Below are positions 1-64,000 of a DNA stretch of 64,000 nucleotides, in pieces. The notes below the pieces were generated by a model, which saw nothing but the letters and a program-made list of their open reading frames with translations, did not search any database and was not told the origin of the DNA. How positions within the stretch are numbered: position 1 is the first letter of the stretch; each line of letters opens with the position of its first letter. A program made the translations under genes and the position numbers. Source of the stretch: Phormidesmis sp. (lineage in GTDB: Bacteria > Cyanobacteriota > Cyanobacteriia > Leptolyngbyales > Leptolyngbyaceae); the NCBI GenBank assembly GCA_965248535.1, contig CBDFJR010000005.1, positions 1,088,001 to 1,152,000 on the forward strand, given 5' to 3'.

Positions 1-35
1 TGCGCGGTGGGAGTTTTATCTCGACTAACGACCAT
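1..35 (-). CDS. secY: Preprotein translocase SecY, 5' end only (runs off window)
   Basis: Minus strand reads MVVSRDKTPTA..., the typical cyanobacterial SecY N-terminus; AGAGG SD upstream; canonical position after rplO. Confidence 0.85.
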   Translation of the reverse strand, partial: MVVSRDKTPTA

Positions 36-173
36 AAAGGGATACCTCTTACATACACTCGCAGCGGTCTTGCAACACTCGTCGGCAGTTGCCACAGACT
101 GCAAAGCGCCATCCCTCAAAACGAAGAATGACGTTTTTACAACCTTTCAGATGACCCGTCCCAGACTCTGATC

Positions 174-650
174 CTACGCCTTAGCGCGGTGCCAGGTGGG
201 TTTGCCAGCCAAGATTTCACACGTTCCACCTGCTGCCTCAATTTTAGCGCGAGCGCCTGCGGTGAATGCAGTCGCCTGAACGGTCAGCTTTACGGACAGA
301 TCGCCATCGCCCAAAATCTTGAGCGGGCCATCGTCGGTCGTGACAATTCCAGCTTCCATTAAAGAAGACAAATTCACTTCAGCGTTGGCGGGAAAAGATG
401 CCAATTCACCGACGTTCAAGATCGTGAAATGTTTACGATTGATGACGGTGAAATAGCTTAACTTAGGCAGACGACGATAGAGAGGCGTTTGACCCCCCTC
501 AAAACCGGGACGAGTAGGACGACCCGATCGAGACTTTTGACCTCGCATCCCAAAGCCGCCGCTTGCGCCTTGTCCTGCCGCAATGCCTCGACCAATTCGG
601 CGCTTGCGCTTGGTTGAGCCTTCTTGAGGCACAGCATCTTCTAATCTCAT
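174..650 (-). CDS. rplO: 50S ribosomal protein L15
   Basis: [36 protein letters not shown]. Confidence 0.98.
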
Positions 651-720
651 AATTCGTTGCTCTTAAATAAGGACTACTCAAGAAATATAGGTGAACCGCG
701 AAACACGATTCACCCATCGC

Positions 721-1245
721 TCAAGTTGCGTAGAGATTCTCGATCGGAACGCCCCGCTCTTCTGCCACATCAGCAAAAGTGCGAAGGTTATCTAACGCAC
801 TGACCGCGGCCCGCGCATTGTTGAGAGGATTGCCAGACCCAAGTTGCTTCGCCAAGATATTCTTGACACCCGCGAGTTCGAGAACGGTGCGAACCGCTCC
901 CCCAGCAATTACCCCAGTTCCCGGAGCGGCGGGGCGCATCATCACTTTTGCACCACCACCCGCACCCTGAGCCGGGTGAGGAATGGAATTTGATTTGGTC
1001 AGAGGCACTTCAACGAGGTGCTTTTTGCCATCTGCCACGCCTTTCTTGACAGCGCCGATTACGTCACTGGCTTTGCCGACTCCTACGCCGACCTGACCCT
1101 TTTCGTTACCGACGACGACAATGGCGCGGAAGCTGAGTTTTTTACCGCCCTTGACCACCTTGGTCACGCGACGGATTTGCACGACCCGCTCTTGCCAGTC
1201 TGATTTCTCTTCGCGAGGTTTGTTGCTCTTGCGACCTTTTGCCAT
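721..1245 (-). CDS. rpsE: 30S ribosomal protein S5
   Basis: [34 protein letters not shown]. Confidence 0.98.
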
Positions 1246-1255
1246 GTTGTTTCTC

Positions 1256-1618
1256 CTAGAAGTCTAGACCAGCTTCGCGGGCAGCTTCGGCTAGCGATTT
1301 TACCCGTCCGTGATAGAGGTTGCCCCCACGATCAAAGACCACTCTTTGAATGCCCTGGGCGATCGCCCGTTGAGCCACCAACTTGCCGACTTCAGTTGAA
1401 GCCTCACAGTTTGAACCCGACTCAACTTTACCTTTAATTTCTGGCTCGACCGTCGAAGCAGAAACCAGAGTGTGCTGGGTGGTGTCGTCAATCACCTGAA
1501 CATAAATGTGCTGGTTAGAGCGAAACACTGCGAGACGAGGACGCTCTGAGGTTCCGGTAACGGTGCGGCGCACCCGTGCGTGACGACGACGGGTTGATTC
1601 TCGACGAGTCATTTTCAT
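1256..1618 (-). CDS. rplR: 50S ribosomal protein L18
   Basis: [28 protein letters not shown]. Confidence 0.98.
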
Positions 1619-1621
1619 GAT

Positions 1622-2170
1622 CTATTTCTTCCCTTTACCACCAGTCTTACCAACTTTGCGTCTGACGGCTTCGCCAGCATATCGAATGCCCTTGCCCTTA
1701 TAGGGTTCGGGGGGACGCACCGCCCGAATTTTGGCGGCCGTGTTTCCAACAATTTCTTTATCGATGCCACTGACAGTCACGTTAGTGTTGCCTTCAACCG
1801 CGACCTGAATTCCTTCGGGTGGGGCAATATCTACAGGTTTGCTGTAGCCCACATTGAGAATTAGGTTTCGCCCTTGAACTTGGGCACGATAACCAACACC
1901 TTGAATTTCGAGCTTACGTTGGAATCCGGTGGAGACACCTTCAACCATGTTGGCAACGAGGGTGCGGCATAAACCATGACGTTGACGAGCGGCGCGAGAC
2001 TCATCCCGGCGCTTAACCTCGATCGTCGTTCCTTCCTGTTCAACCGTCACTTCGGGTGGCAAAACTCTAGAGAGTTCGCCTTTGGGCCCTTTGACTAAAA
2101 CGTGTTGCCCATCAATGGTGACCGTCACCTTTGCGGGAACATCAATAATGCGTTTACCAATCCGAGACAT
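1622..2170 (-). CDS. rplF: 50S ribosomal protein L6
   Basis: MSRIGK.., [13 protein letters not shown]. Confidence 0.98.
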
Positions 2171-2240
2171 AACTGATCACCTTTTTTGAATAAAAGCTGT
2201 TCGCTGTGAGCCAATCAACAGCAACGACTAATATCCAGAC

Positions 2241-2642
2241 TCACCAGACATAACAAAGGACTTCGCCGCCGACTCCGGTGCGCCGAGCTTCGCGATCGGT
2301 CATGATGCCGCTGGATGTCGAGACGATCGCGATGCCAATGCCGCCCAACACACGGGGGAGTTCCTTGCGGTTAGCGTAAACTCGGAGTCCGGGTTTGCTG
2401 ACTCGCTTGAGGGCGGTGATAATCGGCTTGCGATTTTTGCCTCGATATTTGAGACCCAGCACGAGATGACGCTCAACGCCTTCTCCCGCTTCTTCGTATT
2501 CAGCAATAAAGCCTTCTGCCTTGAGCACATGGGCAATGCTGCGCGTCATCTTGGTCGATGGCACTTTGGTCGTTTGGTGTCTTGCTAGGCTTGCATTTCG
2601 GATGCGAGTCAGCATATCTGAAATTGTGTCGTTAACCGCCAT
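2241..2642 (-). CDS. rpsH: 30S ribosomal protein S8
   Basis: [30 protein letters not shown]. Confidence 0.98.
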
Positions 2643-2665
2643 AGTTCCCTCTTAATGAAACTGCA

Positions 2666-3211
2666 TCAGTTGTCCCGGAATGGCATGCCCAGTTCTTTAA
2701 GCAGGGCGCGACCTTCTTCGTCGGAGTTTGCAGTTGTGATGATTGAAATGTCCATACCGCGAATCTGATCGATGCTGTCATATTCGATCTCCGGGAAGAT
2801 CAACTGCTCTCTCAGACCTAGCGTGTAGTTTCCTCGTCCGTCGAAGCTCTTGGGGCTGATGCCTCTAAAGTCACGAATCCGAGGCAGCGAAAGGTTGATC
2901 AACCGATCGAGAAAGGTAAACATCCGATCGCCGCGCAGGGTCACCATCACGCCGACGGGCATTCCTTCACGGATTTTAAAGCCCGCGATCGCTTTCTTGG
3001 CGCGGGTCACCACAGGTTTTTGTCCGGTAATGGTCGCAATCTCGTTGATCGACGCTTCCAACGCTTTCGCATTTTGGGAGGCTTCACCGAGTCCCCGGTT
3101 GATCGTGATTTTTGCCACTTTCGGAACCTGATGGACGTTCGTGTAACTGAACTGCTCCGTCAGCTTCGGGACGATTTTTTCTTGATAGATATCTTTTAAT
3201 CGTTGAGCCAT
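2666..3211 (-). CDS. rplE: 50S ribosomal protein L5 (start reassigned to ATG 3211, MAQRLK)
   Basis: [30 protein letters not shown]; the 19-codon N-terminal extension in the ORF track is not L5-like. Confidence 0.97.
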
Positions 3212-3281
3212 AGTTTGGGTTCCTCTTCCCTGGGCTTGGTCAGGGGCTAGTGGAGTGTTGAAACGCAAAGTCTCGCGTCTC

Positions 3282-3626
3282 TTAATCGATGATCTCGCCC
3301 GTCTTTTTTAACATCCGAACTTTCTTGCCATCAGCGTTGACGGTGTAGCAGATGCGGCTGGCCACTTTCTGCTTTTCGGAGTAAACCATGACGTTAGAGC
3401 TATGAATCGGGGCTTCTTGAGTGACAATTTGACCCGATTCGCCTTCCTGCTGAGGTTTGACGTGCTTGGTGCGAACGTTCACACCCTTGACGACAACTTT
3501 GCTCAATTTAGGAAGGGTTTGCAGGATTTCGCCAATCTTGCCTTTGTCACTGCCCGCGATGATTTTCACGGTGTCGCCTTTTTTGACGTGCATCTTGTGA
3601 CGCACGACTTCTTTCTGAATTGCCAT
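3282..3626 (-). CDS. rplX: 50S ribosomal protein L24
   Basis: KOW motif [28 protein letters not shown]. Confidence 0.97.
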
Positions 3627-3994
3627 TACAGAACCTCCGGAGCGAGGGAAACGATTTTGGTGAAGTTTTTCTCGCGCAATTCGCGAGCAACGGGGCCAAA
3701 CACCCGCGTGCCTCTGGGGTTACCGTCTTGGTTAATGATCACGGCGGCGTTGTCATCAAACCGAATGCTCATGCCGCTGTCACGGCGCATGGTGTGACGA
3801 GTCCGCACAATCACAGCGCGTACCACATCAGACTTCTTGACCGCCATATTGGGGATCGCATCTTTGACCACCGCGATGATCACATCACCGACTCCGCCAT
3901 AGCGACGGTTACCGCCGCCGATGACTCGGATGCACATCAGCTTTCGAGCGCCGCTGTTATCCGCCACATTGAGATAGCTTTCTTGTTGAATCAT
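3626..3994 (-). CDS. rplN: 50S ribosomal protein L14
   Basis: [30 protein letters not shown]. Confidence 0.98.
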
Positions 3995-4011
3995 GTCTAA
4001 GTCCCTCGCAT

Positions 4012-4263
4012 TTAACCTTTAGAGGCAGTACCCAGGATTTCGGACACGACCCAACGCTTGGTGCGGCTGAGAGGTCGGGTTTCCTGAATGCGGACACGAT
4101 CGCCCGTTTTGCACTTGTTTTCTTCATCGTGCGCTTTGTAGCGCTGGGTGTTGACGACAATTTTGCCGTATTTGGGGTGGGCGGATCGGTTCTCGATCGC
4201 TACAACAATGGTTTTATCCATCTTGTCGCTGACTACCACACCGACTCTTTCTTTGACTGCCAT
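4012..4263 (-). CDS. rpsQ: 30S ribosomal protein S17
   Basis: [28 protein letters not shown]. Confidence 0.98.
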
Positions 4264-4332
4264 TGCAATTACTCCAGTAAAAAAGGATGAACTAAAAAGG
4301 TGAATTTAGAACCCGATCTTGAATTCAGCCTT

Positions 4333-4545
4333 CTAGTCTTCAGTCTTTTTCAACTGCCGCTCTCGCTCGACGGTCAGCAGTTGAGATAGCTGATGTCTGG
4401 TGTGCTTGAACAGATGAGGCTTTTCTAATTGGCGAGTGCCTTTTTGCATTCTCAGCGTAAAAAGCTGCTTTTTGACGGCAACAATTTGGTCTGCCAATTC
4501 TTGGTCGCCTAGATTTCTGGCTTCTTCGATCTTAGGAAGAGGCAT
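4333..4545 (-). CDS. rpmC: 50S ribosomal protein L29
   Basis: KKQLFTLRMQKGTRQLEKPHLF; operon position. Confidence 0.95.
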   Translation of the reverse strand: MPLPKIEEARNLGDQELADQIVAVKKQLFTLRMQKGTRQLEKPHLFKHTRHQLSQLLTVERERQLKKTED

Positions 4546-4548
4546 AGG

Positions 4549-4971
4549 TTAAGACTCCTCCGTGGTTTGACGGGTAATAAACTTGGTCTTGATGGGCAGT
4601 TTGAAGGCCGCTAGACGCATCGCTTCACGAGCGATCTCTTCGGTCACACCCGCAATCTCAAACATGATGCGACCGGGTTTGACGACCGCAACCCAAAACT
4701 CAGGCGCACCTTTACCTGAACCCATTCGGGTTTCGGCGGGGCGCATCGTGACGGGCTTGTCAGGAAAGACGCGAATCCAGATTTTGCCACCCCGACGAAT
4801 GTAGCGAGTCATCGCACGACGACTGGCTTCGATTTGACGAGAGGTGATCCAGGACGGCTCTAGAGCTTGGAGACCGAAATCTCCAAAGTTGAGGTCGCTA
4901 CCGCGAGAAGCCATGCCTCTCATGCGACCGCGCTGCTGTTTGCGGAATTTAGTTCTTCTTGGGCTTAACAT
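4549..4971 (-). CDS. rplP: 50S ribosomal protein L16
   Basis: [24 protein letters not shown]. Confidence 0.98.
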
Positions 4972-4990
4972 GACTCGATACCAATTAAAT

Positions 4991-5018
4991 TCAGGAGTCA
5001 GGAGTCAGGAGTCAGGAG
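4991..5018. repeat. Tandem heptamer (TCAGGAG)x4, STRR-like
   Basis: Four exact copies in the rpsC-rplP spacer. Confidence 0.9.
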
Positions 5019-5035
5019 GATTAATCCGTCATCCT

Positions 5036-5788
5036 TTATCCTTCGTTCGATCGGTCTTCAAATTGTTGACGACGACGCTGTTGACGACGACGCGGTTGGT
5101 TAGAAGGAGGAGCAGCATCAATGAGTTCTTGACCGGGGATGATTTCGCCTTTAAAGACCCAGATTTTGATGCCCAAAATACCGTAGATCGTTTGAGCGGT
5201 GACGTAAGCGTAGTCAATGTCAGCTCTCAGCGTGTGCAGAGGAACGCGACCTTCACGAGTCCATTCAGGACGTGCGATTTCGGCCCCGTTTAGACGACCA
5301 CTGACTTGGATTTTAATGCCTTCAACACCTGCTCGTTGAGCGCGCTGAATCGCTTGACGAACGACGCGACGGAAGGAAACCCGACGCTCTAGCTGTTCGG
5401 CAATATACTCACCAATCAGCGCAGCATCGGCATCAACGCGAGCCACTTCGACGACGTTGACGCGAATCTGACGATCGCTGCTTCCCAACGCTTCTTGCAG
5501 ACCCAAGCGCAGGGTTTCGATCCCAGCGCCGCCGCGACCGACAATTACGCCGGGGCGAGAGGTGCGAATTTCTAAATCAATCTGATCGGCTTTGCGCTCG
5601 ATCCGAATCTCGGAAATTCCGGGCTTCTTCAGGTTGTCCAGATTTTTAGGATTCTTAGCAAAAAACTCGCGAATCTTGAAATCTTCTTTCAACAGTTCAG
5701 GGTATCGGCTGGTGTCGGCATACCACCGAGAGCGGTGATCTTTGATGATCCCTAGCCGAAACCCAGTTGGATTAATTTTCTGTCCCAC
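5036..5788 (-). CDS. rpsC: 30S ribosomal protein S3
   Basis: [30 protein letters not shown] start. Confidence 0.98.
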
Positions 5789-5834
5789 GAATGCGTTCCT
5801 CTGAGATAAAGCAGTTTAAGTAGGAATAACTGAA

Positions 5835-6191
5835 CTAGGAATCGGCTCCCGGAGCCACCGCCACCGTGATGTGACACGTCGGCTTGCGAATTTGGTAAGC
5901 GCGACCCTGTGCCCGTGGTCTAAACCGCTTTAGCGAAGGCCCTTGATCGGCAAAGGCTTGGCTGACCACCAGACCTGCCCGCTCCATGCCCTGATTGTGT
6001 TCGGCGTTGGCTGCTGCCGATCGCAGCACTTTGAGCACAGGCTCACAGGCGCGATAGGGCATGAATTCCAAAATGATCAAGGCCTCTCGGTAGGACAGTC
6101 CTCGAATTTGGTCGAGAACCCGACGCACCTTGTGGGGAGACATGCGGATGTAACGTGCGATCGCTTTAACTTCAGTCGTATCAGTAGCCAT
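5835..6191 (-). CDS. rplV: 50S ribosomal protein L22
   Basis: [26 protein letters not shown]. Confidence 0.98.
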
Positions 6192-6269
6192 AGTTTTCTC
6201 CTTGACGGGCGAGAGGCGAGGGATTGAGAATCAGGCTTTCACCTATCACCCCTCGCGCCGCCCTTTCTC

Positions 6270-6548
6270 CTATCGACGTGCTTTTTTGTCGCTACCTGCG
6301 TGTCCCCGAAATGTCCGAGTCGGGGCAAACTCGCCGAGTTTGTGACCGACCATTTGCTCAGAGACATAGACGGGAACGTGCTGACGACCGTTGTGAACGG
6401 CGATCGTGTGTCCAATCATCTGGGGCAAAATCGTCGAAGCTCGTGACCAGGTTTTGATGACTTGCTTGTCACCTCTGGCGTTGAGCGCTTCAACTTTGCT
6501 CATCAGATGGTCAGCAACAAAGGGCCCTTTTTTTAGTGAACGTGCCAT
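6270..6548 (-). CDS. rpsS: 30S ribosomal protein S19
   Basis: [22 protein letters not shown]. Confidence 0.98.
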
Positions 6549-6568
6549 GTGAGTTTCCCTTAGTCAAA

Positions 6569-7432
6569 TTACGATTCCCGTCCGCCGCGACCCCGTTTCG
6601 AGGACTTACGACGACGACGCACGATGAATGCGCTACTTAGTTTCTTCTTGTTGCGGGTTTTGCGTCCTAACGTCGGCTTACCCCAAGGTGTGACAGGGCC
6701 TGCACGCCCGATCGGTGCTCTGCCTTCTCCACCACCATGAGGGTGATCGACCGGGTTCATAACGCTACCGCGCACTTGGGGACGACGACCTTTGTGACGG
6801 GTGCGTCCGGCTTTACCCAAGTTGATGTTCCTCGCTTCGAGGTTGCCGACTTGCCCGATCGTGGCGTAGCAATCTTTGCGGATTAACCGAACTTCAGTTG
6901 AAGGCAGTTTTAGCGTGACGTAATCGCCATCTTTTGCCGCGACTTGAGCCGCCGCTCCGGCTGCCCGAACGATCTGACCGCCTTTGCCAGGAACAAGTTC
7001 AACGTTGTGAACGATCGTACCGAGGGGAATCTTTTCGAGGGGTAAGGCGTTGCCGATCTCGATCGGAGCATCTGGCCCAGACCGAATCACGGTGCCAACC
7101 TTCAGGTTGTTGGGGTGAAGAATATAGCGCTTCTCGCCGTCTGCATAAAACAACAGCGCCAGACGTGCGTTGCGGTTGGGATCGTATTCGATCGCCGCCA
7201 CCCGCGCCGGAATGTTGAGTTTATCGCGACGAAAATCAATGATGCGATAGAGACGTTTGTGCCCGCCGCCCCGATGACGACAGGTGATTACGCCTCGGTT
7301 GTTGCGTCCTTTATCCCGGTGCTTAGTCGTGGTTAAAGACTTTTCTGGCTCGGTCTTGGTGATCTCGCTGAAGTCAGAAACGCTACGCTGACGGCTGCCA
7401 GGAGTCAGGGGTCTATAAATTCGGATGCCCAT
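6569..7432 (-). CDS. rplB: 50S ribosomal protein L2
   Basis: [31 protein letters not shown]. Confidence 0.98.
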
Positions 7433-7454
7433 AATTTGCTACGCTCAGGGGTTT

Positions 7455-7757
7455 CTAAACTTCTGGGAACAGAGTGATGGAGTCGCCTTCTGCCAGGGTG
7501 ACGATCGCTTTCTTATAGTGAGGTCTATGACCTGCAAACTTGCCGACGCGACGCGCTTTGCGAGGCGGATGCTGAGTCGTCACACCCGTCACCTTGACTT
7601 CAAACATCAGTTCGACCGCCGCCTTGATCTCAGGTTTGGTCGCCTTAGGCTGAACCTCAAAGGTGTACTGGTTGAGTTCCAATCGCTGAGTCGCCTTCTC
7701 GGTGATAATCGGACGACGAATTAAATCCGCTAAGTTGCGGGGGCTAAAATCACTCAC
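7455..7757 (-). CDS. rplW: 50S ribosomal protein L23 (GTG start 7757, overlapping rplD end)
   Basis: [27 protein letters not shown]. Confidence 0.95.
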
Positions 7758-8382
7758 CGTAGACCTCCTGGATCTTTTCAAGGGCAGCCGGGGTGGCCAC
7801 AATGTGGTCGGCTGCCAGCAAATCAAACACGTTTAGGTTGTTGGCCGAGATCAGTCTGAGCTTCTCAATGTTGCGAGCAGACAGATAAACTGTCTCGTTG
7901 CGCTCTGCCATGATGATCAGCACTTTCTTATCTGGCTCGACACCCCAGCGGCTCAGAGCCTGCACCATTTCTCTGGTTTTAGGACGGGGCAACTGGGCTG
8001 CAAAATCCTCTACCACAATCAAATCAGCAACGCGACTTTGGAATGCAGTCCGTAGGGCCAATCGTCGCTCTTTGCGGTTCATTTTGAGGGTGTAATCTCT
8101 GGGTTTGGGCCCAAAAATTACGCCGCCGCCCCGCCAGAGTGGAGACCGGATCGATCCAGCACGAGCGCGCCCGGTGCCTTTTTGTCTCCAGGGTTTGCGT
8201 CCGCCCCCGCGCACTTCAGCACGAGTTTTGGTCGAAGCGTTGCCCTGACGCTGATTTGCCAACTGACGAACCAATGCCCGATGCACGACGTGAGCCGCGC
8301 TTTCTTCTTTGGCAACTTTAAGCTCGATCGAGGCCTGCCCCGCATCGTCTCCTTGCCAATTTTTCACTACACAATCAACCAT
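7750..8382 (-). CDS. rplD: 50S ribosomal protein L4
   Basis: [27 protein letters not shown]. Confidence 0.98.
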
Positions 8383-8399
8383 TTCTGTCTCCTTCTGCC

Positions 8400-9047
8400 C
8401 TAGCGCCCAACTTTCTTAGCGGGCATGATTTGCACCAGAGCACCGGGCTTACCGGGAACTGCTCCTTTGATCAAAATCAAGTTCCGTTCTAGATCCACGC
8501 GCACCACAGTCAGCTTCTTGATCGTGACCTGCGTGCCGCCTAGACGACCTGCCATCCGTTTGCCGGGGTAGACCCGTCCGGGAGTGGTGCCTGCTCCGGT
8601 CGAACCGGGAGCGCGGTGGTTTTTAGAACCGTGAGACATGGGCCCTCGTGCGAAGTTGTGACGCTTTTGGTAACCCGCAAAGCCTTTACCGATGCTGGTG
8701 CCTGTCACATCGACGATCTGACCTGCTTCAAAGATGTCAGCTTTGATTTCTTGACCTAATTCGTAAGCGCTGTAGTCTTCTGACGGAAGGTATTGGCGCA
8801 TCTCAGTGAGATGGCGCAGAGGGGCAGAATTGGATTTGGCGAGGTGCCCCAATTCAGGTTTGCTCAATGACTTGACTCGTGTTTCACCAAACCCGATTTG
8901 CACGGCGGTATAGCCGTCTGTTTCACGAGTTTTAACTTGGGTGATGGGGCAGGGCCCTGCTTGAATGACGGTCACGGGAACAGCAAGTCCTGTTTCGTCA
9001 AACACTTGAGTCATGCCGAGCTTTGTGCCGAGAATGCCGACAGCCAC
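8400..9047 (-). CDS. rplC: 50S ribosomal protein L3
   Basis: [31 protein letters not shown]; first gene of the operon, as in cyanobacteria. Confidence 0.98.
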
Positions 9048-9436
9048 GGTAACTGGTCTCCTTTTCTACACACTTGGACATAGCGAAATCGCGACATTGA
9101 GACGCAGTTTCGTTATCGAACGGATTCCACGGTCTGAGACCAGATGAATCTTACCTCTCTGCTTAAGAGGGCAGCGGATTCCGCATTTCTTTAGACACTT
9201 TGGTCGATTCTGCAAAGCGGCTTGAGAGGTGCCAACTGGCACTGCTCTTTTGTGCTTCTCCCGCCTGGACTTGAACAAATTGTTGCTCAGTATCCGTTGA
9301 TGGCTGGGGTCAAACGCGCAAGCTGGGTTTTGCAAACCCTGAAGAAGTTCTTTGCTTCTTCGCCCGAAGTCTCGAAACAATTTCCCTCACACGAGATGAA
9401 AAGGTTTTCTGAGATGCGCTACAGCCTATTACTATA
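9048..9436 (-). promoter_or_regulatory. Putative -10 element (TATAGT, 9431-9436) and long hairpin-rich leader of the rplC operon
   Basis: About 380 nt without a credible ORF; several short inverted repeats. Confidence 0.45.
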
Positions 9437-9646
9437 GCTCAAATCTGAATACTTCTTCATGGAAATTGCACAATTAGAAATTTAGCGACAATTAAACATA
9501 CTAATACAGTCATGGGCGATCGTCTACTAAATCATCTAAATTTTTTCTCTGAGGTCACCCATCGATGAAGTTTGATCACCACGATTCGGATAGAAAACCC
9601 GTTGAGAGACCTCTATTGTGATAGTCACCCCTGAGAAAAACTCACT

Positions 9647-10525
9647 ATGAAAATCAGAGAATGGCTGCTTCTCATCGTTTTGTCGGTCTTGTGGGGTGGC
9701 TCTTTCTTCTTGATTAAAGTCGCACTGCTGGATTTGTCGCCTCTGACGATCGTGCTGGGTCGAGTCGGTTTGGCGGCGATCGTGCTCACAGCATTTGTCT
9801 ATTTAAGTGGACAGAAACTGCCAGCCTCGCCAAAGTTATGGCGTTCTTTCTTTGTCATGGGCGCATTAAACACCCTAATTCCTTTCAGCCTGATCGTCTG
9901 GGGAGAAACTCAGATTAGCAGTGGTCTTGCTTCGGTGCTCAATGCAACTACTCCTGTGTTTACCGTTTTGTTAGTTCATTTGTTCACTCGTGAAGATTCT
10001 CTGACATTTAACCGCACGATCGGGGTAGTTTTTAGCTTTTGCGGAGTCGTGGTGTTGGTTGGCGCAGATGTGTTGAGCGGAATGCAACTGCAAAGTTTAG
10101 GACAGCTTGCAGTCATGGGTGCCACTTTTTGTTATGCGTGTGCTTCAATTTATGGTCATCGGTTCAGAGATCTTTCTGCTGTCGTTGCTGCTGCCGGAAT
10201 CTTGTGTGCCACCACAGTGATGTCATTACCACTTACGTTTGTATTAGAAAAACCGTGGGACTTAAATCCTAGTGCCGCTACTTGGGGTGCTTTATTTGGA
10301 TTGGGAATTTTTAACACCGCCATTGCCTACTTAATCTATTTTCATCTTCTTGCGGTTGTAGGTGCCACTAACACTTCATTGGTTACATTTTTAATTCCGA
10401 TTAGTGCGCTATTTCTTAGCGTGTTTATTCTCCATGAGCCACTGCATTGGAACACTTATGTAGGAATGGTATTAATCTTTGCAGGTTTAGCCGCGATCGA
10501 CGGACGATTGCTCAAACCATCATGA
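9647..10525 (+). CDS. EamA/DMT family membrane transporter
   Basis: About 10 hydrophobic segments, LWGGSF, two EamA repeats. Confidence 0.9.
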   Translation: MKIREWLLLIVLSVLWGGSFFLIKVALLDLSPLTIVLGRVGLAAIVLTAFVYLSGQKLPASPKLWRSFFVMGALNTLIPFSLIVWGETQISSGLASVLNATTPVFTVLLVHLFTREDSLTFNRTIGVVFSFCGVVVLVGADVLSGMQLQSLGQLAVMGATFCYACASIYGHRFRDLSAVVAAAGILCATTVMSLPLTFVLEKPWDLNPSAATWGALFGLGIFNTAIAYLIYFHLLAVVGATNTSLVTFLIPISALFLSVFILHEPLHWNTYVGMVLIFAGLAAIDGRLLKPS

Positions 10526-11583
10526 CTCAACTGACGGAGGAAACCTTTTGGCAAGCGGTGCTTAATCGAGATCCCAGCTTTGACGGAAAAATCTTTTACG
10601 GCGTACACTCCACGAAGATTTATTGCCGCCCAACGTGCCCCAGTCGCAGACCTAACAGAAGTCAGGTTTCATTTTATCGATCGCCCCAAGCCGCAGAAGC
10701 AGACAATTTTCGTCCCTGTAAGCGGTGTCATCCACAAGCTGCGATCGCTCCAAATTCCACAACCGATAAAGTCATTGCAGCTTGCCGTTATGTCGAAGCC
10801 CAATCTGACCATATTCCCACTCTCGCCGAGTTAAGCGATCGCGTTGAAATGAGTCTGAGTTATCTGCAACGAGTCTTTAAGAAAATAACGGGCGTGACTC
10901 CTTTTGAGTATGCCAATGCTCATCGCATTCAACATCTAAAACAGCATCTTCATCAAGGAGAGTCGGTCACTCATGCCCTCTATGAAGTGGGATATGGATC
11001 GAGTAGCCGCCTCTATGAAACTTCATTGGAGAATCTTGGAATGACTCCCGCCTCTTATAAGCAACACGGTAAAGGAGAAGAAATTCGCTATGCGATCGTC
11101 GATTCTCCCCTCGACTTTCTTCTAATTGCCGCCACCGATCGGGGCTTATGCAGCGTTCAACTTGGAGACTCGATCGCAGACCTCGAAACCCAACTTCGCC
11201 ATGAATTTCGTCACGCTTCAATTCGGCAAACCGACGAACTTCAGGATTGGATGCAAGCGATTGTTAACTACCTGAGCGGCAACTTGCCCTTGCCAGATCT
11301 GCCCTGTGATGTCAGAGCGACTGCTTTTCAGGTTCAGGTTTGGGAGGCGTTGAAAAAGATCCCGATCGGAACCACCGTTCACTACAGCGATATTGCGGCA
11401 ACGATCGGGCAGCCCACTTCAGTTCGGGCGGTGGCTCGTGCGTGTGCAACTAACCCGATCGCGCTTCTAGTTCCCTGCCATCGCGTGATCCCTAAATCAG
11501 GTGGTTTGGGCGGCTATCGCTGGGGAGTGAGTCGCAAACAAAGACTGCTCGACTTAGAGAAATACACGATCGATCTATCGTAG
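10522..11583 (+). CDS. ada: Bifunctional Ada regulator / O6-methylguanine-DNA methyltransferase (start ATG 10522)
   Basis: Zn-binding CRPTC..RPCKRC, AraC-type HTH, PCHRV active site; ATGA overlap with the EamA gene. Confidence 0.93.
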   Translation: MTQLTEETFWQAVLNRDPSFDGKIFYGVHSTKIYCRPTCPSRRPNRSQVSFYRSPQAAEADNFRPCKRCHPQAAIAPNSTTDKVIAACRYVEAQSDHIPTLAELSDRVEMSLSYLQRVFKKITGVTPFEYANAHRIQHLKQHLHQGESVTHALYEVGYGSSSRLYETSLENLGMTPASYKQHGKGEEIRYAIVDSPLDFLLIAATDRGLCSVQLGDSIADLETQLRHEFRHASIRQTDELQDWMQAIVNYLSGNLPLPDLPCDVRATAFQVQVWEALKKIPIGTTVHYSDIAATIGQPTSVRAVARACATNPIALLVPCHRVIPKSGGLGGYRWGVSRKQRLLDLEKYTIDLS

Positions 11584-11757
11584 GGATAGAACTTTTTAAT
11601 CAGTGAAGCTCTCAGTCAACAGGTAGAATGATTGCTAGAAACTTAACACTTGTGTCGTGACGCATCTTCAAGGTTGCTTTGAAGGGTGACGTTACCAAAG
11701 GTAAAAATCCTATTTTTGTTCTAGCCAGCATAAAACCTAGAGACGGACTGCAAATCT

Positions 11758-12234
11758 ATGGCACTGATCACAACAGGCGGGCAACTGATTCGAGACTTGG
11801 AAAAATTTGGGGCACTGGGTGCCTACGTGCCGCTAGAAGGCGGATTTGAAGGCCGCTATCGGCGGCGAATTCGAGCAGCGGGCTACACCTCTCTAAGCAT
11901 TACTGCACGGGGGCTAGGGGATGTCGCCATGTATCTGACAGGCGTTCATGGCGTTCGGCCGCCTCACTTGGGCAAAAAAAGTTCTGGGTCTGGGGCAGCG
12001 GTGGGTTACACCTATTTTATTCCCCCGATCGTCAACACTCAGATCGAAAATCTGCCGCCCAAATCAAAAGGCTTGCTGCTGTGGATTATTGAAGGACACA
12101 TTCTTTCTAGTCAAGAATTAGAGTTTCTAGCAAACTTGCCTGCTTTAGAACCGCGCTTAAAAATCGTGATCGAGCTAGGAGGAGAACGCTACTTTAAGTG
12201 GACTCCCCTTAAAGAGGCGATCGCCGCTGCTTAA
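11758..12234 (+). CDS. ndhN: NAD(P)H-quinone oxidoreductase subunit N
   Basis: MALITTG..PLEGGFEGRYRRR..HGVRPPHLGK. Confidence 0.93.
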   Translation: MALITTGGQLIRDLEKFGALGAYVPLEGGFEGRYRRRIRAAGYTSLSITARGLGDVAMYLTGVHGVRPPHLGKKSSGSGAAVGYTYFIPPIVNTQIENLPPKSKGLLLWIIEGHILSSQELEFLANLPALEPRLKIVIELGGERYFKWTPLKEAIAAA

Positions 12235-12253
12235 CGTCAAGTCCTTTCTCACC

Positions 12254-12285
12254 GATCCCATCTTCACCGCTACAAGGGTGGGATC
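12254..12285. terminator. Stem-loop after ndhN
   Basis: GATCCCATCTT...AAGGGTGGGATC inverted repeat; no strong U-tract. Confidence 0.45.
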
Positions 12286-12352
12286 AGTTGCTGGTATGAA
12301 AATTTGTCCCCTCCGGCTCGTAATTTTCTGGCTGGCGCACTAGCATAGAGAG

Positions 12353-13516
12353 GTGACTGATCTCTTAAACCCTCTACACTCTCTCCAGGAAGGCCATTGG
12401 TTCAAGCTCATTTGTGGAGCGAGTTCCCATCATCTTCCTGCCATTCGCAGCCTGACGATCGCCTACGCGATCGCTGGGGCAGACTGCATTGATGTTGCTG
12501 CCGACCCCACAATCATCTCAACGGCGCGTGAAGCTTTGACGGTGGCAACAAGTCTGGCCGAAGCATCGCAGACAAGGGGGTTTGCCGCTAAAAACTCGCC
12601 TTGGCTTATGGTGAGCCTCAACGATGGAGAAGATCCCCATTTTAGGAAGGCTGAGTTTAACCCAGACCATTGCCCGATCGAGTGTTTACGGCCCTGCGAA
12701 TCGATCTGTCCGGCTGACGCGATCGTGTTCGATCACCCCAATCACCTTTCTGGCGTGATTGATACGCGCTGCTATGGGTGCGGGCGCTGCTTACCGATTT
12801 GCCCCATCCAACACATCTCGACGCGATCTTACGTTTACACGCCCGAAATAATTGCTCCGCTAATTTTGCAAGCGGGAATAGACGCGATCGAGATTCACAC
12901 CCAACCCGGACGGTTAGCCGACTTTAAGAGATTGTGGAACGCGATCGCGCCCCAAGTTCATCACCTCAAGCTGATCGCTATTAGCTGCCCTGATGGAGCA
13001 GACTTGATTGATTATTTGTGGGCCCTCTACGAGACGATCGCGCCGCTGCCCTGCGCGTTGATTTGGCAAACTGATGGTCGCCCAATGAGTGGCGATATTG
13101 GCGATGGAGCCACCCGCGCCTGCGTCAAGTTAGGGCAAAAAGTGCTCACCGCAGCACTACCTGGGTTTGTGCAGCTAGCCGGAGGAACCAATCGCCACAC
13201 CGTCCCTAAGCTCAAGAATTTAGGGTTGCTAAAGAATAAAAGTAGTACAATAGTATCAAGTTCAGTTTCAGGGATCGCTTATGGGAGCTATGCCCGAAGT
13301 TTGCTTTCGCCATTGCTCAATCGACTAGACGCGATCGAGCTTAACCGTCAAAGCCTGACCTCAACGATGTATCACAATCCGACTCCATCCCATGCAAAAA
13401 CCTTTCTTACCTCCGTCCCAAACCGTCTTGAATCGAATCCTGCGCTTTTATGGGAAGCCGTCGAGCTAGCTCATCAGCTAGTCTCACAGCTAAAAAACTC
13501 TGTCAGCAAAAATTAG
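12353..13516 (+). CDS. ldpA: Circadian input Fe-S protein LdpA
   Basis: [17 protein letters not shown], two 4Fe-4S motifs, [19 protein letters not shown]. Confidence 0.92.
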
Positions 13517-13631
13517 GAATTTAATAAACATTTTAGGTGATTTAGAACACATCTACTCATGTCAAAAACTCTCTACGCTAGCTGACAGGCTGATCCCATT
13601 CTCGATTTCTAAAGCTGTTTCACAAGTTGTC

Positions 13632-15575
13632 ATGGTGAATCGTAGCGATATTAACTTTTCTGACCCCGCGATCGACGCTGAATCTGCTCCCCTTTTAGCG
13701 TCTCTAAGCTCGTCTCAACTAAACCTCCTCCCTGCTGATGCTGCTCAAAGCCCTGTTGTAACGACTATGCAAAACACGGACGATCTCGACAAACTTTTAG
13801 GCATTTTGCCCGACGCGATCCGGGTGCATTTAGAAAACCATCCTCAGCTTGATAGCCTTGTCGAAGTTGTCATGGATCTAGGACGACGACCCGAAGCCCG
13901 GTTTCCTGGCAAAGCGGAATATCTGGCTGAAACGCCCATCACTCAAGCCGATTTAGATGACAGCATCACTAGGGTCGGCGACTTTGGAGGAGACAATCGG
14001 GCCGGAATCGAGCGCACCCTGCACCGCATTAGCGCTATTCGCAACCGTCGGGGAGACGTGATTGGGTTAACCTGCCGGGTCGGACGGGCGATTTTTGGCA
14101 CGATCGGAATGATTCGTGATTTAGTCGAAAGCGGTCGATCAATTTTGATGCTCGGTCGCCCCGGAGTCGGCAAAACCACCGCCCTGCGAGAAATTGCCCG
14201 CGTGTTGGCAGACGAGTTAGATAAGCGAGTTGTGATTATCGACACATCCAACGAAATTGCAGGTGATGGAGATGTGCCCCACCCAGCGATCGGGCGCGCC
14301 CGCCGAATGCAAGTTTCTCGCCCTGAGCTTCAGCACCAAGTGATGATCGAGGCGGTTGAAAACCACATGCCCGAAGTGATCGTGATTGACGAGATTGGCA
14401 CCGAGCTAGAAGCGCTGGCGGCCCGCACGATCGCCGAGCGAGGCGTGCAACTCGTTGGCACGGCCCACGGAAATCAGCTAGAAAACCTGATTAAAAATCC
14501 GACGCTCTCTGATCTGGTCGGCGGCATTCAGTCTGTGACTCTAGGAGATGAAGAAGCGAGACGACGGGGCAGCCAAAAGAGTGTGTTAGAACGCAAAGCG
14601 CCGCCCACTTTTGATATTGCGGTCGAGATGACAGAGCGGCAAAAGTGGGTCGTGCATGAACAGGTCGCTGACACGATCGATATGCTGCTGCGGGGCAGAA
14701 AGCCCAATCCTGAAGTTAGAAGCGTTAACGAGGCTGGAGACGTGACGGTGACTCACGAGTTGTCAAGCAGCCCAGAAGCCTTGCAAACAGGAGGGCGAAC
14801 GCGATCGAATGGGGTTCGTCACAATCCCCTATCTCTCGCACCTACCCCGGCTCAGGAAGGATTTTTTACGCCGCCCCCTCAAGGTCGCGGGTGGAGATCG
14901 TCGGGCAAAATCAAGCCACCGCCCACCGCCCCGCTTTCCCCCGAACAGCAGACCTTTGAGCAGATGTTGGATGTGTCGCTAAACCGAGCGTTTGACGCAA
15001 GAGATGAAGGGCTGCGGCTGACTCAAGAGTCTGAGAATGGGGAATATATCCCCGGCCCCAATGGCGAAGATCTGCCTCTGCACATCTATCCTTATGGGGT
15101 GAGTCGCCACCAGTTAGATCAGGTCGTCCGCACGCTAAATTTGCCGATCGTGTTGACCAAAGACATTGATCACGCAGACGCGGTTTTGGCGCTGCGATCG
15201 CACGTCAAAAATCATTCTAAACTGCGCCACTTAGCAAAATCTCGCCAGATCCCCATTCACACCCTCAAGGCTAGCAGTGTGCCGCAAATTGCTCATTCTC
15301 TGCGGCGCTTGCTAAATATGGATGATCCCGCTATGCCCGATGCAGCAGAGTTAGACCTGTTTGTGCGCGGAGATAGCGAAGACGAAATCGAGGCTCTCGA
15401 AGAAGCCAGACTTGCCGTAGAGCAGATTGTCATTCCCAAAGGGCAGCCTGTTGAGCTTTTGCCCCGTTCTGCACTGGTTCGCAAAATGCAGCATGAGTTG
15501 GTAGAGCACTATCGTTTACAGTCCCGCAGTTTTGGAGACGAGCCAAACCGCAGACTGCGGATCTACCCAGCCTGA
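13632..15575 (+). CDS. Ycf45-like AAA ATPase with C-terminal R3H domain
   Basis: Walker [26 protein letters not shown]3H motif. Confidence 0.88.
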
Positions 15576-15666
15576 CCTAGAGGTTTGAGGTTTGAATTTA
15601 GGCAAGTCACTGCTAGACTCAAAACGCTCATAGATTGCTGTTCATCTCCTCAAAACGCTCTTTGCC

Positions 15667-16800
15667 ATGCTTGAGTTCATTCGCTCAGATCTCGCCCAGC
15701 TTGCGGCTTACAACACTCAACACACCGACAATTCTCAAGAGCTTACGTCTTTAGAAAGTCGGGTTGATCGAGTCGATGTCAACGAAAGTCCCTATGACTT
15801 GCCGGATGAACTCAAGCAAAAACTTAGCTGGACTTATCAGCAAACGATCGAGAATAATCGCTATCCCGATGGGGGTTATGAAGAATTAAAACGGGCGATC
15901 GCTGACTACGTGAATGAGTCGGCTACCACTACTACCTTCACCGCCGCCAACCTCTCGATCGGCAATGGCTCTGATGAGTTGATCCGTTCGCTGCTGATTG
16001 CGACCTGCATTGGGGGACATGGCTCGATTCTGGTCGCTGATCCGACATTTTCAATGTATGGCATTCTGGCCAAGACGCTAGGAGTTTCGGTGGTGACGAT
16101 CGGGCGATCGCCAACCAACTTTGAGATGGATTTGACGGCGGCTCAAGCGGCGATCGCTCAGACTCATACCCCTCCCATTCGTGCCGTTTTTGTCGTCCAC
16201 CCCAATTCACCGACCGGAAACGCACTCACTGAGCCGGAGCTAGACTGGCTGCGAAACCTGCCTCAAACGATTTTGGTAGTGATCGATGAGGCCTATTTTG
16301 AGTTCAGTCAGACGACCGTAGCAACTGGCCTTGCTCACCATCCAAACTGGGTGATTTTGCGAACCTTCTCGAAAGCATTGCGGCTGGCCGCTCATCGAGT
16401 TGGCTACGCGATCGCGCATCCTGAGTTAATCAGCGCCTTAGAAAAAGTTCGCCTGCCCTATAATCTTCCGAGCTTCACCCAGGCATCGGCGCTGGTGGCG
16501 ATCGCCCATCGTCATGAGCTACTGTCTGCCATCCCGCTAATGCTAACCGAGCGAAATCGGCTGATTCTAGCCCTATCGCAGCATTCGGAATTTCAGGTTT
16601 GGCAGAGTGCTGCTAATTTCGTCTACTTGCGCCTCAAAGTCCCTGATGCCAGTCCGAGGCTGGCTGCAATCTGTCAAGCCCTGAAAGCGCAAGGCACTTT
16701 AATTCGACACACGGGAAGTGGGCTGCGAATCTCGATCGGCACCCCCGACGAAAACCAACGCACTCTCGAACGATTTAGACAGGTAGTAGACGAAGGCTAG
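15667..16800 (+). CDS. hisC: Histidinol-phosphate aminotransferase
   Basis: [31 protein letters not shown]. Confidence 0.93.
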
Positions 16801-17291
16801 TTTCTAGGGGCAATATCTAACCCCCCGGCACCCCGACGCGCCATTTGAATCGTGTGAGGCAAAACTCCGACTAGCAACGCAAACGCATCATCGGGCAACT
16901 GGGCGATCGTTTCGGCTCCAAAATAATTTTCAAACTGATTCAGAATCAACTGAGCGCGCTGCAACGGTGCAGGGTTGTCGGTAAATTGTTGAGTCAGCCT
17001 GATCCACTGCCTCCTAATTAAATAAGCTTTTTGTCTTTCTTCATGATCCGCCGGGTGGATCAAAGAAGAGAGATCACCCACGGGCAAGATGCTTTCACAA
17101 TTCAGGTCAAAAAAGCTGCCTACAGCAGCCCCTGGCCCCGCAAACTCTGCATGGAATTGCTTATAGATGATTAACCCGTTGCGCTTGCGACTGTTGACAA
17201 CCAGCAACTTTCCATCGTTTAGCTGAGTCAAAATCTCCTGCACGCTCGCAGACTCGACAGCGCCTTGATGATTCAGGCTCTCGTTTTTCAT
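16797..17291 (-). CDS. Conserved cyanobacterial protein, Crp-like fold suspected
   Basis: [12 protein letters not shown] and C-terminal HTH-like [11 protein letters not shown]. Confidence 0.6.
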
Positions 17292-17682
17292 ACCGTCGAA
17301 GCCTTGAAAGCTGGGAACACGGCTATGGCAGATGAATCAGCAGTTTAAAGGTTGAAGTCAAGGGATCACTACCCGCAGCCAAATCTAATCACAGAGACTG
17401 ACGTTTTGGCTGTAACCGAAAGATCTAAACATGACGATCTTTATAACTACCAATAACCAACCTTGCCACTATATTCTATGGCAACCCGTTGCGATCAGGA
17501 GAATTCCCTGATGACTTTGAAGTCGCTATGAAGACAACCTCAAAATCTTAGAAATCTCCTAACTCAATCTTGATAAAAATTAATATAAAGCCGTTTTATA
17601 GGAGTCAAATTGCTCAGAAACTCAATCGAAATGATAAGCTCAATAGCCTAAGGCGATTCTAGCGAAGTCAACCCAGTGAGCC

Positions 17683-17910
17683 ATGAGTAACAAGCCGATC
17701 GCAGCCAGCTTTGATGAGAGCGCCCAGTCTGGGTTAACGCCTCCACCCCGTGAACCCTATCGATCGAGCCTGTCAGAAGACCTTGGGCAAGGATGGGCTT
17801 TTGTGCAGTTTGTTTGGCGCATTTCAAAGCGAATTAGAGGTGGCAAAAACCGCCTTCGCTTCATCATTGGGCTGATTTTTTGGAAACCTTTTTTGCCCGA
17901 CGATCGCTAG
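17683..17910 (+). CDS. Small hypothetical protein (75 aa)
   Basis: ATG-initiated ORF in otherwise empty space; amphipathic basic C-terminal half. Confidence 0.5.
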   Translation: MSNKPIAASFDESAQSGLTPPPREPYRSSLSEDLGQGWAFVQFVWRISKRIRGGKNRLRFIIGLIFWKPFLPDDR

Positions 17911-17929
17911 ACTGATTCCAAGGGTTTAA

Positions 17930-19299
17930 CAGAGTCGGCAGGAATTCCCCCACCTCTTGTAATGGAGCAACAGCGAAGCAACTTGCGTCATGGAAAAGGT
18001 GGAGGATGAAAGACTTATCAATGCTTCTTACTACTATTGTTAGTTGGTAGTAAAGTAGAGAAATGAAACACGCGGTCAAGATACGAATTTATCCAACTGA
18101 CGAGCAGAAAGAAGCGCTTTCAAAGGCGTTTGGTTGTGCTCGTTGGTTTTGGAATAACTCGTTAGCTGAAACCAATCGGCTCTACAAAGAGACGGGAAAA
18201 GGCTTATCTCAAGTTGGGATGAATAGCCGTCTACCCGCCCTCAAAAAAGAGTTTGAATGGTTAGCAGAACCTTATAGCCAAGTGCTGCAAAGCGTGTCTC
18301 TGAATCTATCAAGAGCGTTTATCAACTTCTTTGACGGGCGGGCTCAATTCCCTAACTTCAAGTCGAAGCATGGTCAGCAATCGATTCAGTATCCTCAAAG
18401 CGTCAAGCTGACGGGTGTTGGGTTGAAACTTCCAAAACTGGGAGTGGTCAAGGCTAAGATTCATCGCGTGTTTGAAGGGGATCTGAAAACTGTAACGGTT
18501 TCGCTGACTCCCTCTGGCAAATATTTTGCATCATTGCTGTTTGATAATGGACTGCCAAAAATTGAGGCATCTGGAGCAGGTAAGGCGGTCGGGATCGATT
18601 TGGGATTGACCCACTTTGCAATCACGTCTGACGGCTCTAAGTTTGATAATCCGAGAGTGTTGAAAAAGCATTCTCGCAACCTTAAACGGAAACAGCAAAA
18701 ACTTTCTCGCAAACAGAAGGGGTCAAGCAACCGTTCAAGCGCACGTCGCATCGTGGCACGGGTTCACGAAAAGATTGCGAACGTGAGAAAAGACTTTCTG
18801 CATAAGCTCTCGCGCAAAATGGTCAACGAAAACCAAGTGATCTGCGTGGAAGACTTAGCAGTCAAGAATATGGTGAAAAATCACAACTTAGCCAAAGCTA
18901 TCAGCGATGCGAGTTGGAGCGAATTTACCAAAATGTTGAGCTATAAAGCAGGACAGGATGGAAAGATTTATCAAGAAGTTGACAGGTTTTTTCCATCCTC
19001 AAAGACCTGCTCAGTCTGCCTCAATCGAGTTGGAAGCCTCGCGTTAGAAATCCGGTCATGGCAGTGTCAGAACTGCGGGACAAAGCATGACCGGGATGTG
19101 AATGCGGCGATCAACATTCGAGATGAAGGTTTGCGTATTTTGGCGTTAGGAACTAGCGCTGCTGCCAATGGAGGGAAGGTAAGTCCGAGGGTTGGACGGC
19201 GTAAGTCATCCGTATCTAAGGCTCTTCCCGTTGAAATTGGAAGCCCCCACTCAGCGACCGAAGCGCGTAGCGCGTAGGAAGTCAGTGGGGGTAGTTCAC
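17930..19299 (+). mobile_element. IS200/IS605-family (IS1341-like, tnpB-only) element; left boundary uncertain (about 17921-17930)
   Basis: Left hairpin 17946-17955/17997-18006; right hairpin 19244-19251/19284-19291 preceded by GAAG and followed by TAGTTCAC; no tnpA. Confidence 0.85.
18063..19277 (+). CDS. tnpB: RNA-guided endonuclease TnpB
   Basis: HTH_OrfB N-terminus (RIYPT..FGCARWFWN), RuvC D-E-D (GIDLG, VEDL, HDRDVNAA), CxxC..CxxC zinc ribbon. Confidence 0.95.
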   Translation: MKHAVKIRIYPTDEQKEALSKAFGCARWFWNNSLAETNRLYKETGKGLSQVGMNSRLPALKKEFEWLAEPYSQVLQSVSLNLSRAFINFFDGRAQFPNFKSKHGQQSIQYPQSVKLTGVGLKLPKLGVVKAKIHRVFEGDLKTVTVSLTPSGKYFASLLFDNGLPKIEASGAGKAVGIDLGLTHFAITSDGSKFDNPRVLKKHSRNLKRKQQKLSRKQKGSSNRSSARRIVARVHEKIANVRKDFLHKLSRKMVNENQVICVEDLAVKNMVKNHNLAKAISDASWSEFTKMLSYKAGQDGKIYQEVDRFFPSSKTCSVCLNRVGSLALEIRSWQCQNCGTKHDRDVNAAINIRDEGLRILALGTSAAANGGKVSPRVGRRKSSVSKALPVEIGSPHSATEARSA

Positions 19300-19319
19300 G
19301 CGCCGTGTATTAAGTTTCA
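19140..19319 (+). ncRNA. Predicted TnpB omega/reRNA (scaffold over tnpB 3' end and right end; guide about 19300-19319); 5' boundary approximate
   Basis: Inferred from established TnpB architecture and the right-end TCAC at 19296-19299. Confidence 0.55.
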
Positions 19320-19328
19320 GGCAACGTC

Positions 19329-19838
19329 ATGTATTACGACCCGCATCAGTTTGAATTTGTCGATCGACTCGAGTCAAATTGGCTCGTCATCAAAGACGAA
19401 CTCAGTCGCCTGACCGATCAAGATTTTGTTCCCTACCCCGAAAAATATCTACTGCAAAAGAAGACCGGATGGGAGATCTTTGGCATTTATTTTCTAGGGG
19501 TGAAAATCGATATCAACTGTGAACTCTGCCCCGAAACTGCCAAACTGGTCAAAAGCATTCCTGGAATGGTGACAGCAGGCTTTTCTCGGCTAGCGCCAGG
19601 AGCGCATATCGTGCCCCACTCTGGCAAACCCAGCAGCGTGTTGCGGTGTCACTTGGGGCTGTCAGTGCCTGAAAAATGCGCGCTGCGAGTCGCCTCAGAC
19701 ATCAAAGCCTGGGTGAATGGGGAATGTCTCGTGTTTGATGACACCTCTGAGCATGAAGCCTGGAATCTCAGCGATCGCTACCGAGATGTCTTACTGCTCG
19801 ACTTTAAAATCCCGCCTGGTTTTGCTTTAAGGCGCTAA
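19329..19838 (+). CDS. Aspartyl/asparaginyl beta-hydroxylase domain protein (Fe/2OG)
   Basis: CPETA..IPG, AGFSRLAPGAHIVPH, LRCHLGL, FDDTSEHEAWN. Confidence 0.88.
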   Translation: MYYDPHQFEFVDRLESNWLVIKDELSRLTDQDFVPYPEKYLLQKKTGWEIFGIYFLGVKIDINCELCPETAKLVKSIPGMVTAGFSRLAPGAHIVPHSGKPSSVLRCHLGLSVPEKCALRVASDIKAWVNGECLVFDDTSEHEAWNLSDRYRDVLLLDFKIPPGFALRR

Positions 19839-19844
19839 GGCTAT

Positions 19845-20601
19845 TCACTTCGATATCTCCCAGCCTAAACGGGTCGGCTGTTGATAAATCCGTTTTAACG
19901 TGTTGATGTCTCTGGGCGATATCAGCGGCGGATTGCGAACCTGAGAGAAATATAGGGCATCGGTTTGTAGAGAACTGTGACCCCAGATGCCCAAGGCGTG
20001 GCCGAGTTCATGGCGGGCCGATGCCAGCACATAGGTTTCTGCCTGATTGGGCTGCACGACTATCGAGACAGCGATGCGCCAACACGGGCCGCTCGTTGGG
20101 TAAGGATTTTTGATAAAGCTCATAGCGCGTTTCAGCCGCCCGAACTCGCTGGGGAACGGCCGACTGTCCGGGGATGACTCGGAGCGGTAGGAACGATCGC
20201 CGCACCACAATATCGGCTGCCTCTAGTTGATCGACGACCTGCAAAGGAAGATAGACCCTCCACTCGCTCACCGCTTGCGCCACAGCTTTGATCCAAGCTT
20301 GAGCACGGACAGGGTTTGCTGTTTCTGACTCCTCGATCGGCTGCACATAGACCTTAATCGGAAACGCCGACCACACCAAATAGTTTGGCTGAGTTTTTTG
20401 GACTCGATCGAAATAGTCTCCCTGATGGGCAGGGTCGTGCCATTGGGCTAGCGACGGTGGCAGCGCGTGGGCTTTGAGAGTGGGCAGGGTTTCTTGAGCA
20501 GACAACGAAGCCTGCAAAATCAGCGCCAGAAAAATACACCCAAGCCAGCAAACCATTGCCAGAGGGTGCATTCTACCTCGACATAAATTCCACTTAGCCA
20601 A
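19845..20601 (-). pseudogene. Secreted metzincin-type Zn peptidase split by a frameshift near 20065-20070
   Basis: Signal peptide and N-terminal part in ORF 20008..20601; HELGHALGIWGH motif in ORF 19845..20210. Confidence 0.75.
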
Positions 20602-20604
20602 TGG

Positions 20605-20838
20605 TTATCGCCCTAGCCAGCCTGCACTGAGCACGATGGTCAGCCCAATAAACAGAATGGTCAGCGTCCAGGTGACCCGGTTAAGAGTTGTCTCAGCACT
20701 TTTGGTGCTTGTAAAGAGTTGAGCTTGCCCCCCTAAGCCGCTCAAGCCATCTCCTTTGGGGCTGTGCAGCAACACGAGCACAATGATCCCCACGGCGCAA
20801 AACATCCAAACCATCTTTAGAATCAAAACCAGCGTCAT
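20605..20838 (-). CDS. secG: Preprotein translocase SecG
   Basis: LVLLHSPKGDG..GGQAQLFTSTKSAETTLNRVTW. Confidence 0.95.
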   Translation of the reverse strand: MTLVLILKMVWMFCAVGIIVLVLLHSPKGDGLSGLGGQAQLFTSTKSAETTLNRVTWTLTILFIGLTIVLSAGWLGR

Positions 20839-20905
20839 GATGACAAATCCAATTAAAACAAATGAGTGAGTTGACTATGACTGATGCAACTCATGGCTAG
20901 GTTTA

Positions 20906-22504
20906 TTATCGCGCAATCTTGACCGGAGTTCGGTTTGCCCGCACGTCAAATGCAGCCGACTCGACGATCGAGCGCCCCGTCATTTCAGTCGGCTGCGGCA
21001 GCTTGAGAATATCCAAAATGGTTGGCGCGATGTCTGCTAACCGACCATCTTCTCTGAGGGAAACGTCTGTTCCATGTCCAGGAATCTTCAGCCCCTCCCC
21101 TTCTACCAGAATAAAGGGCACCGGGTTGGTGGTGTGAGCCGTCCAAGGATTGCCGTTTTCGTCCCACATCAGTTCGGCGTTGCCGTGGTCGGCAATGATA
21201 ATAGCTGTGCCACCAGCGCGATTTACCCGTTCTAGGAGGCGACCTAAACAGCGATCAACGGCTTCTAGAGCCGTGACGGTTGCATCCATTTGCCCCGTGT
21301 GCCCTACCATGTCAGGGTTTGCATAGTTGATGACCACGAGAGAATAGACGCGCTTTTCGATTGCCCCGATCGCCACATCGGTCACTGCCTCAGCCGACAT
21401 AGCCGGAGCGCTATCGTAAGTCATCACCATCGGACTCGGCACCAACTCTCGATCTTCACCGGGGAACGGCTCTTCTAAACCGCCGTTAAAAAAGTAAGTG
21501 ACGTGAGCATATTTCTCAGTTTCTGCGGCTCGAAATTGACGTAGCCCATTTCGAGAGATGACTTCGCCCAAAATATTGTTGAGATTCTGCGGCTCAAAGG
21601 CGACTAGAACCGGAAGTGAGGGATCGTACTGGGTGAACGTCACCAACGGTAGGGGGCGAATCTGTTCACGTTCAAAGCCCTTGAATTTGGGATCGGCCAG
21701 AGCCTGGGTGAGTTGACGCGCTCGATCGGGACGGAAGTTAAAGAAAATCACGCCATCGCCAGGCTCTAGGGCCCCCGGTGCAATGCGAGTCGGGATCACA
21801 AACTCATCGGTTTTGCCTGCGTCGTAGGAAGCTTGCAAAACCTCTAAGGCCGATCGACCGTCACCGTCTCCATCGTGGGTCATCACGTCATAGGCCAGCT
21901 TGACTCGCTCCCACCGATGGTCGCGATCGAGGCTGTAATAGCGACCGCTAAGGGTGACGATGTGACCTGTGCCGATACGATCGCAATAGTCTTGCAGTCG
22001 TCGAATTGCGTCTGCCCCTTCGGTCTGCTGCGTGTCTCGCCCGTCAGTAATGGCATGAATGCACACATTTTCAAGGCCTTGCTCTTTGGCCAAATCGAGC
22101 AACCCAAACAGATGACTGAGATGAGAATGCACCCCCCCGTCTGAACACAAGCCGACCAAGTGCAGTTTTCCGTGATTGCGCTGCACCTCCTGGCAAACCT
22201 TGACCAGGTTGGGGTTGCTCAACAAACTGCGATCTTCCACTGCATCCGAGATGCGCACTAGCTCTTGAGGCACGACCCTACCAGCACCAATGTTGAGGTG
22301 CCCGACTTCTGAGTTACCCATTTGCCCGTCAGGTAACCCGACATCTTTGCCAGCCGTGCGAATTAAGGTGTGGGGGTAGGCAGCCCACAGGCTGGTCATC
22401 ACAGGCGTTTGGGCGGCAGCAATGGCGTTCCCGTCTGTTTCTTCGCGGTAACCCCAACCGTCTAAGATGATCAGCACTACAGGAGAGACAGTCACCTGGG
22501 ACAT
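20906..22504 (-). CDS. gpmI: 2,3-BPG-independent phosphoglycerate mutase (start ATG 22504)
   Basis: LIILDGWG, GQMGNSEVGH, NFRPDRARQ, ETEKYAHVT, NPDMVGHTG, ADHGNAE. Confidence 0.96.
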   Translation of the reverse strand: MSQVTVSPVVLIILDGWGYREETDGNAIAAAQTPVMTSLWAAYPHTLIRTAGKDVGLPDGQMGNSEVGHLNIGAGRVVPQELVRISDAVEDRSLLSNPNLVKVCQEVQRNHGKLHLVGLCSDGGVHSHLSHLFGLLDLAKEQGLENVCIHAITDGRDTQQTEGADAIRRLQDYCDRIGTGHIVTLSGRYYSLDRDHRWERVKLAYDVMTHDGDGDGRSALEVLQASYDAGKTDEFVIPTRIAPGALEPGDGVIFFNFRPDRARQLTQALADPKFKGFEREQIRPLPLVTFTQYDPSLPVLVAFEPQNLNNILGEVISRNGLRQFRAAETEKYAHVTYFFNGGLEEPFPGEDRELVPSPMVMTYDSAPAMSAEAVTDVAIGAIEKRVYSLVVINYANPDMVGHTGQMDATVTALEAVDRCLGRLLERVNRAGGTAIIIADHGNAELMWDENGNPWTAHTTNPVPFILVEGEGLKIPGHGTDVSLREDGRLADIAPTILDILKLPQPTEMTGRSIVESAAFDVRANRTPVKIAR

Positions 22505-22757
22505 AAACAACGTCCTTCTAATGAATAATTTCTTCCGCAAATCATACCACTGGGATCAAGATCCTTGAAACGGCTCACCTTCGGTACATTCATTCTTTAT
22601 AAAGAGTGAATTTGACCACGCTAGCTTGAAGGGGAGGGCATCTCGATCACCAATCTGGCTGTTGATTAACTGCTCTAGGCGAACGGGCATTTGATTGCCC
22701 TATTCACCCATCAGATCTCAACGCTTTAAAGTGAATTGCCTTCTCTTTGTAGCGAAA

Positions 22758-24476
22758 TTAACGGCTCTTTTGGGTTTTCTTAGTCTTTTCTTTCTCTTTC
22801 TGTTTTTCTCGCTTTGCTTCAACTTTCGCGGCTTTCTCGGCTTCGATCGCGTCTAACTGAGCTTTCTCTTTTTCTTCAGCGACTTTATCGAGATAGTAGT
22901 GATAATCGCCGCGATAGAGCCGCAGTTCGCCATCTCGAATCTCGACGATTTTGTTGACGGTCTGAGAGATGAAATAGCGATCGTGGGAAACGATAATCAC
23001 GCTGCCGTCATAGTTCTGAATCGCTTCTTCCAGCATTTCTTTAGCAGGAATATCAAGGTGATTGGTCGGCTCATCTAGAATCAGCAGATTGGCGGGTTGG
23101 AGCAGCATTTTTGCCAAAGCCAATCGGGCTTTTTCTCCACCACTCAAGGCTTCTACCTTCTTAAAGACCGTATCGCCACTGAACAAAAATCGGCCTAACA
23201 GCGTCCGAACTTCTTCATTCGTCCATTTAGGAACTTCGTCGTGAATGGTTTCGATCACCGTTCTGTTTAGATCAAGCGCTTCTGCCTGGTTTTGCTCAAA
23301 ATAGCTGGGGATCACGTTATGATCCCCTAACTTAATGCTGCCATCGGTCGGCTTTTCTGCGCCTGTAATCAGGTGTAGTAGGGTCGATTTGCCTGCGCCA
23401 TTGGGGCCCAGAAAGGCAATGCGATCGCCGCGCTCAATCAGCAAATCGGCTCCTAAAAACAGAATTTTCTCGCCGTAGGTGTGAACCAGGTTGTCAATCA
23501 TCACCACTTCTCGTCCACTGCGAGGGGCGGGTGGAAAGCGAAAATGCAGCCCTCGCACGTCACTATCGGGTGCTTCAATCCGCTCGATTTTGTCTAGTTG
23601 TTTTTCGCGGCTTTTTGCCTGGGTGCTGCGGGTGGCGCTAGCCCGGAAGCGATCGACAAAAGTCTGCTGTTTCTCTAACTCTTTTTGCTGACGCTCAAAG
23701 GCGCTCATCTGGGCATCGCGCTGTTCTTGTTTTTGCAGCAGGTAGGTGGAGTAGTTGCCGAGATAGGTGGTCGAAACGCCGCGCTCGGTTTCAACAATTT
23801 GGGTGCAGAGTCGATCGAGAAACTCGCGGTCATGAGACACAATCACCATCGGAGTTGACAACCCTTTGAGGTAGGTTTCTAACCACTCGATCGTTTCGAG
23901 ATCTAAGTGGTTAGTCGGCTCGTCGAGCAGCAGCAAATCGGGCTTTTGCAGCAGAATTTTGCCTAAACTCATTCGCATTTGCCAGCCACCACTAAAGGCG
24001 CTAACCAAGCGATCCCCGTCTTCGATCTCAAAGCCCAACTCCGGCATGATCTTCTCAATTCGAGCGTCTAAGCCATAGCCGTCCAAACCTTCAAATCGTC
24101 GTTGCAGCTTGTCCATTTTGTGGATCAGCTTGTCTAACTCTTCAGGATTGGCGGTCTCCATGTCGCGATGCACCTGAGTCAGTGCGTCGTGAACATTGTT
24201 TGCCTCGCCAAAGGCGCGCCAAAATTCTTCTCTGACAGTGCGGGTGGGATCAACTTCAAATTCTTGCGTCAAATAGGCGATGTGCAGACTAGCCGGACGG
24301 ATGACTTCTCCGGTGGTCGGCTCCATTTCGCCCGCGACGATTTTAAGCTGGGTCGATTTTCCTGCCCCGTTGACCCCGACCAAGCCGATGCGATCGCCAA
24401 CTTTGACCTCCCAATTAATATCTTTCAACACTTCGCCAGTCGGATAGATTTTGCTGACGTGTTCGAGTCGCAACAT
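22758..24476 (-). CDS. ABC-F family ATP-binding protein (start ATG 24476)
   Basis: Two ABC cassettes (GVNGAGKST / FSGGW / DEPTNHLD, twice); no transmembrane segments. Confidence 0.92.
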   Translation of the reverse strand: MLRLEHVSKIYPTGEVLKDINWEVKVGDRIGLVGVNGAGKSTQLKIVAGEMEPTTGEVIRPASLHIAYLTQEFEVDPTRTVREEFWRAFGEANNVHDALTQVHRDMETANPEELDKLIHKMDKLQRRFEGLDGYGLDARIEKIMPELGFEIEDGDRLVSAFSGGWQMRMSLGKILLQKPDLLLLDEPTNHLDLETIEWLETYLKGLSTPMVIVSHDREFLDRLCTQIVETERGVSTTYLGNYSTYLLQKQEQRDAQMSAFERQQKELEKQQTFVDRFRASATRSTQAKSREKQLDKIERIEAPDSDVRGLHFRFPPAPRSGREVVMIDNLVHTYGEKILFLGADLLIERGDRIAFLGPNGAGKSTLLHLITGAEKPTDGSIKLGDHNVIPSYFEQNQAEALDLNRTVIETIHDEVPKWTNEEVRTLLGRFLFSGDTVFKKVEALSGGEKARLALAKMLLQPANLLILDEPTNHLDIPAKEMLEEAIQNYDGSVIIVSHDRYFISQTVNKIVEIRDGELRLYRGDYHYYLDKVAEEKEKAQLDAIEAEKAAKVEAKREKQKEKEKTKKTQKSR

Positions 24477-24623
24477 GAGGGAGGCTCCAGAGAATCGGGT
24501 GAGAATTGTGAAATCGTAAGTAAATCTTAACAAACGCTGGCTCGATCAAACGGGATTCGATCGGGCGAATCTTAGCAAATCATGATCTGTTGATTGGGAA
24601 TCTTGCGTTGTTTGCAGGGTCTT

Positions 24624-24650
24624 GGGGGCACGGCGATGCCATGCCCGTAC
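24624..24650. repeat. REP-like palindrome GGGGGCACGGCGATGCCATGCCCGTAC
   Basis: GGGCACGGC-GAT-GCCATGCCC imperfect hairpin; a degenerate relative GGGCACATCAATGCCCTAC lies at 54259-54277. Confidence 0.6.
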
Positions 24651-24688
24651 TCAAGGGAAATAAAGGGAAAAAGGGGAGGGCTGCGGGT

Positions 24689-25981
24689 TTAGATATCGGG
24701 TTCTTCGGCGATCGTGAAGAAATCAGCCTGTTCTTGCAATGAGGCTTCGAGTAGGTCGGTCGCGCCCAAGTTGACGCTTTCTTGATAAAGATAAGCGATG
24801 TCTAACGCTTCTAAGGTTGCCCGAATATGGGTGCGAATGGGTTGACTGCCGATCGCTTGAATCAATTCAGCAACATCTAGTTTTGCATCCCAAGCGTAGG
24901 ATACGCCGTGAAGTTTGACTAGATGATTGAGTAACTGAATCAAACTAGTAGTTTCTAGGGGGCGAATCGTGGGACAAGTTGACCCGATCGCAGTCTCAAA
25001 GAAATTTTGCATCACCGGGCCCGCATCGGTGCCAAATTTCTCGCTCGCTAACTCAGGAATTTGGCTACGATCGTTCTTGGCGCTGGGCGTACTGGTGCCG
25101 CTAAACCAAACATCATTTCGCAAACTAGAGGCAACCACTCCGAAGGTGTAAATCGGATAGGGATTCTCGCAGAATAATTCTTGCTCTCCATCTCGGCGCA
25201 CGGGGCGATCGCTCCAGTTCAGCAACCAATTGAGATTGCGATAGGCCTGAAGCCGTCCGACTTTGCCGAGTCGCCCGATTAATTCGACCTCATCGAGCAA
25301 CAGCACCCAACCTTTGTAGCCGCACAGCGCGATCGCGTCTGCCATCACGCCAAAATAGGCGCTGCCGTGCTGCGTAGTGCGAAAATTCATCTCAAATTTG
25401 GGCAACGACTCGCCTCGGCAGTTGCGATGAATGCGCTTCAGTTCGGGGCTGGTGATCCGCGTGCCCATCAAGTCGCCGTAGAGCAGATCCTGTTCTTCGC
25501 CAGAGGTGAAAAAATAGTCTTCCAAGACGATTTCTGGGAGAGGATGACTGTAGCGATCGCGCTCCGCAAGGCGGCTGTTGAGCAAATCTCCCGCTTTTTT
25601 AGAGCTTAACGCTTTGGTCAATCCTGCCAGTTTAGAGTCAGGTGTGCGAAGCACCGAAGCGACTCGTCCATAAAAGTTAAGCAGGTGATGACAAGACACT
25701 TCCCGGCTGAGAGAAACTCGACTAACGGCAAATCCCAGATCCAGCGCGACGTGTTCAACCGTGGTCAGGGCATGGGTTTTTCCTTGTCCGTAAGGCCCCC
25801 AAGCCAGCCGTCCTACAGGACGTTTGCCCTGAGAGAACTGCTCCAGATCCTGTCGAATCAGGTCGGTTAAAGATTCTCGCAGATCGGGCAACTCTCGCGT
25901 AGAGGTGCGGGTGGGAATTCCAGCCCGAAGCGACTCGACAACGGCGATCGCCTTTCTGCGATTAGCGTCATATCGTTCCAT
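24689..25981 (-). CDS. DUF2791 / BrxD-like P-loop ATPase (copy 2)
   Basis: VESLRAGIP, Walker A GPYGQGKTH, ALDLGFAVSRVSLS, Walker B WVLLLDEVE. Confidence 0.8.
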   Translation of the reverse strand: MERYDANRRKAIAVVESLRAGIPTRTSTRELPDLRESLTDLIRQDLEQFSQGKRPVGRLAWGPYGQGKTHALTTVEHVALDLGFAVSRVSLSREVSCHHLLNFYGRVASVLRTPDSKLAGLTKALSSKKAGDLLNSRLAERDRYSHPLPEIVLEDYFFTSGEEQDLLYGDLMGTRITSPELKRIHRNCRGESLPKFEMNFRTTQHGSAYFGVMADAIALCGYKGWVLLLDEVELIGRLGKVGRLQAYRNLNWLLNWSDRPVRRDGEQELFCENPYPIYTFGVVASSLRNDVWFSGTSTPSAKNDRSQIPELASEKFGTDAGPVMQNFFETAIGSTCPTIRPLETTSLIQLLNHLVKLHGVSYAWDAKLDVAELIQAIGSQPIRTHIRATLEALDIAYLYQESVNLGATDLLEASLQEQADFFTIAEEPDI

Positions 25982-26029
25982 CGCGGTCTACCTCAAAAAT
26001 TTGGAACAGGATGTTTTGATGCACTCGAT

Positions 26030-27211
26030 TTATCCGTCGCTTAGTGCCATTAGCGTTGCGCCAATCACGTTGGCTCGAAGTTGGCTATAGCCATCCAAAG
26101 TCGGGAGATCGCGATCGACCACCTGAAATCCGGCTTCTTGAAATAATCGCCGCAGTCTCATCTGCACCGCCTGCGGAAAGCCTTTACCGTTAGCAACGAG
26201 ATGGCTATCCGTATCTACAATGTCGGAGAGCGGATTGAACTTCTCGATCGGCAGCAGACCCGTTTGTAATCTCATCCATAACGCTTCGTAGCTTTTGAAG
26301 CCGCGCCGATCGTCGTCAATCATCTCGCGCCGACCCGCCAGCAGCAGCAAAAAATGATCCAGCAGTTCGACATCATCAATAATCTGGCGAAACAGTTCGC
26401 AGGTGTCTTTAATGGCGTTGGCGGTATATCGAAAGCGGCGAGTTTCAGGATGGCGCTCGGTCATGACTTCTAGATCGTCGATCGCTACCACCAACCCCGT
26501 CATGCCCGCCAGATGCAGTAGCCGGATTAAGGAATTTAACCAGTAGCGGGCGTTTGGTTTTTGCAACCGTTCGTAAAGCAACGTCGATTGCTTTTGGTGT
26601 CGCTCTAGCTTCTCGCCAGACAGCCACTTTAACGCCAGCCGAACGCTGTCTTCATTGCCGCTGATCAGTCGATTGCTGATCACGCTGTAGGCAAACGCCC
26701 TAAACGATGAGCCAAAGTCAACATCTCTGAGGGTCAGCCCGATCGCTCGTTTGATCTCATGCACTGCTAAATCGCGAGTCAACCCCTGATCTTCAATCAG
26801 CAAAGACAGAATCTGATCGCTGTCGTCATATTGCCCATAGCCCAGTTTTTTGGTGACGAGTTGGCATAGTCCACTTACCAACCGCTCTTTGTCAAGTTGT
26901 TGCACGATCGCCCGATAAAACCCTGGCAAGTCGTTGAGGCGATAGTCTCGTGCTGAGAGATAGACGGTTTGATAATCCTGCGTTTGGGCATCTTGCAGCC
27001 CAGAGCGCAGCAGATGTGTTTTGCCTGTGCCCACACCGCCCACCAGCACTTTGACCTTGCTGCCACCATCGGCAATGTAGTTAGTTAAATAGTGTTCGCG
27101 AAGATAATCGAGCCAGCGATCGCGCCCCAAAGTCATTCCCGTCAAAAGCTCTTGATTGACCGGAGGCTGACCCGACAGCAATGCTTCAATATCCAGTTCG
27201 TCGATCTGCAT
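26030..27211 (-). CDS. DUF2791 / BrxD-like P-loop ATPase (copy 1)
   Basis: GGSKVKVLVGGVGTGKTHLL, ALKWLSGE, Walker B LVVAIDDLE, GFKSYEALWMRL. Confidence 0.8.
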   Translation of the reverse strand: MQIDELDIEALLSGQPPVNQELLTGMTLGRDRWLDYLREHYLTNYIADGGSKVKVLVGGVGTGKTHLLRSGLQDAQTQDYQTVYLSARDYRLNDLPGFYRAIVQQLDKERLVSGLCQLVTKKLGYGQYDDSDQILSLLIEDQGLTRDLAVHEIKRAIGLTLRDVDFGSSFRAFAYSVISNRLISGNEDSVRLALKWLSGEKLERHQKQSTLLYERLQKPNARYWLNSLIRLLHLAGMTGLVVAIDDLEVMTERHPETRRFRYTANAIKDTCELFRQIIDDVELLDHFLLLLAGRREMIDDDRRGFKSYEALWMRLQTGLLPIEKFNPLSDIVDTDSHLVANGKGFPQAVQMRLRRLFQEAGFQVVDRDLPTLDGYSQLRANVIGATLMALSDG

Positions 27212-27219
27212 CGGTCGCT

Positions 27220-28023
27220 CTATGCCTCTTCAACTAGATGAATCGCCAGGGTGCTGACTCGGCTTTCTTGCCCTTGACTATTGACCAGCAAAAAGCTGCT
27301 GGACTGGTTACGAGAGGGTTCTAGCTCAAACTGATAGCGATCGTAGCGAATCTCGGTCTGTTCTTTGAGTCGCGCTAGATCGTAGATAAATAGTGGCTCA
27401 GGATAGTCTTGCTTAGTAGATTGCTTGAGCGTCAAGAGGCGATAGATGTCTTTGAGCGGCACAGATTGCCCCCACACCACCTCTTCTTTTTGCAGCATCA
27501 GCCGATTTAGCATTTCATAGGGGCTGAGTAGCTCTCGACAAAAGCGGCCCGCGTCAAATTTGCTGTCAATCACTCGTCGATATTGTCCGGCAACCCAGGG
27601 CGCTAACTGCTCAGGGGCAAAGGCTTTGATCTGCTGCGATCGCCGCCCCATGCTCAACTTCACCACGCCCTGATCGTGGCTAAACGTCAGCTTAAAGGGC
27701 GGAAACTCGTAGGTTGGAAACTCGCCCCTGACGGGAATTCCGGCTGCTTTGAGAGCACTCTCTAACTCCGTTGGGTAGTCATCAGACGAGACAAAATCTT
27801 GATCGGCTTGCAGCGCCTTGCGGATCACGGTTTGTTGGTCAGCCCAGCGATCGCCTAGCCTGCCTATTTCGTCTGTCAACACCTCTAGCGTTTGAGTCGA
27901 GGTTTTGAGATCCCATTCTTTGCGAGATTTCTTGACCGCAGCCCACACTTTGATCAGGCGCTTTAAGGCAGCATCAATCTCACTTAAAGCCAGTTTTTCT
28001 GATGCACTATCGGACGATTCCAT
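27220..28023 (-). CDS. Hypothetical protein (267 aa), first gene of the DUF2791 operon
   Basis: Long ORF 8 bp upstream of the ATPase; helical N-terminus; no family recognised. Confidence 0.75.
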   Translation of the reverse strand: MESSDSASEKLALSEIDAALKRLIKVWAAVKKSRKEWDLKTSTQTLEVLTDEIGRLGDRWADQQTVIRKALQADQDFVSSDDYPTELESALKAAGIPVRGEFPTYEFPPFKLTFSHDQGVVKLSMGRRSQQIKAFAPEQLAPWVAGQYRRVIDSKFDAGRFCRELLSPYEMLNRLMLQKEEVVWGQSVPLKDIYRLLTLKQSTKQDYPEPLFIYDLARLKEQTEIRYDRYQFELEPSRNQSSSFLLVNSQGQESRVSTLAIHLVEEA

Positions 28024-28075
28024 GACTTGGAGGAGTTAGAGAATTGAATTCTCCCTATCGTATCGCACAGTTGAG

Positions 28076-28426
28076 CTACCCACCCTCAAAACTACTCGGC
28101 TCCAGAACAAAGAGACCCTCTGAATCTGGCTCAAAATCTACAACATCCACCACGGCATCAAGATTTAACTCGCCATATAAGTGAGGGAATTGTTCGCCGC
28201 CCTCCAACCCTTCGTACTTAATTTCGGACTGCACTTTAGCCGGATCGATGCAGAGCAAGACCAGCGATCGTTGACCCCGATAAAACGAGTTGGCCACCCA
28301 AACCACTTGTTGAGTCGTTGAGCAGTGAATAAATCCCTCAGAGTCTAATGACGCACAGCGATAGACTCCCGTTTGCTTGGCGTTTTGCCACTGCTGATTA
28401 GAAGTGATGTGCAAAATCCAACTCAT
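28076..28426 (-). CDS. DUF952 family protein
   Basis: SLDSEGFIHCST, FPHLYGEL. Confidence 0.85.
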   Translation of the reverse strand: MSWILHITSNQQWQNAKQTGVYRCASLDSEGFIHCSTTQQVVWVANSFYRGQRSLVLLCIDPAKVQSEIKYEGLEGGEQFPHLYGELNLDAVVDVVDFEPDSEGLFVLEPSSFEGG

Positions 28427-28460
28427 GGCGATGACGAGAGCGTTTCTCTAGGGGTCATCG

Positions 28461-28637
28461 CTAATTAACTCCGCTCAGTTGCCCAGCGACAGCATGGAGT
28501 TGCGGGTTAAGGATAGGCAGAGAAAAGGCGTGAAACCCGGACAGCCCAGGATTAACCTCTGATTTGGGGCTACCCATACCTGCCAGAAGGCTCAGTAGTA
28601 GGGTGATAGCTGCGGCTTGAAGGAGTCTTTCTAGCAT
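28461..28637 (-). CDS. Unannotated 58-aa small protein with signal-peptide-like N-terminus
   Basis: MLERLLQAAAITLLLSLLAGMGSPKSEVNPG...GVN*; purine-rich GAGAGGTCGGAG directly upstream; below the ORF-track cutoff. Confidence 0.6.
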   Translation of the reverse strand: MLERLLQAAAITLLLSLLAGMGSPKSEVNPGLSGFHAFSLPILNPQLHAVAGQLSGVN

Positions 28638-28772
28638 CTCCGACCTCTCGATTCCAGGAACTTGTTGATGTGCGATCGCGCTTTGTCAGTGATTCTACCC
28701 AAGTCAGTGATCTTACTTAAGTAGGATGCGATCTACATATCCTTTAGCTTCTTCTATTTGAGGGAAAGAGGC

Positions 28773-28788
28773 TGTGACCGCTCTCACT
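28773..28788. promoter_or_regulatory. CRP-like site TGTGA-N6-TCACT
   Basis: One mismatch to TGTGA-N6-TCACA; intergenic, upstream of the 58-aa ORF. Confidence 0.35.
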
Positions 28789-28885
28789 TCGTCAAAAAAT
28801 TTATCATTCCCTTACATTCCAGGGTAGTTAAAGGAAGGGAACGCGATCGCCCCCCTCCAAGCGCCGCCAGATCACAGACCCCTGT

Positions 28886-29347
28886 TCACGCAGCATTGCA
28901 CCGAATCTCAATCAAAAACCCATCTGGGTCATAAAAGTAGATGCCCCGTCCCGTCGGACGGCTCACCGGGCCGTGATCGATGAGAATCTGATTTTGGTTG
29001 AGAACGTCAACCGCCTGATCAAAAAACTGAGGCGCAATATCAAAAGCGAGATGATTGGCGCGAGTAAACTGCTGGTTGGGGTCAGGGTGAGGCGGAGACA
29101 AGTCTGGCTCCCAAAATAAATCAAGAATAGTGTCATCGGGCGTTTTAAAGTTCGCCACTTTTCCGGCGGCGACTTCTGCCTTCAGGGTTTCGGGCACCTC
29201 TGCCCCCGTTAATTCATGCAGCCCTAGGATTTTGCCGTAGAAGTGCCGTGACCTTTGCATCTCTTTGACGTTGAGGGCAATGTGATGGACGCGACGCAAA
29301 CAGCCCAAGGGCAAAGCCGTGTTGAGAGAAGGAGAACTGGAAAGCAT
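28886..29347 (-). CDS. VOC/glyoxalase family protein (start ATG 29347)
   Basis: VHHIALNV..FYGKILGL, NHLAF, YFYDPDGFLIEI. Confidence 0.88.
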   Translation of the reverse strand: MLSSSPSLNTALPLGCLRRVHHIALNVKEMQRSRHFYGKILGLHELTGAEVPETLKAEVAAGKVANFKTPDDTILDLFWEPDLSPPHPDPNQQFTRANHLAFDIAPQFFDQAVDVLNQNQILIDHGPVSRPTGRGIYFYDPDGFLIEIRCNAA

Positions 29348-29588
29348 AAAAGTTTTAACGCTCACTACTCTCTTTTTTAGCGCGAGATGTGAAGCATTTA
29401 TCAAGTTTGCAGTCTAGAAGAGCCTTAACGTTCATCCTAGGGCGGTGATTTAATACCAGAAATTCTACGCTTGAAGTCTAAGCACTAAAAATGCTAGGAG
29501 TAGGGGCGAATATTCTCGTTGAGGGAAAAACTTTCCTAGAGATAGATGTTTCTACTTTACAAAAACTTTATACTGTTGCACAGTTAAT

Positions 29589-29604
29589 TGTATCGACTAC
29601 TACA
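29589..29604. promoter_or_regulatory. NtcA-like box TGTA-N8-TACA just downstream of a TATACT -10 (29569-29574)
   Basis: TGTATCGACTACTACA, exact GTA-N8-TAC. Confidence 0.5.
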
Positions 29605-29622
29605 AATAAACTCTAGATACTC

Positions 29623-30885
29623 ATGCCAATTTTTGGACTTGTTTGGGTAGCCTCCTGGTTTGGCTCCTTTTCATCGCTAACAGAAAAAGTGTTTGAAGCG
29701 CCTCGATATCTCTCGCACGTTTTCTTTAGCCAGCCCGCTTTGACTCCTGACGATTTTTCTCGTGACTCTGAAACGGACTCTCCGTCCATTTCATCATCGC
29801 TAGTTGAGAGACTCAATTCTAAATTTAGCCTGATCAGCGATCGTGCCATTCACTCCCCCTCATCGCCTACTGTTTGGCTGGGCGTGATCGAAACTCTTCT
29901 ATTGACTCCCGTCTCTCAGCCCATGAGCTACTCTCTAGCGCTGAGTCAGAGTGTGCATGGTCATGCCATCAGCCTCAATGAAGCCCCCGTTAGCCAACCT
30001 AACGGAAACCCACTCAATTATTTGCTGGGAGTGGTGCAAAACTTCTTCTGGGCAGTTCCTCCGGGCATCGCAGCCCCCGATTTTGCCCATCCAGCACCGT
30101 CTGTGGTCGTGATTCAGTCAAGCTCTGACAACCCGACAAGCCAGATAGATATGAAAGCTGGCTATTGGCGATGCGCCGCCTGGCAAGAGCCAACCCCCTC
30201 ACAGTCTGCGTCGGGGAGCTTTCAGATCTGGGTAAAGGGCTGTTTAGTGGCAGAAGTCACTGAGCGATCGACGGCTGACAGTCTGGCAGAAAGCCTCACC
30301 CGTTTGTTGGGAAACCCTGACTTAGATGTGTCTCAACTGACTCCTGGTTATGACCAAGATTTGCCGATCGGCAAACTGGGCGATCGCGTGGTGTTCAAAT
30401 TCGATCGTGACCTAGCGGCTCAGTTTGATCGGCCTGCTGAACTGGTAGCCATCGATTGGGTAAACAATTTACGCATCGCCCTAGGGCGCGACCCTCTCTC
30501 AATGGCAGATGCTCAGATCAGAATGCACAGCCTACAAGACACTGGCAGCAGCATTGGGGGGTTAGCCTCTTGGTATGGCCCTTATTTCCACGGGCGACAA
30601 ACGGCAACGGGTGAGATTTTTGATCAAAATGAGTTGACAGCAGCCCACCCTTCTCTCCCTTTTGGGACGTTTTTGAAAGTGACTAACTTGCTCAACGGCA
30701 AAAGTGTCGTCGTGCGAGTGAACGATCGCGGCCCTTATTTCGACAATCGCATCTTAGACCTATCCAACCGGGCGGCTCGCTGCATTGGTAGCGATGATCA
30801 GGGTGTCGTGCCGATCGAAGCTGAGATCATGCTGCCAAAAACAATCACCCGTGCATCCTCAGGTCAAGAGATGGCAAAGCTCTAA
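29623..30885 (+). CDS. rlpA: Septal ring lytic transglycosylase RlpA family protein
   Basis: C-terminal DPBB: GLASWYG..TATGE..TAAHPSLPFGT..VRVNDRGP..ILDLS. Confidence 0.85.
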   Translation: MPIFGLVWVASWFGSFSSLTEKVFEAPRYLSHVFFSQPALTPDDFSRDSETDSPSISSSLVERLNSKFSLISDRAIHSPSSPTVWLGVIETLLLTPVSQPMSYSLALSQSVHGHAISLNEAPVSQPNGNPLNYLLGVVQNFFWAVPPGIAAPDFAHPAPSVVVIQSSSDNPTSQIDMKAGYWRCAAWQEPTPSQSASGSFQIWVKGCLVAEVTERSTADSLAESLTRLLGNPDLDVSQLTPGYDQDLPIGKLGDRVVFKFDRDLAAQFDRPAELVAIDWVNNLRIALGRDPLSMADAQIRMHSLQDTGSSIGGLASWYGPYFHGRQTATGEIFDQNELTAAHPSLPFGTFLKVTNLLNGKSVVVRVNDRGPYFDNRILDLSNRAARCIGSDDQGVVPIEAEIMLPKTITRASSGQEMAKL

Positions 30886-31514
30886 ACAGAGATGCCAAAC
30901 GGCAGAATGATGTGGCGAGTTGAGTCGATTGTCAGCCATCCCTCTTCGCGCAACTGTCCGAGTAGCCGGGTGATGGTGACGCGAGTGGTGCCGATCGCAT
31001 TGGCTAAATGTTGGTGAGTCAACCGCACGTTGAGCCGCATTCCTGTTTTTACAGGCTGCCCTACTTCGTGCTGAAGCAAGATTAGGAGTTGTCTGAGTCG
31101 ATCTTCTACCCGGCGGCACCCTGCCAGGGCCAAAAAGGCTTCCGATTGTTGTAATCGGCGACTCAAGTGTCGAAAAATCTCTTGAGACAGTAGGGGAGAT
31201 TGCTCAATGTCGCTCATGCTCACCCCCATCAAATCAACGTCGGTCAGCGCGATCGCCTGATAGGGATTGATATAGGTGAGGGGCAACCCAAACGGCATTG
31301 AGCCACTCACCAAACCCAGCAGGGCCTCATCTCCCGTGGGGTAGAGAGTGCTAAGTAAAACGACCCCCCGGCAAACCACCCAAATCTCGTGGGGATACAT
31401 TTGAATTTGCTGTCCGCTGCGATAGGGATGCAGGGTGCGTCCTTGATAGCGCTGCTCTAAAATTTGGCGCAAATCAGAGGGATGGGGAGCTTCTGAAGCA
31501 AACGATTGGATCAT
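30882..31514 (-). CDS. Crp/Fnr family transcriptional regulator
   Basis: cNMP-like domain plus HTH LTHQHLANAIGTTRVTITRLL. Confidence 0.9.
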   Translation of the reverse strand: MIQSFASEAPHPSDLRQILEQRYQGRTLHPYRSGQQIQMYPHEIWVVCRGVVLLSTLYPTGDEALLGLVSGSMPFGLPLTYINPYQAIALTDVDLMGVSMSDIEQSPLLSQEIFRHLSRRLQQSEAFLALAGCRRVEDRLRQLLILLQHEVGQPVKTGMRLNVRLTHQHLANAIGTTRVTITRLLGQLREEGWLTIDSTRHIILPFGISV

Positions 31515-31695
31515 GGGAAATCACGCTATAGCAGATCCTCGCGTTCACTTTAAAGCCTGAACCTCAAGAGAAGGTAATTTGCAGGTTGGGGTCTGGTTAA
31601 GCTTTGGGTAAGACCCCTGAAGTTGACCCCCAAAAACTCAAATGATTTCTTCGTCTTGCAGGCTCCTCAACCTCGCTACAATAATCAAGAAGTAG

Positions 31696-32328
31696 ATGAG
31701 GGCAGACTTGCAGGTGACTCACGATCGAGCAACTCCTAACAGCGACGAACCATTGCCTGATCAGAAGGCACTTTCTCCTAGCTACTACACGTTGCTGGGG
31801 TTACGCCCGTCAGCATCGGGGCCAGATATTCGCCAGGCTTATCGCGAGTTGAGCAAGCTTTATCATCCAGATATCACTCAGTTGCCATCGGCGATCGCGA
31901 CTCAAAAGTTTCAGCAACTCAATGAGGCTTATGCGACGTTGAGTAACGGCGATCGCAAAACTGCCTATGACTTAAAAATTGGCTATTCCCGCGTGGTCGT
32001 GACTAGACCTCTGCCAAGTCTCAATCGCCCTCAGCCTAAATACTCCAATTCTTCAGCCTATATTGATGCCACCGATCGTCCGCTCTCACCAGGTGAAATG
32101 TTTGCCCTATTTATTTTGGGGCTAACTTTTTTGGCGTGTTTGCTATTGGCGATCACGATCGGGTTTACTAGAGGTGAAACGGCCTTTCAACCGATCGTCG
32201 CAGATATTCCCCTAATTCAAGAAACCGTGCCTGATCTAAAGCCATTTTTAGCAGACCCGACGGCAACGGTTACGCCTGCGATTCCGGCTCCATCTGACCC
32301 GATCGATCTCATCCCACCTAACGATTAA
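31696..32328 (+). CDS. J-domain membrane protein
   Basis: YYTLLGL..YHPD..LNEAYATL; one TM helix. Confidence 0.88.
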   Translation: MRADLQVTHDRATPNSDEPLPDQKALSPSYYTLLGLRPSASGPDIRQAYRELSKLYHPDITQLPSAIATQKFQQLNEAYATLSNGDRKTAYDLKIGYSRVVVTRPLPSLNRPQPKYSNSSAYIDATDRPLSPGEMFALFILGLTFLACLLLAITIGFTRGETAFQPIVADIPLIQETVPDLKPFLADPTATVTPAIPAPSDPIDLIPPND

Positions 32329-32335
32329 AGACTGC

Positions 32336-32602
32336 ATGACTTTGCCCTCTGCTGATACACCTTTATATAATCACCCGCTGCCTCAGATCGAGTCATGGCT
32401 TGGTCAACACGGGTGCAAACAAGATTCAGAAGACGTTCACTGCTGGCTGATTGAAAAATCTGAGTGGCGCGCCGAACTCTGTCTGGATGTCGATCAAATT
32501 AACATCCGCTACATTCAAGAAGACGGGCCTGATATTCAGCGATCATTCAAATATTCTCTCAGCCGCCAAGACCTCGAAGATGCAATTTTTGCAGGGCCTT
32601 GA
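32336..32602 (+). CDS. DUF3143 family protein
   Basis: TPLYNHPLPQIESWL..RSFKYSLSRQDLEDAIFAGP. Confidence 0.8.
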   Translation: MTLPSADTPLYNHPLPQIESWLGQHGCKQDSEDVHCWLIEKSEWRAELCLDVDQINIRYIQEDGPDIQRSFKYSLSRQDLEDAIFAGP

Positions 32603-32668
32603 ATCGAATTTGAGGGGCAATCTTCAATCTCTGAATGGAAGAATGCCGCATCCACGATGTAAAAGGTA

Positions 32669-33418
32669 TCAAATTTTGCCAAACCTTCGTTCTCGTTGCT
32701 GATAAGCGACTAGCGCTTGGTGAAATTCAGGGCGATCGAAGTCAGGCCATAGCGTATCGGTGACATAAATTTCGCTATAGGCCATTTGCCACAGCAGAAA
32801 GTTGCTTAAGCGCATTTCACCGCTTGTCCGAATTAATAGATCAGGGTCGCAGATGCCTGCCGTGTAGAGATGACGTTCAAACAGACCTTCGTCAATGTCT
32901 TCGAGTTGCACTGTGCCCTGCTGAACTTGAGCCGCGATCGCTCGACACGCCCTTAAAATTTCTTGCCGCCCGCCATAGTTGGTGGCAACCGTGAAGCAAA
33001 TACCCTGGTTGTTTTGAGTTTCGATCATCGATCGCTCAATTTCAGCCTGAAGACTTCTTGGCAAAGCCCCCAGATTGCCAACAAACTTAATGCAAACATT
33101 TTCCTGCATCATCTCTCGCAGTTCTTGACGCAGCACCCGCTCAAATAGCGTCATCAAAAACTCAACTTCCTCCAGAGGTCTGCCCCAATTTTCGGTCGAA
33201 AACGCATAGGCCGTTAGCGCCTGCACTCCCCAATCTCGACAGCACCGCAGCAGCCCCTTGAGGGCATCGACTCCGCGCCGATGCCCCATAATTCGAGGTA
33301 GCCCCTGACGTTTGGCCCAACGTCCGTTGCCGTCCATGATGACCGCAACGTGTTTAGGCAGATGGTCTCGCTTTAGATCCGCTGGTAACTCTTGTAAGAC
33401 GGTGTGCTTGGCAGTCAT
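32669..33418 (-). CDS. uppS: Isoprenyl (undecaprenyl diphosphate) transferase (start ATG 33418)
   Basis: [41 protein letters not shown]. Confidence 0.95.
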
Positions 33419-33585
33419 TGTTTTTCGTGAAGAGCCGATGCTTGAGTGATGGGAAGTCAAACGCAGAAAGATGGATGAGAAAAGTTTTGATTGAGCGATC
33501 GCACAGGGTGGCACTCTAGACTGACGACTCTAAACCGCAAGTAAAATGAACCTCCTGCAAAGATGCCATAGTACAAGAATCTGAG

Positions 33586-34590
33586 CTAGTCACTCTGATT
33601 TTTTGGATCTTTTGATTTGGGGTTAGGTCGCAAGCTGCTGTCAGTGTCACCCCTCTTTTTAGGTCGAAATAAGCGTGAAAACAGAGACAATGCTCTACCA
33701 GAAATCTGACGAGCCAAACTCCGCAAATCGGGGGCGACGGCTTCACGATCGCCCGATTGCGAAAAGCGCGCTTCTAAAAGTTCTTTGAGTTTGATGCTGG
33801 TTAGGGGGCGATTGAGCGCGCCTCGTTCGGCTAGCGAAATCGACCCAGTTTCTTCAGACACGACGACACAGATGCAGTTTTCAACCCGTTCTGTGATGCC
33901 CATAGCGGCCCGATGCCGCGTGCCTAGCTGTCGAGAGGCAGTGCGTTCTGAGAGAGGTAGAATTACCCCGGCTGCAATAATGCGAGAGCCTCTGATTAAG
34001 ACTGCCCCGTCGTGCAGCAAGGTGGTCGTTTGAAAGATGGTTTGCAGCAGTTCTTTAGAAACTTCAGCATTGAGCTTAACCCCTGGAACTGAAAAATCTC
34101 GCTCGTCGATCGGAGTAGAGGTTTCTAAAATCAGCAGTGCGCCGATCCGATTTTGCGACAGTTCTTTAACGGCATCGACTATCTCGTCGATCACGCTGTC
34201 CGATCGCGGCAAGCTTCTTCGCGATGGCTGAAATAGCTGGAAGATTTCGCCTCGCCCCAACTGTTCTAAAAATCGACGAAACTCTGATTGAAGAATAAAT
34301 GCCATCGCGACTGCTGCCCCAATCACCAGGTTGTTGAGCACAAAACTCAGCAGTTTTAGCTCTAGCCGTTGGCTGATGGCGGCAGCCAACATAAGCACAA
34401 TAAAGCCTCTGACCATCCAGAGAGTGCGGCGCTCACCGATGATGACCAACATCACATAGGTCAGCGCCAGCACTAACCCAATATCAATTAAGAACCTGAG
34501 ATTGTCGAGTATGAAAATCAACAAGGACTGTATCCAGTCGGGGTTTGTTAATAAGGATAAAGGGTCAAGTGTAGAGGGTGCCAGCAACAC
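33586..34590 (-). CDS. cdaA: Diadenylate cyclase CdaA
   Basis: Three TM helices, LHDGA, LGTRHRAA, VSEETG. Confidence 0.93.
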   Translation of the reverse strand: MLLAPSTLDPLSLLTNPDWIQSLLIFILDNLRFLIDIGLVLALTYVMLVIIGERRTLWMVRGFIVLMLAAAISQRLELKLLSFVLNNLVIGAAVAMAFILQSEFRRFLEQLGRGEIFQLFQPSRRSLPRSDSVIDEIVDAVKELSQNRIGALLILETSTPIDERDFSVPGVKLNAEVSKELLQTIFQTTTLLHDGAVLIRGSRIIAAGVILPLSERTASRQLGTRHRAAMGITERVENCICVVVSEETGSISLAERGALNRPLTSIKLKELLEARFSQSGDREAVAPDLRSLARQISGRALSLFSRLFRPKKRGDTDSSLRPNPKSKDPKNQSD

Positions 34591-34654
34591 AGGCGCGTTT
34601 CAAGTTAGGTTTTATTCAATCTTCAAACCAACTTCACCCTCTACCCTGTTGGCT

Positions 34655-36055
34655 TTATCCTTCTTTCAATCGTTCTGGGAGGCGATCGTGCCTGATCAGA
34701 TCTTCATAGGTTTCGCGCTGTAGGATGACGTTAGCCTCTCCTGCCTTTACCACAACGGCAGCAGGGCGGGGGAGCCGATTGTAATTGGAGGACATGCTGT
34801 AATTGTAGGCTCCGGTTGCCATGACCACGAGAATGTCTCCAGAGTGGGTCTCTGGCAGTTGCGCGTCTTTGATCAGAATATCGCCTGATTCGCAGTGCTT
34901 TCCAGCGATCGTCACCTCACCTACGATCGGGGCTGACATCCGATTGGCCACCACTGCCCGATAGAGCGATTGATAGGTGATCGGGCGCGGGTTGTCAGAC
35001 ATCCCGCCATCGACACTGATATAGGTGCGGATGCCAGGGACAGTTTTTTCTCCACCGATGGTATAAGCCGTCACACAGGCCGAGCCGATCAGCGATCGCC
35101 CCGGTTCTGACAATAATTTTGGCAGGGGAATGTTTTCAGTCTGACAGGCAGCCACGACAGACTCACACACAACCTTCACCCATTCGTCAATACTGGGGGG
35201 ATCATCCGATTCGGTATAGCGAATGCCCAAACCGCCGCCAATATTGAGTTCTTGAATCGCCAATCCATAGTGAGCCGCTTTGCTTAACCACTGCACCATC
35301 ACGGCTCCTAGATCCTGGTGGGGTTGCAGTTCAAAAATTTGGGAGCCGATGTGAGCGTGCAAACCCACAAATGTCAAAGATGACTGTTGGCTGATGAACT
35401 TAAACAGATCGTCAACCTGGTTGGGATCAAAGCCAAACTTGCTGTCTAAGTGCCCCGTGCGGATGTATTCGTGGGTGTGACACTCAATCCCTGGGGTAAG
35501 TCGCACCATGATACGAGTAGGTGTTTGACGATCGGCGGTCAAATTCGTCAATGTCTTTAGTTCTAACCAGTTGTCTACCACGATCGTGCAGCCCGACTCG
35601 ATCGCCTGCCTCAACTCGTCTAATGATTTATTGTTGCCGTGCAGATAAAGCCTGCTGGGATCAAGCCCTGCTTTTAGAGCAGTGTAGAGTTCGCCACCCG
35701 AAACGATATCGATCCCCAAGCCTTCACTGCCAACGATCGCGCAGACTGCCAGACAATTCCAGGCTTTCGAGGCGTAGAGCACTTGTGACTCTCCAGGATA
35801 GTAGCGCTTAAACGCATCGCGATAGTGGCGGCAAGCGGTTCTCAGCGTCTCTTCGTCCAAAATATAGAGCGGAGACCCAAATTTTTGCACCAATTCAGAG
35901 ACATCGAAGCCTCCAATCTCTAAGCGATCGTGGCCGTTGACTTGGGCAGTCAGGGGCAACAGGAATTGATTAGGGGATCGCTCCCCAGAAAGCGTTGCAT
36001 TAGGCAAATACTGCCGACCGGAGTTTTGAACATCCACAGGTTGAGTCAGTGTCAT
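34655..36055 (-). CDS. lysA: Diaminopimelate decarboxylase
   Basis: YASKA, HGNNK, HIGSQI, EPGRS, HCESGD, TGAYNYSMSSNYN. Confidence 0.96.
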   Translation of the reverse strand: MTLTQPVDVQNSGRQYLPNATLSGERSPNQFLLPLTAQVNGHDRLEIGGFDVSELVQKFGSPLYILDEETLRTACRHYRDAFKRYYPGESQVLYASKAWNCLAVCAIVGSEGLGIDIVSGGELYTALKAGLDPSRLYLHGNNKSLDELRQAIESGCTIVVDNWLELKTLTNLTADRQTPTRIMVRLTPGIECHTHEYIRTGHLDSKFGFDPNQVDDLFKFISQQSSLTFVGLHAHIGSQIFELQPHQDLGAVMVQWLSKAAHYGLAIQELNIGGGLGIRYTESDDPPSIDEWVKVVCESVVAACQTENIPLPKLLSEPGRSLIGSACVTAYTIGGEKTVPGIRTYISVDGGMSDNPRPITYQSLYRAVVANRMSAPIVGEVTIAGKHCESGDILIKDAQLPETHSGDILVVMATGAYNYSMSSNYNRLPRPAAVVVKAGEANVILQRETYEDLIRHDRLPERLKEG

Positions 36056-36157
36056 TTCTTTGTTTTCGTCCTCGCTAGCGGCAAGCTCAAGCCATTTTTG
36101 CTACTACCAGTGTACAATTGGGGGCTGTGCATTCTGACTCTAATTCAACAAGCTTGT

Positions 36158-36745
36158 GTGACTTCTCTCCTAAAACTTGAGCGCTTAACTTCAGAGCTTC
36201 TTCCGGCTGTTGTAGATCTCGATCAGCAGTGCTTTGGCGGCCTGTGGACGCTAGAGGGCTACCAGAGAGAATTAGACAGCCCCAATAGCGATCTCGTGGT
36301 TTTAATCGATCAAGACTCCATGATCGTGTTAGGGTTGGGCTGTCTCTGGGCGATTCTAGACGAGGCTCACATCACGATCGTGGCCGTTCACCCCAGCTAT
36401 CAGCGGTTAGGGTTTGGGCAGACGCTCCTAACAGCCTTGCTGCGATCAGCCCACCAACGAGGGTTAGAAAGAGCTACCCTAGAGGTCAGAATTTCTAATC
36501 AATCCGCGATTAATCTATATCAAAAATTTGATTTTCGCGAAGCAGGGCGACGAAAGCGCTACTATCCCGACACAGGCGAGGATGCCAGCATTCTCTGGCG
36601 TGGCGGGCTGCAACACCCTAACTTTCCCAACTTGTTGATGGCTTGGCAGACCCAACTCTGCGATCGTCTCCATGAAAATAATTGGACTTTAACGGTAACC
36701 CCTGATACGTTTACGACAGAAGAATTTTTGCTGACAGACGTTTAA
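36158..36745 (+). CDS. rimI: Ribosomal protein S18 N-acetyltransferase (GTG start 36158)
   Basis: DEAHITIVAVHP..QRLGFG, TLEVRISN, GRRKRYY. Confidence 0.9.
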   Translation: MTSLLKLERLTSELLPAVVDLDQQCFGGLWTLEGYQRELDSPNSDLVVLIDQDSMIVLGLGCLWAILDEAHITIVAVHPSYQRLGFGQTLLTALLRSAHQRGLERATLEVRISNQSAINLYQKFDFREAGRRKRYYPDTGEDASILWRGGLQHPNFPNLLMAWQTQLCDRLHENNWTLTVTPDTFTTEEFLLTDV

Positions 36746-36915
36746 ACGTTCTGTGACAATCTCCCCCTAGTAATCAATCTCAGGTCTGTGGCGATCGCGA
36801 ACGATGAAGTTCGGTAATCGCGACTCTTTCCTGTGGCGTAGACCCAGTAGCGAGACAATTCCGCTATGTTAGAATCATCGGTACCGGCAACGCAGCAGGT
36901 GAGTGGAAATACGCC

Positions 36916-39396
36916 ATGTTTGAACGCTTCACAGAAAAAGCCATTAAGGTGATCATGCTAGCCCAAGAGGAAGCTCGCCGCTTGGGTCACAACTTCGTGG
37001 GTACAGAGCAGATCCTCCTGGGTCTGATTGGAGAAGGGACCGGCGTCGCCGCCAAAGTACTGAAGTCTATGGGCGTTAACCTCAAAGACGCTCGGATTGA
37101 AGTCGAGAAAATCATCGGTCGAGGTTCTGGCTTTGTTGCCGTGGAAATTCCCTTTACCCCACGGGCAAAGCGAGTTCTAGAACTGTCTCTCGAAGAAGCC
37201 CGCCAGTTAGGTCATAACTACATTGGCACTGAGCACCTGCTCTTGGGTCTGATTCGAGAAGGTGAAGGAGTCGCCGCCAGAGTGCTTGAAAATCTAGGAG
37301 TCGATCTCTCCAAGGTTCGCACTCAAGTGATTCGGATGTTGGGCGAAACCGCCGAGGTTTCTCCAGGTGGCAGTCAAGGGCGCACCAAAACTCCGACGCT
37401 TGATGAGTTTGGGGCCAACCTGACTCAGATGGCAGCCGATGGCAAACTCGACCCCGTGGTCGGTCGCCAAAAAGAAATTGAACGAGTCATCCAAATCTTG
37501 GGTCGTCGGACTAAGAACAACCCTGTTCTCATCGGCGAGCCGGGTGTGGGTAAAACCGCGATCGCGGAAGGCCTCGCCCAGCGCATTGCCAACGACGACA
37601 TCCCAGACATTTTGGAAGATAAGCGTGTCGTCACCCTAGACATCGGTCTGTTGGTGGCGGGTACCAAATACCGAGGCGAGTTTGAAGAGCGCCTCAAGAA
37701 GATCATGGATGAAATCCGGTCGGCCGGAAACGTCATTCTAGTGATCGATGAAGTGCATACCCTCATTGGTGCAGGGGCGGCTGAAGGGGCGATCGACGCT
37801 GCCAACATCCTCAAGCCAGCCTTGGCGCGGGGTGAATTGCAGTGCATCGGAGCCACCACGCTCGACGAATATCGCAAGCACATTGAGCGAGACGCTGCCC
37901 TAGAGCGCCGATTCCAGCCCGTCATGGTGGGTGAACCCTCTGTTGACGAAACGATCGAGATTTTGCGAGGTCTGCGCGAACGCTACGAGCAGCACCACAA
38001 ACTGAAGATCTCGGATGCTGCCCTTGAAGCGGCTGCCAAGCTCTCAGACCGCTATATCTCCGATCGCTTCTTGCCCGACAAGGCGATCGACTTAGTAGAC
38101 GAAGCAGGTTCCCGCGTCCGGTTAATTAACTCTCAGTTACCACCTGCTGCCAAGGAACTGGATCGGGAATTGCGCCAAGTTCTCAAAGATAAAGACGACG
38201 CGGTGCGGTCACAAAACTTTGACCGTGCAGGCGAACTGCGCGATCGCGAAATGGAGATCAAAACTGAAATCCGGGCGATCGCTCAAACCAAAAAGACAAC
38301 CTCTGACGCGGGTGAAGAAGTGTCTCCCATTGTGGATGAGGACGATATCGCTCACATTGTGGCTTCATGGACAGGGGTTCCGGTGAATAAACTCACTGAA
38401 TCTGAGTCTGAAAAGCTGCTGCACATGGAAGACACGCTGCACACGCGGCTGATCGGTCAAGACGAAGCGGTGAGAGCGGTGTCTCGTGCAATTCGTCGGG
38501 CGCGGGTGGGCTTGAAAAACCCTAACCGCCCGATCGCTAGTTTCATCTTCTCCGGCCCAACCGGGGTAGGTAAAACTGAGTTGACAAAAGCGCTGGCTGC
38601 CTACTTCTTCGGCTCCGAAGATTCCATGATTCGGCTCGATATGTCCGAGTTTATGGAGCGGCACACGGTTTCTAAACTGATCGGGTCGCCTCCGGGCTAT
38701 GTGGGCTATAACGAGGGCGGTCAGTTGACCGAAGCCGTTCGTCGCAAGCCTTACACGGTGGTGCTGTTTGACGAGATCGAGAAGGCGCACCCAGATGTGT
38801 TTAACATGCTGCTGCAAATTCTTGAAGATGGGCGATTGACCGATGCCAAGGGTCGCACCGTTGACTTTAAAAACACGCTGCTGATCATGACCTCGAACAT
38901 CGGTTCTAAGGTGATTGAAAAAGGTGGCGGCGGTTTGGGCTTTGAGTTCAGCAATGAAGACGTAGCCGAGTCGCAATATAACCGCATCCGATCGTTGGTT
39001 AACGAAGAACTGAAGAACTACTTCCGTCCTGAGTTTCTCAACCGTCTAGACGAAATCATCGTCTTCCGTCAGTTGATCAAAGAAGAAGTCAAGCGGATTG
39101 CAGACATCATGCTTAACGATGTCTTTAAGCGCCTGACTGAGCAGGGAATTACGCTGGAAGTCACAGAGCGATTTAAAGATCGCTTGGTTGATGAAGGCTT
39201 TAACCCCAGCTATGGAGCGCGTCCTCTACGTCGAGCCATCATGCGCTTGCTAGAAGACTCGCTGGCTGAAGAGATCCTCTCGGCGCGCATCAAAGATGGT
39301 GATGTCGCCATTATGGATGTCGATGAGAGCGGTCAGGTGAAAGTGCTGCAAGGAGAGAAGAGAGAGCTACTGCCGCTTCCTCAAGCAGTTGAGTAA
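36916..39396 (+). CDS. clpC: ATP-dependent Clp protease ATPase ClpC
   Basis: MFERFTEKA, two Clp-N repeats, two AAA modules, UVR domain, GGGLGF loop. Confidence 0.97.
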
Positions 39397-39427
39397 TCTC
39401 TAGATCTCTGAACCAATCTAAGTTTTT

Positions 39428-39463
39428 AAGTGGTAGAAGTCCTGAGATTTCTACCACTTTTTT
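39428..39463 (+). terminator. Rho-independent terminator after clpC
   Basis: AAGTGGTAGAA-loop-TTCTACCACTT followed by T-run. Confidence 0.8.
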
Positions 39464-39619
39464 GTATCAATTGATACTCAAACTACTGACACAAAAAGCT
39501 TTTTTGCACCAAAAAGTTAATAGAATTTAACAAAATCCCTTAAGATAGCCAAATATAATACGTTTCAAGCTCAGTGTAATCAACCTTTATTGGTTGCATC
39601 CATCCCAGGAATTATTTTT

Positions 39620-40036
39620 ATGGCAAGAAGTGGATTTTTGGCAGATTTTCAAAAGTTTTTGATGCAGGGCAACGTTATTGATCTGGCAGTTGCTGTCATC
39701 ATTGGTGGCGCATTTGGCAAAATCGTCACGTCTTTTGTGGAAGACATCGTTACGCCCCTCATTCTCAACCCTGCGCTGCAAGCCGCTAAGGTCAACGATT
39801 TGCAAAGTTTGTCAGTCAATGGCGTTAAATATGGGGTCTTTTTGGCGGCAATCATCAACTTCATCGTGATTGCGTTTTCTATCTTTTTGATGATTCGGGC
39901 GTTTGAGAAATCGAAGAAGCGGTTTGCGCGTCAAGAAGCGGTTGCAGAAGCGGCTGCTGCCGATCCAGTCGTGTTATCTCAAGAGCGTTTGACGGGAGCG
40001 ATCGAGCGTCTCACTTCCTCCATGGAAGGTCGCTAA
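39620..40036 (+). CDS. mscL: Large-conductance mechanosensitive channel (start ATG 39620)
   Basis: FQKFLMQGNVIDLAVAVIIGGAFGKIVTS, YGVFL..INF. Confidence 0.95.
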   Translation: MARSGFLADFQKFLMQGNVIDLAVAVIIGGAFGKIVTSFVEDIVTPLILNPALQAAKVNDLQSLSVNGVKYGVFLAAIINFIVIAFSIFLMIRAFEKSKKRFARQEAVAEAAAADPVVLSQERLTGAIERLTSSMEGR

Positions 40037-40043
40037 GATGGGA

Positions 40044-40084
40044 GCGATCGTTAAACTTTCTGCTCAAGAAGGCTTAACGATCGC
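40044..40084. terminator. Stem-loop between convergent mscL and DUF790 genes
   Basis: GCGATCGTTAA...TTAACGATCGC inverted repeat. Confidence 0.6.
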
Positions 40085-40094
40085 CGCTGTATTT

Positions 40095-41309
40095 CTATTC
40101 CAAAACCTCTAAGACGGCTTTGGGCAACAGTTGGTCTTTAAACCAGACAATTCGGGCAGAGGTGTCATTGAAGTTGACTCCTGCTTTTTCTAAATTGAGA
40201 CGCTCTGAAATGGCCAAAATCAGGTCGTCTCGTCCCGCTTGCCGGACTTGGGAGAATTTCTTTTTGAGATATTCGGGTCGCCAATAGCCAACAATTTCTA
40301 ATAAAAAAGTGCGTCCGTCTGGGTGAACGAGCCGAAAGTCAGGAATCATCACACTGCCAGGAATCGGGATGAGATCGACTTCTCGCTCTAGCTGCCACTC
40401 AGTTTTGGCTTTTTGCCAGCGCTCGACAAACCCCGCTTCTAGCATACTGTCGTAGGTCTTGCCGGGAGGATAGTGGCTGACCAGCCCGCACTCTGAGTCG
40501 AGGGCAAAGCGTCCGGTTCGCGTCTTGCCAGAATAGCTATCGTTGACTTGCAACTCGGCGGTCAGGCTCCATTTAGAAACGTGAAGTAGCGCGGGAAGCA
40601 GTTTAGCGATCGCTAATCCATATCGCGTCGAGGGCTTAAACAAACTGGTCGGGCCATCGACCGTGAGCGTAAAGCCGTGGTCAGCGTCGCCCTCAATGTA
40701 GGTCATTAACTGAAACAGTTTGACATAGCGAAACAGCAGCTTATATTGACCCGGATCGTTGCGGTGAGCATTCAAGATTAGGTGACTGGCCCGATAGAAG
40801 ACTCCCTGCACCTGCGAGAGATTGTAGCGATGCAGCAGCGCTTCGGGAGTTGGAACTTCAAACTCAGTCAAAATTTGATTGTCGGGTAGATCGGCATAAA
40901 GCCCCGATCGGATCTGCTCAGTCAAAACTTCATGCCCCAACTCTTGAGTGAGGGAATCTGCAAGACGATCGAGGGTGATTTGAGTCGCTTGAGCACTGGG
41001 CGCAACTTGGGCAGACAGCGCAAAAATCCGCTCTCTGAGCATCGGCGGCTCTAACGGACTAATGGTTTCAAAGGTGCTAAAGCTGCTGTTGAGGAGATGG
41101 GCCAGCCCGCGTTTGATGCGATAGTCGGTTTCTTCACCTTCGAGTTCTAGCAGTTGGCGATTGAGTTCGCCTTTGGTGATGCCTTTGGCTTCTTGAAATA
41201 GGGTGATTAAGTCTTCAGCGATCGCCAGATTAGACCCATCAAGCTTCAACCGCTTGGGCACCAACTCTTCACCATTCATCCGGTGCATCAACAGATCAGA
41301 TGGCAGCAT
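40095..41309 (-). CDS. DUF790 family (Bax1-like) PD-(D/E)XK nuclease
   Basis: MLPSDLL, LYADL, RYNLSQVQG, DGPTSLF..RYG, YDSMLE, IPDF..LEIVGYW. Confidence 0.85.
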   Translation of the reverse strand: MLPSDLLMHRMNGEELVPKRLKLDGSNLAIAEDLITLFQEAKGITKGELNRQLLELEGEETDYRIKRGLAHLLNSSFSTFETISPLEPPMLRERIFALSAQVAPSAQATQITLDRLADSLTQELGHEVLTEQIRSGLYADLPDNQILTEFEVPTPEALLHRYNLSQVQGVFYRASHLILNAHRNDPGQYKLLFRYVKLFQLMTYIEGDADHGFTLTVDGPTSLFKPSTRYGLAIAKLLPALLHVSKWSLTAELQVNDSYSGKTRTGRFALDSECGLVSHYPPGKTYDSMLEAGFVERWQKAKTEWQLEREVDLIPIPGSVMIPDFRLVHPDGRTFLLEIVGYWRPEYLKKKFSQVRQAGRDDLILAISERLNLEKAGVNFNDTSARIVWFKDQLLPKAVLEVLE

Positions 41310-41894
41310 TTAGTCCCAAATCTCGCCTAAATCGAGGGTGAATTCAGATAAAACAGGCTCTCCAGAGAGGGTGACGGGACGAGAGAGGATCTCGATCGGT
41401 TGACCCGGCCGATAGATTTCAACCTGTTCATCTTGAGGATTAATCAACCAGCCTAGAGAGGTTCCATTCTCTAGATATTCTCGCATCTTGGCACGGGCGG
41501 CTTCTAAATCGTCAGTCGAAGAGCGCAACTCAATCACAAAATCAGGACATAGGGGAATAAATTTCTTTTTCTGCTCAGGAGTCAAAGCATCCCATCGGTT
41601 TTGCCGAACCCAGGAGACATCGGGCGATCGGGTTGCTCCATTGGGAAGCTTAAACCCCGTTGAGGAATCAAAACTCTTACCCAGTTTCTTTTGCTGATTC
41701 CAAAGCCAGACTTGCCCAGTCAATCCAGAATTCCAGTTTCCGGTTTCGCCTCCGGTGGGTGATATAACGACTAATTCTCCTTGGGCCGTGCGCTCAAATT
41801 TCAAGTCTTGGTTAGCGCGGCAGATTTGCTCAAACTGCTGGTCAGTGAGTTCTAAAACAGGTTTTAGATGGAGGGTAAGAGTGGTTGACTGCAT
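41310..41894 (-). CDS. Uma2 (DUF820) family endonuclease (start ATG 41894)
   Basis: FDSSTGFKLPNGATRSPDVSW, CPDFVIELRS, GWLINP. Confidence 0.92.
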   Translation of the reverse strand: MQSTTLTLHLKPVLELTDQQFEQICRANQDLKFERTAQGELVVISPTGGETGNWNSGLTGQVWLWNQQKKLGKSFDSSTGFKLPNGATRSPDVSWVRQNRWDALTPEQKKKFIPLCPDFVIELRSSTDDLEAARAKMREYLENGTSLGWLINPQDEQVEIYRPGQPIEILSRPVTLSGEPVLSEFTLDLGEIWD

Positions 41895-42005
41895 GAGACC
41901 TCTACAATCCTGGCATTCTTGTAGTTTAACGACTCTATGTAACTTCTTGGCTTTTGCCGCGTCATAATAGGGGGCAGCTTTTACGATCGGTAGACGGGTT
42001 GGCAT

Positions 42006-42893
42006 ATGTTTAAGTCACGCTGGCAATGGATGATCGCGCTTGCGCTCTTGGCTTTAGTGGCAGTCACGGGTGTTTGGCTGCTTCACCCAAAAGAAACTTC
42101 AGCCCCGACGAATCCATCGTTGATCGGTGAACGAACGGTTGATCACCTGATGCTGGGCAACCCTAGTAAGGCAGGAGTTGACCCCAACAATTTTCTGTTG
42201 CAAAGCTCAGAGAGCCTCGATCAACTTCGACCTTATGTGACCTCCTATAACCGCAGTCGCAACATCCCCAATTGGTCAAGCTGGCAGTTAAACAAATCGT
42301 GGTTAGGAAGTTCTCCTCGGCGCAATGATTTTCGTCCTGATCCGACGTTGCCCAAGGGTTGGTATCAAGTTAGATCAAGTGACTATAACAACAGTGGCTA
42401 CGATCGGGGGCACATGACCCCGGCTGCCGATCGCGACAACACGCCCCAAAATGTTTCTGCCACATTTTTGATGACCAACATTCTGCCGCAAGCGCCTGAT
42501 AATAATCAGGGCCCGTGGGCGCAGTTAGAAAACTATAGCCGCAGTTTGGTAGAGCAAGGAAAGGAACTCTACATCATTGCGGGTGGCTATGGCTATCAGC
42601 GATCGATTGGGAAAGGCACGGTCAAAATCTCGGTGCCCGATCGGGTGTGGAAGGTGATTATCGTGATGGACAAACCCGGACTCACCGCTAAAGATGTGAC
42701 GGTAAACACACGAGTGATTGCGATCGATATGCCTAATGTGCAAGGCATCAAAGACATGGACTGGCGCAAATATCGAGTTAGCGTTGATTTAATTGAAGAG
42801 AGAACAGGCTATAACTTTTTGACCAATGTGCCCGATGCGGTGCAGGTGCACATTGAGGAGAAGGTCGATAAGGTCGTCGATCGAGTTAATTAA
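42006..42893 (+). CDS. nucA: Secreted sugar-nonspecific DNA/RNA endonuclease NucA
   Basis: Signal peptide, LGNPS, YDRGHMTP, TFLMTNILPQ..NNQGPW. Confidence 0.9.
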   Translation: MFKSRWQWMIALALLALVAVTGVWLLHPKETSAPTNPSLIGERTVDHLMLGNPSKAGVDPNNFLLQSSESLDQLRPYVTSYNRSRNIPNWSSWQLNKSWLGSSPRRNDFRPDPTLPKGWYQVRSSDYNNSGYDRGHMTPAADRDNTPQNVSATFLMTNILPQAPDNNQGPWAQLENYSRSLVEQGKELYIIAGGYGYQRSIGKGTVKISVPDRVWKVIIVMDKPGLTAKDVTVNTRVIAIDMPNVQGIKDMDWRKYRVSVDLIEERTGYNFLTNVPDAVQVHIEEKVDKVVDRVN

Positions 42894-42898
42894 GGCTT

Positions 42899-42931
42899 AG
42901 ACCTCCGACTTCTTTAAGAAGTCGGAGGTCT
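42899..42931. repeat. Perfect 16-bp-arm palindrome; probable bidirectional terminator / dispersed repeat
   Basis: AGACCTCCGACTTCTT-T-AAGAAGTCGGAGGTCT between convergent nucA and nuiA. Confidence 0.8.
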
Positions 42932-42939
42932 GGAGAGGT

Positions 42940-43351
42940 CTAGGTCTCGATCGCTTTCGTAGACAACCCGGCTAGATTTTTGTTGGGCGTTTGTCCGACG
43001 ATATAAATATCCTAGTTCGATTGTGCCGACTTGGTAGACTTTGAGATCGGTGAGGGTTTGTTTAAGCGTAGCAACCAGTTGCTGATATTTTTTCATCGTT
43101 TCAATCTCTTCGTCTCCATACCAATCTTGTGGTTGAGTGACGACTTCAAAAAAAGAGTCGAAGTCAACGGGTTTGACGATCGTATGCTCTGAGTGATCAG
43201 TCAACTTCAACAACTGCTCATTGGTCAAATCTAACTGTGTCGGATCTTGCCAACAAAACGCCTCAAAGGGATGCTCTGACTCACTGATCCACAGCAGATT
43301 GTTGCAGGCTTTTTTAAGTTGGGCGATCAGGTCTGAAGAGTCTTGAGTCAT
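42940..43351 (-). pseudogene. nuiA: Nuclease A inhibitor NuiA with a +1 frameshift at 43011-43012
   Basis: LLWISESEHPF, DFDSFF..QDWYGDEE; removing one base restores DIYIVGQTPNKNLAGLSTKAIET* ending at 42940. Confidence 0.85.
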
Positions 43352-43356
43352 GGTGA

Positions 43357-44838
43357 TTACCAGTCGGCTTCGGGTTCGGCGGCCCGAGGAATTGATTTTC
43401 TAGGAACAGCATAAACCGAAGGGGGCGGCACTAGCTCTAGCTGACCTTGTTGCGGTGACTTGGCAGGAGGTTTTTCTCCTTTGCGACGACGAGACACGCC
43501 TTCTTCGCTGGTGTCTTCGGCCACGACTTCATAGAGCAGCGCTAACTTGTTGGGGTCTTTGCCTTTGCGAAGAATGCGCCCCAATCGCTGAATATATTCG
43601 CGAGTGGAACCTGTGCCCGACAGCACGATCGCAACACTCGCCTCTGGCACATCCACGCCTTCATTTAAAACTCGTGAAGCCACCAGCGTTTTATAGTCTC
43701 CTTGCTTAAATCGAGTCAGCACATCGTGGCGTTCTTTAACAGGGGTTTGATGGGTGATGGCCGGAATCAGAAACTCCTGGGAGATGCGATAAACGGTCGC
43801 GTTGTCGTCGGTAAAGATCAGCGTCCGTTCGGGATAATGCTGGGCTAAAAGATCGGCTAAAATTCGGAGTTTGCCTTCAGTGCCGAAGGCGATCGCTTTA
43901 GCTTCTCGGTGGGCTAACATAGCTTTGCGTCCGGCTTTTGAGCGGGCACTCGCCTGCACAAATCGCTGCCAACCTTGAGCGCTGCTGAGATAAATATTCG
44001 CTTCTTTTAAGAATGCATTGCGGATTTGCATTAAGCGATCGTAGCGTTCTCGCTCCTGTTTAGAAAGCTTGACTTTGATTTGAGTCGCTTTGTGTTTGGC
44101 CAATGCCGAACCGGATAATTCTTCTGCGGTTTTGCGATAGACTTCGGCACCAATTAAAGTATTCAAGTCTTCATGTTTGCCGTCTGTGCGTTCGGGTGTG
44201 GCGGTCAATCCCAATCGATAGGGCGCGATCGCAAACTCTGCAATCACCCGATTGAAATCGCTGGGTAAATGATGGCATTCATCAAACACTAACAGCGCGT
44301 ATTGATTACCAAGAGTTTCAGCATTAATCGCAGCGCTATCGTAGGTTGACACGAGAATGGGAGTGCGATCGCGTGACCCGCCGCCGAGCAGCCCTACTTC
44401 GACATCAGGAAACGCCGCCGTTAAATGGGCATACCACTGGTGCATCAAATCTAACGTGGGCACCATGACTAACGTGCTGCGCTGCGTGGCTTGCATGGCC
44501 AACTGCGCTAGATAGGTTTTTCCGGCGGCCGTGGGCAAAACCACAACTCCCATGCGTCCGGCGTGTCTCCATGCGTCGAGGGCTTCTTGCTGGTGGGGGT
44601 AAGGCTCCATTTCTAGGCTGGGCACCATTTCGACTTCTGCAAAAGCTTTGGCTTTATCGTCAAGCTCGGTGCCTTCAGCGCGCATTGCCAAGACTAAATT
44701 GCGATATCGATGGGCAGGAATGCGAAACCGCTCAATGCGATCGTCCCAGATTGCATAGTCCATCCACGCCTTGCCTTTGGGAGGAGGATGGAGAATGAGA
44801 GTGCCCCGATCGAACTTGAGCGTAGGAGTACGAGCCAT
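43357..44838 (-). CDS. XPB/Ssl2-like SF2 helicase
   Basis: PYPHQQEA, LPTAAGKT, DECH, LGLTAT, LNEGVDVP, IQRLGRILR. Confidence 0.9.
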   Translation of the reverse strand: MARTPTLKFDRGTLILHPPPKGKAWMDYAIWDDRIERFRIPAHRYRNLVLAMRAEGTELDDKAKAFAEVEMVPSLEMEPYPHQQEALDAWRHAGRMGVVVLPTAAGKTYLAQLAMQATQRSTLVMVPTLDLMHQWYAHLTAAFPDVEVGLLGGGSRDRTPILVSTYDSAAINAETLGNQYALLVFDECHHLPSDFNRVIAEFAIAPYRLGLTATPERTDGKHEDLNTLIGAEVYRKTAEELSGSALAKHKATQIKVKLSKQERERYDRLMQIRNAFLKEANIYLSSAQGWQRFVQASARSKAGRKAMLAHREAKAIAFGTEGKLRILADLLAQHYPERTLIFTDDNATVYRISQEFLIPAITHQTPVKERHDVLTRFKQGDYKTLVASRVLNEGVDVPEASVAIVLSGTGSTREYIQRLGRILRKGKDPNKLALLYEVVAEDTSEEGVSRRRKGEKPPAKSPQQGQLELVPPPSVYAVPRKSIPRAAEPEADW

Positions 44839-44849
44839 GAGTTTTGCTC

Positions 44850-44863
44850 AGAACACTTGTTCG
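44850..44863 (-). promoter_or_regulatory. Putative LexA/SOS box GAAC-N4-GTTC
   Basis: CGAACAAGTGTTCT on the minus strand, 11 bp before the helicase ATG. Confidence 0.5.
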
Positions 44864-45108
44864 CTTGTCTGATGTTCATCGTGTCATCTCTCAGAAGGTT
44901 TCGCAAGTCAAGCGGCAAGATTAGAGATCAAACTCAAAGGAATCTCTCTAATGCAGACTAATGCAGATCCCTAATTTCTTCAAGAAGTTGATCGTCTCCG
45001 CCTTTGGCATCAGAGATGATCAGAAAACTCACGGAAACAGTCATTCTAAAAAGTCCTTGGAGTAAGACAATGCTTACAGCATCGTTGTCGATTTAGAGGT
45101 TATTTACT

Positions 45109-46212
45109 ATGGTTTCTGCCCGTCAATCTCCGATCGGGGTCGCGATCGTCGGCACAGGCTTCGGTCAAAAAGTTCACATTCCGGGATTTCAAGCCAATCC
45201 TCGGACTCAACTCGTGGCGGTTTATCATCGTGACCTAGAGAAAGCCCAGGCGATTGCCCAAGCTCATAATATTCCCCACGCTTGCCAAACCCTAGAAGCA
45301 GTCGTTTCACGGTCTGATGTGCAACTAGTCAGCGTCTCGACTCCGCCGTTTTTGCACTATGAGATGGCCAAAACCGTGCTTGAAGCCGGAAAGCACCTGC
45401 TGTTAGAAAAACCGACTGCCCTATCGGTCTCAGAAGCGCGACATTTACAAGAACTAGCGGCGCAGCGAGGCGCGATCGCGATGGTGAATTTTGAGTTTCG
45501 GTTCATTCCAGCCTGGCAGCGATTAGCCGAGTTGATCTCAGAAGGCTATGTCGGACAAAACCGCTTGATCAAAATAGACTGGCTCGTGTCAAGTCGTGCC
45601 GATGCCTCCCGCCCCTGGAATTGGTATGCCCAAAAAGAGCAGGGTGGCGGCGCACTGGGAGCGATCGGGTCTCACGCCTTTGACTATATCGCCTGGTTAT
45701 TTGGCCCGGTCAAGCGGCTGTGTGCCCGGCTGCAAGTTTCGATCCCAGAGCGACCCGATCCCATTTCAGGACAGTTGAAACTCGTGGATGCTGATGACAC
45801 CTGCCTGATCATGCTCGAATTAGCCGACGGAACGCCCTGCCAGCTTTGTTTGAGTGCCGCCACCTATCAAGGGCGCGGGCATTGGGTAGAAATCTATGGC
45901 GATCGGAGCACGCTCATTCTCGGCAGCGACAATCAAAAAGACTATGTGCATGGTTTTAAGCTGTCGGGCAGTCAAAACGGGCAGCCGTTAGCCGAGCTAG
46001 AAATTCCTCAGCGCCTCGCGTTTTCTCAAGTCTATGCCGACGGCAGAATTGCCCCATTTATGCGAGTCATCGATCAGTTAGTGTTGAGCATCGATCGCCG
46101 CGAATCGCTACCGCCGTCACTCACAGAAGGCGTATATTCACAACGCTTGATGGACTTAGCCCACGAATCGAATGAAACCGGAACCTGGGTCAATGTGCCC
46201 GATCGAGTCTAA
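45109..46212 (+). CDS. Gfo/Idh/MocA family oxidoreductase
   Basis: VAIVGTGFG, STPPFLH, GKHLLLEKP, GGGALGAIGSH. Confidence 0.92.
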   Translation: MVSARQSPIGVAIVGTGFGQKVHIPGFQANPRTQLVAVYHRDLEKAQAIAQAHNIPHACQTLEAVVSRSDVQLVSVSTPPFLHYEMAKTVLEAGKHLLLEKPTALSVSEARHLQELAAQRGAIAMVNFEFRFIPAWQRLAELISEGYVGQNRLIKIDWLVSSRADASRPWNWYAQKEQGGGALGAIGSHAFDYIAWLFGPVKRLCARLQVSIPERPDPISGQLKLVDADDTCLIMLELADGTPCQLCLSAATYQGRGHWVEIYGDRSTLILGSDNQKDYVHGFKLSGSQNGQPLAELEIPQRLAFSQVYADGRIAPFMRVIDQLVLSIDRRESLPPSLTEGVYSQRLMDLAHESNETGTWVNVPDRV

Positions 46213-46214
46213 TT

Positions 46215-47489
46215 CTACGGCCCGATCGGAAGCGTAATTTTGAAGAGGGTTCCTTGACCGAGTTGAGAGTCAACCTGTAGTGTTCCATAATGCTTTTTAA
46301 CGACAATCTGATAAGCGATCGCGAGTCCCAGTCCGGTTCCTTTGCCGACTGGTTTTGTAGTAAAAAATTGCTCAAAAATTCTCGGTTTCGCGTCTTCAGG
46401 AATGCCTATTCCATTATCTGCGATTTGAATAACGGCTGACCTCTGATCTTCGTGAATAAATGTCTGAATAACAATTTGATTGCCTTGAGAATTTTGAGGC
46501 TGGTTAGCATCTTCAAACGCATCGATCGCATTAGCAATAATATTCATAAAAACCTGGTTGAGTTGACCCGGAAAGCACTCAATGAATGGCAGATCTCCAT
46601 ACTCTTTAAGAATGACAATCTCCGCCCGATCGGGCTTTGCTTTTAAGCGGTGTTTAAGAATTAAAAGCGTGCTGTCAATTCCTTCATGAATATCGAATTT
46701 GACTTTGGTGGCGATGTCCGATCGAGAAAAAGTTCTTAAAGACACACTGATATCATGAATTCGCTCTGTGCCTTGCTGCATCGACGCAATAACTTTGGGC
46801 AAATCATCCATGAGAAAGTCTAGCTCGATCGTGTCAGCATGAGCAGCAATTTGGCTATCTGGCTCGTGTTGCTGATACATCTGAAGGTGAGCAACCAAAT
46901 CTTGAATATAGCGCTCAATATGCAGCAGATTGCCATCAATAAACCCGACCGGATTGTTGATCTCGTGAGCGACCCCGGCCACGAGTTGACCCAATGCTGA
47001 CATCTTTTCACCCTGAATGAGTTGAATCTGAGATTGCTGTAGCTGATGAACTGTGTTGGTTAGCTCGATCGTTCTTTGTTCGACCAAATGTTCTAGTTTT
47101 TTGTTTAAGTGCCGCAATTTTAAGTGCAGATTGACTCTTGCTAAAATCTCCTCTTGTTGAAACGGTTTAGTAATATAATCAACCGCACCTAGATCAAACC
47201 CTTTCACCTTATTAGCTACATCTGACAGCGCAGTCATAAAAATCACGGGCACCTCTTGAGCAAAGCCTGAAGTTTTAAGACGACGACAGGTTTCAAAGCC
47301 GTCGATTCCGGGCATCATCACGTCAAGTAGAATTAGATCGGGAGTCACCGCAGCAACTTTCTCAAGGGCGCTTTCTCCGCTTTTAGCAATCAAAACACAA
47401 ATATTTTCCTGTTCTAAAACTTTAAATAAGACTTTAATATTAGTTGGATTATCATCTACGATTAAGATTAGCGCTTGTCGATTTTTCAT
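46215..47489 (-). CDS. Hybrid receiver-histidine kinase
   Basis: REC domain (IVDD, LLDVMMP, KPF), H-box AHEINNP, N/G1/F/G2 boxes. Confidence 0.93.
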
Positions 47490-47592
47490 AAATTAGTTAA
47501 AGTCTGTTAGATAAAAATTTGTCTGTATGAAACATTGTTTAATTGATAAAATAATCCTTCAGTCCGAAAGGGCTTAGACGAAAAATCATGGT

Positions 47593-47745
47593 CTAGCTTT
47601 TTCGCACTTGGGCATCTGAGATTGACTGAATATAGCCATGACCCATGCAGATGATGGCTACGATCGCTAGGGTCACGCCGACAGAGATTTTAACTAGCGT
47701 TTGACGAGCGATCGGGCGCTGTTTTGGCGGCTTGAGAGTGATCAT
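47593..47745 (-). CDS. 50-aa single-TM ORF, possibly a truncated sensor N-terminus
   Basis: MITLKPPKQRPIARQTLVKISVGVTLAIVAIICMGHGYIQSISDAQVRKS*. Confidence 0.4.
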   Translation of the reverse strand: MITLKPPKQRPIARQTLVKISVGVTLAIVAIICMGHGYIQSISDAQVRKS

Positions 47746-48102
47746 TTTTGGTTGAGGGTTGAGTCTAAGATTTGCTAAAACTCTTTGGATGGTTGACCCA
47801 TTCTTTCATCGGGTTTGCCCCCATTTTTCCCAAAACTCCTGACTAGCAAACAAATGCCTCTAAACCGCCTTAACCTTCAAAGTTTTACAAAACTCTAGTA
47901 CAAAGTAACTTTTTGCCCCTTAAATTTGATACATTGGTACTAAGCTGCTTTAAGGGTGGGCGTAGGATTGGAGTTAATTCTCAGATTTACGTCCTTCAAT
48001 GCCTTTGACTCCACATATAGAGTGAGCGGCTCAAAAAATTATTAGATATAGCGTCTACGATCGGTTACTCTAGTCTCATTCCGTTGTGTGGTGTGAGCAG
48101 TT

Positions 48103-51100
48103 ATGTCTTTTGTTGGTCTACACATTCATAGCGACTACAGCTTGCTTGATGGTGCCAGTCAGTTACCTAAACTGGTCGATCGGGCAATGGAATTGGGAAT
48201 GCCCGCGATCGCCCTCACCGATCACGGCGTAATGTATGGCGCGATCGAGCTAATGAAGGTCTGTAAAGGCAAGATTACGCCGATCATCGGCAACGAAATG
48301 TATGTGATCAACGGTGACATCACTAAGCAAGAACGCCGCCCTCGCTACCACCAGGTCGTGCTGGCAAAAAACACGCGAGGCTATAAAAACTTAGTCAAGA
48401 TCACCACAATTTCTCACCTCAAAGGCGTTCAGGGCAAAGGCATTTTCTCGCGACCCTGCATCAGCAAAGATTTATTAGAGCAATACCACGAAGGTCTGAT
48501 CGTCACGAGTGCCTGTCTCGGCGGTGAAGTGCCACAGGCGATTTTGCAAGGCAAGCCCGAAATCGCCCGTCGCGTCGCCCAGTGGTATAAAGACTTATTT
48601 GGCGATGATTATTATTTAGAAATTCAAGATCACGGCTCACCAGAAGATCGGATCGTCAACGTCGAGGTCGTTAAGATTGCCCGTGAGCTAGACATTAAAA
48701 TTATTGCCACCAACGATTCTCACTATATTTCTTGCTATGACGTAGAGGCGCACGACGCGCTGCTGTGCATTCAGACAGGCAAGCTGATCTCAGAAGACAA
48801 ACGCCTCAGATATAGCGGCACCGAATATCTTAAATCAGCCGACGAGATGCGACTATTGTTTCGCGATCACCTGCCTGATGACGTGATTGAAGAAGCGATC
48901 GTGACCACTGTCGAGGTTGCCAACAAAATCGAGGAATATAAACTTTTTGATGAACCGCGCATTCCCAACTATCCCGTCCCCACAGGTCAAACGCATGATG
49001 GTTATCTCGAAAAAATCACCTGGGAAGGACTGTTTAAACGGTTGAAATGCCACGATCGTGCCGAGGTCAGCCAGGTCTATCAAGATCGTCTGATCTACGA
49101 ACTCGAAATGATGCAGCAGATGGGGTTTGCGACCTATTTTCTCGTGGTGTGGGACTACATCAAATACGCCAGAGACAACGGCATTCCCGTCGGGCCAGGA
49201 CGGGGATCGGCAGCCGGATCGCTGGTTGCCTATGCGTTGGGGATTACGAATATCGATCCGGTGCACCACGGCTTGCTGTTTGAGCGGTTTCTCAACCCCG
49301 AACGCAAATCAATGCCCGATATTGACACCGACTTTTGCATCGATCGCCGCGATGAAGTCATCCAATACGTCACTCAAAAATATGGGACTGAACGAGTCGC
49401 GCAGATCATCACCTATAACCGCATGACCTCTAAAGCCGTTCTCAAAGACACGGCGCGAGTGCTGGATGTGCCCTATGGCGATGCCGATCGCATGGCGAAG
49501 ATGATTCCGGTGGTTCGAGGCAAGCCTATAAAGTTGGAGGTGATGATCTCTGATAAAACGCCTGCGCCAGAGTTTAAAGAAAAATACGACAAAGATCCCA
49601 GCGTGCGGCACTGGTTAGACACAGCGATCGGGATTGAAGGCACCAACAAAAGTGTGGGCATTCACGCGGCTGGAATCGTGATTTCCTCCGATCCGCTCGA
49701 CGAAATTGTGCCTCTGCAACGCAACGCAGACGGGGCCGTCTTCACCCAATATTACATGGAGGACATCGAAACCCTGGGCCTGCTAAAAATGGACTTTTTA
49801 GGACTCAAAAACCTAACGATGATCCAAAAAACGGTCGAGTTAGTTCAGCAAACTCGTCACGTCACGATCGACCTCGACAACCTCTCGCTTGAAGATCCCG
49901 GAGTCTATCAACTGCTGGCACGAGGAGATTTGCAGGGCATCTTTCAGCTTGAGTCGTCGGGGATGCGGCAAATCGTTCGTGACCTCAAACCGTCAGGCAT
50001 TGAAGATATTTCCTCCGTGCTTGCCCTTTATCGCCCTGGGCCACTTGATGCCGGACTGATTCCTAAATTTATCAATCGCAAACACGGGCGAGAAGCGATC
50101 GACTACGCCCACGACATTCTCAAACCGATTCTTAACGAAACCTACGGCATTATGGTCTATCAAGAGCAAATCATGAAGATTGCTCAAGATATGGCAGGTT
50201 ACTCGCTGGGTCAAGCGGATCTATTGCGGCGGGCAATGGGCAAAAAGAAAAAGTCTGAGATGGAAAAGCACCGCGAAATGTTCGTGGAGGGTGCCGGAAA
50301 GAACGACGTAAAACCCGCGATCGCCGATGCCCTGTTTGAGCAAATGGTGCAGTTTGCTGAATATTGTTTCAACAAATCTCACTCAACGGCTTATGGCTAT
50401 GTCACCTATCAAACCGCTTATCTAAAAGCAAACTATCCCGTCGAATATATGGCGGCATTGATTACTGCAAATAGTGGCGATCAAGATAAAGTCCAAAAAT
50501 ATATTGCCTCTTGCGTCAGCATGAATATTCAGGTGCAGTCGCCTGACATCAATCGCTCTGGGGTAGACTTTACGCCCACTGGCGAGAATATTTTGTTTGG
50601 CTTAAATGCCGTCCGAAATGTGGGACAAAGCGCCGTTGAAGCCCTTCTCGTCTCCAGAACCGAAAAAGGCGAATTCAAATCCTTGGCAGACTTGTGCGAT
50701 CGGGTCGATTCTCGCGCCATTAACCGTCGAGCGTTAGAATCTCTAATCTACTGCGGAGCCTTTGACAACGTTGATTCAAATCGCAATCAACTCATTCAAG
50801 ACTTAGAGCTAGTCATGGATTGGGCACAATCTCGTGCTAAGGATCGAGCCAGTGGTCAAGGCAACTTATTTGATTTAATGGGCGGCGGTGCGAGTCAACA
50901 AGCCAGTTTTGAGACAGCACCCAAAGCGACCAGAGTGCCCGACTTTCCGCAACAAGAAAAACTGCGCTTAGAAAAAGAAGTCCTGGGATTCTATATCTCT
51001 GACCACCCGCTCAAACAGTTGCAAGAGTCAGCCAAGATGCTTGCACCGATTAGCTTGAGTGATTTAGGCGACCGTCAAGAAGGCGACAGCATCAGCGCGA

Positions 51101-51591
51101 TCGTCATGCTCACAGCCGTTAAAGCCGTCACGACTAAGAAGGGCGATCGGATGGCGATCATCACGATCGAGGATCTCACCGGACACTCAGAAGCCGTCGT
51201 CTTCCCCAAATCGTTTGAACGAATTGGACATTTGATCCTTCCCGATGCCCGCTTGATGGTGTGGGGCAAAGTCGATCGCCGCGATGACCAGGTGCAGTTC
51301 ATCATTGACGATGCAGAACCGATCGAAACCGTCCGCATGGTGATGGTCGAACTCGAACCTAGCAAAGCAAACGACAGTCAAGAACAATATCGACTGCGGC
51401 AAATCTTGCAAGAGCAACGCGGCGAAGACCATAGCGCTAGGATTTCAGTAGTGGCGATCATCAGTGCTCGCGATCGCTGTCACTTTGTGCGGTTTGGGCA
51501 AAAGTTTCGAGTCCACGATGAGCAGGCAGCCGTAACTGCTCTGACAAAGGGCGGATTTCGGGCGCGAGTGTCTTCGTTAGTCAGTGCTTAA
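48103..51591 (+). CDS. dnaE: DNA polymerase III alpha subunit, contiguous and intein-free
   Basis: [29 protein letters not shown], ..[10 protein letters not shown].., C-terminal OB fold. Confidence 0.97.
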
Positions 51592-51607
51592 AGGACGACA
51601 GGAGCAA

Positions 51608-51804
51608 AGTAATCTATTGCAACAATCGCCGCTTTATCAAAAATGGCAAATGGAAGCTGAACTGTGAGGGATGGAAAAAGCGCGGCGATCGCTCTGAAGT
51701 TGCTTAAAAAGAAACGTCTGTTGGATGAAATTGCTGAAGTCAAAGACTTTTCGATCGAACAACTGCAACAACTGCAAAACAGTCAGCTCTCGGACTGGTC
51801 ATGA
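51608..51804 (+). pseudogene. Remnant resembling the C-terminal tail of an Rpn/YhgA-like protein
   Basis: LQQSPLYQKWQMEAEL*GMEK then frameshift to AIALKLLKKKRLLDEIAEVKDFSIEQLQQL. Confidence 0.5.
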
Positions 51805-51853
51805 ATTCCCCATGAGCCTACATACTAAGCTCACCAAAATTTGATCGAATAGA

Positions 51854-52185
51854 ATGAAAATGCCATCGGGCTTAGTCATTCAAGAGCAAAAATTAACGAA
51901 CTACCTCCTGATTTATCAACCGAAAGATCACAAGTCTCAGTTTCTTGCACGCGCAGGCTACACGCTTCAAACTTGGCAGCGGTTGAAGAATTGGAAGTAA
52001 CAGCAGCGATCGCGACTGAGTGGGGAACGAGATTTAAGGTCAACTGTCAGTGGAATGGCTTGAATGGTCGCAGTTTAAGAGTGGTGACGATTTGGCAGAA
52101 TGATACGGGTTCTGATCTGATTCGGTTTGTGACGTTGTATCCCGATAAGTCTGAGGAAGAGAGTCAAGGGCGGGAGGATCAAAGA
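51854..52185 (+). pseudogene. DUF6883-like putative toxin, frameshifted near 51975-51985
   Basis: MKMPSGLVIQEQKLTNYLL..KSQFLARAGYTLQTWQRL in one frame; EWGTRFKV..GLNGRSLRVVTIW..IRFVTLYP in another. Confidence 0.6.
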
Positions 52186-52434
52186 ATGATTGATTCATTA
52201 TTTCACTGGGTTGTTTTGCTGCGGGATGTGCCGAATTGTGCCGTGAAGGTGGGCGATCGAGGTGTGATTGTGGATGAGTTGCCGTTTTCTGAAATGCATC
52301 AGGAATCGGGCTATACGATCGAGGTTTTTCGGCAGGGTGAGACGGTCGAGGTGGTGTCGGTTCCGGCTGCTTGGGTGGAGGTTTTGCCGGAAGTTTGGGG
52401 ACAGAAGGATGTGAGCGAGATCGTTGCCCGTTAG
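52186..52434 (+). CDS. DUF4926-like small protein
   Basis: WVVLLRDVP..VGDRGVIVD..GYTIEVF..GETVEVVSV; GGGAGG SD before ATG 52186. Confidence 0.65.
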   Translation: MIDSLFHWVVLLRDVPNCAVKVGDRGVIVDELPFSEMHQESGYTIEVFRQGETVEVVSVPAAWVEVLPEVWGQKDVSEIVAR

Positions 52435-52582
52435 CGATCGATGTTTTGCGAGAGCTTCGCCACATGGGGTGGTCGCGCTTCCTCTGGGGTGAGAATTGAC
52501 CTCATTTCTTCGGTTGGCGAATTGTGCGATCGCGGTTCATCTGTCTTGATAAGATTGAAATACTGAATTGGAGGGGTTCTAT

Positions 52583-52828
52583 ATGCTTGCTAGCTATCTG
52601 GATCAAGCAATGGAGATTGCGGTTTATGAAATCGTGGAGGGTAACCGCACGTATTGGGGAGAAATCCCAGGGCTTCAGGGTGTCTGGGCAACTCATCAGA
52701 CATTAGAAGGGTGTCGTCGGGAGTTGCGAGAGGCGTTAAGCGATTGGATTGCTCTAAGATTGCAGCTTAGATTGAGGATTCCTGAAGTTGCAGGCATTGA
52801 TTTGAATCATTTGACACAAGCGGTCTAA
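52583..52828 (+). CDS. hicB: HicB family antitoxin (start ATG 52583)
   Basis: YWGEIPGLQGVWA..TLEGCRRELREALSDWI. Confidence 0.82.
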   Translation: MLASYLDQAMEIAVYEIVEGNRTYWGEIPGLQGVWATHQTLEGCRRELREALSDWIALRLQLRLRIPEVAGIDLNHLTQAV

Positions 52829-52831
52829 CGA

Positions 52832-53074
52832 ATGCCTCGATTGACTCCAATTTCCAGACGAAATCTGGTGAAACGTTTTAGAGAATTGGGCTTTGAGGGA
52901 CTTTTTGCGGGTGGACGACATCCTCAAATGCGAAGAGAAGAGGTAACGGTGATCATTCCGAATCCTCATGAGGGTGACATTAGCGTAGGTCTTCTGTCTA
53001 GAGTGTTGAGACAGGCTGGGATTTCTCGTGAAGAGTGGTTCGGGGAAGAACTCGACGAGGAATCTGAAGAATGA
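52832..53074 (+). CDS. hicA: HicA family toxin
   Basis: LVKRFRELGF..GGRHPQM..IPNPHEGDISVGLLSRVLRQAG. Confidence 0.85.
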   Translation: MPRLTPISRRNLVKRFRELGFEGLFAGGRHPQMRREEVTVIIPNPHEGDISVGLLSRVLRQAGISREEWFGEELDEESEE

Positions 53075-53236
53075 ATCTCGTAGATTTTGAGCGGGGCATT
53101 AGCGATCGCACTTCAAATAGGCGCGATCCTTCGGAGTTTGCGAAGCGATCGCACACCCTTTCCCCTTCAAATCGGCACGATCGCTAAATTAACCCCAAGC
53201 GGTACAAGATAGAGCGGTCAAACTAGCTCAGAAACC

Positions 53237-54112
53237 CTATTTCAACAGTTGGGGGTTGCCCTTTGCGTCATAGAGAAACGGATTAGGCCCCACCGCATTG
53301 ATCAAATCTTTTGGCTTGAGGTCGCCTCTGACTAAGCGAGAGAGCGTGTCCTGTCCGCCCGGCTGATAAACAATCGATCGCTCGACCCGGTTAAATCCTG
53401 CATTGGGGCGAACTTTTCCTGAGGCACCCAACAACTCAACCACCAGAGAATTTTGTCCTGGCTGCAACCCTGTGAGATAGAGCGGAAAGCGATCGGTCGT
53501 CTTCACGCTTTTGCCATTCAGGGTGTAGCGCACCGCCGCCGTTCGTCCTAGATTCACCCCGTCCACTACATAATCTAGCAAGATTGGCTCTGCGCCATAG
53601 GTGCCGCTCGCGGGCGAGACCAGCGTAATCAATCCAATAGGCTGATTATAGTCAGCAGCATTTTTGCCATCAAACTGCTGTACGCTAAACGTCACATGCG
53701 TCTGAGAGCCGCGATTGCGATAGCTCTGGTTCCAGGGTCGCGCCGCCACCACTCTAATCGTGTGGGTTCCGGGACTGAGCGTCAGCTTTAGCGGCTGGCC
53801 GGGGTCAAAATAGTCGATCGGAGAATTGTTATCAACGATCACCTTAAGATGCAAACCCAGCCCAGTTTCGGGGTCTTTGCCAGGAGAGAATCGCTTGACA
53901 GCAAGTTGCAGGGCTACCTCGGTTGAGTTGAGGGTGGCTCCGGGCAGAGGCGACACGATTTTAATATCTGGAGCAGCCTGATCAGTTGTGGGGGTCAACG
54001 ATTCGATCACGGCTGGCGTGGGCACAGCGGTTTGGGCGATCGCCCAGACACTATTAAACATCGTGAGCGCGATCGCCGTTCCCGTTCCCAGTACAGCAGT
54101 TTTGAGACTCAT
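53237..54112 (-). CDS. Secreted hypothetical protein with beta-rich (Ig-like) domains
   Basis: Signal peptide; GLHLKVIVDN, PGTHTIRVVAARPW, YGAEPILLDY. Confidence 0.7.
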   Translation of the reverse strand: MSLKTAVLGTGTAIALTMFNSVWAIAQTAVPTPAVIESLTPTTDQAAPDIKIVSPLPGATLNSTEVALQLAVKRFSPGKDPETGLGLHLKVIVDNNSPIDYFDPGQPLKLTLSPGTHTIRVVAARPWNQSYRNRGSQTHVTFSVQQFDGKNAADYNQPIGLITLVSPASGTYGAEPILLDYVVDGVNLGRTAAVRYTLNGKSVKTTDRFPLYLTGLQPGQNSLVVELLGASGKVRPNAGFNRVERSIVYQPGGQDTLSRLVRGDLKPKDLINAVGPNPFLYDAKGNPQLLK

Positions 54113-54139
54113 CGCTAAAGCTCCTTAAGGTGAATAGAA

Positions 54140-54153
54140 GTAACAAATTCTAC
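54140..54153. promoter_or_regulatory. NtcA-like box GTA-N8-TAC
   Basis: GTAACAAATTCTAC, 27 bp upstream of the 54112 ATG. Confidence 0.4.
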
Positions 54154-54308
54154 AGTTACATCCATTTATCTCTGAGCATATCTATTGATATAAAAGTCTT
54201 AATGTTGCGCTCTAAGGATTGTGATTTGGTTAAGTATCGGTGACTGGCATCGTCCAATGGGCACATCAATGCCCTACCTTGGAGTCTGGCTAGCTTGAAT
54301 TCACGATC

Positions 54309-56285
54309 CTAAGTCAGTTGCCAAACTTTCACCGTGTTGTCAGAACTGCCACTCGCAAACCGTTGTCCGTCGGCACTGATGGCCACCACATTGACCGCGT
54401 TTGTGTGCTCAGTCAGCGTCCCGATTAACTCCCCGGTCGCCAGAACCCAGAGCTTGATGGTTTTATCACTGCTGCCGCTGATCAGCGTTTTACCGTCGGG
54501 GCTGATGGCGATCGAGTTGACCGTCTCAGTGTGACCCAACAAGGTGCGAATCACCTGCCCCGTGTTGGGGTTCCACAGTTTGATAGTTTTGTCTTTGCTG
54601 CTACTGGCTAAAATTTGTCCATCGGGGCTGATGGCGATCGACATGACTGAGTTGAGATGTCCGCTCAACGTTCTCACGAGGTGGCCTGTGTTCAGGTTCC
54701 AGAGTTTAATCTGGTTATCAAGCCCGCCACTGGCCAAAATCTGGCTGTTGGGGCTGATGGCCACCGATCGCACCATTCCCGCTAAGTCAGTAAAGCTTTG
54801 CAGCAGTTCCCAAGTTTTTGTGCGCCACACGCAGACGGTGCGATCTTCGCTGCCACTGGCAAAAAACTGGCCATCGGGGCTGATGGCCACCGAGTTAACA
54901 TCTCGACTGTGACCTGCTAGCGATCGCAGCATCGCCCCATTGGGCAACTGCCAAATTTTAATCGTGTCGTCATCACTGCAACTAATCAGCGTCTTGCCAT
55001 CAGGACTGGTGGCTAAAGAATTGATCGGCTTGCTGTGCCCGATAAGAATTCCTAGCCGCTCTCCGGTCGTCAAATCCCACAGCATGATGCGATCGTCTAA
55101 GCCGCCACTGATCAGCGTTCTGCCGTCTGAACTGAGGGCGATCGACACCACCCAAGACGAGTGCCCACTCAACGTGTGCAAACATCGACGCAGACCAACC
55201 GACGGCGGTAAACCCAGACTTTTGGCAGCAGAGGGATGCCCGATCGACGGCTGAGAAGGTCTTGCCCCAGAGGGTCTACTAAACGCGCTGTTGCCAGACA
55301 CGATCGGCGTTCCAGACGTGGGAGGCTGAGTCACCCCCGCCGCACTTCCCGCCGCAAATGACCTTTGAGGAGACGCAAAGGCTGGCGTAGCCAGCGCCAG
55401 TCGCAAATCGTGCATCGCTTCGTCTGCGGTTTGATAGCGATCGTTGACCAGATCTTTGAGCATTTTATCGAGCATCTGCCCAATGCGATCGCTGACGGCC
55501 GCTCCTCGCTGCGCGATCGTCTCTCGCCACAGCCACCGCCCCGCCAGCGGATCGTAGAGATCTTCAGGTTTGATTTGAGTCAGCAGATAGACACAGGTTG
55601 CCCCCAAACTATAAAAGTCACTCGCGGGGTAAGCTCGACCGTTTCGCAACTGCTCGATCGGCGCATAGCCCTCGGTGCCGATTTTAGTTCCGGGTTGAGT
55701 TGAGGTGCTTTCGGTCAAGAGCTTGGCCACCCCAAAGTCGATTAACACGAGTCTGCCATCGGCCTTACGACGAATGACATTTGAGGGCGTGATATCGCGA
55801 TGAATCACATGATGATCATGCACAAACTTCAAAATCGGCAGCAGCCGCACCAGCACCTCGCGAATTTTCTGTTCACTAAAGGCCCCTTGCCGATGAAGCT
55901 CTTGCGCCAGAGTTGGGCCTTCGATAAATTGCTGGACTAAATAGAGCCGCTGATCGTGTTCAAAATAGGCCAGCAGCGTCGGAATGTGGGGATGCTCACC
56001 CAATTCATGCAGCCGCATCGCCTCTTGTTCAAACAGTTTTATGGCCTTTTCTAACGCTTTGGTGCCCTTCGACTGGGGTGAAAACTGCTTAATTACACAA
56101 TACGTTCTCAGCCGATCTTCATCGACCGCCAGAAATGTTTTGCCAAACCCACCTTGACCCAAGGGCTTTAAAACGCGATAGCGCCCTCGCAGCATCGGCA
56201 CCAGCTTTGCCCCGCAGCTTTGACAAAACTCTGTCCCATCAACATTCTGGGGGCGCTTACATTCAGGATCTAAGCAGTAAGTCAT
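54309..56285 (-). CDS. Ser/Thr protein kinase with 4-Cys prefix and seven WD40 repeats
   Basis: YCLDPEC..FCQSCG, LGQGGFG, HRDITPSN, DFG, repeated GH..SVAISPDG..D.TIKLW. Confidence 0.93.
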   Translation of the reverse strand: MTYCLDPECKRPQNVDGTEFCQSCGAKLVPMLRGRYRVLKPLGQGGFGKTFLAVDEDRLRTYCVIKQFSPQSKGTKALEKAIKLFEQEAMRLHELGEHPHIPTLLAYFEHDQRLYLVQQFIEGPTLAQELHRQGAFSEQKIREVLVRLLPILKFVHDHHVIHRDITPSNVIRRKADGRLVLIDFGVAKLLTESTSTQPGTKIGTEGYAPIEQLRNGRAYPASDFYSLGATCVYLLTQIKPEDLYDPLAGRWLWRETIAQRGAAVSDRIGQMLDKMLKDLVNDRYQTADEAMHDLRLALATPAFASPQRSFAAGSAAGVTQPPTSGTPIVSGNSAFSRPSGARPSQPSIGHPSAAKSLGLPPSVGLRRCLHTLSGHSSWVVSIALSSDGRTLISGGLDDRIMLWDLTTGERLGILIGHSKPINSLATSPDGKTLISCSDDDTIKIWQLPNGAMLRSLAGHSRDVNSVAISPDGQFFASGSEDRTVCVWRTKTWELLQSFTDLAGMVRSVAISPNSQILASGGLDNQIKLWNLNTGHLVRTLSGHLNSVMSIAISPDGQILASSSKDKTIKLWNPNTGQVIRTLLGHTETVNSIAISPDGKTLISGSSDKTIKLWVLATGELIGTLTEHTNAVNVVAISADGQRFASGSSDNTVKVWQLT

Positions 56286-56427
56286 TAATCAGAAGTCACA
56301 GGTAACTGGGCAGTCAGGGGCGAGGCTCCCACGATCGTCACGGGAAGGGACATCATTCTGATCTTACTCCTCAAACGTCCACCAGGTAAGCTGAGAACAA
56401 ATAGCTCATCGTTGAATGCTTTTAATC

Positions 56428-56688
56428 ATGCCTGATTCCATCACGATCGTCGTCAAACTTTTTGCAGCTTATCAAGAAGCCTATGGCGTTTCAGACTTGA
56501 CCTTAGAACTCCCGATCGGGGGGACGGTGGCTGATCTGCGCGATCGGCTGCTCGCAGACCATCCCGAACTTACTCAATGGCGTGACCTGACTCGATTTGG
56601 CGTTAACCTGCACTTTGTCGAGCCTGACACCGTGCTTCAGTCTGGCGACGAAGTGGTGTTTATTCCCCCAGTCAGCGGCGGCCTTTGA
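56428..56688 (+). CDS. moaD: MoaD/ThiS sulfur carrier ending in GG-L
   Basis: VKLFAAYQE, RFGVN, GDEVVFIPPVSGGL. Confidence 0.8.
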   Translation: MPDSITIVVKLFAAYQEAYGVSDLTLELPIGGTVADLRDRLLADHPELTQWRDLTRFGVNLHFVEPDTVLQSGDEVVFIPPVSGGL

Positions 56689-56743
56689 ATCCCGACTTTT
56701 TTTATCGGGATTGTTTGACTCGATTTTTTGCCCATGCTAGTAT
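56688..56743 (+). promoter_or_regulatory. thrC promoter: palindrome AATCCCGA-N9-TCGGGATT next to -35 TTGACT (56715-20), 17-bp spacer, extended -10 TGnTAGTAT (56735-43)
   Basis: Read directly from the sequence. Confidence 0.65.
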
Positions 56744-56799
56744 CAGTTCACATCAGTCACTAAACCGTTAGAACGATTGCACCGAGAGGATTTCACGAT

Positions 56800-58104
56800 A
56801 TGACTCAGGCGACCCAACCCAAAAATCACTCCATCACTGCTGCCTTTGAAGCGCTGAAATGCAAAGAATGCGGCACAGAGTATGAACTGAAGGCAAGCCA
56901 CGTCTGTGAGTTTTGCTTTGGCCCACTCGAAGTGAAATATGACTATGAGTTTTTGCGCCGCACTGTCACTCGTGAAACAATTCAGGCTGGCCCCAACTCG
57001 ATTTGGCGCTATCGTCCGTTTTTGCCTGTTGCCACCAACACCCCGATCGATGTCGGCACAGGCATGACTCCTCTGGTGAAATCTAACCGTTTAGCCCGTC
57101 GCCTAGGTCTCAAAAATCTTTATATCAAGAACGACGCGGTGAATATGCCGACCTTGAGCTTTAAAGATCGGGTGGTCTCTGTTGCTCTAACTCGCGCTCA
57201 AGAGCTAGGATTCACTACGGTTTCGTGTGCTAGCACCGGGAATCTGGCTAACTCGACAGCGGCGATCGCGGCTCATGCAGGTCTCGATTGTTGTGTGTTC
57301 ATCCCGTCTGATCTAGAAGCGGGCAAGGTGATGGGCACCCTGATTTACAATCCCACGGTGATGTCAGTTCACGGCAACTACGATCAAGTGAATCGGCTTT
57401 GCTCTGAGGTCGCCAACACCCACGGCTGGGGCTTTGTCAACATCAACCTGCGTCCTTACTATTCAGAAGGGTCTAAGACCTTAGGCTATGAAGTTGCCGA
57501 ACAGCTAGGATGGCAGTTGCCCGATCACATTGTTGCGCCGTTAGCATCTGGTTCTTTGTTTACCAAGATTTATAAAGGCTTCCAAGAATTCATAGAAGTC
57601 GGGTTAGTCGATGCCAAGCCCGTGCGGTTTAGCGGTGCCCAAGCTGAGGGCTGCTCTCCGATCGCCAAAGCCTTTGAAGAAGGCCGCGACTTTATCTCAC
57701 CTGTGAAGCCCAACACGATCGCTAAATCCATCGCGATCGGCAACCCGGCAGATGGGGTCTATGCGATCGACATCGCCCGCAAAACCAACGGTACGATCAC
57801 GTCAGTCAACGATGCCGAAATCATTGAGGGCATCAAGCTGCTAGCCGAAACTGAAGGTATCTTCACCGAAACCGCAGGCGGCACCACGATCGCCGTTCTC
57901 AAAAAGCTGGTGGAAGCAGGTAAAATCGATCCTGACGAAACCACGGTGGTCTACATCACAGGCAACGGTCTCAAGACTCAAGAAGCGGTGCAAGGCTATG
58001 TGGGCGAACCGTTTACGATCGAGCCAAAACTCGACAGCTTTGAGCGGGCCCTAGAGCGGTCAAAAACCCTCGATCGTCTAGAGTGGCAGCCAGTTCTCGT
58101 CTAA
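56800..58104 (+). CDS. thrC: Threonine synthase (ThrC-like PLP enzyme)
   Basis: N-terminal CxxC..CxxC, PTLSFKDR, CASTGNLA, EGSKT, ETAGG, ITGNGLK. Confidence 0.88.
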   Translation: MTQATQPKNHSITAAFEALKCKECGTEYELKASHVCEFCFGPLEVKYDYEFLRRTVTRETIQAGPNSIWRYRPFLPVATNTPIDVGTGMTPLVKSNRLARRLGLKNLYIKNDAVNMPTLSFKDRVVSVALTRAQELGFTTVSCASTGNLANSTAAIAAHAGLDCCVFIPSDLEAGKVMGTLIYNPTVMSVHGNYDQVNRLCSEVANTHGWGFVNINLRPYYSEGSKTLGYEVAEQLGWQLPDHIVAPLASGSLFTKIYKGFQEFIEVGLVDAKPVRFSGAQAEGCSPIAKAFEEGRDFISPVKPNTIAKSIAIGNPADGVYAIDIARKTNGTITSVNDAEIIEGIKLLAETEGIFTETAGGTTIAVLKKLVEAGKIDPDETTVVYITGNGLKTQEAVQGYVGEPFTIEPKLDSFERALERSKTLDRLEWQPVLV

Positions 58105-58186
58105 AAATGATCAAGGGTGAAGGTCAACTTTAAGACCGCTCATCGTTGATCGCTTGTCATCAATCCCTCATCATTTTTCCTTCATC

Positions 58187-58462
58187 ATGACTGTTAAAGT
58201 TCTCATTCCGACTCCGTTGCAAAAACTCACGAATGATCAAGCAACTGTTGATTGCAGCGGCACCAGCGTTGCAGAGTTGCTAGAATCTCTCGAACAAAAC
58301 TGCCCCGGCATTAAAGCTCGTCTCTGTGATGAGCAGGGACAGTTGCGGCGGTTTGTCAATTTCTATGTCAATAGTGAAGACATTCGCTTTTTAGATGGTG
58401 TCAATACTTCCCTTAGCGATGGCGATGAGGTCAGCATTATTCCGGCGATCGCGGGCGGCTGA
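58187..58462 (+). CDS. MoaD/CysO-type ubiquitin-like sulfur carrier (start ATG 58187)
   Basis: [33 protein letters not shown]. Confidence 0.88.
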
Positions 58463-58487
58463 TTTCACGACCCAGCTATAATTCATC

Positions 58488-58523
58488 AAGCCGTTGGTCA
58501 GGAATTCTTGACCAACGGCTTTT
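58488..58523. terminator. Terminator hairpin between convergent genes
   Basis: AAGCCGTTGGTCA..TGACCAACGGCTT followed by TT. Confidence 0.75.
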
Positions 58524-58531
58524 AGTATTTG

Positions 58532-59290
58532 TTAAATGGATTGCGGACTCGCTAAAAAAACCTTGGTTTGATATCTCAAATAGACAATGCCTTCGTCTTC
58601 CCGGCGTTCATAAAGATTGTTGAGGTCAATCATCAGTTGTTCATGAGCCGTTCCATTTTGAGGAACATAGGATCTACTGTTGGCGTTGCCAATCAATCCC
58701 GCTCGATCGAGCGATTGTTGAAAGAAAAAATGACATTCCTGCACATCAGTGAAGTTAGGATTTTCAGGGATAAATTCTGGGCGATCGAGCGCAGGATGTT
58801 GATCAGAGGCTTTCTCCATCAGTTTCCCGTATTCCTGAGTAAAGGGATCGCCTAAATCCCGATTGTTCCAAACGAGTGCTAGCCGTCCCGATGGTTTAAG
58901 AATGCGCCGAAACTCCATCAATGTCGGCTCAGGATCAAACCAGTGAAACGACTGAAAGCACGTCACTAAATCAAGCGAATGATCAGATAACCCCGTCTGC
59001 TCAGCGGTCACCGCTCGATACTCGACGTGAGGATGCGATTCTGCGGCGGCACTCATTGCGGCATTTGGCTCGATCGCCCAGACATTCACCCCTCGATCTG
59101 CTAACAACCGCGCCGAAATGCCCGTTCCTGCGCCAATATCGGCTGCAATTAATTGAGATGGCTCACCCAATCTCGCGAGAATTTTGTCGATCGCTTCCTC
59201 TGGATAGCTGGGGCGATAGTTGGCATAGTCAGAGGCACGATCGCTAAATCGATTCAACGGGTCAAGCTGATGAAGTGGAAGACTAGACAT
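58532..59290 (-). CDS. Class I SAM-dependent methyltransferase
   Basis: YANYRPSYP, ADIGAGTG, AIEPN..M, QSFHWF, ILKPSG. Confidence 0.9.
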   Translation of the reverse strand: MSSLPLHQLDPLNRFSDRASDYANYRPSYPEEAIDKILARLGEPSQLIAADIGAGTGISARLLADRGVNVWAIEPNAAMSAAAESHPHVEYRAVTAEQTGLSDHSLDLVTCFQSFHWFDPEPTLMEFRRILKPSGRLALVWNNRDLGDPFTQEYGKLMEKASDQHPALDRPEFIPENPNFTDVQECHFFFQQSLDRAGLIGNANSRSYVPQNGTAHEQLMIDLNNLYERREDEGIVYLRYQTKVFLASPQSI

Positions 59291-59389
59291 TGTTGATAAA
59301 CAGTAGACTGCTGACTCCAAGGGTACGACACCTGCCTACAAGTTTGTTTAGCGATAAAATACAAGAGCTACTTCTGGCTGGTGCCCGCT

Positions 59390-60199
59390 ATGGTCGATAC
59401 ACTTCTCCTCCAGACCAACGCTGACCCGGACGGCTGGAACCCTCCCATGCCGCCCACCGACTTGATTTTTGACGATGGAGAACCCTTGGAAACCAATCAA
59501 CATCGCGTTGCGATGAATGTGCTGATTCGCTCTTATCAGCAATATCGGGCGGGGCAGACCGACTTTTATGTCGGGGGCAATATGTTTATTTACTACAGCA
59601 GCACTCAGGTTAAAAATCGCGACTTTAGAGGGCCCGATTTCTTTGTTGTGCTAGATGTAGAGGGCAGCCGCGATCGTCAGGGTTGGGTGGTGTGGGAAGA
59701 AGAGGGACGCTATCCCGATGTGATTGTTGAATTGATGTCTCCCAGCACGGCCAAGGTCGATTTGGGTCTTAAAAAGCAGCTCTACGATCGTGTCTTCAAA
59801 ACTCAAGATTATTTTGTTTACAATCCTTTTGACTCAAACTCATTGCAGGGCTGGCATCGCAGCAATTCCTACGAGCCGATCGCGCCCGATCAACGCGGTT
59901 GGCTGTGGTGTGAAACCTTAAGACTCTGGCTAGGAAGCTGGACAGGGACGATCGATCGCGAGACAACAAGCTGGCTAAGGTTTTATGACGCAAATGGCTC
60001 TTTAGTGCTGTTGCCCGAAGAGGTCGCCCAACAACGAGCCGAAGCAGAGACTCAACGGGCTGATGAAGAAGCTCAACGGGCCGATGAAGAAGCTCAACGG
60101 GCTGATGAAGAAGCTCAACGGGCTGATGGAGAACGACTTCGGGCTGAACGTCTGGCGGCTCGGCTGCGAGAATTGGGAGAAGACCCCGATCGGATTTGA
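59390..60199 (+). CDS. Uma2 family endonuclease with coiled-coil repeat tail
   Basis: DGEPLET..H, GPDFFVV, PDVIVELMSPST, RLRELG. Confidence 0.9.
   Translation: MVDTLLLQTNADPDGWNPPMPPTDLIFDDGEPLETNQHRVAMNVLIRSYQQYRAGQTDFYVGGNMFIYYSSTQVKNRDFRGPDFFVVLDVEGSRDRQGWVVWEEEGRYPDVIVELMSPSTAKVDLGLKKQLYDRVFKTQDYFVYNPFDSNSLQGWHRSNSYEPIAPDQRGWLWCETLRLWLGSWTGTIDRETTSWLRFYDANGSLVLLPEEVAQQRAEAETQRADEEAQRADEEAQRADEEAQRADGERLRAERLAARLRELGEDPDRI
60051..60133 (+). repeat. 21-bp tandem repeat, about 4 copies (encodes QRADEEA)
   Basis: CTCAACGGGCTGATGAAGAAG units. Confidence 0.9.
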
Positions 60200-60230
60200 T
60201 GGCTTAACATTGGGAGTCTGATTTGCCAAC

Positions 60231-60257
60231 AAAAAGCCTCTAGCCTAAGCCAGAGGC
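60231..60257 (-). terminator. Rho-independent terminator on the minus strand
   Basis: GCCTCTGGC-TTAG-GCTAGAGGC-TTTTT on the minus strand. Confidence 0.65.
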
Positions 60258-60352
60258 GAATTATCAGGGTGCATCTACGATTCCTGTATCCTCATAGACC
60301 AGCCTGCTTTCCGGGGAAAATCCCAGGGCATCTATAAAATTTTCTTAAAATC

Positions 60353-61186
60353 CTAGAGTGACCGTCTTTGCTGATTGGCCGCTTGTTTGATCGGCTCCAG
60401 CAGATCGAGCGACAAATGCAAGCTGTTGAGAGAGGAATAATCATCGCGTTTAGTGTCAGGGTTTGGCCCGTGATAGTCGCTGCCGCCCGTCATCAGCAAC
60501 TGATAGTCTGCACAAAGCGCCTCAAGGCGGGCAACTTGTCTGAGGGTGTGGCTAGGGTGAAACACTTCAATGCCCATTAGCCCAGCCTCAACGAGAGGTG
60601 GCAAAACCTCTTCGACAGATCCCCCTCTAAACAGGCACGGATGCGCCCATACGGGAACAGCTTTGCACGATCGCAGCAGTTCTATCCCCTCCTCGCTGTC
60701 AAATTTTTCATAGTGAACATAGGCAGGCTTATCATCACCGAGAAAGCGATCGAAGGCCTCTCGCGATGAGCCGACATAGCCTGCCCGCACCATTGCCGAC
60801 GCAATATGAGGACGACCCGGAGCCATGCCCTCTCCGGTTTCTGGCAACTCGACGGGGTAGCCGAGATCCGCTAGTTTTTCAACGATTTTTTGCGATCGCC
60901 GTTTGCGTCCTTCTAATCGCTCATTTAATGGCGCAGACAGCAGATCGCGATCGGGGTAAAAGCCCAAAATGTGGAGAGAGCGATCGTTGCAAACGGTGCT
61001 GAGTTCGAGTCCGGGAACAATTTCGAGGCGATCGATCGCGGCAGCAAAGGCTTCATCCCAGCCGCTCATCGTATCGTGATCGGTGATGGCTAACGCTCGA
61101 ACCTGTTTAGCGATCGCGGCGTTGACCAACTCCGTAGGGGTCAGAGTGCCGTCAGAATAGGTAGTGTGACAGTGAAGTTCTAACAT
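60353..61186 (-). CDS. PHP domain phosphoesterase (TrpH/YciV-like)
   Basis: LHCHTTYSDG, ITDHD, GRPH, WAHP, GGSDYHG. Confidence 0.9.
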   Translation of the reverse strand: MLELHCHTTYSDGTLTPTELVNAAIAKQVRALAITDHDTMSGWDEAFAAAIDRLEIVPGLELSTVCNDRSLHILGFYPDRDLLSAPLNERLEGRKRRSQKIVEKLADLGYPVELPETGEGMAPGRPHIASAMVRAGYVGSSREAFDRFLGDDKPAYVHYEKFDSEEGIELLRSCKAVPVWAHPCLFRGGSVEEVLPPLVEAGLMGIEVFHPSHTLRQVARLEALCADYQLLMTGGSDYHGPNPDTKRDDYSSLNSLHLSLDLLEPIKQAANQQRRSL

Positions 61187-61225
61187 ACTTCATATTACAG
61201 CACTTATTTTTTAGGTTGTGACCCA

Positions 61226-62047
61226 ATGCCTGAAGGCCCAGAAATTAGACAAGCGGCGGACGAGCTAGCCAAAGCTTTGGTCGATCGACCCGTGACGGAG
61301 ATTTTCTTTGCCTTCGATCGGCTCAAGCCATTTGAGGAAACCCTGACCGGAGAGACGATCACCGCCATCAAAACCCGTGGTAAGGCGATGGTAATTTGCT
61401 TTTCGATTCCGCTTTATATCTATAGTCACAATCAGCTTTATGGTCGCTGGTATGTGCGAAATTTGCAGTCTTACCCGACCACAAATCGGCAGTTGAGATT
61501 GGCGATTCACACCGCAAAAAAGTCGGCGCTGCTCTATAGTGCGTCTGACATTCAGGTGTTGGATGAATATGGGCTAGCGACTCACCCATTTCTAAGTCGA
61601 GTCGAGTTGGATGTGTTGGATCAAGCGGTCACAGTTGAAGAGATTAGCGATCGCTGTCTCGATCAGCGATTTCGTCGTCGCCAGTTAACCTCGCTGCTGC
61701 TAGACCAGCATTTTTTAGGTGGATTGGGAAACTATCTTCGCAGTGAGATTTTGTTTGTCGCCAGAGTGCATCCGTCTTTAAGGCCCGTAGACTGCGATAC
61801 TGAACAGATCCAGTCATTGGCGCAAGCGGTATTATTAGTAACGCACCAGTCCTATAGAACCAAGGGCATCACCAATGATTTGCAAATTGTCGCCCAACTC
61901 AAAGAGCAAAACTATAAGCGCAGTGACTATCGACACTATGTTTTTGGTCGTCAAGGGAAACCTTGTTTTTTGTGCGGCACGGCGATCGTTAAAGACATCT
62001 ATGCAGGTCGGCGGCTCTATTTTTGTCCTCAGTGTCAAGCCCTCTAA
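61226..62047 (+). CDS. nei: Endonuclease VIII
   Basis: MPEGPE, RGKA, SHNQLYGRW, LLDQ..GLGNYLRSEIL, C-terminal zinc finger. Confidence 0.93.
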   Translation: MPEGPEIRQAADELAKALVDRPVTEIFFAFDRLKPFEETLTGETITAIKTRGKAMVICFSIPLYIYSHNQLYGRWYVRNLQSYPTTNRQLRLAIHTAKKSALLYSASDIQVLDEYGLATHPFLSRVELDVLDQAVTVEEISDRCLDQRFRRRQLTSLLLDQHFLGGLGNYLRSEILFVARVHPSLRPVDCDTEQIQSLAQAVLLVTHQSYRTKGITNDLQIVAQLKEQNYKRSDYRHYVFGRQGKPCFLCGTAIVKDIYAGRRLYFCPQCQAL

Positions 62048-62068
62048 TCTTTCTCCCAAGCTGAATGT

Positions 62069-62347
62069 ATGCCTTTGATTAACGCGATGCAGAGCCTGTT
62101 CGATCGTCCTCCGATTCCTTTTGACCCCAATCGGCAGTCGCTCAAGAGTTGGGCAAAGTTTTGCCTGCAAGATCGGGGGTTTAAGGTGGTTTATGCTCAA
62201 AATGCCGACTTTGCGATTGAGACCAACACGGGTGAAAAAGCCTATTTTAACGTCAACACCAGCGCTGAGAATTTAGACCTCAAAACAGGATGGATTGTTG
62301 TCGCTGAGTCGGGTCAAACTGCAACCGTGATTGCCCCTCAACCCTAA
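62069..62347 (+). CDS. Hypothetical protein
   Basis: 92-aa ORF co-oriented with nei. Confidence 0.6.
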   Translation: MPLINAMQSLFDRPPIPFDPNRQSLKSWAKFCLQDRGFKVVYAQNADFAIETNTGEKAYFNVNTSAENLDLKTGWIVVAESGQTATVIAPQP

Positions 62348-62934
62348 CTGACCTTAGCTTTGCGAGAGGCTTTGACGATCGTCATATTGGAACTGCGGCG
62401 CGATCGGGCGACTTCGGCCGTGCGTGGCCCTGCCCGATCAGGACTCAATCCGATATTGCCGCCTTTGTTAAAAACCATGAGTCCTTTAACGTCTTGCCAA
62501 AACGGACGATCGGACTGATGTAAATCGAGCAACAACAGCGTCACACTCAGCAGCAAAATGCCAATGCCGATTACAAACAGCGCCAAGGCGATCGTGATCA
62601 ACCCAGCCCCATCCCAAACCGTTCTCAGGGCCAGAGAAAATGTGCTGGCAACAAACACCATAAACGCATAGTGAATCGCGATCGTGCTCTTTTGCGCCAG
62701 TTTGACCTGTTGATGAAGGTGACGAAGCTGCTTTTTGAGCAACAAGAGCCGATCGCCCTGGGAGTCATAGGCAAGATGCAACACTTGACAATATTCTAGG
62801 CTGGTCGTTTGCAGGCGCTGTTCTAAAGCGCTGCGTCTTAGCAGCAAACCCGCCAAAATAAAGGCGCAGGCAACAATCATGAGCACTGAGTTGAGAATTA
62901 GCTGAATCAGTTGGGTGGTTTGCTCGACGCTCAT
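62344..62934 (-). CDS. DUF2721-like membrane protein
   Basis: MSVEQTTQLIQLILNSVLM..; three TM segments. Confidence 0.7.
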   Translation of the reverse strand: MSVEQTTQLIQLILNSVLMIVACAFILAGLLLRRSALEQRLQTTSLEYCQVLHLAYDSQGDRLLLLKKQLRHLHQQVKLAQKSTIAIHYAFMVFVASTFSLALRTVWDGAGLITIALALFVIGIGILLLSVTLLLLDLHQSDRPFWQDVKGLMVFNKGGNIGLSPDRAGPRTAEVARSRRSSNMTIVKASRKAKVS

Positions 62935-62979
62935 GAGAGTTCCTTTAAACCGGATTGGGGTGCTATTAGGATACCATAG

Positions 62980-62999
62980 TTTAGTACAGAAGTACTAAA
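62980..62999. promoter_or_regulatory. Cyanobacterial LexA box AGTAC-AGAA-GTACT
   Basis: Palindrome TTTAGTAC-AGAA-GTACTAAA matching RGTACNNNDGTWCB. Confidence 0.7.
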
Positions 63000-63104
63000 T
63001 TTGACAGACCTAACTGCCCCAGTCTTCACCGTTAAGCCTCAACCCAGATCGTGCCCTGCTTCTAGGAAGCCCCAAAATTCTGCAATTCTGAGGGCTAACC
63101 GTGA

Positions 63105-64000
63105 TCAGACTTGAGTCAGGGTCTTGGCAGGAACCACGATCTCACTCAAAACATCCCGCGATCGCGCCGGCACTAACATCTCATGGGCGATCGATTGGGC
63201 TAGCAGCCGTCGATAGAGATCGCTCAACTGCGCCGCCACGCCCGACCAGCTAAAGTTTCGCTGCACCCGCTCAGAGGCCCGCAGCCTTAGCTTGGTCGCC
63301 CACAAGTCATCGCCGAGAATGCGATCGATTGCCTTTGCAAATGCCTTAGTGTCTTGAGGAGGAACCAATAATCCGGTTTCTTCAGGGACGATCGAGAATT
63401 TCAAGCCGCCCACCGCAGACGCGACGACGGGAGTGCCACAGGCCATTGACTCGATCGCCACCAACCCAAACGGCTCATAGTGGCTAGGAATCACGCAAAC
63501 ATCGGCTGCCGTGTAGTAGAGTGGGAGCCGATCGTGTCCAACTCGTCCTGCAAAAGTTGTTTGATTGGATAGTCCCAACTCTTGCACAATGCGCTCAATG
63601 CGGATGCGTTCGTCACCGTCTGGTTGGGTCGGGTCGCTGCCCCCCACAATCACTAACCGGATGTGAGCAGGATTGGTTTTGAGTTGAGCACAAGCCCGAA
63701 CCAAAGTTTCGATGCCCTTGCGCGGGTCAAAGCGTCCGACATAGAGCACAATTCTTTCATCGGGCCGGAACTCTAACTGCGATCGCGCTTCTGATTTTGG
63801 AATCACATGAAACGTCTCAATATTCGTCCCGCAGGGAATCACTTCGATGTAGCCTTGCTGAGAAATCAGACTCCGCAGCGCTTCCTGCTCTTGCGGACTG
63901 GTCGCCACCGTGCAGTTTGCATGCTCTAAAATTTGTCGTTCAACGTCTAAGCGAATGTTAGCGATCGCCGGACGGTTTGGCACCGATTGATATTTAATCG
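63105..64000 (-). CDS. GT4 family glycosyltransferase, 5' end outside the window
   Basis: YVGRFDPRKG, PSHYEPFGLVAIESMACGTPVV. Confidence 0.9.
   Translation of the reverse strand, partial: IKYQSVPNRPAIANIRLDVERQILEHANCTVATSPQEQEALRSLISQQGYIEVIPCGTNIETFHVIPKSEARSQLEFRPDERIVLYVGRFDPRKGIETLVRACAQLKTNPAHIRLVIVGGSDPTQPDGDERIRIERIVQELGLSNQTTFAGRVGHDRLPLYYTAADVCVIPSHYEPFGLVAIESMACGTPVVASAVGGLKFSIVPEETGLLVPPQDTKAFAKAIDRILGDDLWATKLRLRASERVQRNFSWSGVAAQLSDLYRRLLAQSIAHEMLVPARSRDVLSEIVVPAKTLTQV

Follow-up and report, generated by a model that had tools for sequence, protein, structure and literature searches.

A stand-alone cassette of two divergent PF10923 ATPases and an uncharacterised partner protein in Phormidesmis sp.

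The 64,000-nucleotide stretch of Phormidesmis sp. DNA analysed here (the window) contains three adjacent genes, termed A, B and C, two of which encode ATPases related to the BrxD and SngB components of the BREX and Shango systems. The locus raises the question of whether such a trio constitutes an uncharacterised defence system in its own right, as a sequence-only reading had proposed, or is a remnant of a known system, or represents a module with a different role.

Gene layout and properties of the three proteins

The open reading frame list and a reading of the junctions confirm that the three genes are co-oriented on the minus strand and separated by gaps of 8 bp and 48 bp. The features of the locus are as follows.

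28024..28075, minus strand: 52-bp spacer separating gene A from the DUF952 gene upstream (ORF coordinates and sequence)
27220..28023, minus strand: gene A, 267 aa (ORF and translation)
27212..27219, minus strand: 8-bp A-B intergenic gap (sequence: A stop codon TAG, 8 bases, B start codon ATG)
26030..27211, minus strand: gene B, 393 aa, PF10923 ATPase (ORF and Pfam)
25982..26029, minus strand: 48-bp B-C intergenic gap (sequence: B stop codon TAA, 48 bases, C start codon ATG)
24689..25981, minus strand: gene C, 430 aa, divergent PF10923 paralogue (ORF and Pfam)

The genes are real, since orthologues of all three are found under purifying selection in many genomes. The trio is flanked by genes for an ABC-F protein (22758-24533) and a DUF952 protein (28076-28426), and its GC content of 0.50-0.54 is the same as that of the flanks. 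DUF952 is not a constant neighbour, being located 3.3 kb from A at one related locus (L019) and not detected at L014-L016. It is possible that the 52-bp spacer serves as a promoter region or that A is transcribed by read-through from DUF952; a consensus promoter scan of positions 24300-28900 returned 0 sites, and terminator-like sites were no more frequent than in shuffled sequences. As the sequence-only reading had noted, PglZ, methylase, TerB and Lhr-like helicase partners are absent from the surroundings (24 ORFs scanned, 10.4-42.9 kb of the window), and the same ORFs include no BrxHI, PglX, PglW or BrxC.

Both ATPases belong, as previously supposed, to PF10923 (BrxC_BrxD, formerly DUF2791), with scores of 85 bits for B (E 6.5e-24, residues 9-318) and 64 bits for C (E 1.5e-17, best stretch residues 8-119) against a Pfam gathering cut-off of 22.2 bits, which the orthologues at L014, L029, L031 and L035 likewise exceed. 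The motifs that had been quoted for all three proteins are present in the translations (for A, VPLKDIYRLLTL and YPEPLFIYDLARL). B is an ORC/Cdc6-like AAA+ protein with the Walker A motif GGVGTGKTH (residues 58-66) and the Walker B motif LVVAIDDLE (240-248); the corresponding motifs of C are GPYGQGKTH (62-70) and WVLLLDEVE (225-233). Residues G58, G61, G63, K64, H66 and D245 of B are invariant in 18 of 18 orthologues, as are G62, Y64-H70, W225, V226, L228, D230, E231 and E233 of C, and both proteins are predicted to be active P-loop NTPases of the AAA+ type from their conserved Walker A lysine and Walker B acids (K64/D245 in B and K68/D230/E231 in C). BrxD is the best PADLOC match of both (B 69.5 bits, C 44.9 bits), and the SngB model scores 41.4 and 35.8 bits respectively. 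Scores of 71 bits (B) and 45.8 bits (C) against the NCBIfam BrxD equivalog (NF033438), which has a cut-off of 350, indicate that neither is BrxD proper. Matches to DnaA and Hda are weak and concern the P-loop region, PDB sequence searches gave P-loop-level matches only, and no nuclease, TIR, pore or other effector domain is recognisable in A, B or C with Pfam, PADLOC or NCBIfam. In phylogenetic trees, support is 100 for the B clade as well as for the C clade, and the two trees share groupings; judged from these sequence comparisons, B and C are an anciently diverged PF10923 pair that is co-inherited.

The A protein has no match in Pfam (E<=0.1), NCBIfam or PADLOC, and its 104 homologues at E<=1e-3 are without exception named only "hypothetical protein". 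The family comprises 329 cluster representatives at E<=1e-3, with no relatives found in viral contigs. Two AF2 models of high confidence (pLDDT 90.0 and 90.8) predict an antiparallel helical hairpin (residues ~5-78), an alpha/beta domain (~82-153) and a winged-helix-like domain (~154-265), bearing out the helical N-terminus expected from the sequence. The winged-helix-like character of the C-terminus may also hold, as this domain resembles the winged helices of kleisin, ORC1/Cdc6, RPC62 and ESCRT-II at VIA-align Z scores of 5.1-6.3, all of which lie below the caution level of 8. The whole-model VIA search mostly retrieved generic coiled-coil matches to the hairpin, and for neither model of the 267-aa protein did Foldseek against the PDB give a match at E<=1e-3. 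A is at most a candidate DNA-binding subunit; with a net charge of -2 and a pI of 5.46, its winged-helix-like domain is slightly on the acidic side. A appears to represent an uncharacterised protein family that is so far missing from defence-system catalogues.

Known systems and helicase-linked relatives

Shango is described, in the part of bioRxiv 10.1101/2022.11.11.516204 that was consulted, as a TerB-like protein (SngA), an ATPase (SngB) and a DEAD/DEAH helicase (SngC). The trio resembles it in combining a PF10923-type ATPase with a small non-enzymatic first gene. In contrast to SngA, however, A contains no TerB domain (no Pfam match at E<=0.1 and no PADLOC match), the trio has two paralogous ATPases rather than one, and no SngC-type DEAD/DEAH (Lhr-like) helicase is adjacent. 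The genome from which the window derives encodes a canonical SngB-SngC pair elsewhere (SngB 573.9 bits, SngC 823.6 bits), and the SngB scores of B and C fall far below that of this SngB; on sequence grounds the two ATPases are homologous to SngB, yet of a different subfamily. A 268-aa gene beside the genomic SngB was considered as a homologue of A and rejected (hhalign probability 0.2%). Neither the SngB-SngC pair nor the helicase-linked relatives of the trio described below had been noticed in the sequence-only reading.

In type 2 BREX (Pgl), BrxD is an ORC/Cdc6 AAA+ ATPase that is tightly paired with BrxHI, for which it is proposed to act as loader or activator (PMC12839542, in the part consulted). 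B and C share a Pfam family with BrxD, but the trio differs from the BrxD-BrxHI dyad in two additions, gene A and a further paralogous ATPase, and in lacking BrxHI. The set that defines BREX (PglZ, a PglX-type methyltransferase and BrxC in one locus) is absent from the trio's locus. Searches of PADLOC, NCBIfam and Pfam match the trio to no named system, in keeping with the earlier impression of novelty. Neither the paired-ATPase cassette nor the A family was found described in the literature searched, which included part of PMC12839542, a paper whose supplements may list BrxD homologues outside BREX.

ORC/Cdc6-type initiators and AAA+ helicase loaders share an AAA+ core with Walker A and B motifs. 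The trio has the same core, and the cassette of its relatives is associated with helicases. Unlike these initiators, however, it shows no origin-binding or replicative context, and its predicted winged-helix-like domain would belong to another subunit, A, instead of being fused to the ATPase. A role as a replacement for DnaA was rejected, as each of the five trio-bearing genomes tested also encodes DnaA.

Further close parallels are cassettes in which an A-family gene (A'), followed by two PF10923 paralogues in the same order (B' and C'), is accompanied by an SF2 helicase. A and A' share 26-28% identity and are matched by hhalign with a probability of 96% (E 3.5e-9). Two cyanobacterial genomes (G192 and G180) encode A'-B'-C' with a BrxHI/SngC-like helicase: the G192 cassette (L032) is intact and its helicase scores 329.7 bits against BrxHI, whereas IS elements have disrupted the G180 copy (L033), for which no helicase was seen. 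Further examples are located on the Desulfomonile tiedjei plasmid pDESTI.01 (NC_018026.1), beside AbiEi/Eii, and on plasmid3 of Aulosira laxa NIES-50 (AP018310.1), immediately after PglZ-BrxD-BrxHI. The helicases of the four-gene relatives score 247.6-274.8 bits against the SngC model. More broadly, cassettes of the sister clades adjoin interchangeable SF2 helicases (BrxHI/SngC-like, XPB-like, SNF2 and Cas3) in BREX, CRISPR-Cas, AbiE, restriction-modification and other defence contexts. A, B and C are adjacent in 17 of 17 loci of another phylum, with an XPB-like helicase as neighbour in six, SNF2 in two, Cas3 within type I CRISPR-Cas in three, BrxL in one and none of these in the remaining five. 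No A' relatives were found in phage records, and a plasmid search with a distant member (P0162) gave no relatives.

The window's trio shares the defining arrangement of an A-family protein gene followed by B- and C-type PF10923 paralogues, and its gene order and homology make it a member of this wider, apparently unnamed cassette family. It differs from the four-gene form in its chromosomal housekeeping setting (versus plasmids and defence islands) and in having no adjacent SF2 helicase. C groups with C' of the four-gene cassette (SH-aLRT 89), B occupies a long separate branch, and B' groups with SngB (support 84). In the C tree the trio falls in a stand-alone clade of 22 rows (support 100) spanning several phyla; 20 of the rows have no helicase neighbour, and in the other two (L071 and L072) a split SF2 helicase adjoins A. 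A cyanobacterial subclade within it comprises 13 rows (support 98). Screening of Cyanobacteriota flanks by tblastn with seven query helicases, which is not exhaustive, revealed no helicase near the cassette at 36 of 37 loci (33 unique), the sole exception (L035) being a weak hit 5.4 kb away. Five genomes (G033, G415, G170, G429 and G434) encode no BrxHI/SngC-like helicase anywhere at E<=1e-10; a SngC-type query of the same kind recovered the SngC-like gene of the window's own genome. In the first four of these, which bear the trio and are 99-100% complete, B and C are the only PF10923 genes. Dependence of the trio on the genomic SngB-SngC pair, or on another BrxHI-like helicase, was rejected for the clade on the basis of four complete genomes without them.

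Conservation and possible roles

The three genes are conserved together, as the sequence-only reading presupposed, with A, B and C adjacent in 6/6, 5/5 and 23/30 loci of three surveys (four of the 30 loci lie on the same contigs as loci of the six-locus survey), in addition to the other-phylum loci described above. All three genes are intact and full-length in 23 of the 30 loci, and one locus (L073) retains only fragments of each. The five genomes with a lone A all encode full-length orthologues of B and C elsewhere (57-72% identity). Within the genus, where A is present in six of seven genomes and the position of the trio is syntenic, dN/dS is 0.054-0.077 for A, 0.039-0.044 for B and 0.040-0.054 for C, compared with 0.035-0.047 for gpmI and 0.020-0.027 for ABC-F among the flanking genes, and dS of the trio is similar to that of the flanks. 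A is found in 10 of 41 relatives. Within the phylum the distribution is patchy, the trio being found in 10 of 401 sampled genomes, three of the 10 being weak hits; such rarity is more in line with accessory genes than with a core function. The neighbours at cyanobacterial trio loci are chromosomal housekeeping genes and not defence genes. The pattern of identity is not strictly phylogenetic, members from another class being no less similar than some members of the same class, and metagenome-assembled genomes that carry the labels of other phyla fall within the trio's clade, which together suggest horizontal transfer.

We tentatively favour an explanation, which we regard as a serious possibility just short of probable, in which the trio is an intact and functional member of the cassette family, namely a heteromeric ORC/Cdc6-type ATPase with an adaptor, originating from a helicase-linked immune module. 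B and C would assemble as a hetero-oligomeric ATP switch, with A as its adaptor via the coiled-coil hairpin, the alpha/beta domain and the winged-helix-like domain, and the resulting complex may recognise a particular DNA or nucleoprotein state. In the helicase-linked clades this complex would load or activate the helicase, by analogy with the BrxD-BrxHI proposal (PMC12839542, part consulted). In the stand-alone clade the module could work via a helicase or nuclease whose gene lies elsewhere, or by ATP-dependent binding alone. The trio would then be a module of immune origin that has become fixed in the chromosome, with a present role in either constitutive defence or genome maintenance. The helicase coupling of the sister clades need not extend to the stand-alone clade, and we counted this against the explanation.

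A second explanation, which we consider rather unlikely, is that the trio has lost its immune function and been domesticated to serve DNA metabolism, in repair, recombination or the management of chromosome copies. Its partner might be a core helicase, for instance the conserved XPB-like protein that is encoded, together with a Bax1-like nuclease, 12-15 kb from the trio. The housekeeping neighbourhoods, the purifying selection and dS at the level of the flanks, the presence of A in most genomes of the genus and the retention of all three genes after dispersal are in favour of such a role, as are the tie of the other-phylum sister clade to XPB-like helicases (6/17 loci), the 31% identity of the window's helicase to these proteins and the Bax1-like match, which at 155.5 bits falls short of the cut-off of 500. 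However, the trio is rare (10/401) and the XPB-like helicase near-universal (36 of 41 relatives), making a general housekeeping role unlikely; the same comparison (36/41 versus 10/41 for A) gives no support for specific co-occurrence or co-variation of this helicase with the trio. The indications of horizontal transfer and the retention of DnaA, which leaves the initiator unreplaced, also argue against this explanation.

It is unlikely that the trio forms an anti-phage or anti-plasmid system complete in itself and needing no helicase, in which the ATPases and A sense invading DNA and either block it directly or trigger growth arrest. In favour of such a system, the profiles that B and C match most closely are those of BrxD and SngB, both defence ATPases, sister clades occur in the immune contexts listed above, and the distribution within the phylum is patchy. 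Moreover, two non-cyanobacterial members of the stand-alone clade are located beside PDC-S01 and a DrmD-like helicase (L071) and beside Uma2, a DNA methylase and DUF6079 (L110). Against the candidate defence role originally proposed for the trio stand the housekeeping neighbours of the cyanobacterial loci, evolution (dN/dS and dS) at the level of those neighbours with synteny across the genus, and the persistence of genes split across the genome in five cases, which is unusual for mobile defence cassettes. The lack of a recognisable effector domain in A, B and C, and of relatives in viral contigs or phage records, points in the same direction.

In line with the sequence-only reading, it is highly unlikely that the trio is a decaying remnant of BREX, Shango or the four-gene helicase cassette, despite the existence of helicase-bearing relatives, the split helicases next to A in L071 and L072 and the fragments in L073, as the frames are full-length in most loci, dN/dS is 0.04-0.08, the stand-alone state is common to a fully supported clade of several phyla, and four complete trio-bearing genomes contain zero BREX or Shango genes; the open frames and dN/dS also exclude recent-pseudogene status for the orthologues.

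Implications for BrxD- and SngB-type ATPases

Few components of BREX and Shango are as poorly understood as the BrxD- and SngB-type ATPases, and the only published role that we met is the proposal, in the part of PMC12839542 consulted, that they load or activate a neighbouring helicase. The analysis presented here shows that a paired ATPase with a dedicated small partner forms a portable cassette, associated with at least four helicase families and present even in type I CRISPR-Cas loci. It is conceivable, though distinctly improbable in our estimation, that A-B-C is a universal, swappable sensor and loader for SF2 helicases of the BrxHI/SngC-like, XPB-like, SNF2 and Cas3 kinds in prokaryotic immunity, and that the cyanobacterial copy has been domesticated to drive a core chromosomal helicase or nuclease (e.g. 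the conserved XPB-like and Bax1-like proteins) in genome maintenance; if true, an immune module would here have been exapted into DNA repair. An entire clade does without the helicase and is strongly constrained in the chromosomes of cyanobacteria, so that the stand-alone trio constitutes a natural separation-of-function experiment, which should show what the ATPase pair and A do alone.

Organisation and conservation of the three-gene unit

The sequence-only reading drew attention to three co-oriented genes (termed A, B and C), and three minus-strand ORFs lie at exactly the positions it gave, separated by the 8 bp and 48 bp that we also read from the junction sequences. These genes and a nearby transposon-type gene are as follows:

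28023..27220, minus strand, gene A (ORF, 267 aa)
27211..26030, minus strand, gene B (ORF, 393 aa)
25981..24689, minus strand, gene C (ORF, 430 aa)
18063-19277, plus strand, TnpB gene of the IS200/IS605 family (423.2 bits, just below the exception cut-off of 425)

All the motifs quoted in that reading, those of the P-loops as well as those of A, are present in the ORF translations, and profile matches bear out the flanking genes that it named, ABC-F (ABC_tran, 1.5e-53; NCBIfam ABC-F, 459.8 bits, passing the cut-off of 380) and DUF952 (2.8e-34). The GC content of the trio (0.50-0.54) is the same as that of its flanks, and the TnpB gene, which scores 355.8 bits against the guided_TnpB subfamily, is the sole mobile-element gene found within about 15 kb. 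Farther neighbours in the window are gpmI, hisC, ldpA, an Ada-like gene, a glyoxalase-fold gene, rlpA, a gene for a PtrA-like regulator, uppS, cdaA, lysA, a ClpB-like gene and mscL. On a contig of Phormidesmis priestleyi ULC007 (L019/L046) the distance from DUF952 to A is about 3.3 kb, compared with 52 bp in the window, so that the stretch just upstream of the trio is polymorphic for an insertion or deletion.

Both ATPases had been ascribed to DUF2791, and a profile search places them there: B and C score 85 and 64 bits against PF10923 (BrxC_BrxD, formerly DUF2791), above the gathering score of 22.2. Their top PADLOC match is BrxD (69.5 and 44.9 bits, respectively), followed by SngB (41.4 and 35.8 bits), and their scores against the NCBIfam BrxD equivalog (71 and 45.8 bits) fall far under the cut-off of 350. 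In alignments of 18 orthologues, the invariant residues include G58, G61, G63, K64, H66 and D245 in B and G62, Y64-H70, W225, V226, L228, D230, E231 and E233 in C. With no variation in the Walker A and B residues, both proteins look catalytically competent on the basis of their sequences. Trees of B and of C give matching groupings.

The expectation that the trio is conserved as a unit is borne out: A, B and C are adjacent in 6/6 loci from relatives, in 5/5 Cyanobacteriota loci that are more distant but match A strongly, and in 23 of the 30 loci from a one-genome-per-species scan, four of which lie on the same contigs as loci in the relatives set. The remaining seven comprise one locus cut by a contig end, one with fragments only (L073) and five with A alone. 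All five A-alone genomes encode full-length B and C orthologues elsewhere (57-72% identical), paired in three genomes (G432, G433 and G435) and on separate contigs in two (G434 and G436). The fragments in L073 (7001-8142), from a MAG, align over 75 aa of A, 173 aa of B and 88 aa of C, and this locus appears to hold a decayed trio. Within the genus A is found in 6/7 genomes, the missing one being 65% complete, and across the phylum in 10/401 sampled genomes, three of these with weak matches only.

Comparison of the window trio with three same-genus loci gave dN/dS values of 0.054-0.077 for A, 0.039-0.044 for B and 0.040-0.054 for C, indistinguishable from those of the flanking gpmI (0.035-0.047) and close to those of ABC-F (0.020-0.027), at similar dS. 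Synteny of ABC-F with the trio holds throughout the genus and extends to a second one, and other cyanobacterial trio loci have housekeeping neighbours, e.g. alaS, gcpE, minCDE, psbB, cox genes and ABC transporters. The cyanobacterial members thus resemble fixed chromosomal genes in their housekeeping neighbours, their synteny, their low dN/dS and their retention even where dispersed.

Predicted structure of protein A

Protein A, whose family numbers 329 clusters, has no match in Pfam, PADLOC or NCBIfam, and we found no solved structures related by sequence to any of the trio proteins. It was modelled confidently, both at full length (pLDDT 90.0, pTM 0.71) and as residues 82-267 alone (pLDDT 90.8, pTM 0.83). 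The predicted architecture is a long antiparallel helical hairpin followed by an alpha/beta domain and a C-terminal helix-helix-helix-strand-strand unit, so that the helical N-terminus proposed from the sequence is upheld by the model. The winged-helix-like C-terminus proposed alongside it finds matches only under the caution level: in an all-against-all structural search residues ~154-265 matched the condensin kleisin C-terminal winged-helix domain (Z 6.3), ORC1/Cdc6 (6.1), and RPC62 and ESCRT-II (5.9). Residues 82-155 match generic alpha+beta sandwiches (Z up to 6.7, also below the caution level), and Foldseek searches of the PDB with the A models returned nothing at E<=1e-3. Given the slight acidity of the winged-helix-like domain (net charge -2, pI 5.46), a protein-protein role is no less likely than DNA binding.

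Helicase-linked relatives and placement of the window trio

Two weak A matches in the phylum sample (26-27% identity) point to a four-gene cassette, in which counterparts of the trio (A', B' and C') precede a helicase. In the intact example (L032), A' has 279 aa, B' 417 aa (PF10923, 1.6e-52) and C' 399 aa, and the helicase is a DEAD/DEAH protein of 704 aa (BrxHI, 329.7 bits; SngC, 274.8 bits). The other (L033) retains A' and B' with C' interrupted by IS insertions and hsdM adjoining, and no helicase was seen at the locus. Comparison by hhalign shows A' to be a homologue of A (probability 96%, E 3.5e-9). The cassette also occurs on a Desulfomonile tiedjei plasmid (NC_018026.1), adjoining AbiEi/AbiEii, and on the conjugative plasmid3 of Aulosira laxa NIES-50 (AP018310.1; L085, record 12393-24287), where it directly follows a BREX type-2-like block of PglZ (1056.7 bits), BrxD (552.4 bits) and BrxHI (929.2 bits). 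AP018310.1 therefore has two BrxD-type/BrxHI-type sets in tandem.

Further arrangements are found in the phylum containing a Peptococcaceae-labelled MAG, where the A-family profile matched 19/401 genomes. We analysed 17 of 20 places, leaving out the centre genome's own locus, a place at a contig start and a 58-residue partial match. A, B and C occur together in 17/17 loci (for L120, A was taken from the profile search). The immediate partner is an XPB-like SF2 helicase in six loci, an SNF2 helicase in two and BrxL in one; three trios lie inside type I CRISPR-Cas and five have no helicase. In the CRISPR-embedded loci (L115, L118 and L119, in genomes G514, G606 and G662) the trio sits between cas1 (with cas4, csa1 or a HEPN/NTase pair) and cas3 or cas7, and it may represent an unrecognised CRISPR-associated accessory module. 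In L121 and L122 (G476 and G720), a conserved ORF of 186-193 aa that matches no Pfam family stands between A-B-C and the SNF2 helicase, with all of these genes in the same orientation; in both loci the frame of A contains one in-frame TAG.

A tree of 37 C and C' proteins resolved an XPB-linked clade (support 100), a Cas3-linked clade (99), an SNF2-linked pair (100) and a stand-alone clade (100) of 22 rows, 20 of them without a helicase neighbour. The exceptions (L071 and L072) have an SF2 helicase, split between two ORFs, adjoining A in a defence-island setting (PDC-S01, 627 bits; DrmD-like, 261 bits), and the settings of non-cyanobacterial members of this clade are partly defence-like (L071 and L110). 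The cyanobacterial sequences are nested inside it as a subclade of 13 rows (support 98). A tblastn search with seven helicase queries gave no match near 36/37 Cyanobacteriota trio loci (33 of the 37 unique), and the single match is weak and 5.4 kb away. Taken together, these arrangements fit a portable A-B-C module with an interchangeable helicase partner, one clade of which has lost cis-linkage to any helicase.

Comparison with known systems and candidate partners

That the trio is a remnant of BREX or Shango, or depends on either, is contradicted by four trio-bearing genomes (99-100% complete) in which B and C are the only PF10923 genes and a search for SngC/BrxHI-like helicases gave no match at E<=1e-10; the trio is therefore neither remnant nor dependent. 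It differs from BREX in lacking PglZ, PglX and BrxC, from Shango in lacking the TerB protein and SngC, with weak SngB-model scores, and from the A'-B'-C'-helicase cassette in lacking the helicase. In the main texts of the papers searched, we came across no account of the A family or of a cassette with paired ATPases. Other genes of note in the same genome are:

G000:C2:2453565-2457260 (L042:13565-17260), another contig of the same genome, SngB-SngC pair (PADLOC)
43357-44838, minus strand, XPB-like SF2 helicase, 493 aa (31% identical to other-phylum trio-linked helicases)
40095-41309, minus strand, Bax1-like endonuclease homologue (155.5 bits, below the cut-off of 500)

The SngB and SngC proteins are canonical (573.9 and 823.6 bits, PADLOC). 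No TerB/SngA gene was detected beside them, and the pair may be a two-gene Shango variant or have an SngA too divergent to detect; a divergent 268-aa neighbour has no Pfam match and is unrelated to A. The XPB-like helicase and the Bax1-like gene lie 12-15 kb from the trio. As the former is found in 36/41 relatives, it is a core cyanobacterial gene, and because A is found in 10/41, it is only a candidate trans partner of the trio. Replacement of DnaA by the trio is excluded, since DnaA was found in 5/5 trio-bearing genomes tested.

PMC12839542 proposes that BrxD loads or activates BrxHI. By analogy with that proposal, we infer that B and C may form a heteromeric ATP switch of the ORC/Cdc6 type, for which A would serve as adaptor. 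We regard the trio as a variant form of the known BrxD/SngB-type ATPase modules; its own interest lies in a helicase-less, chromosomally fixed clade and a sister clade embedded in CRISPR-Cas loci.
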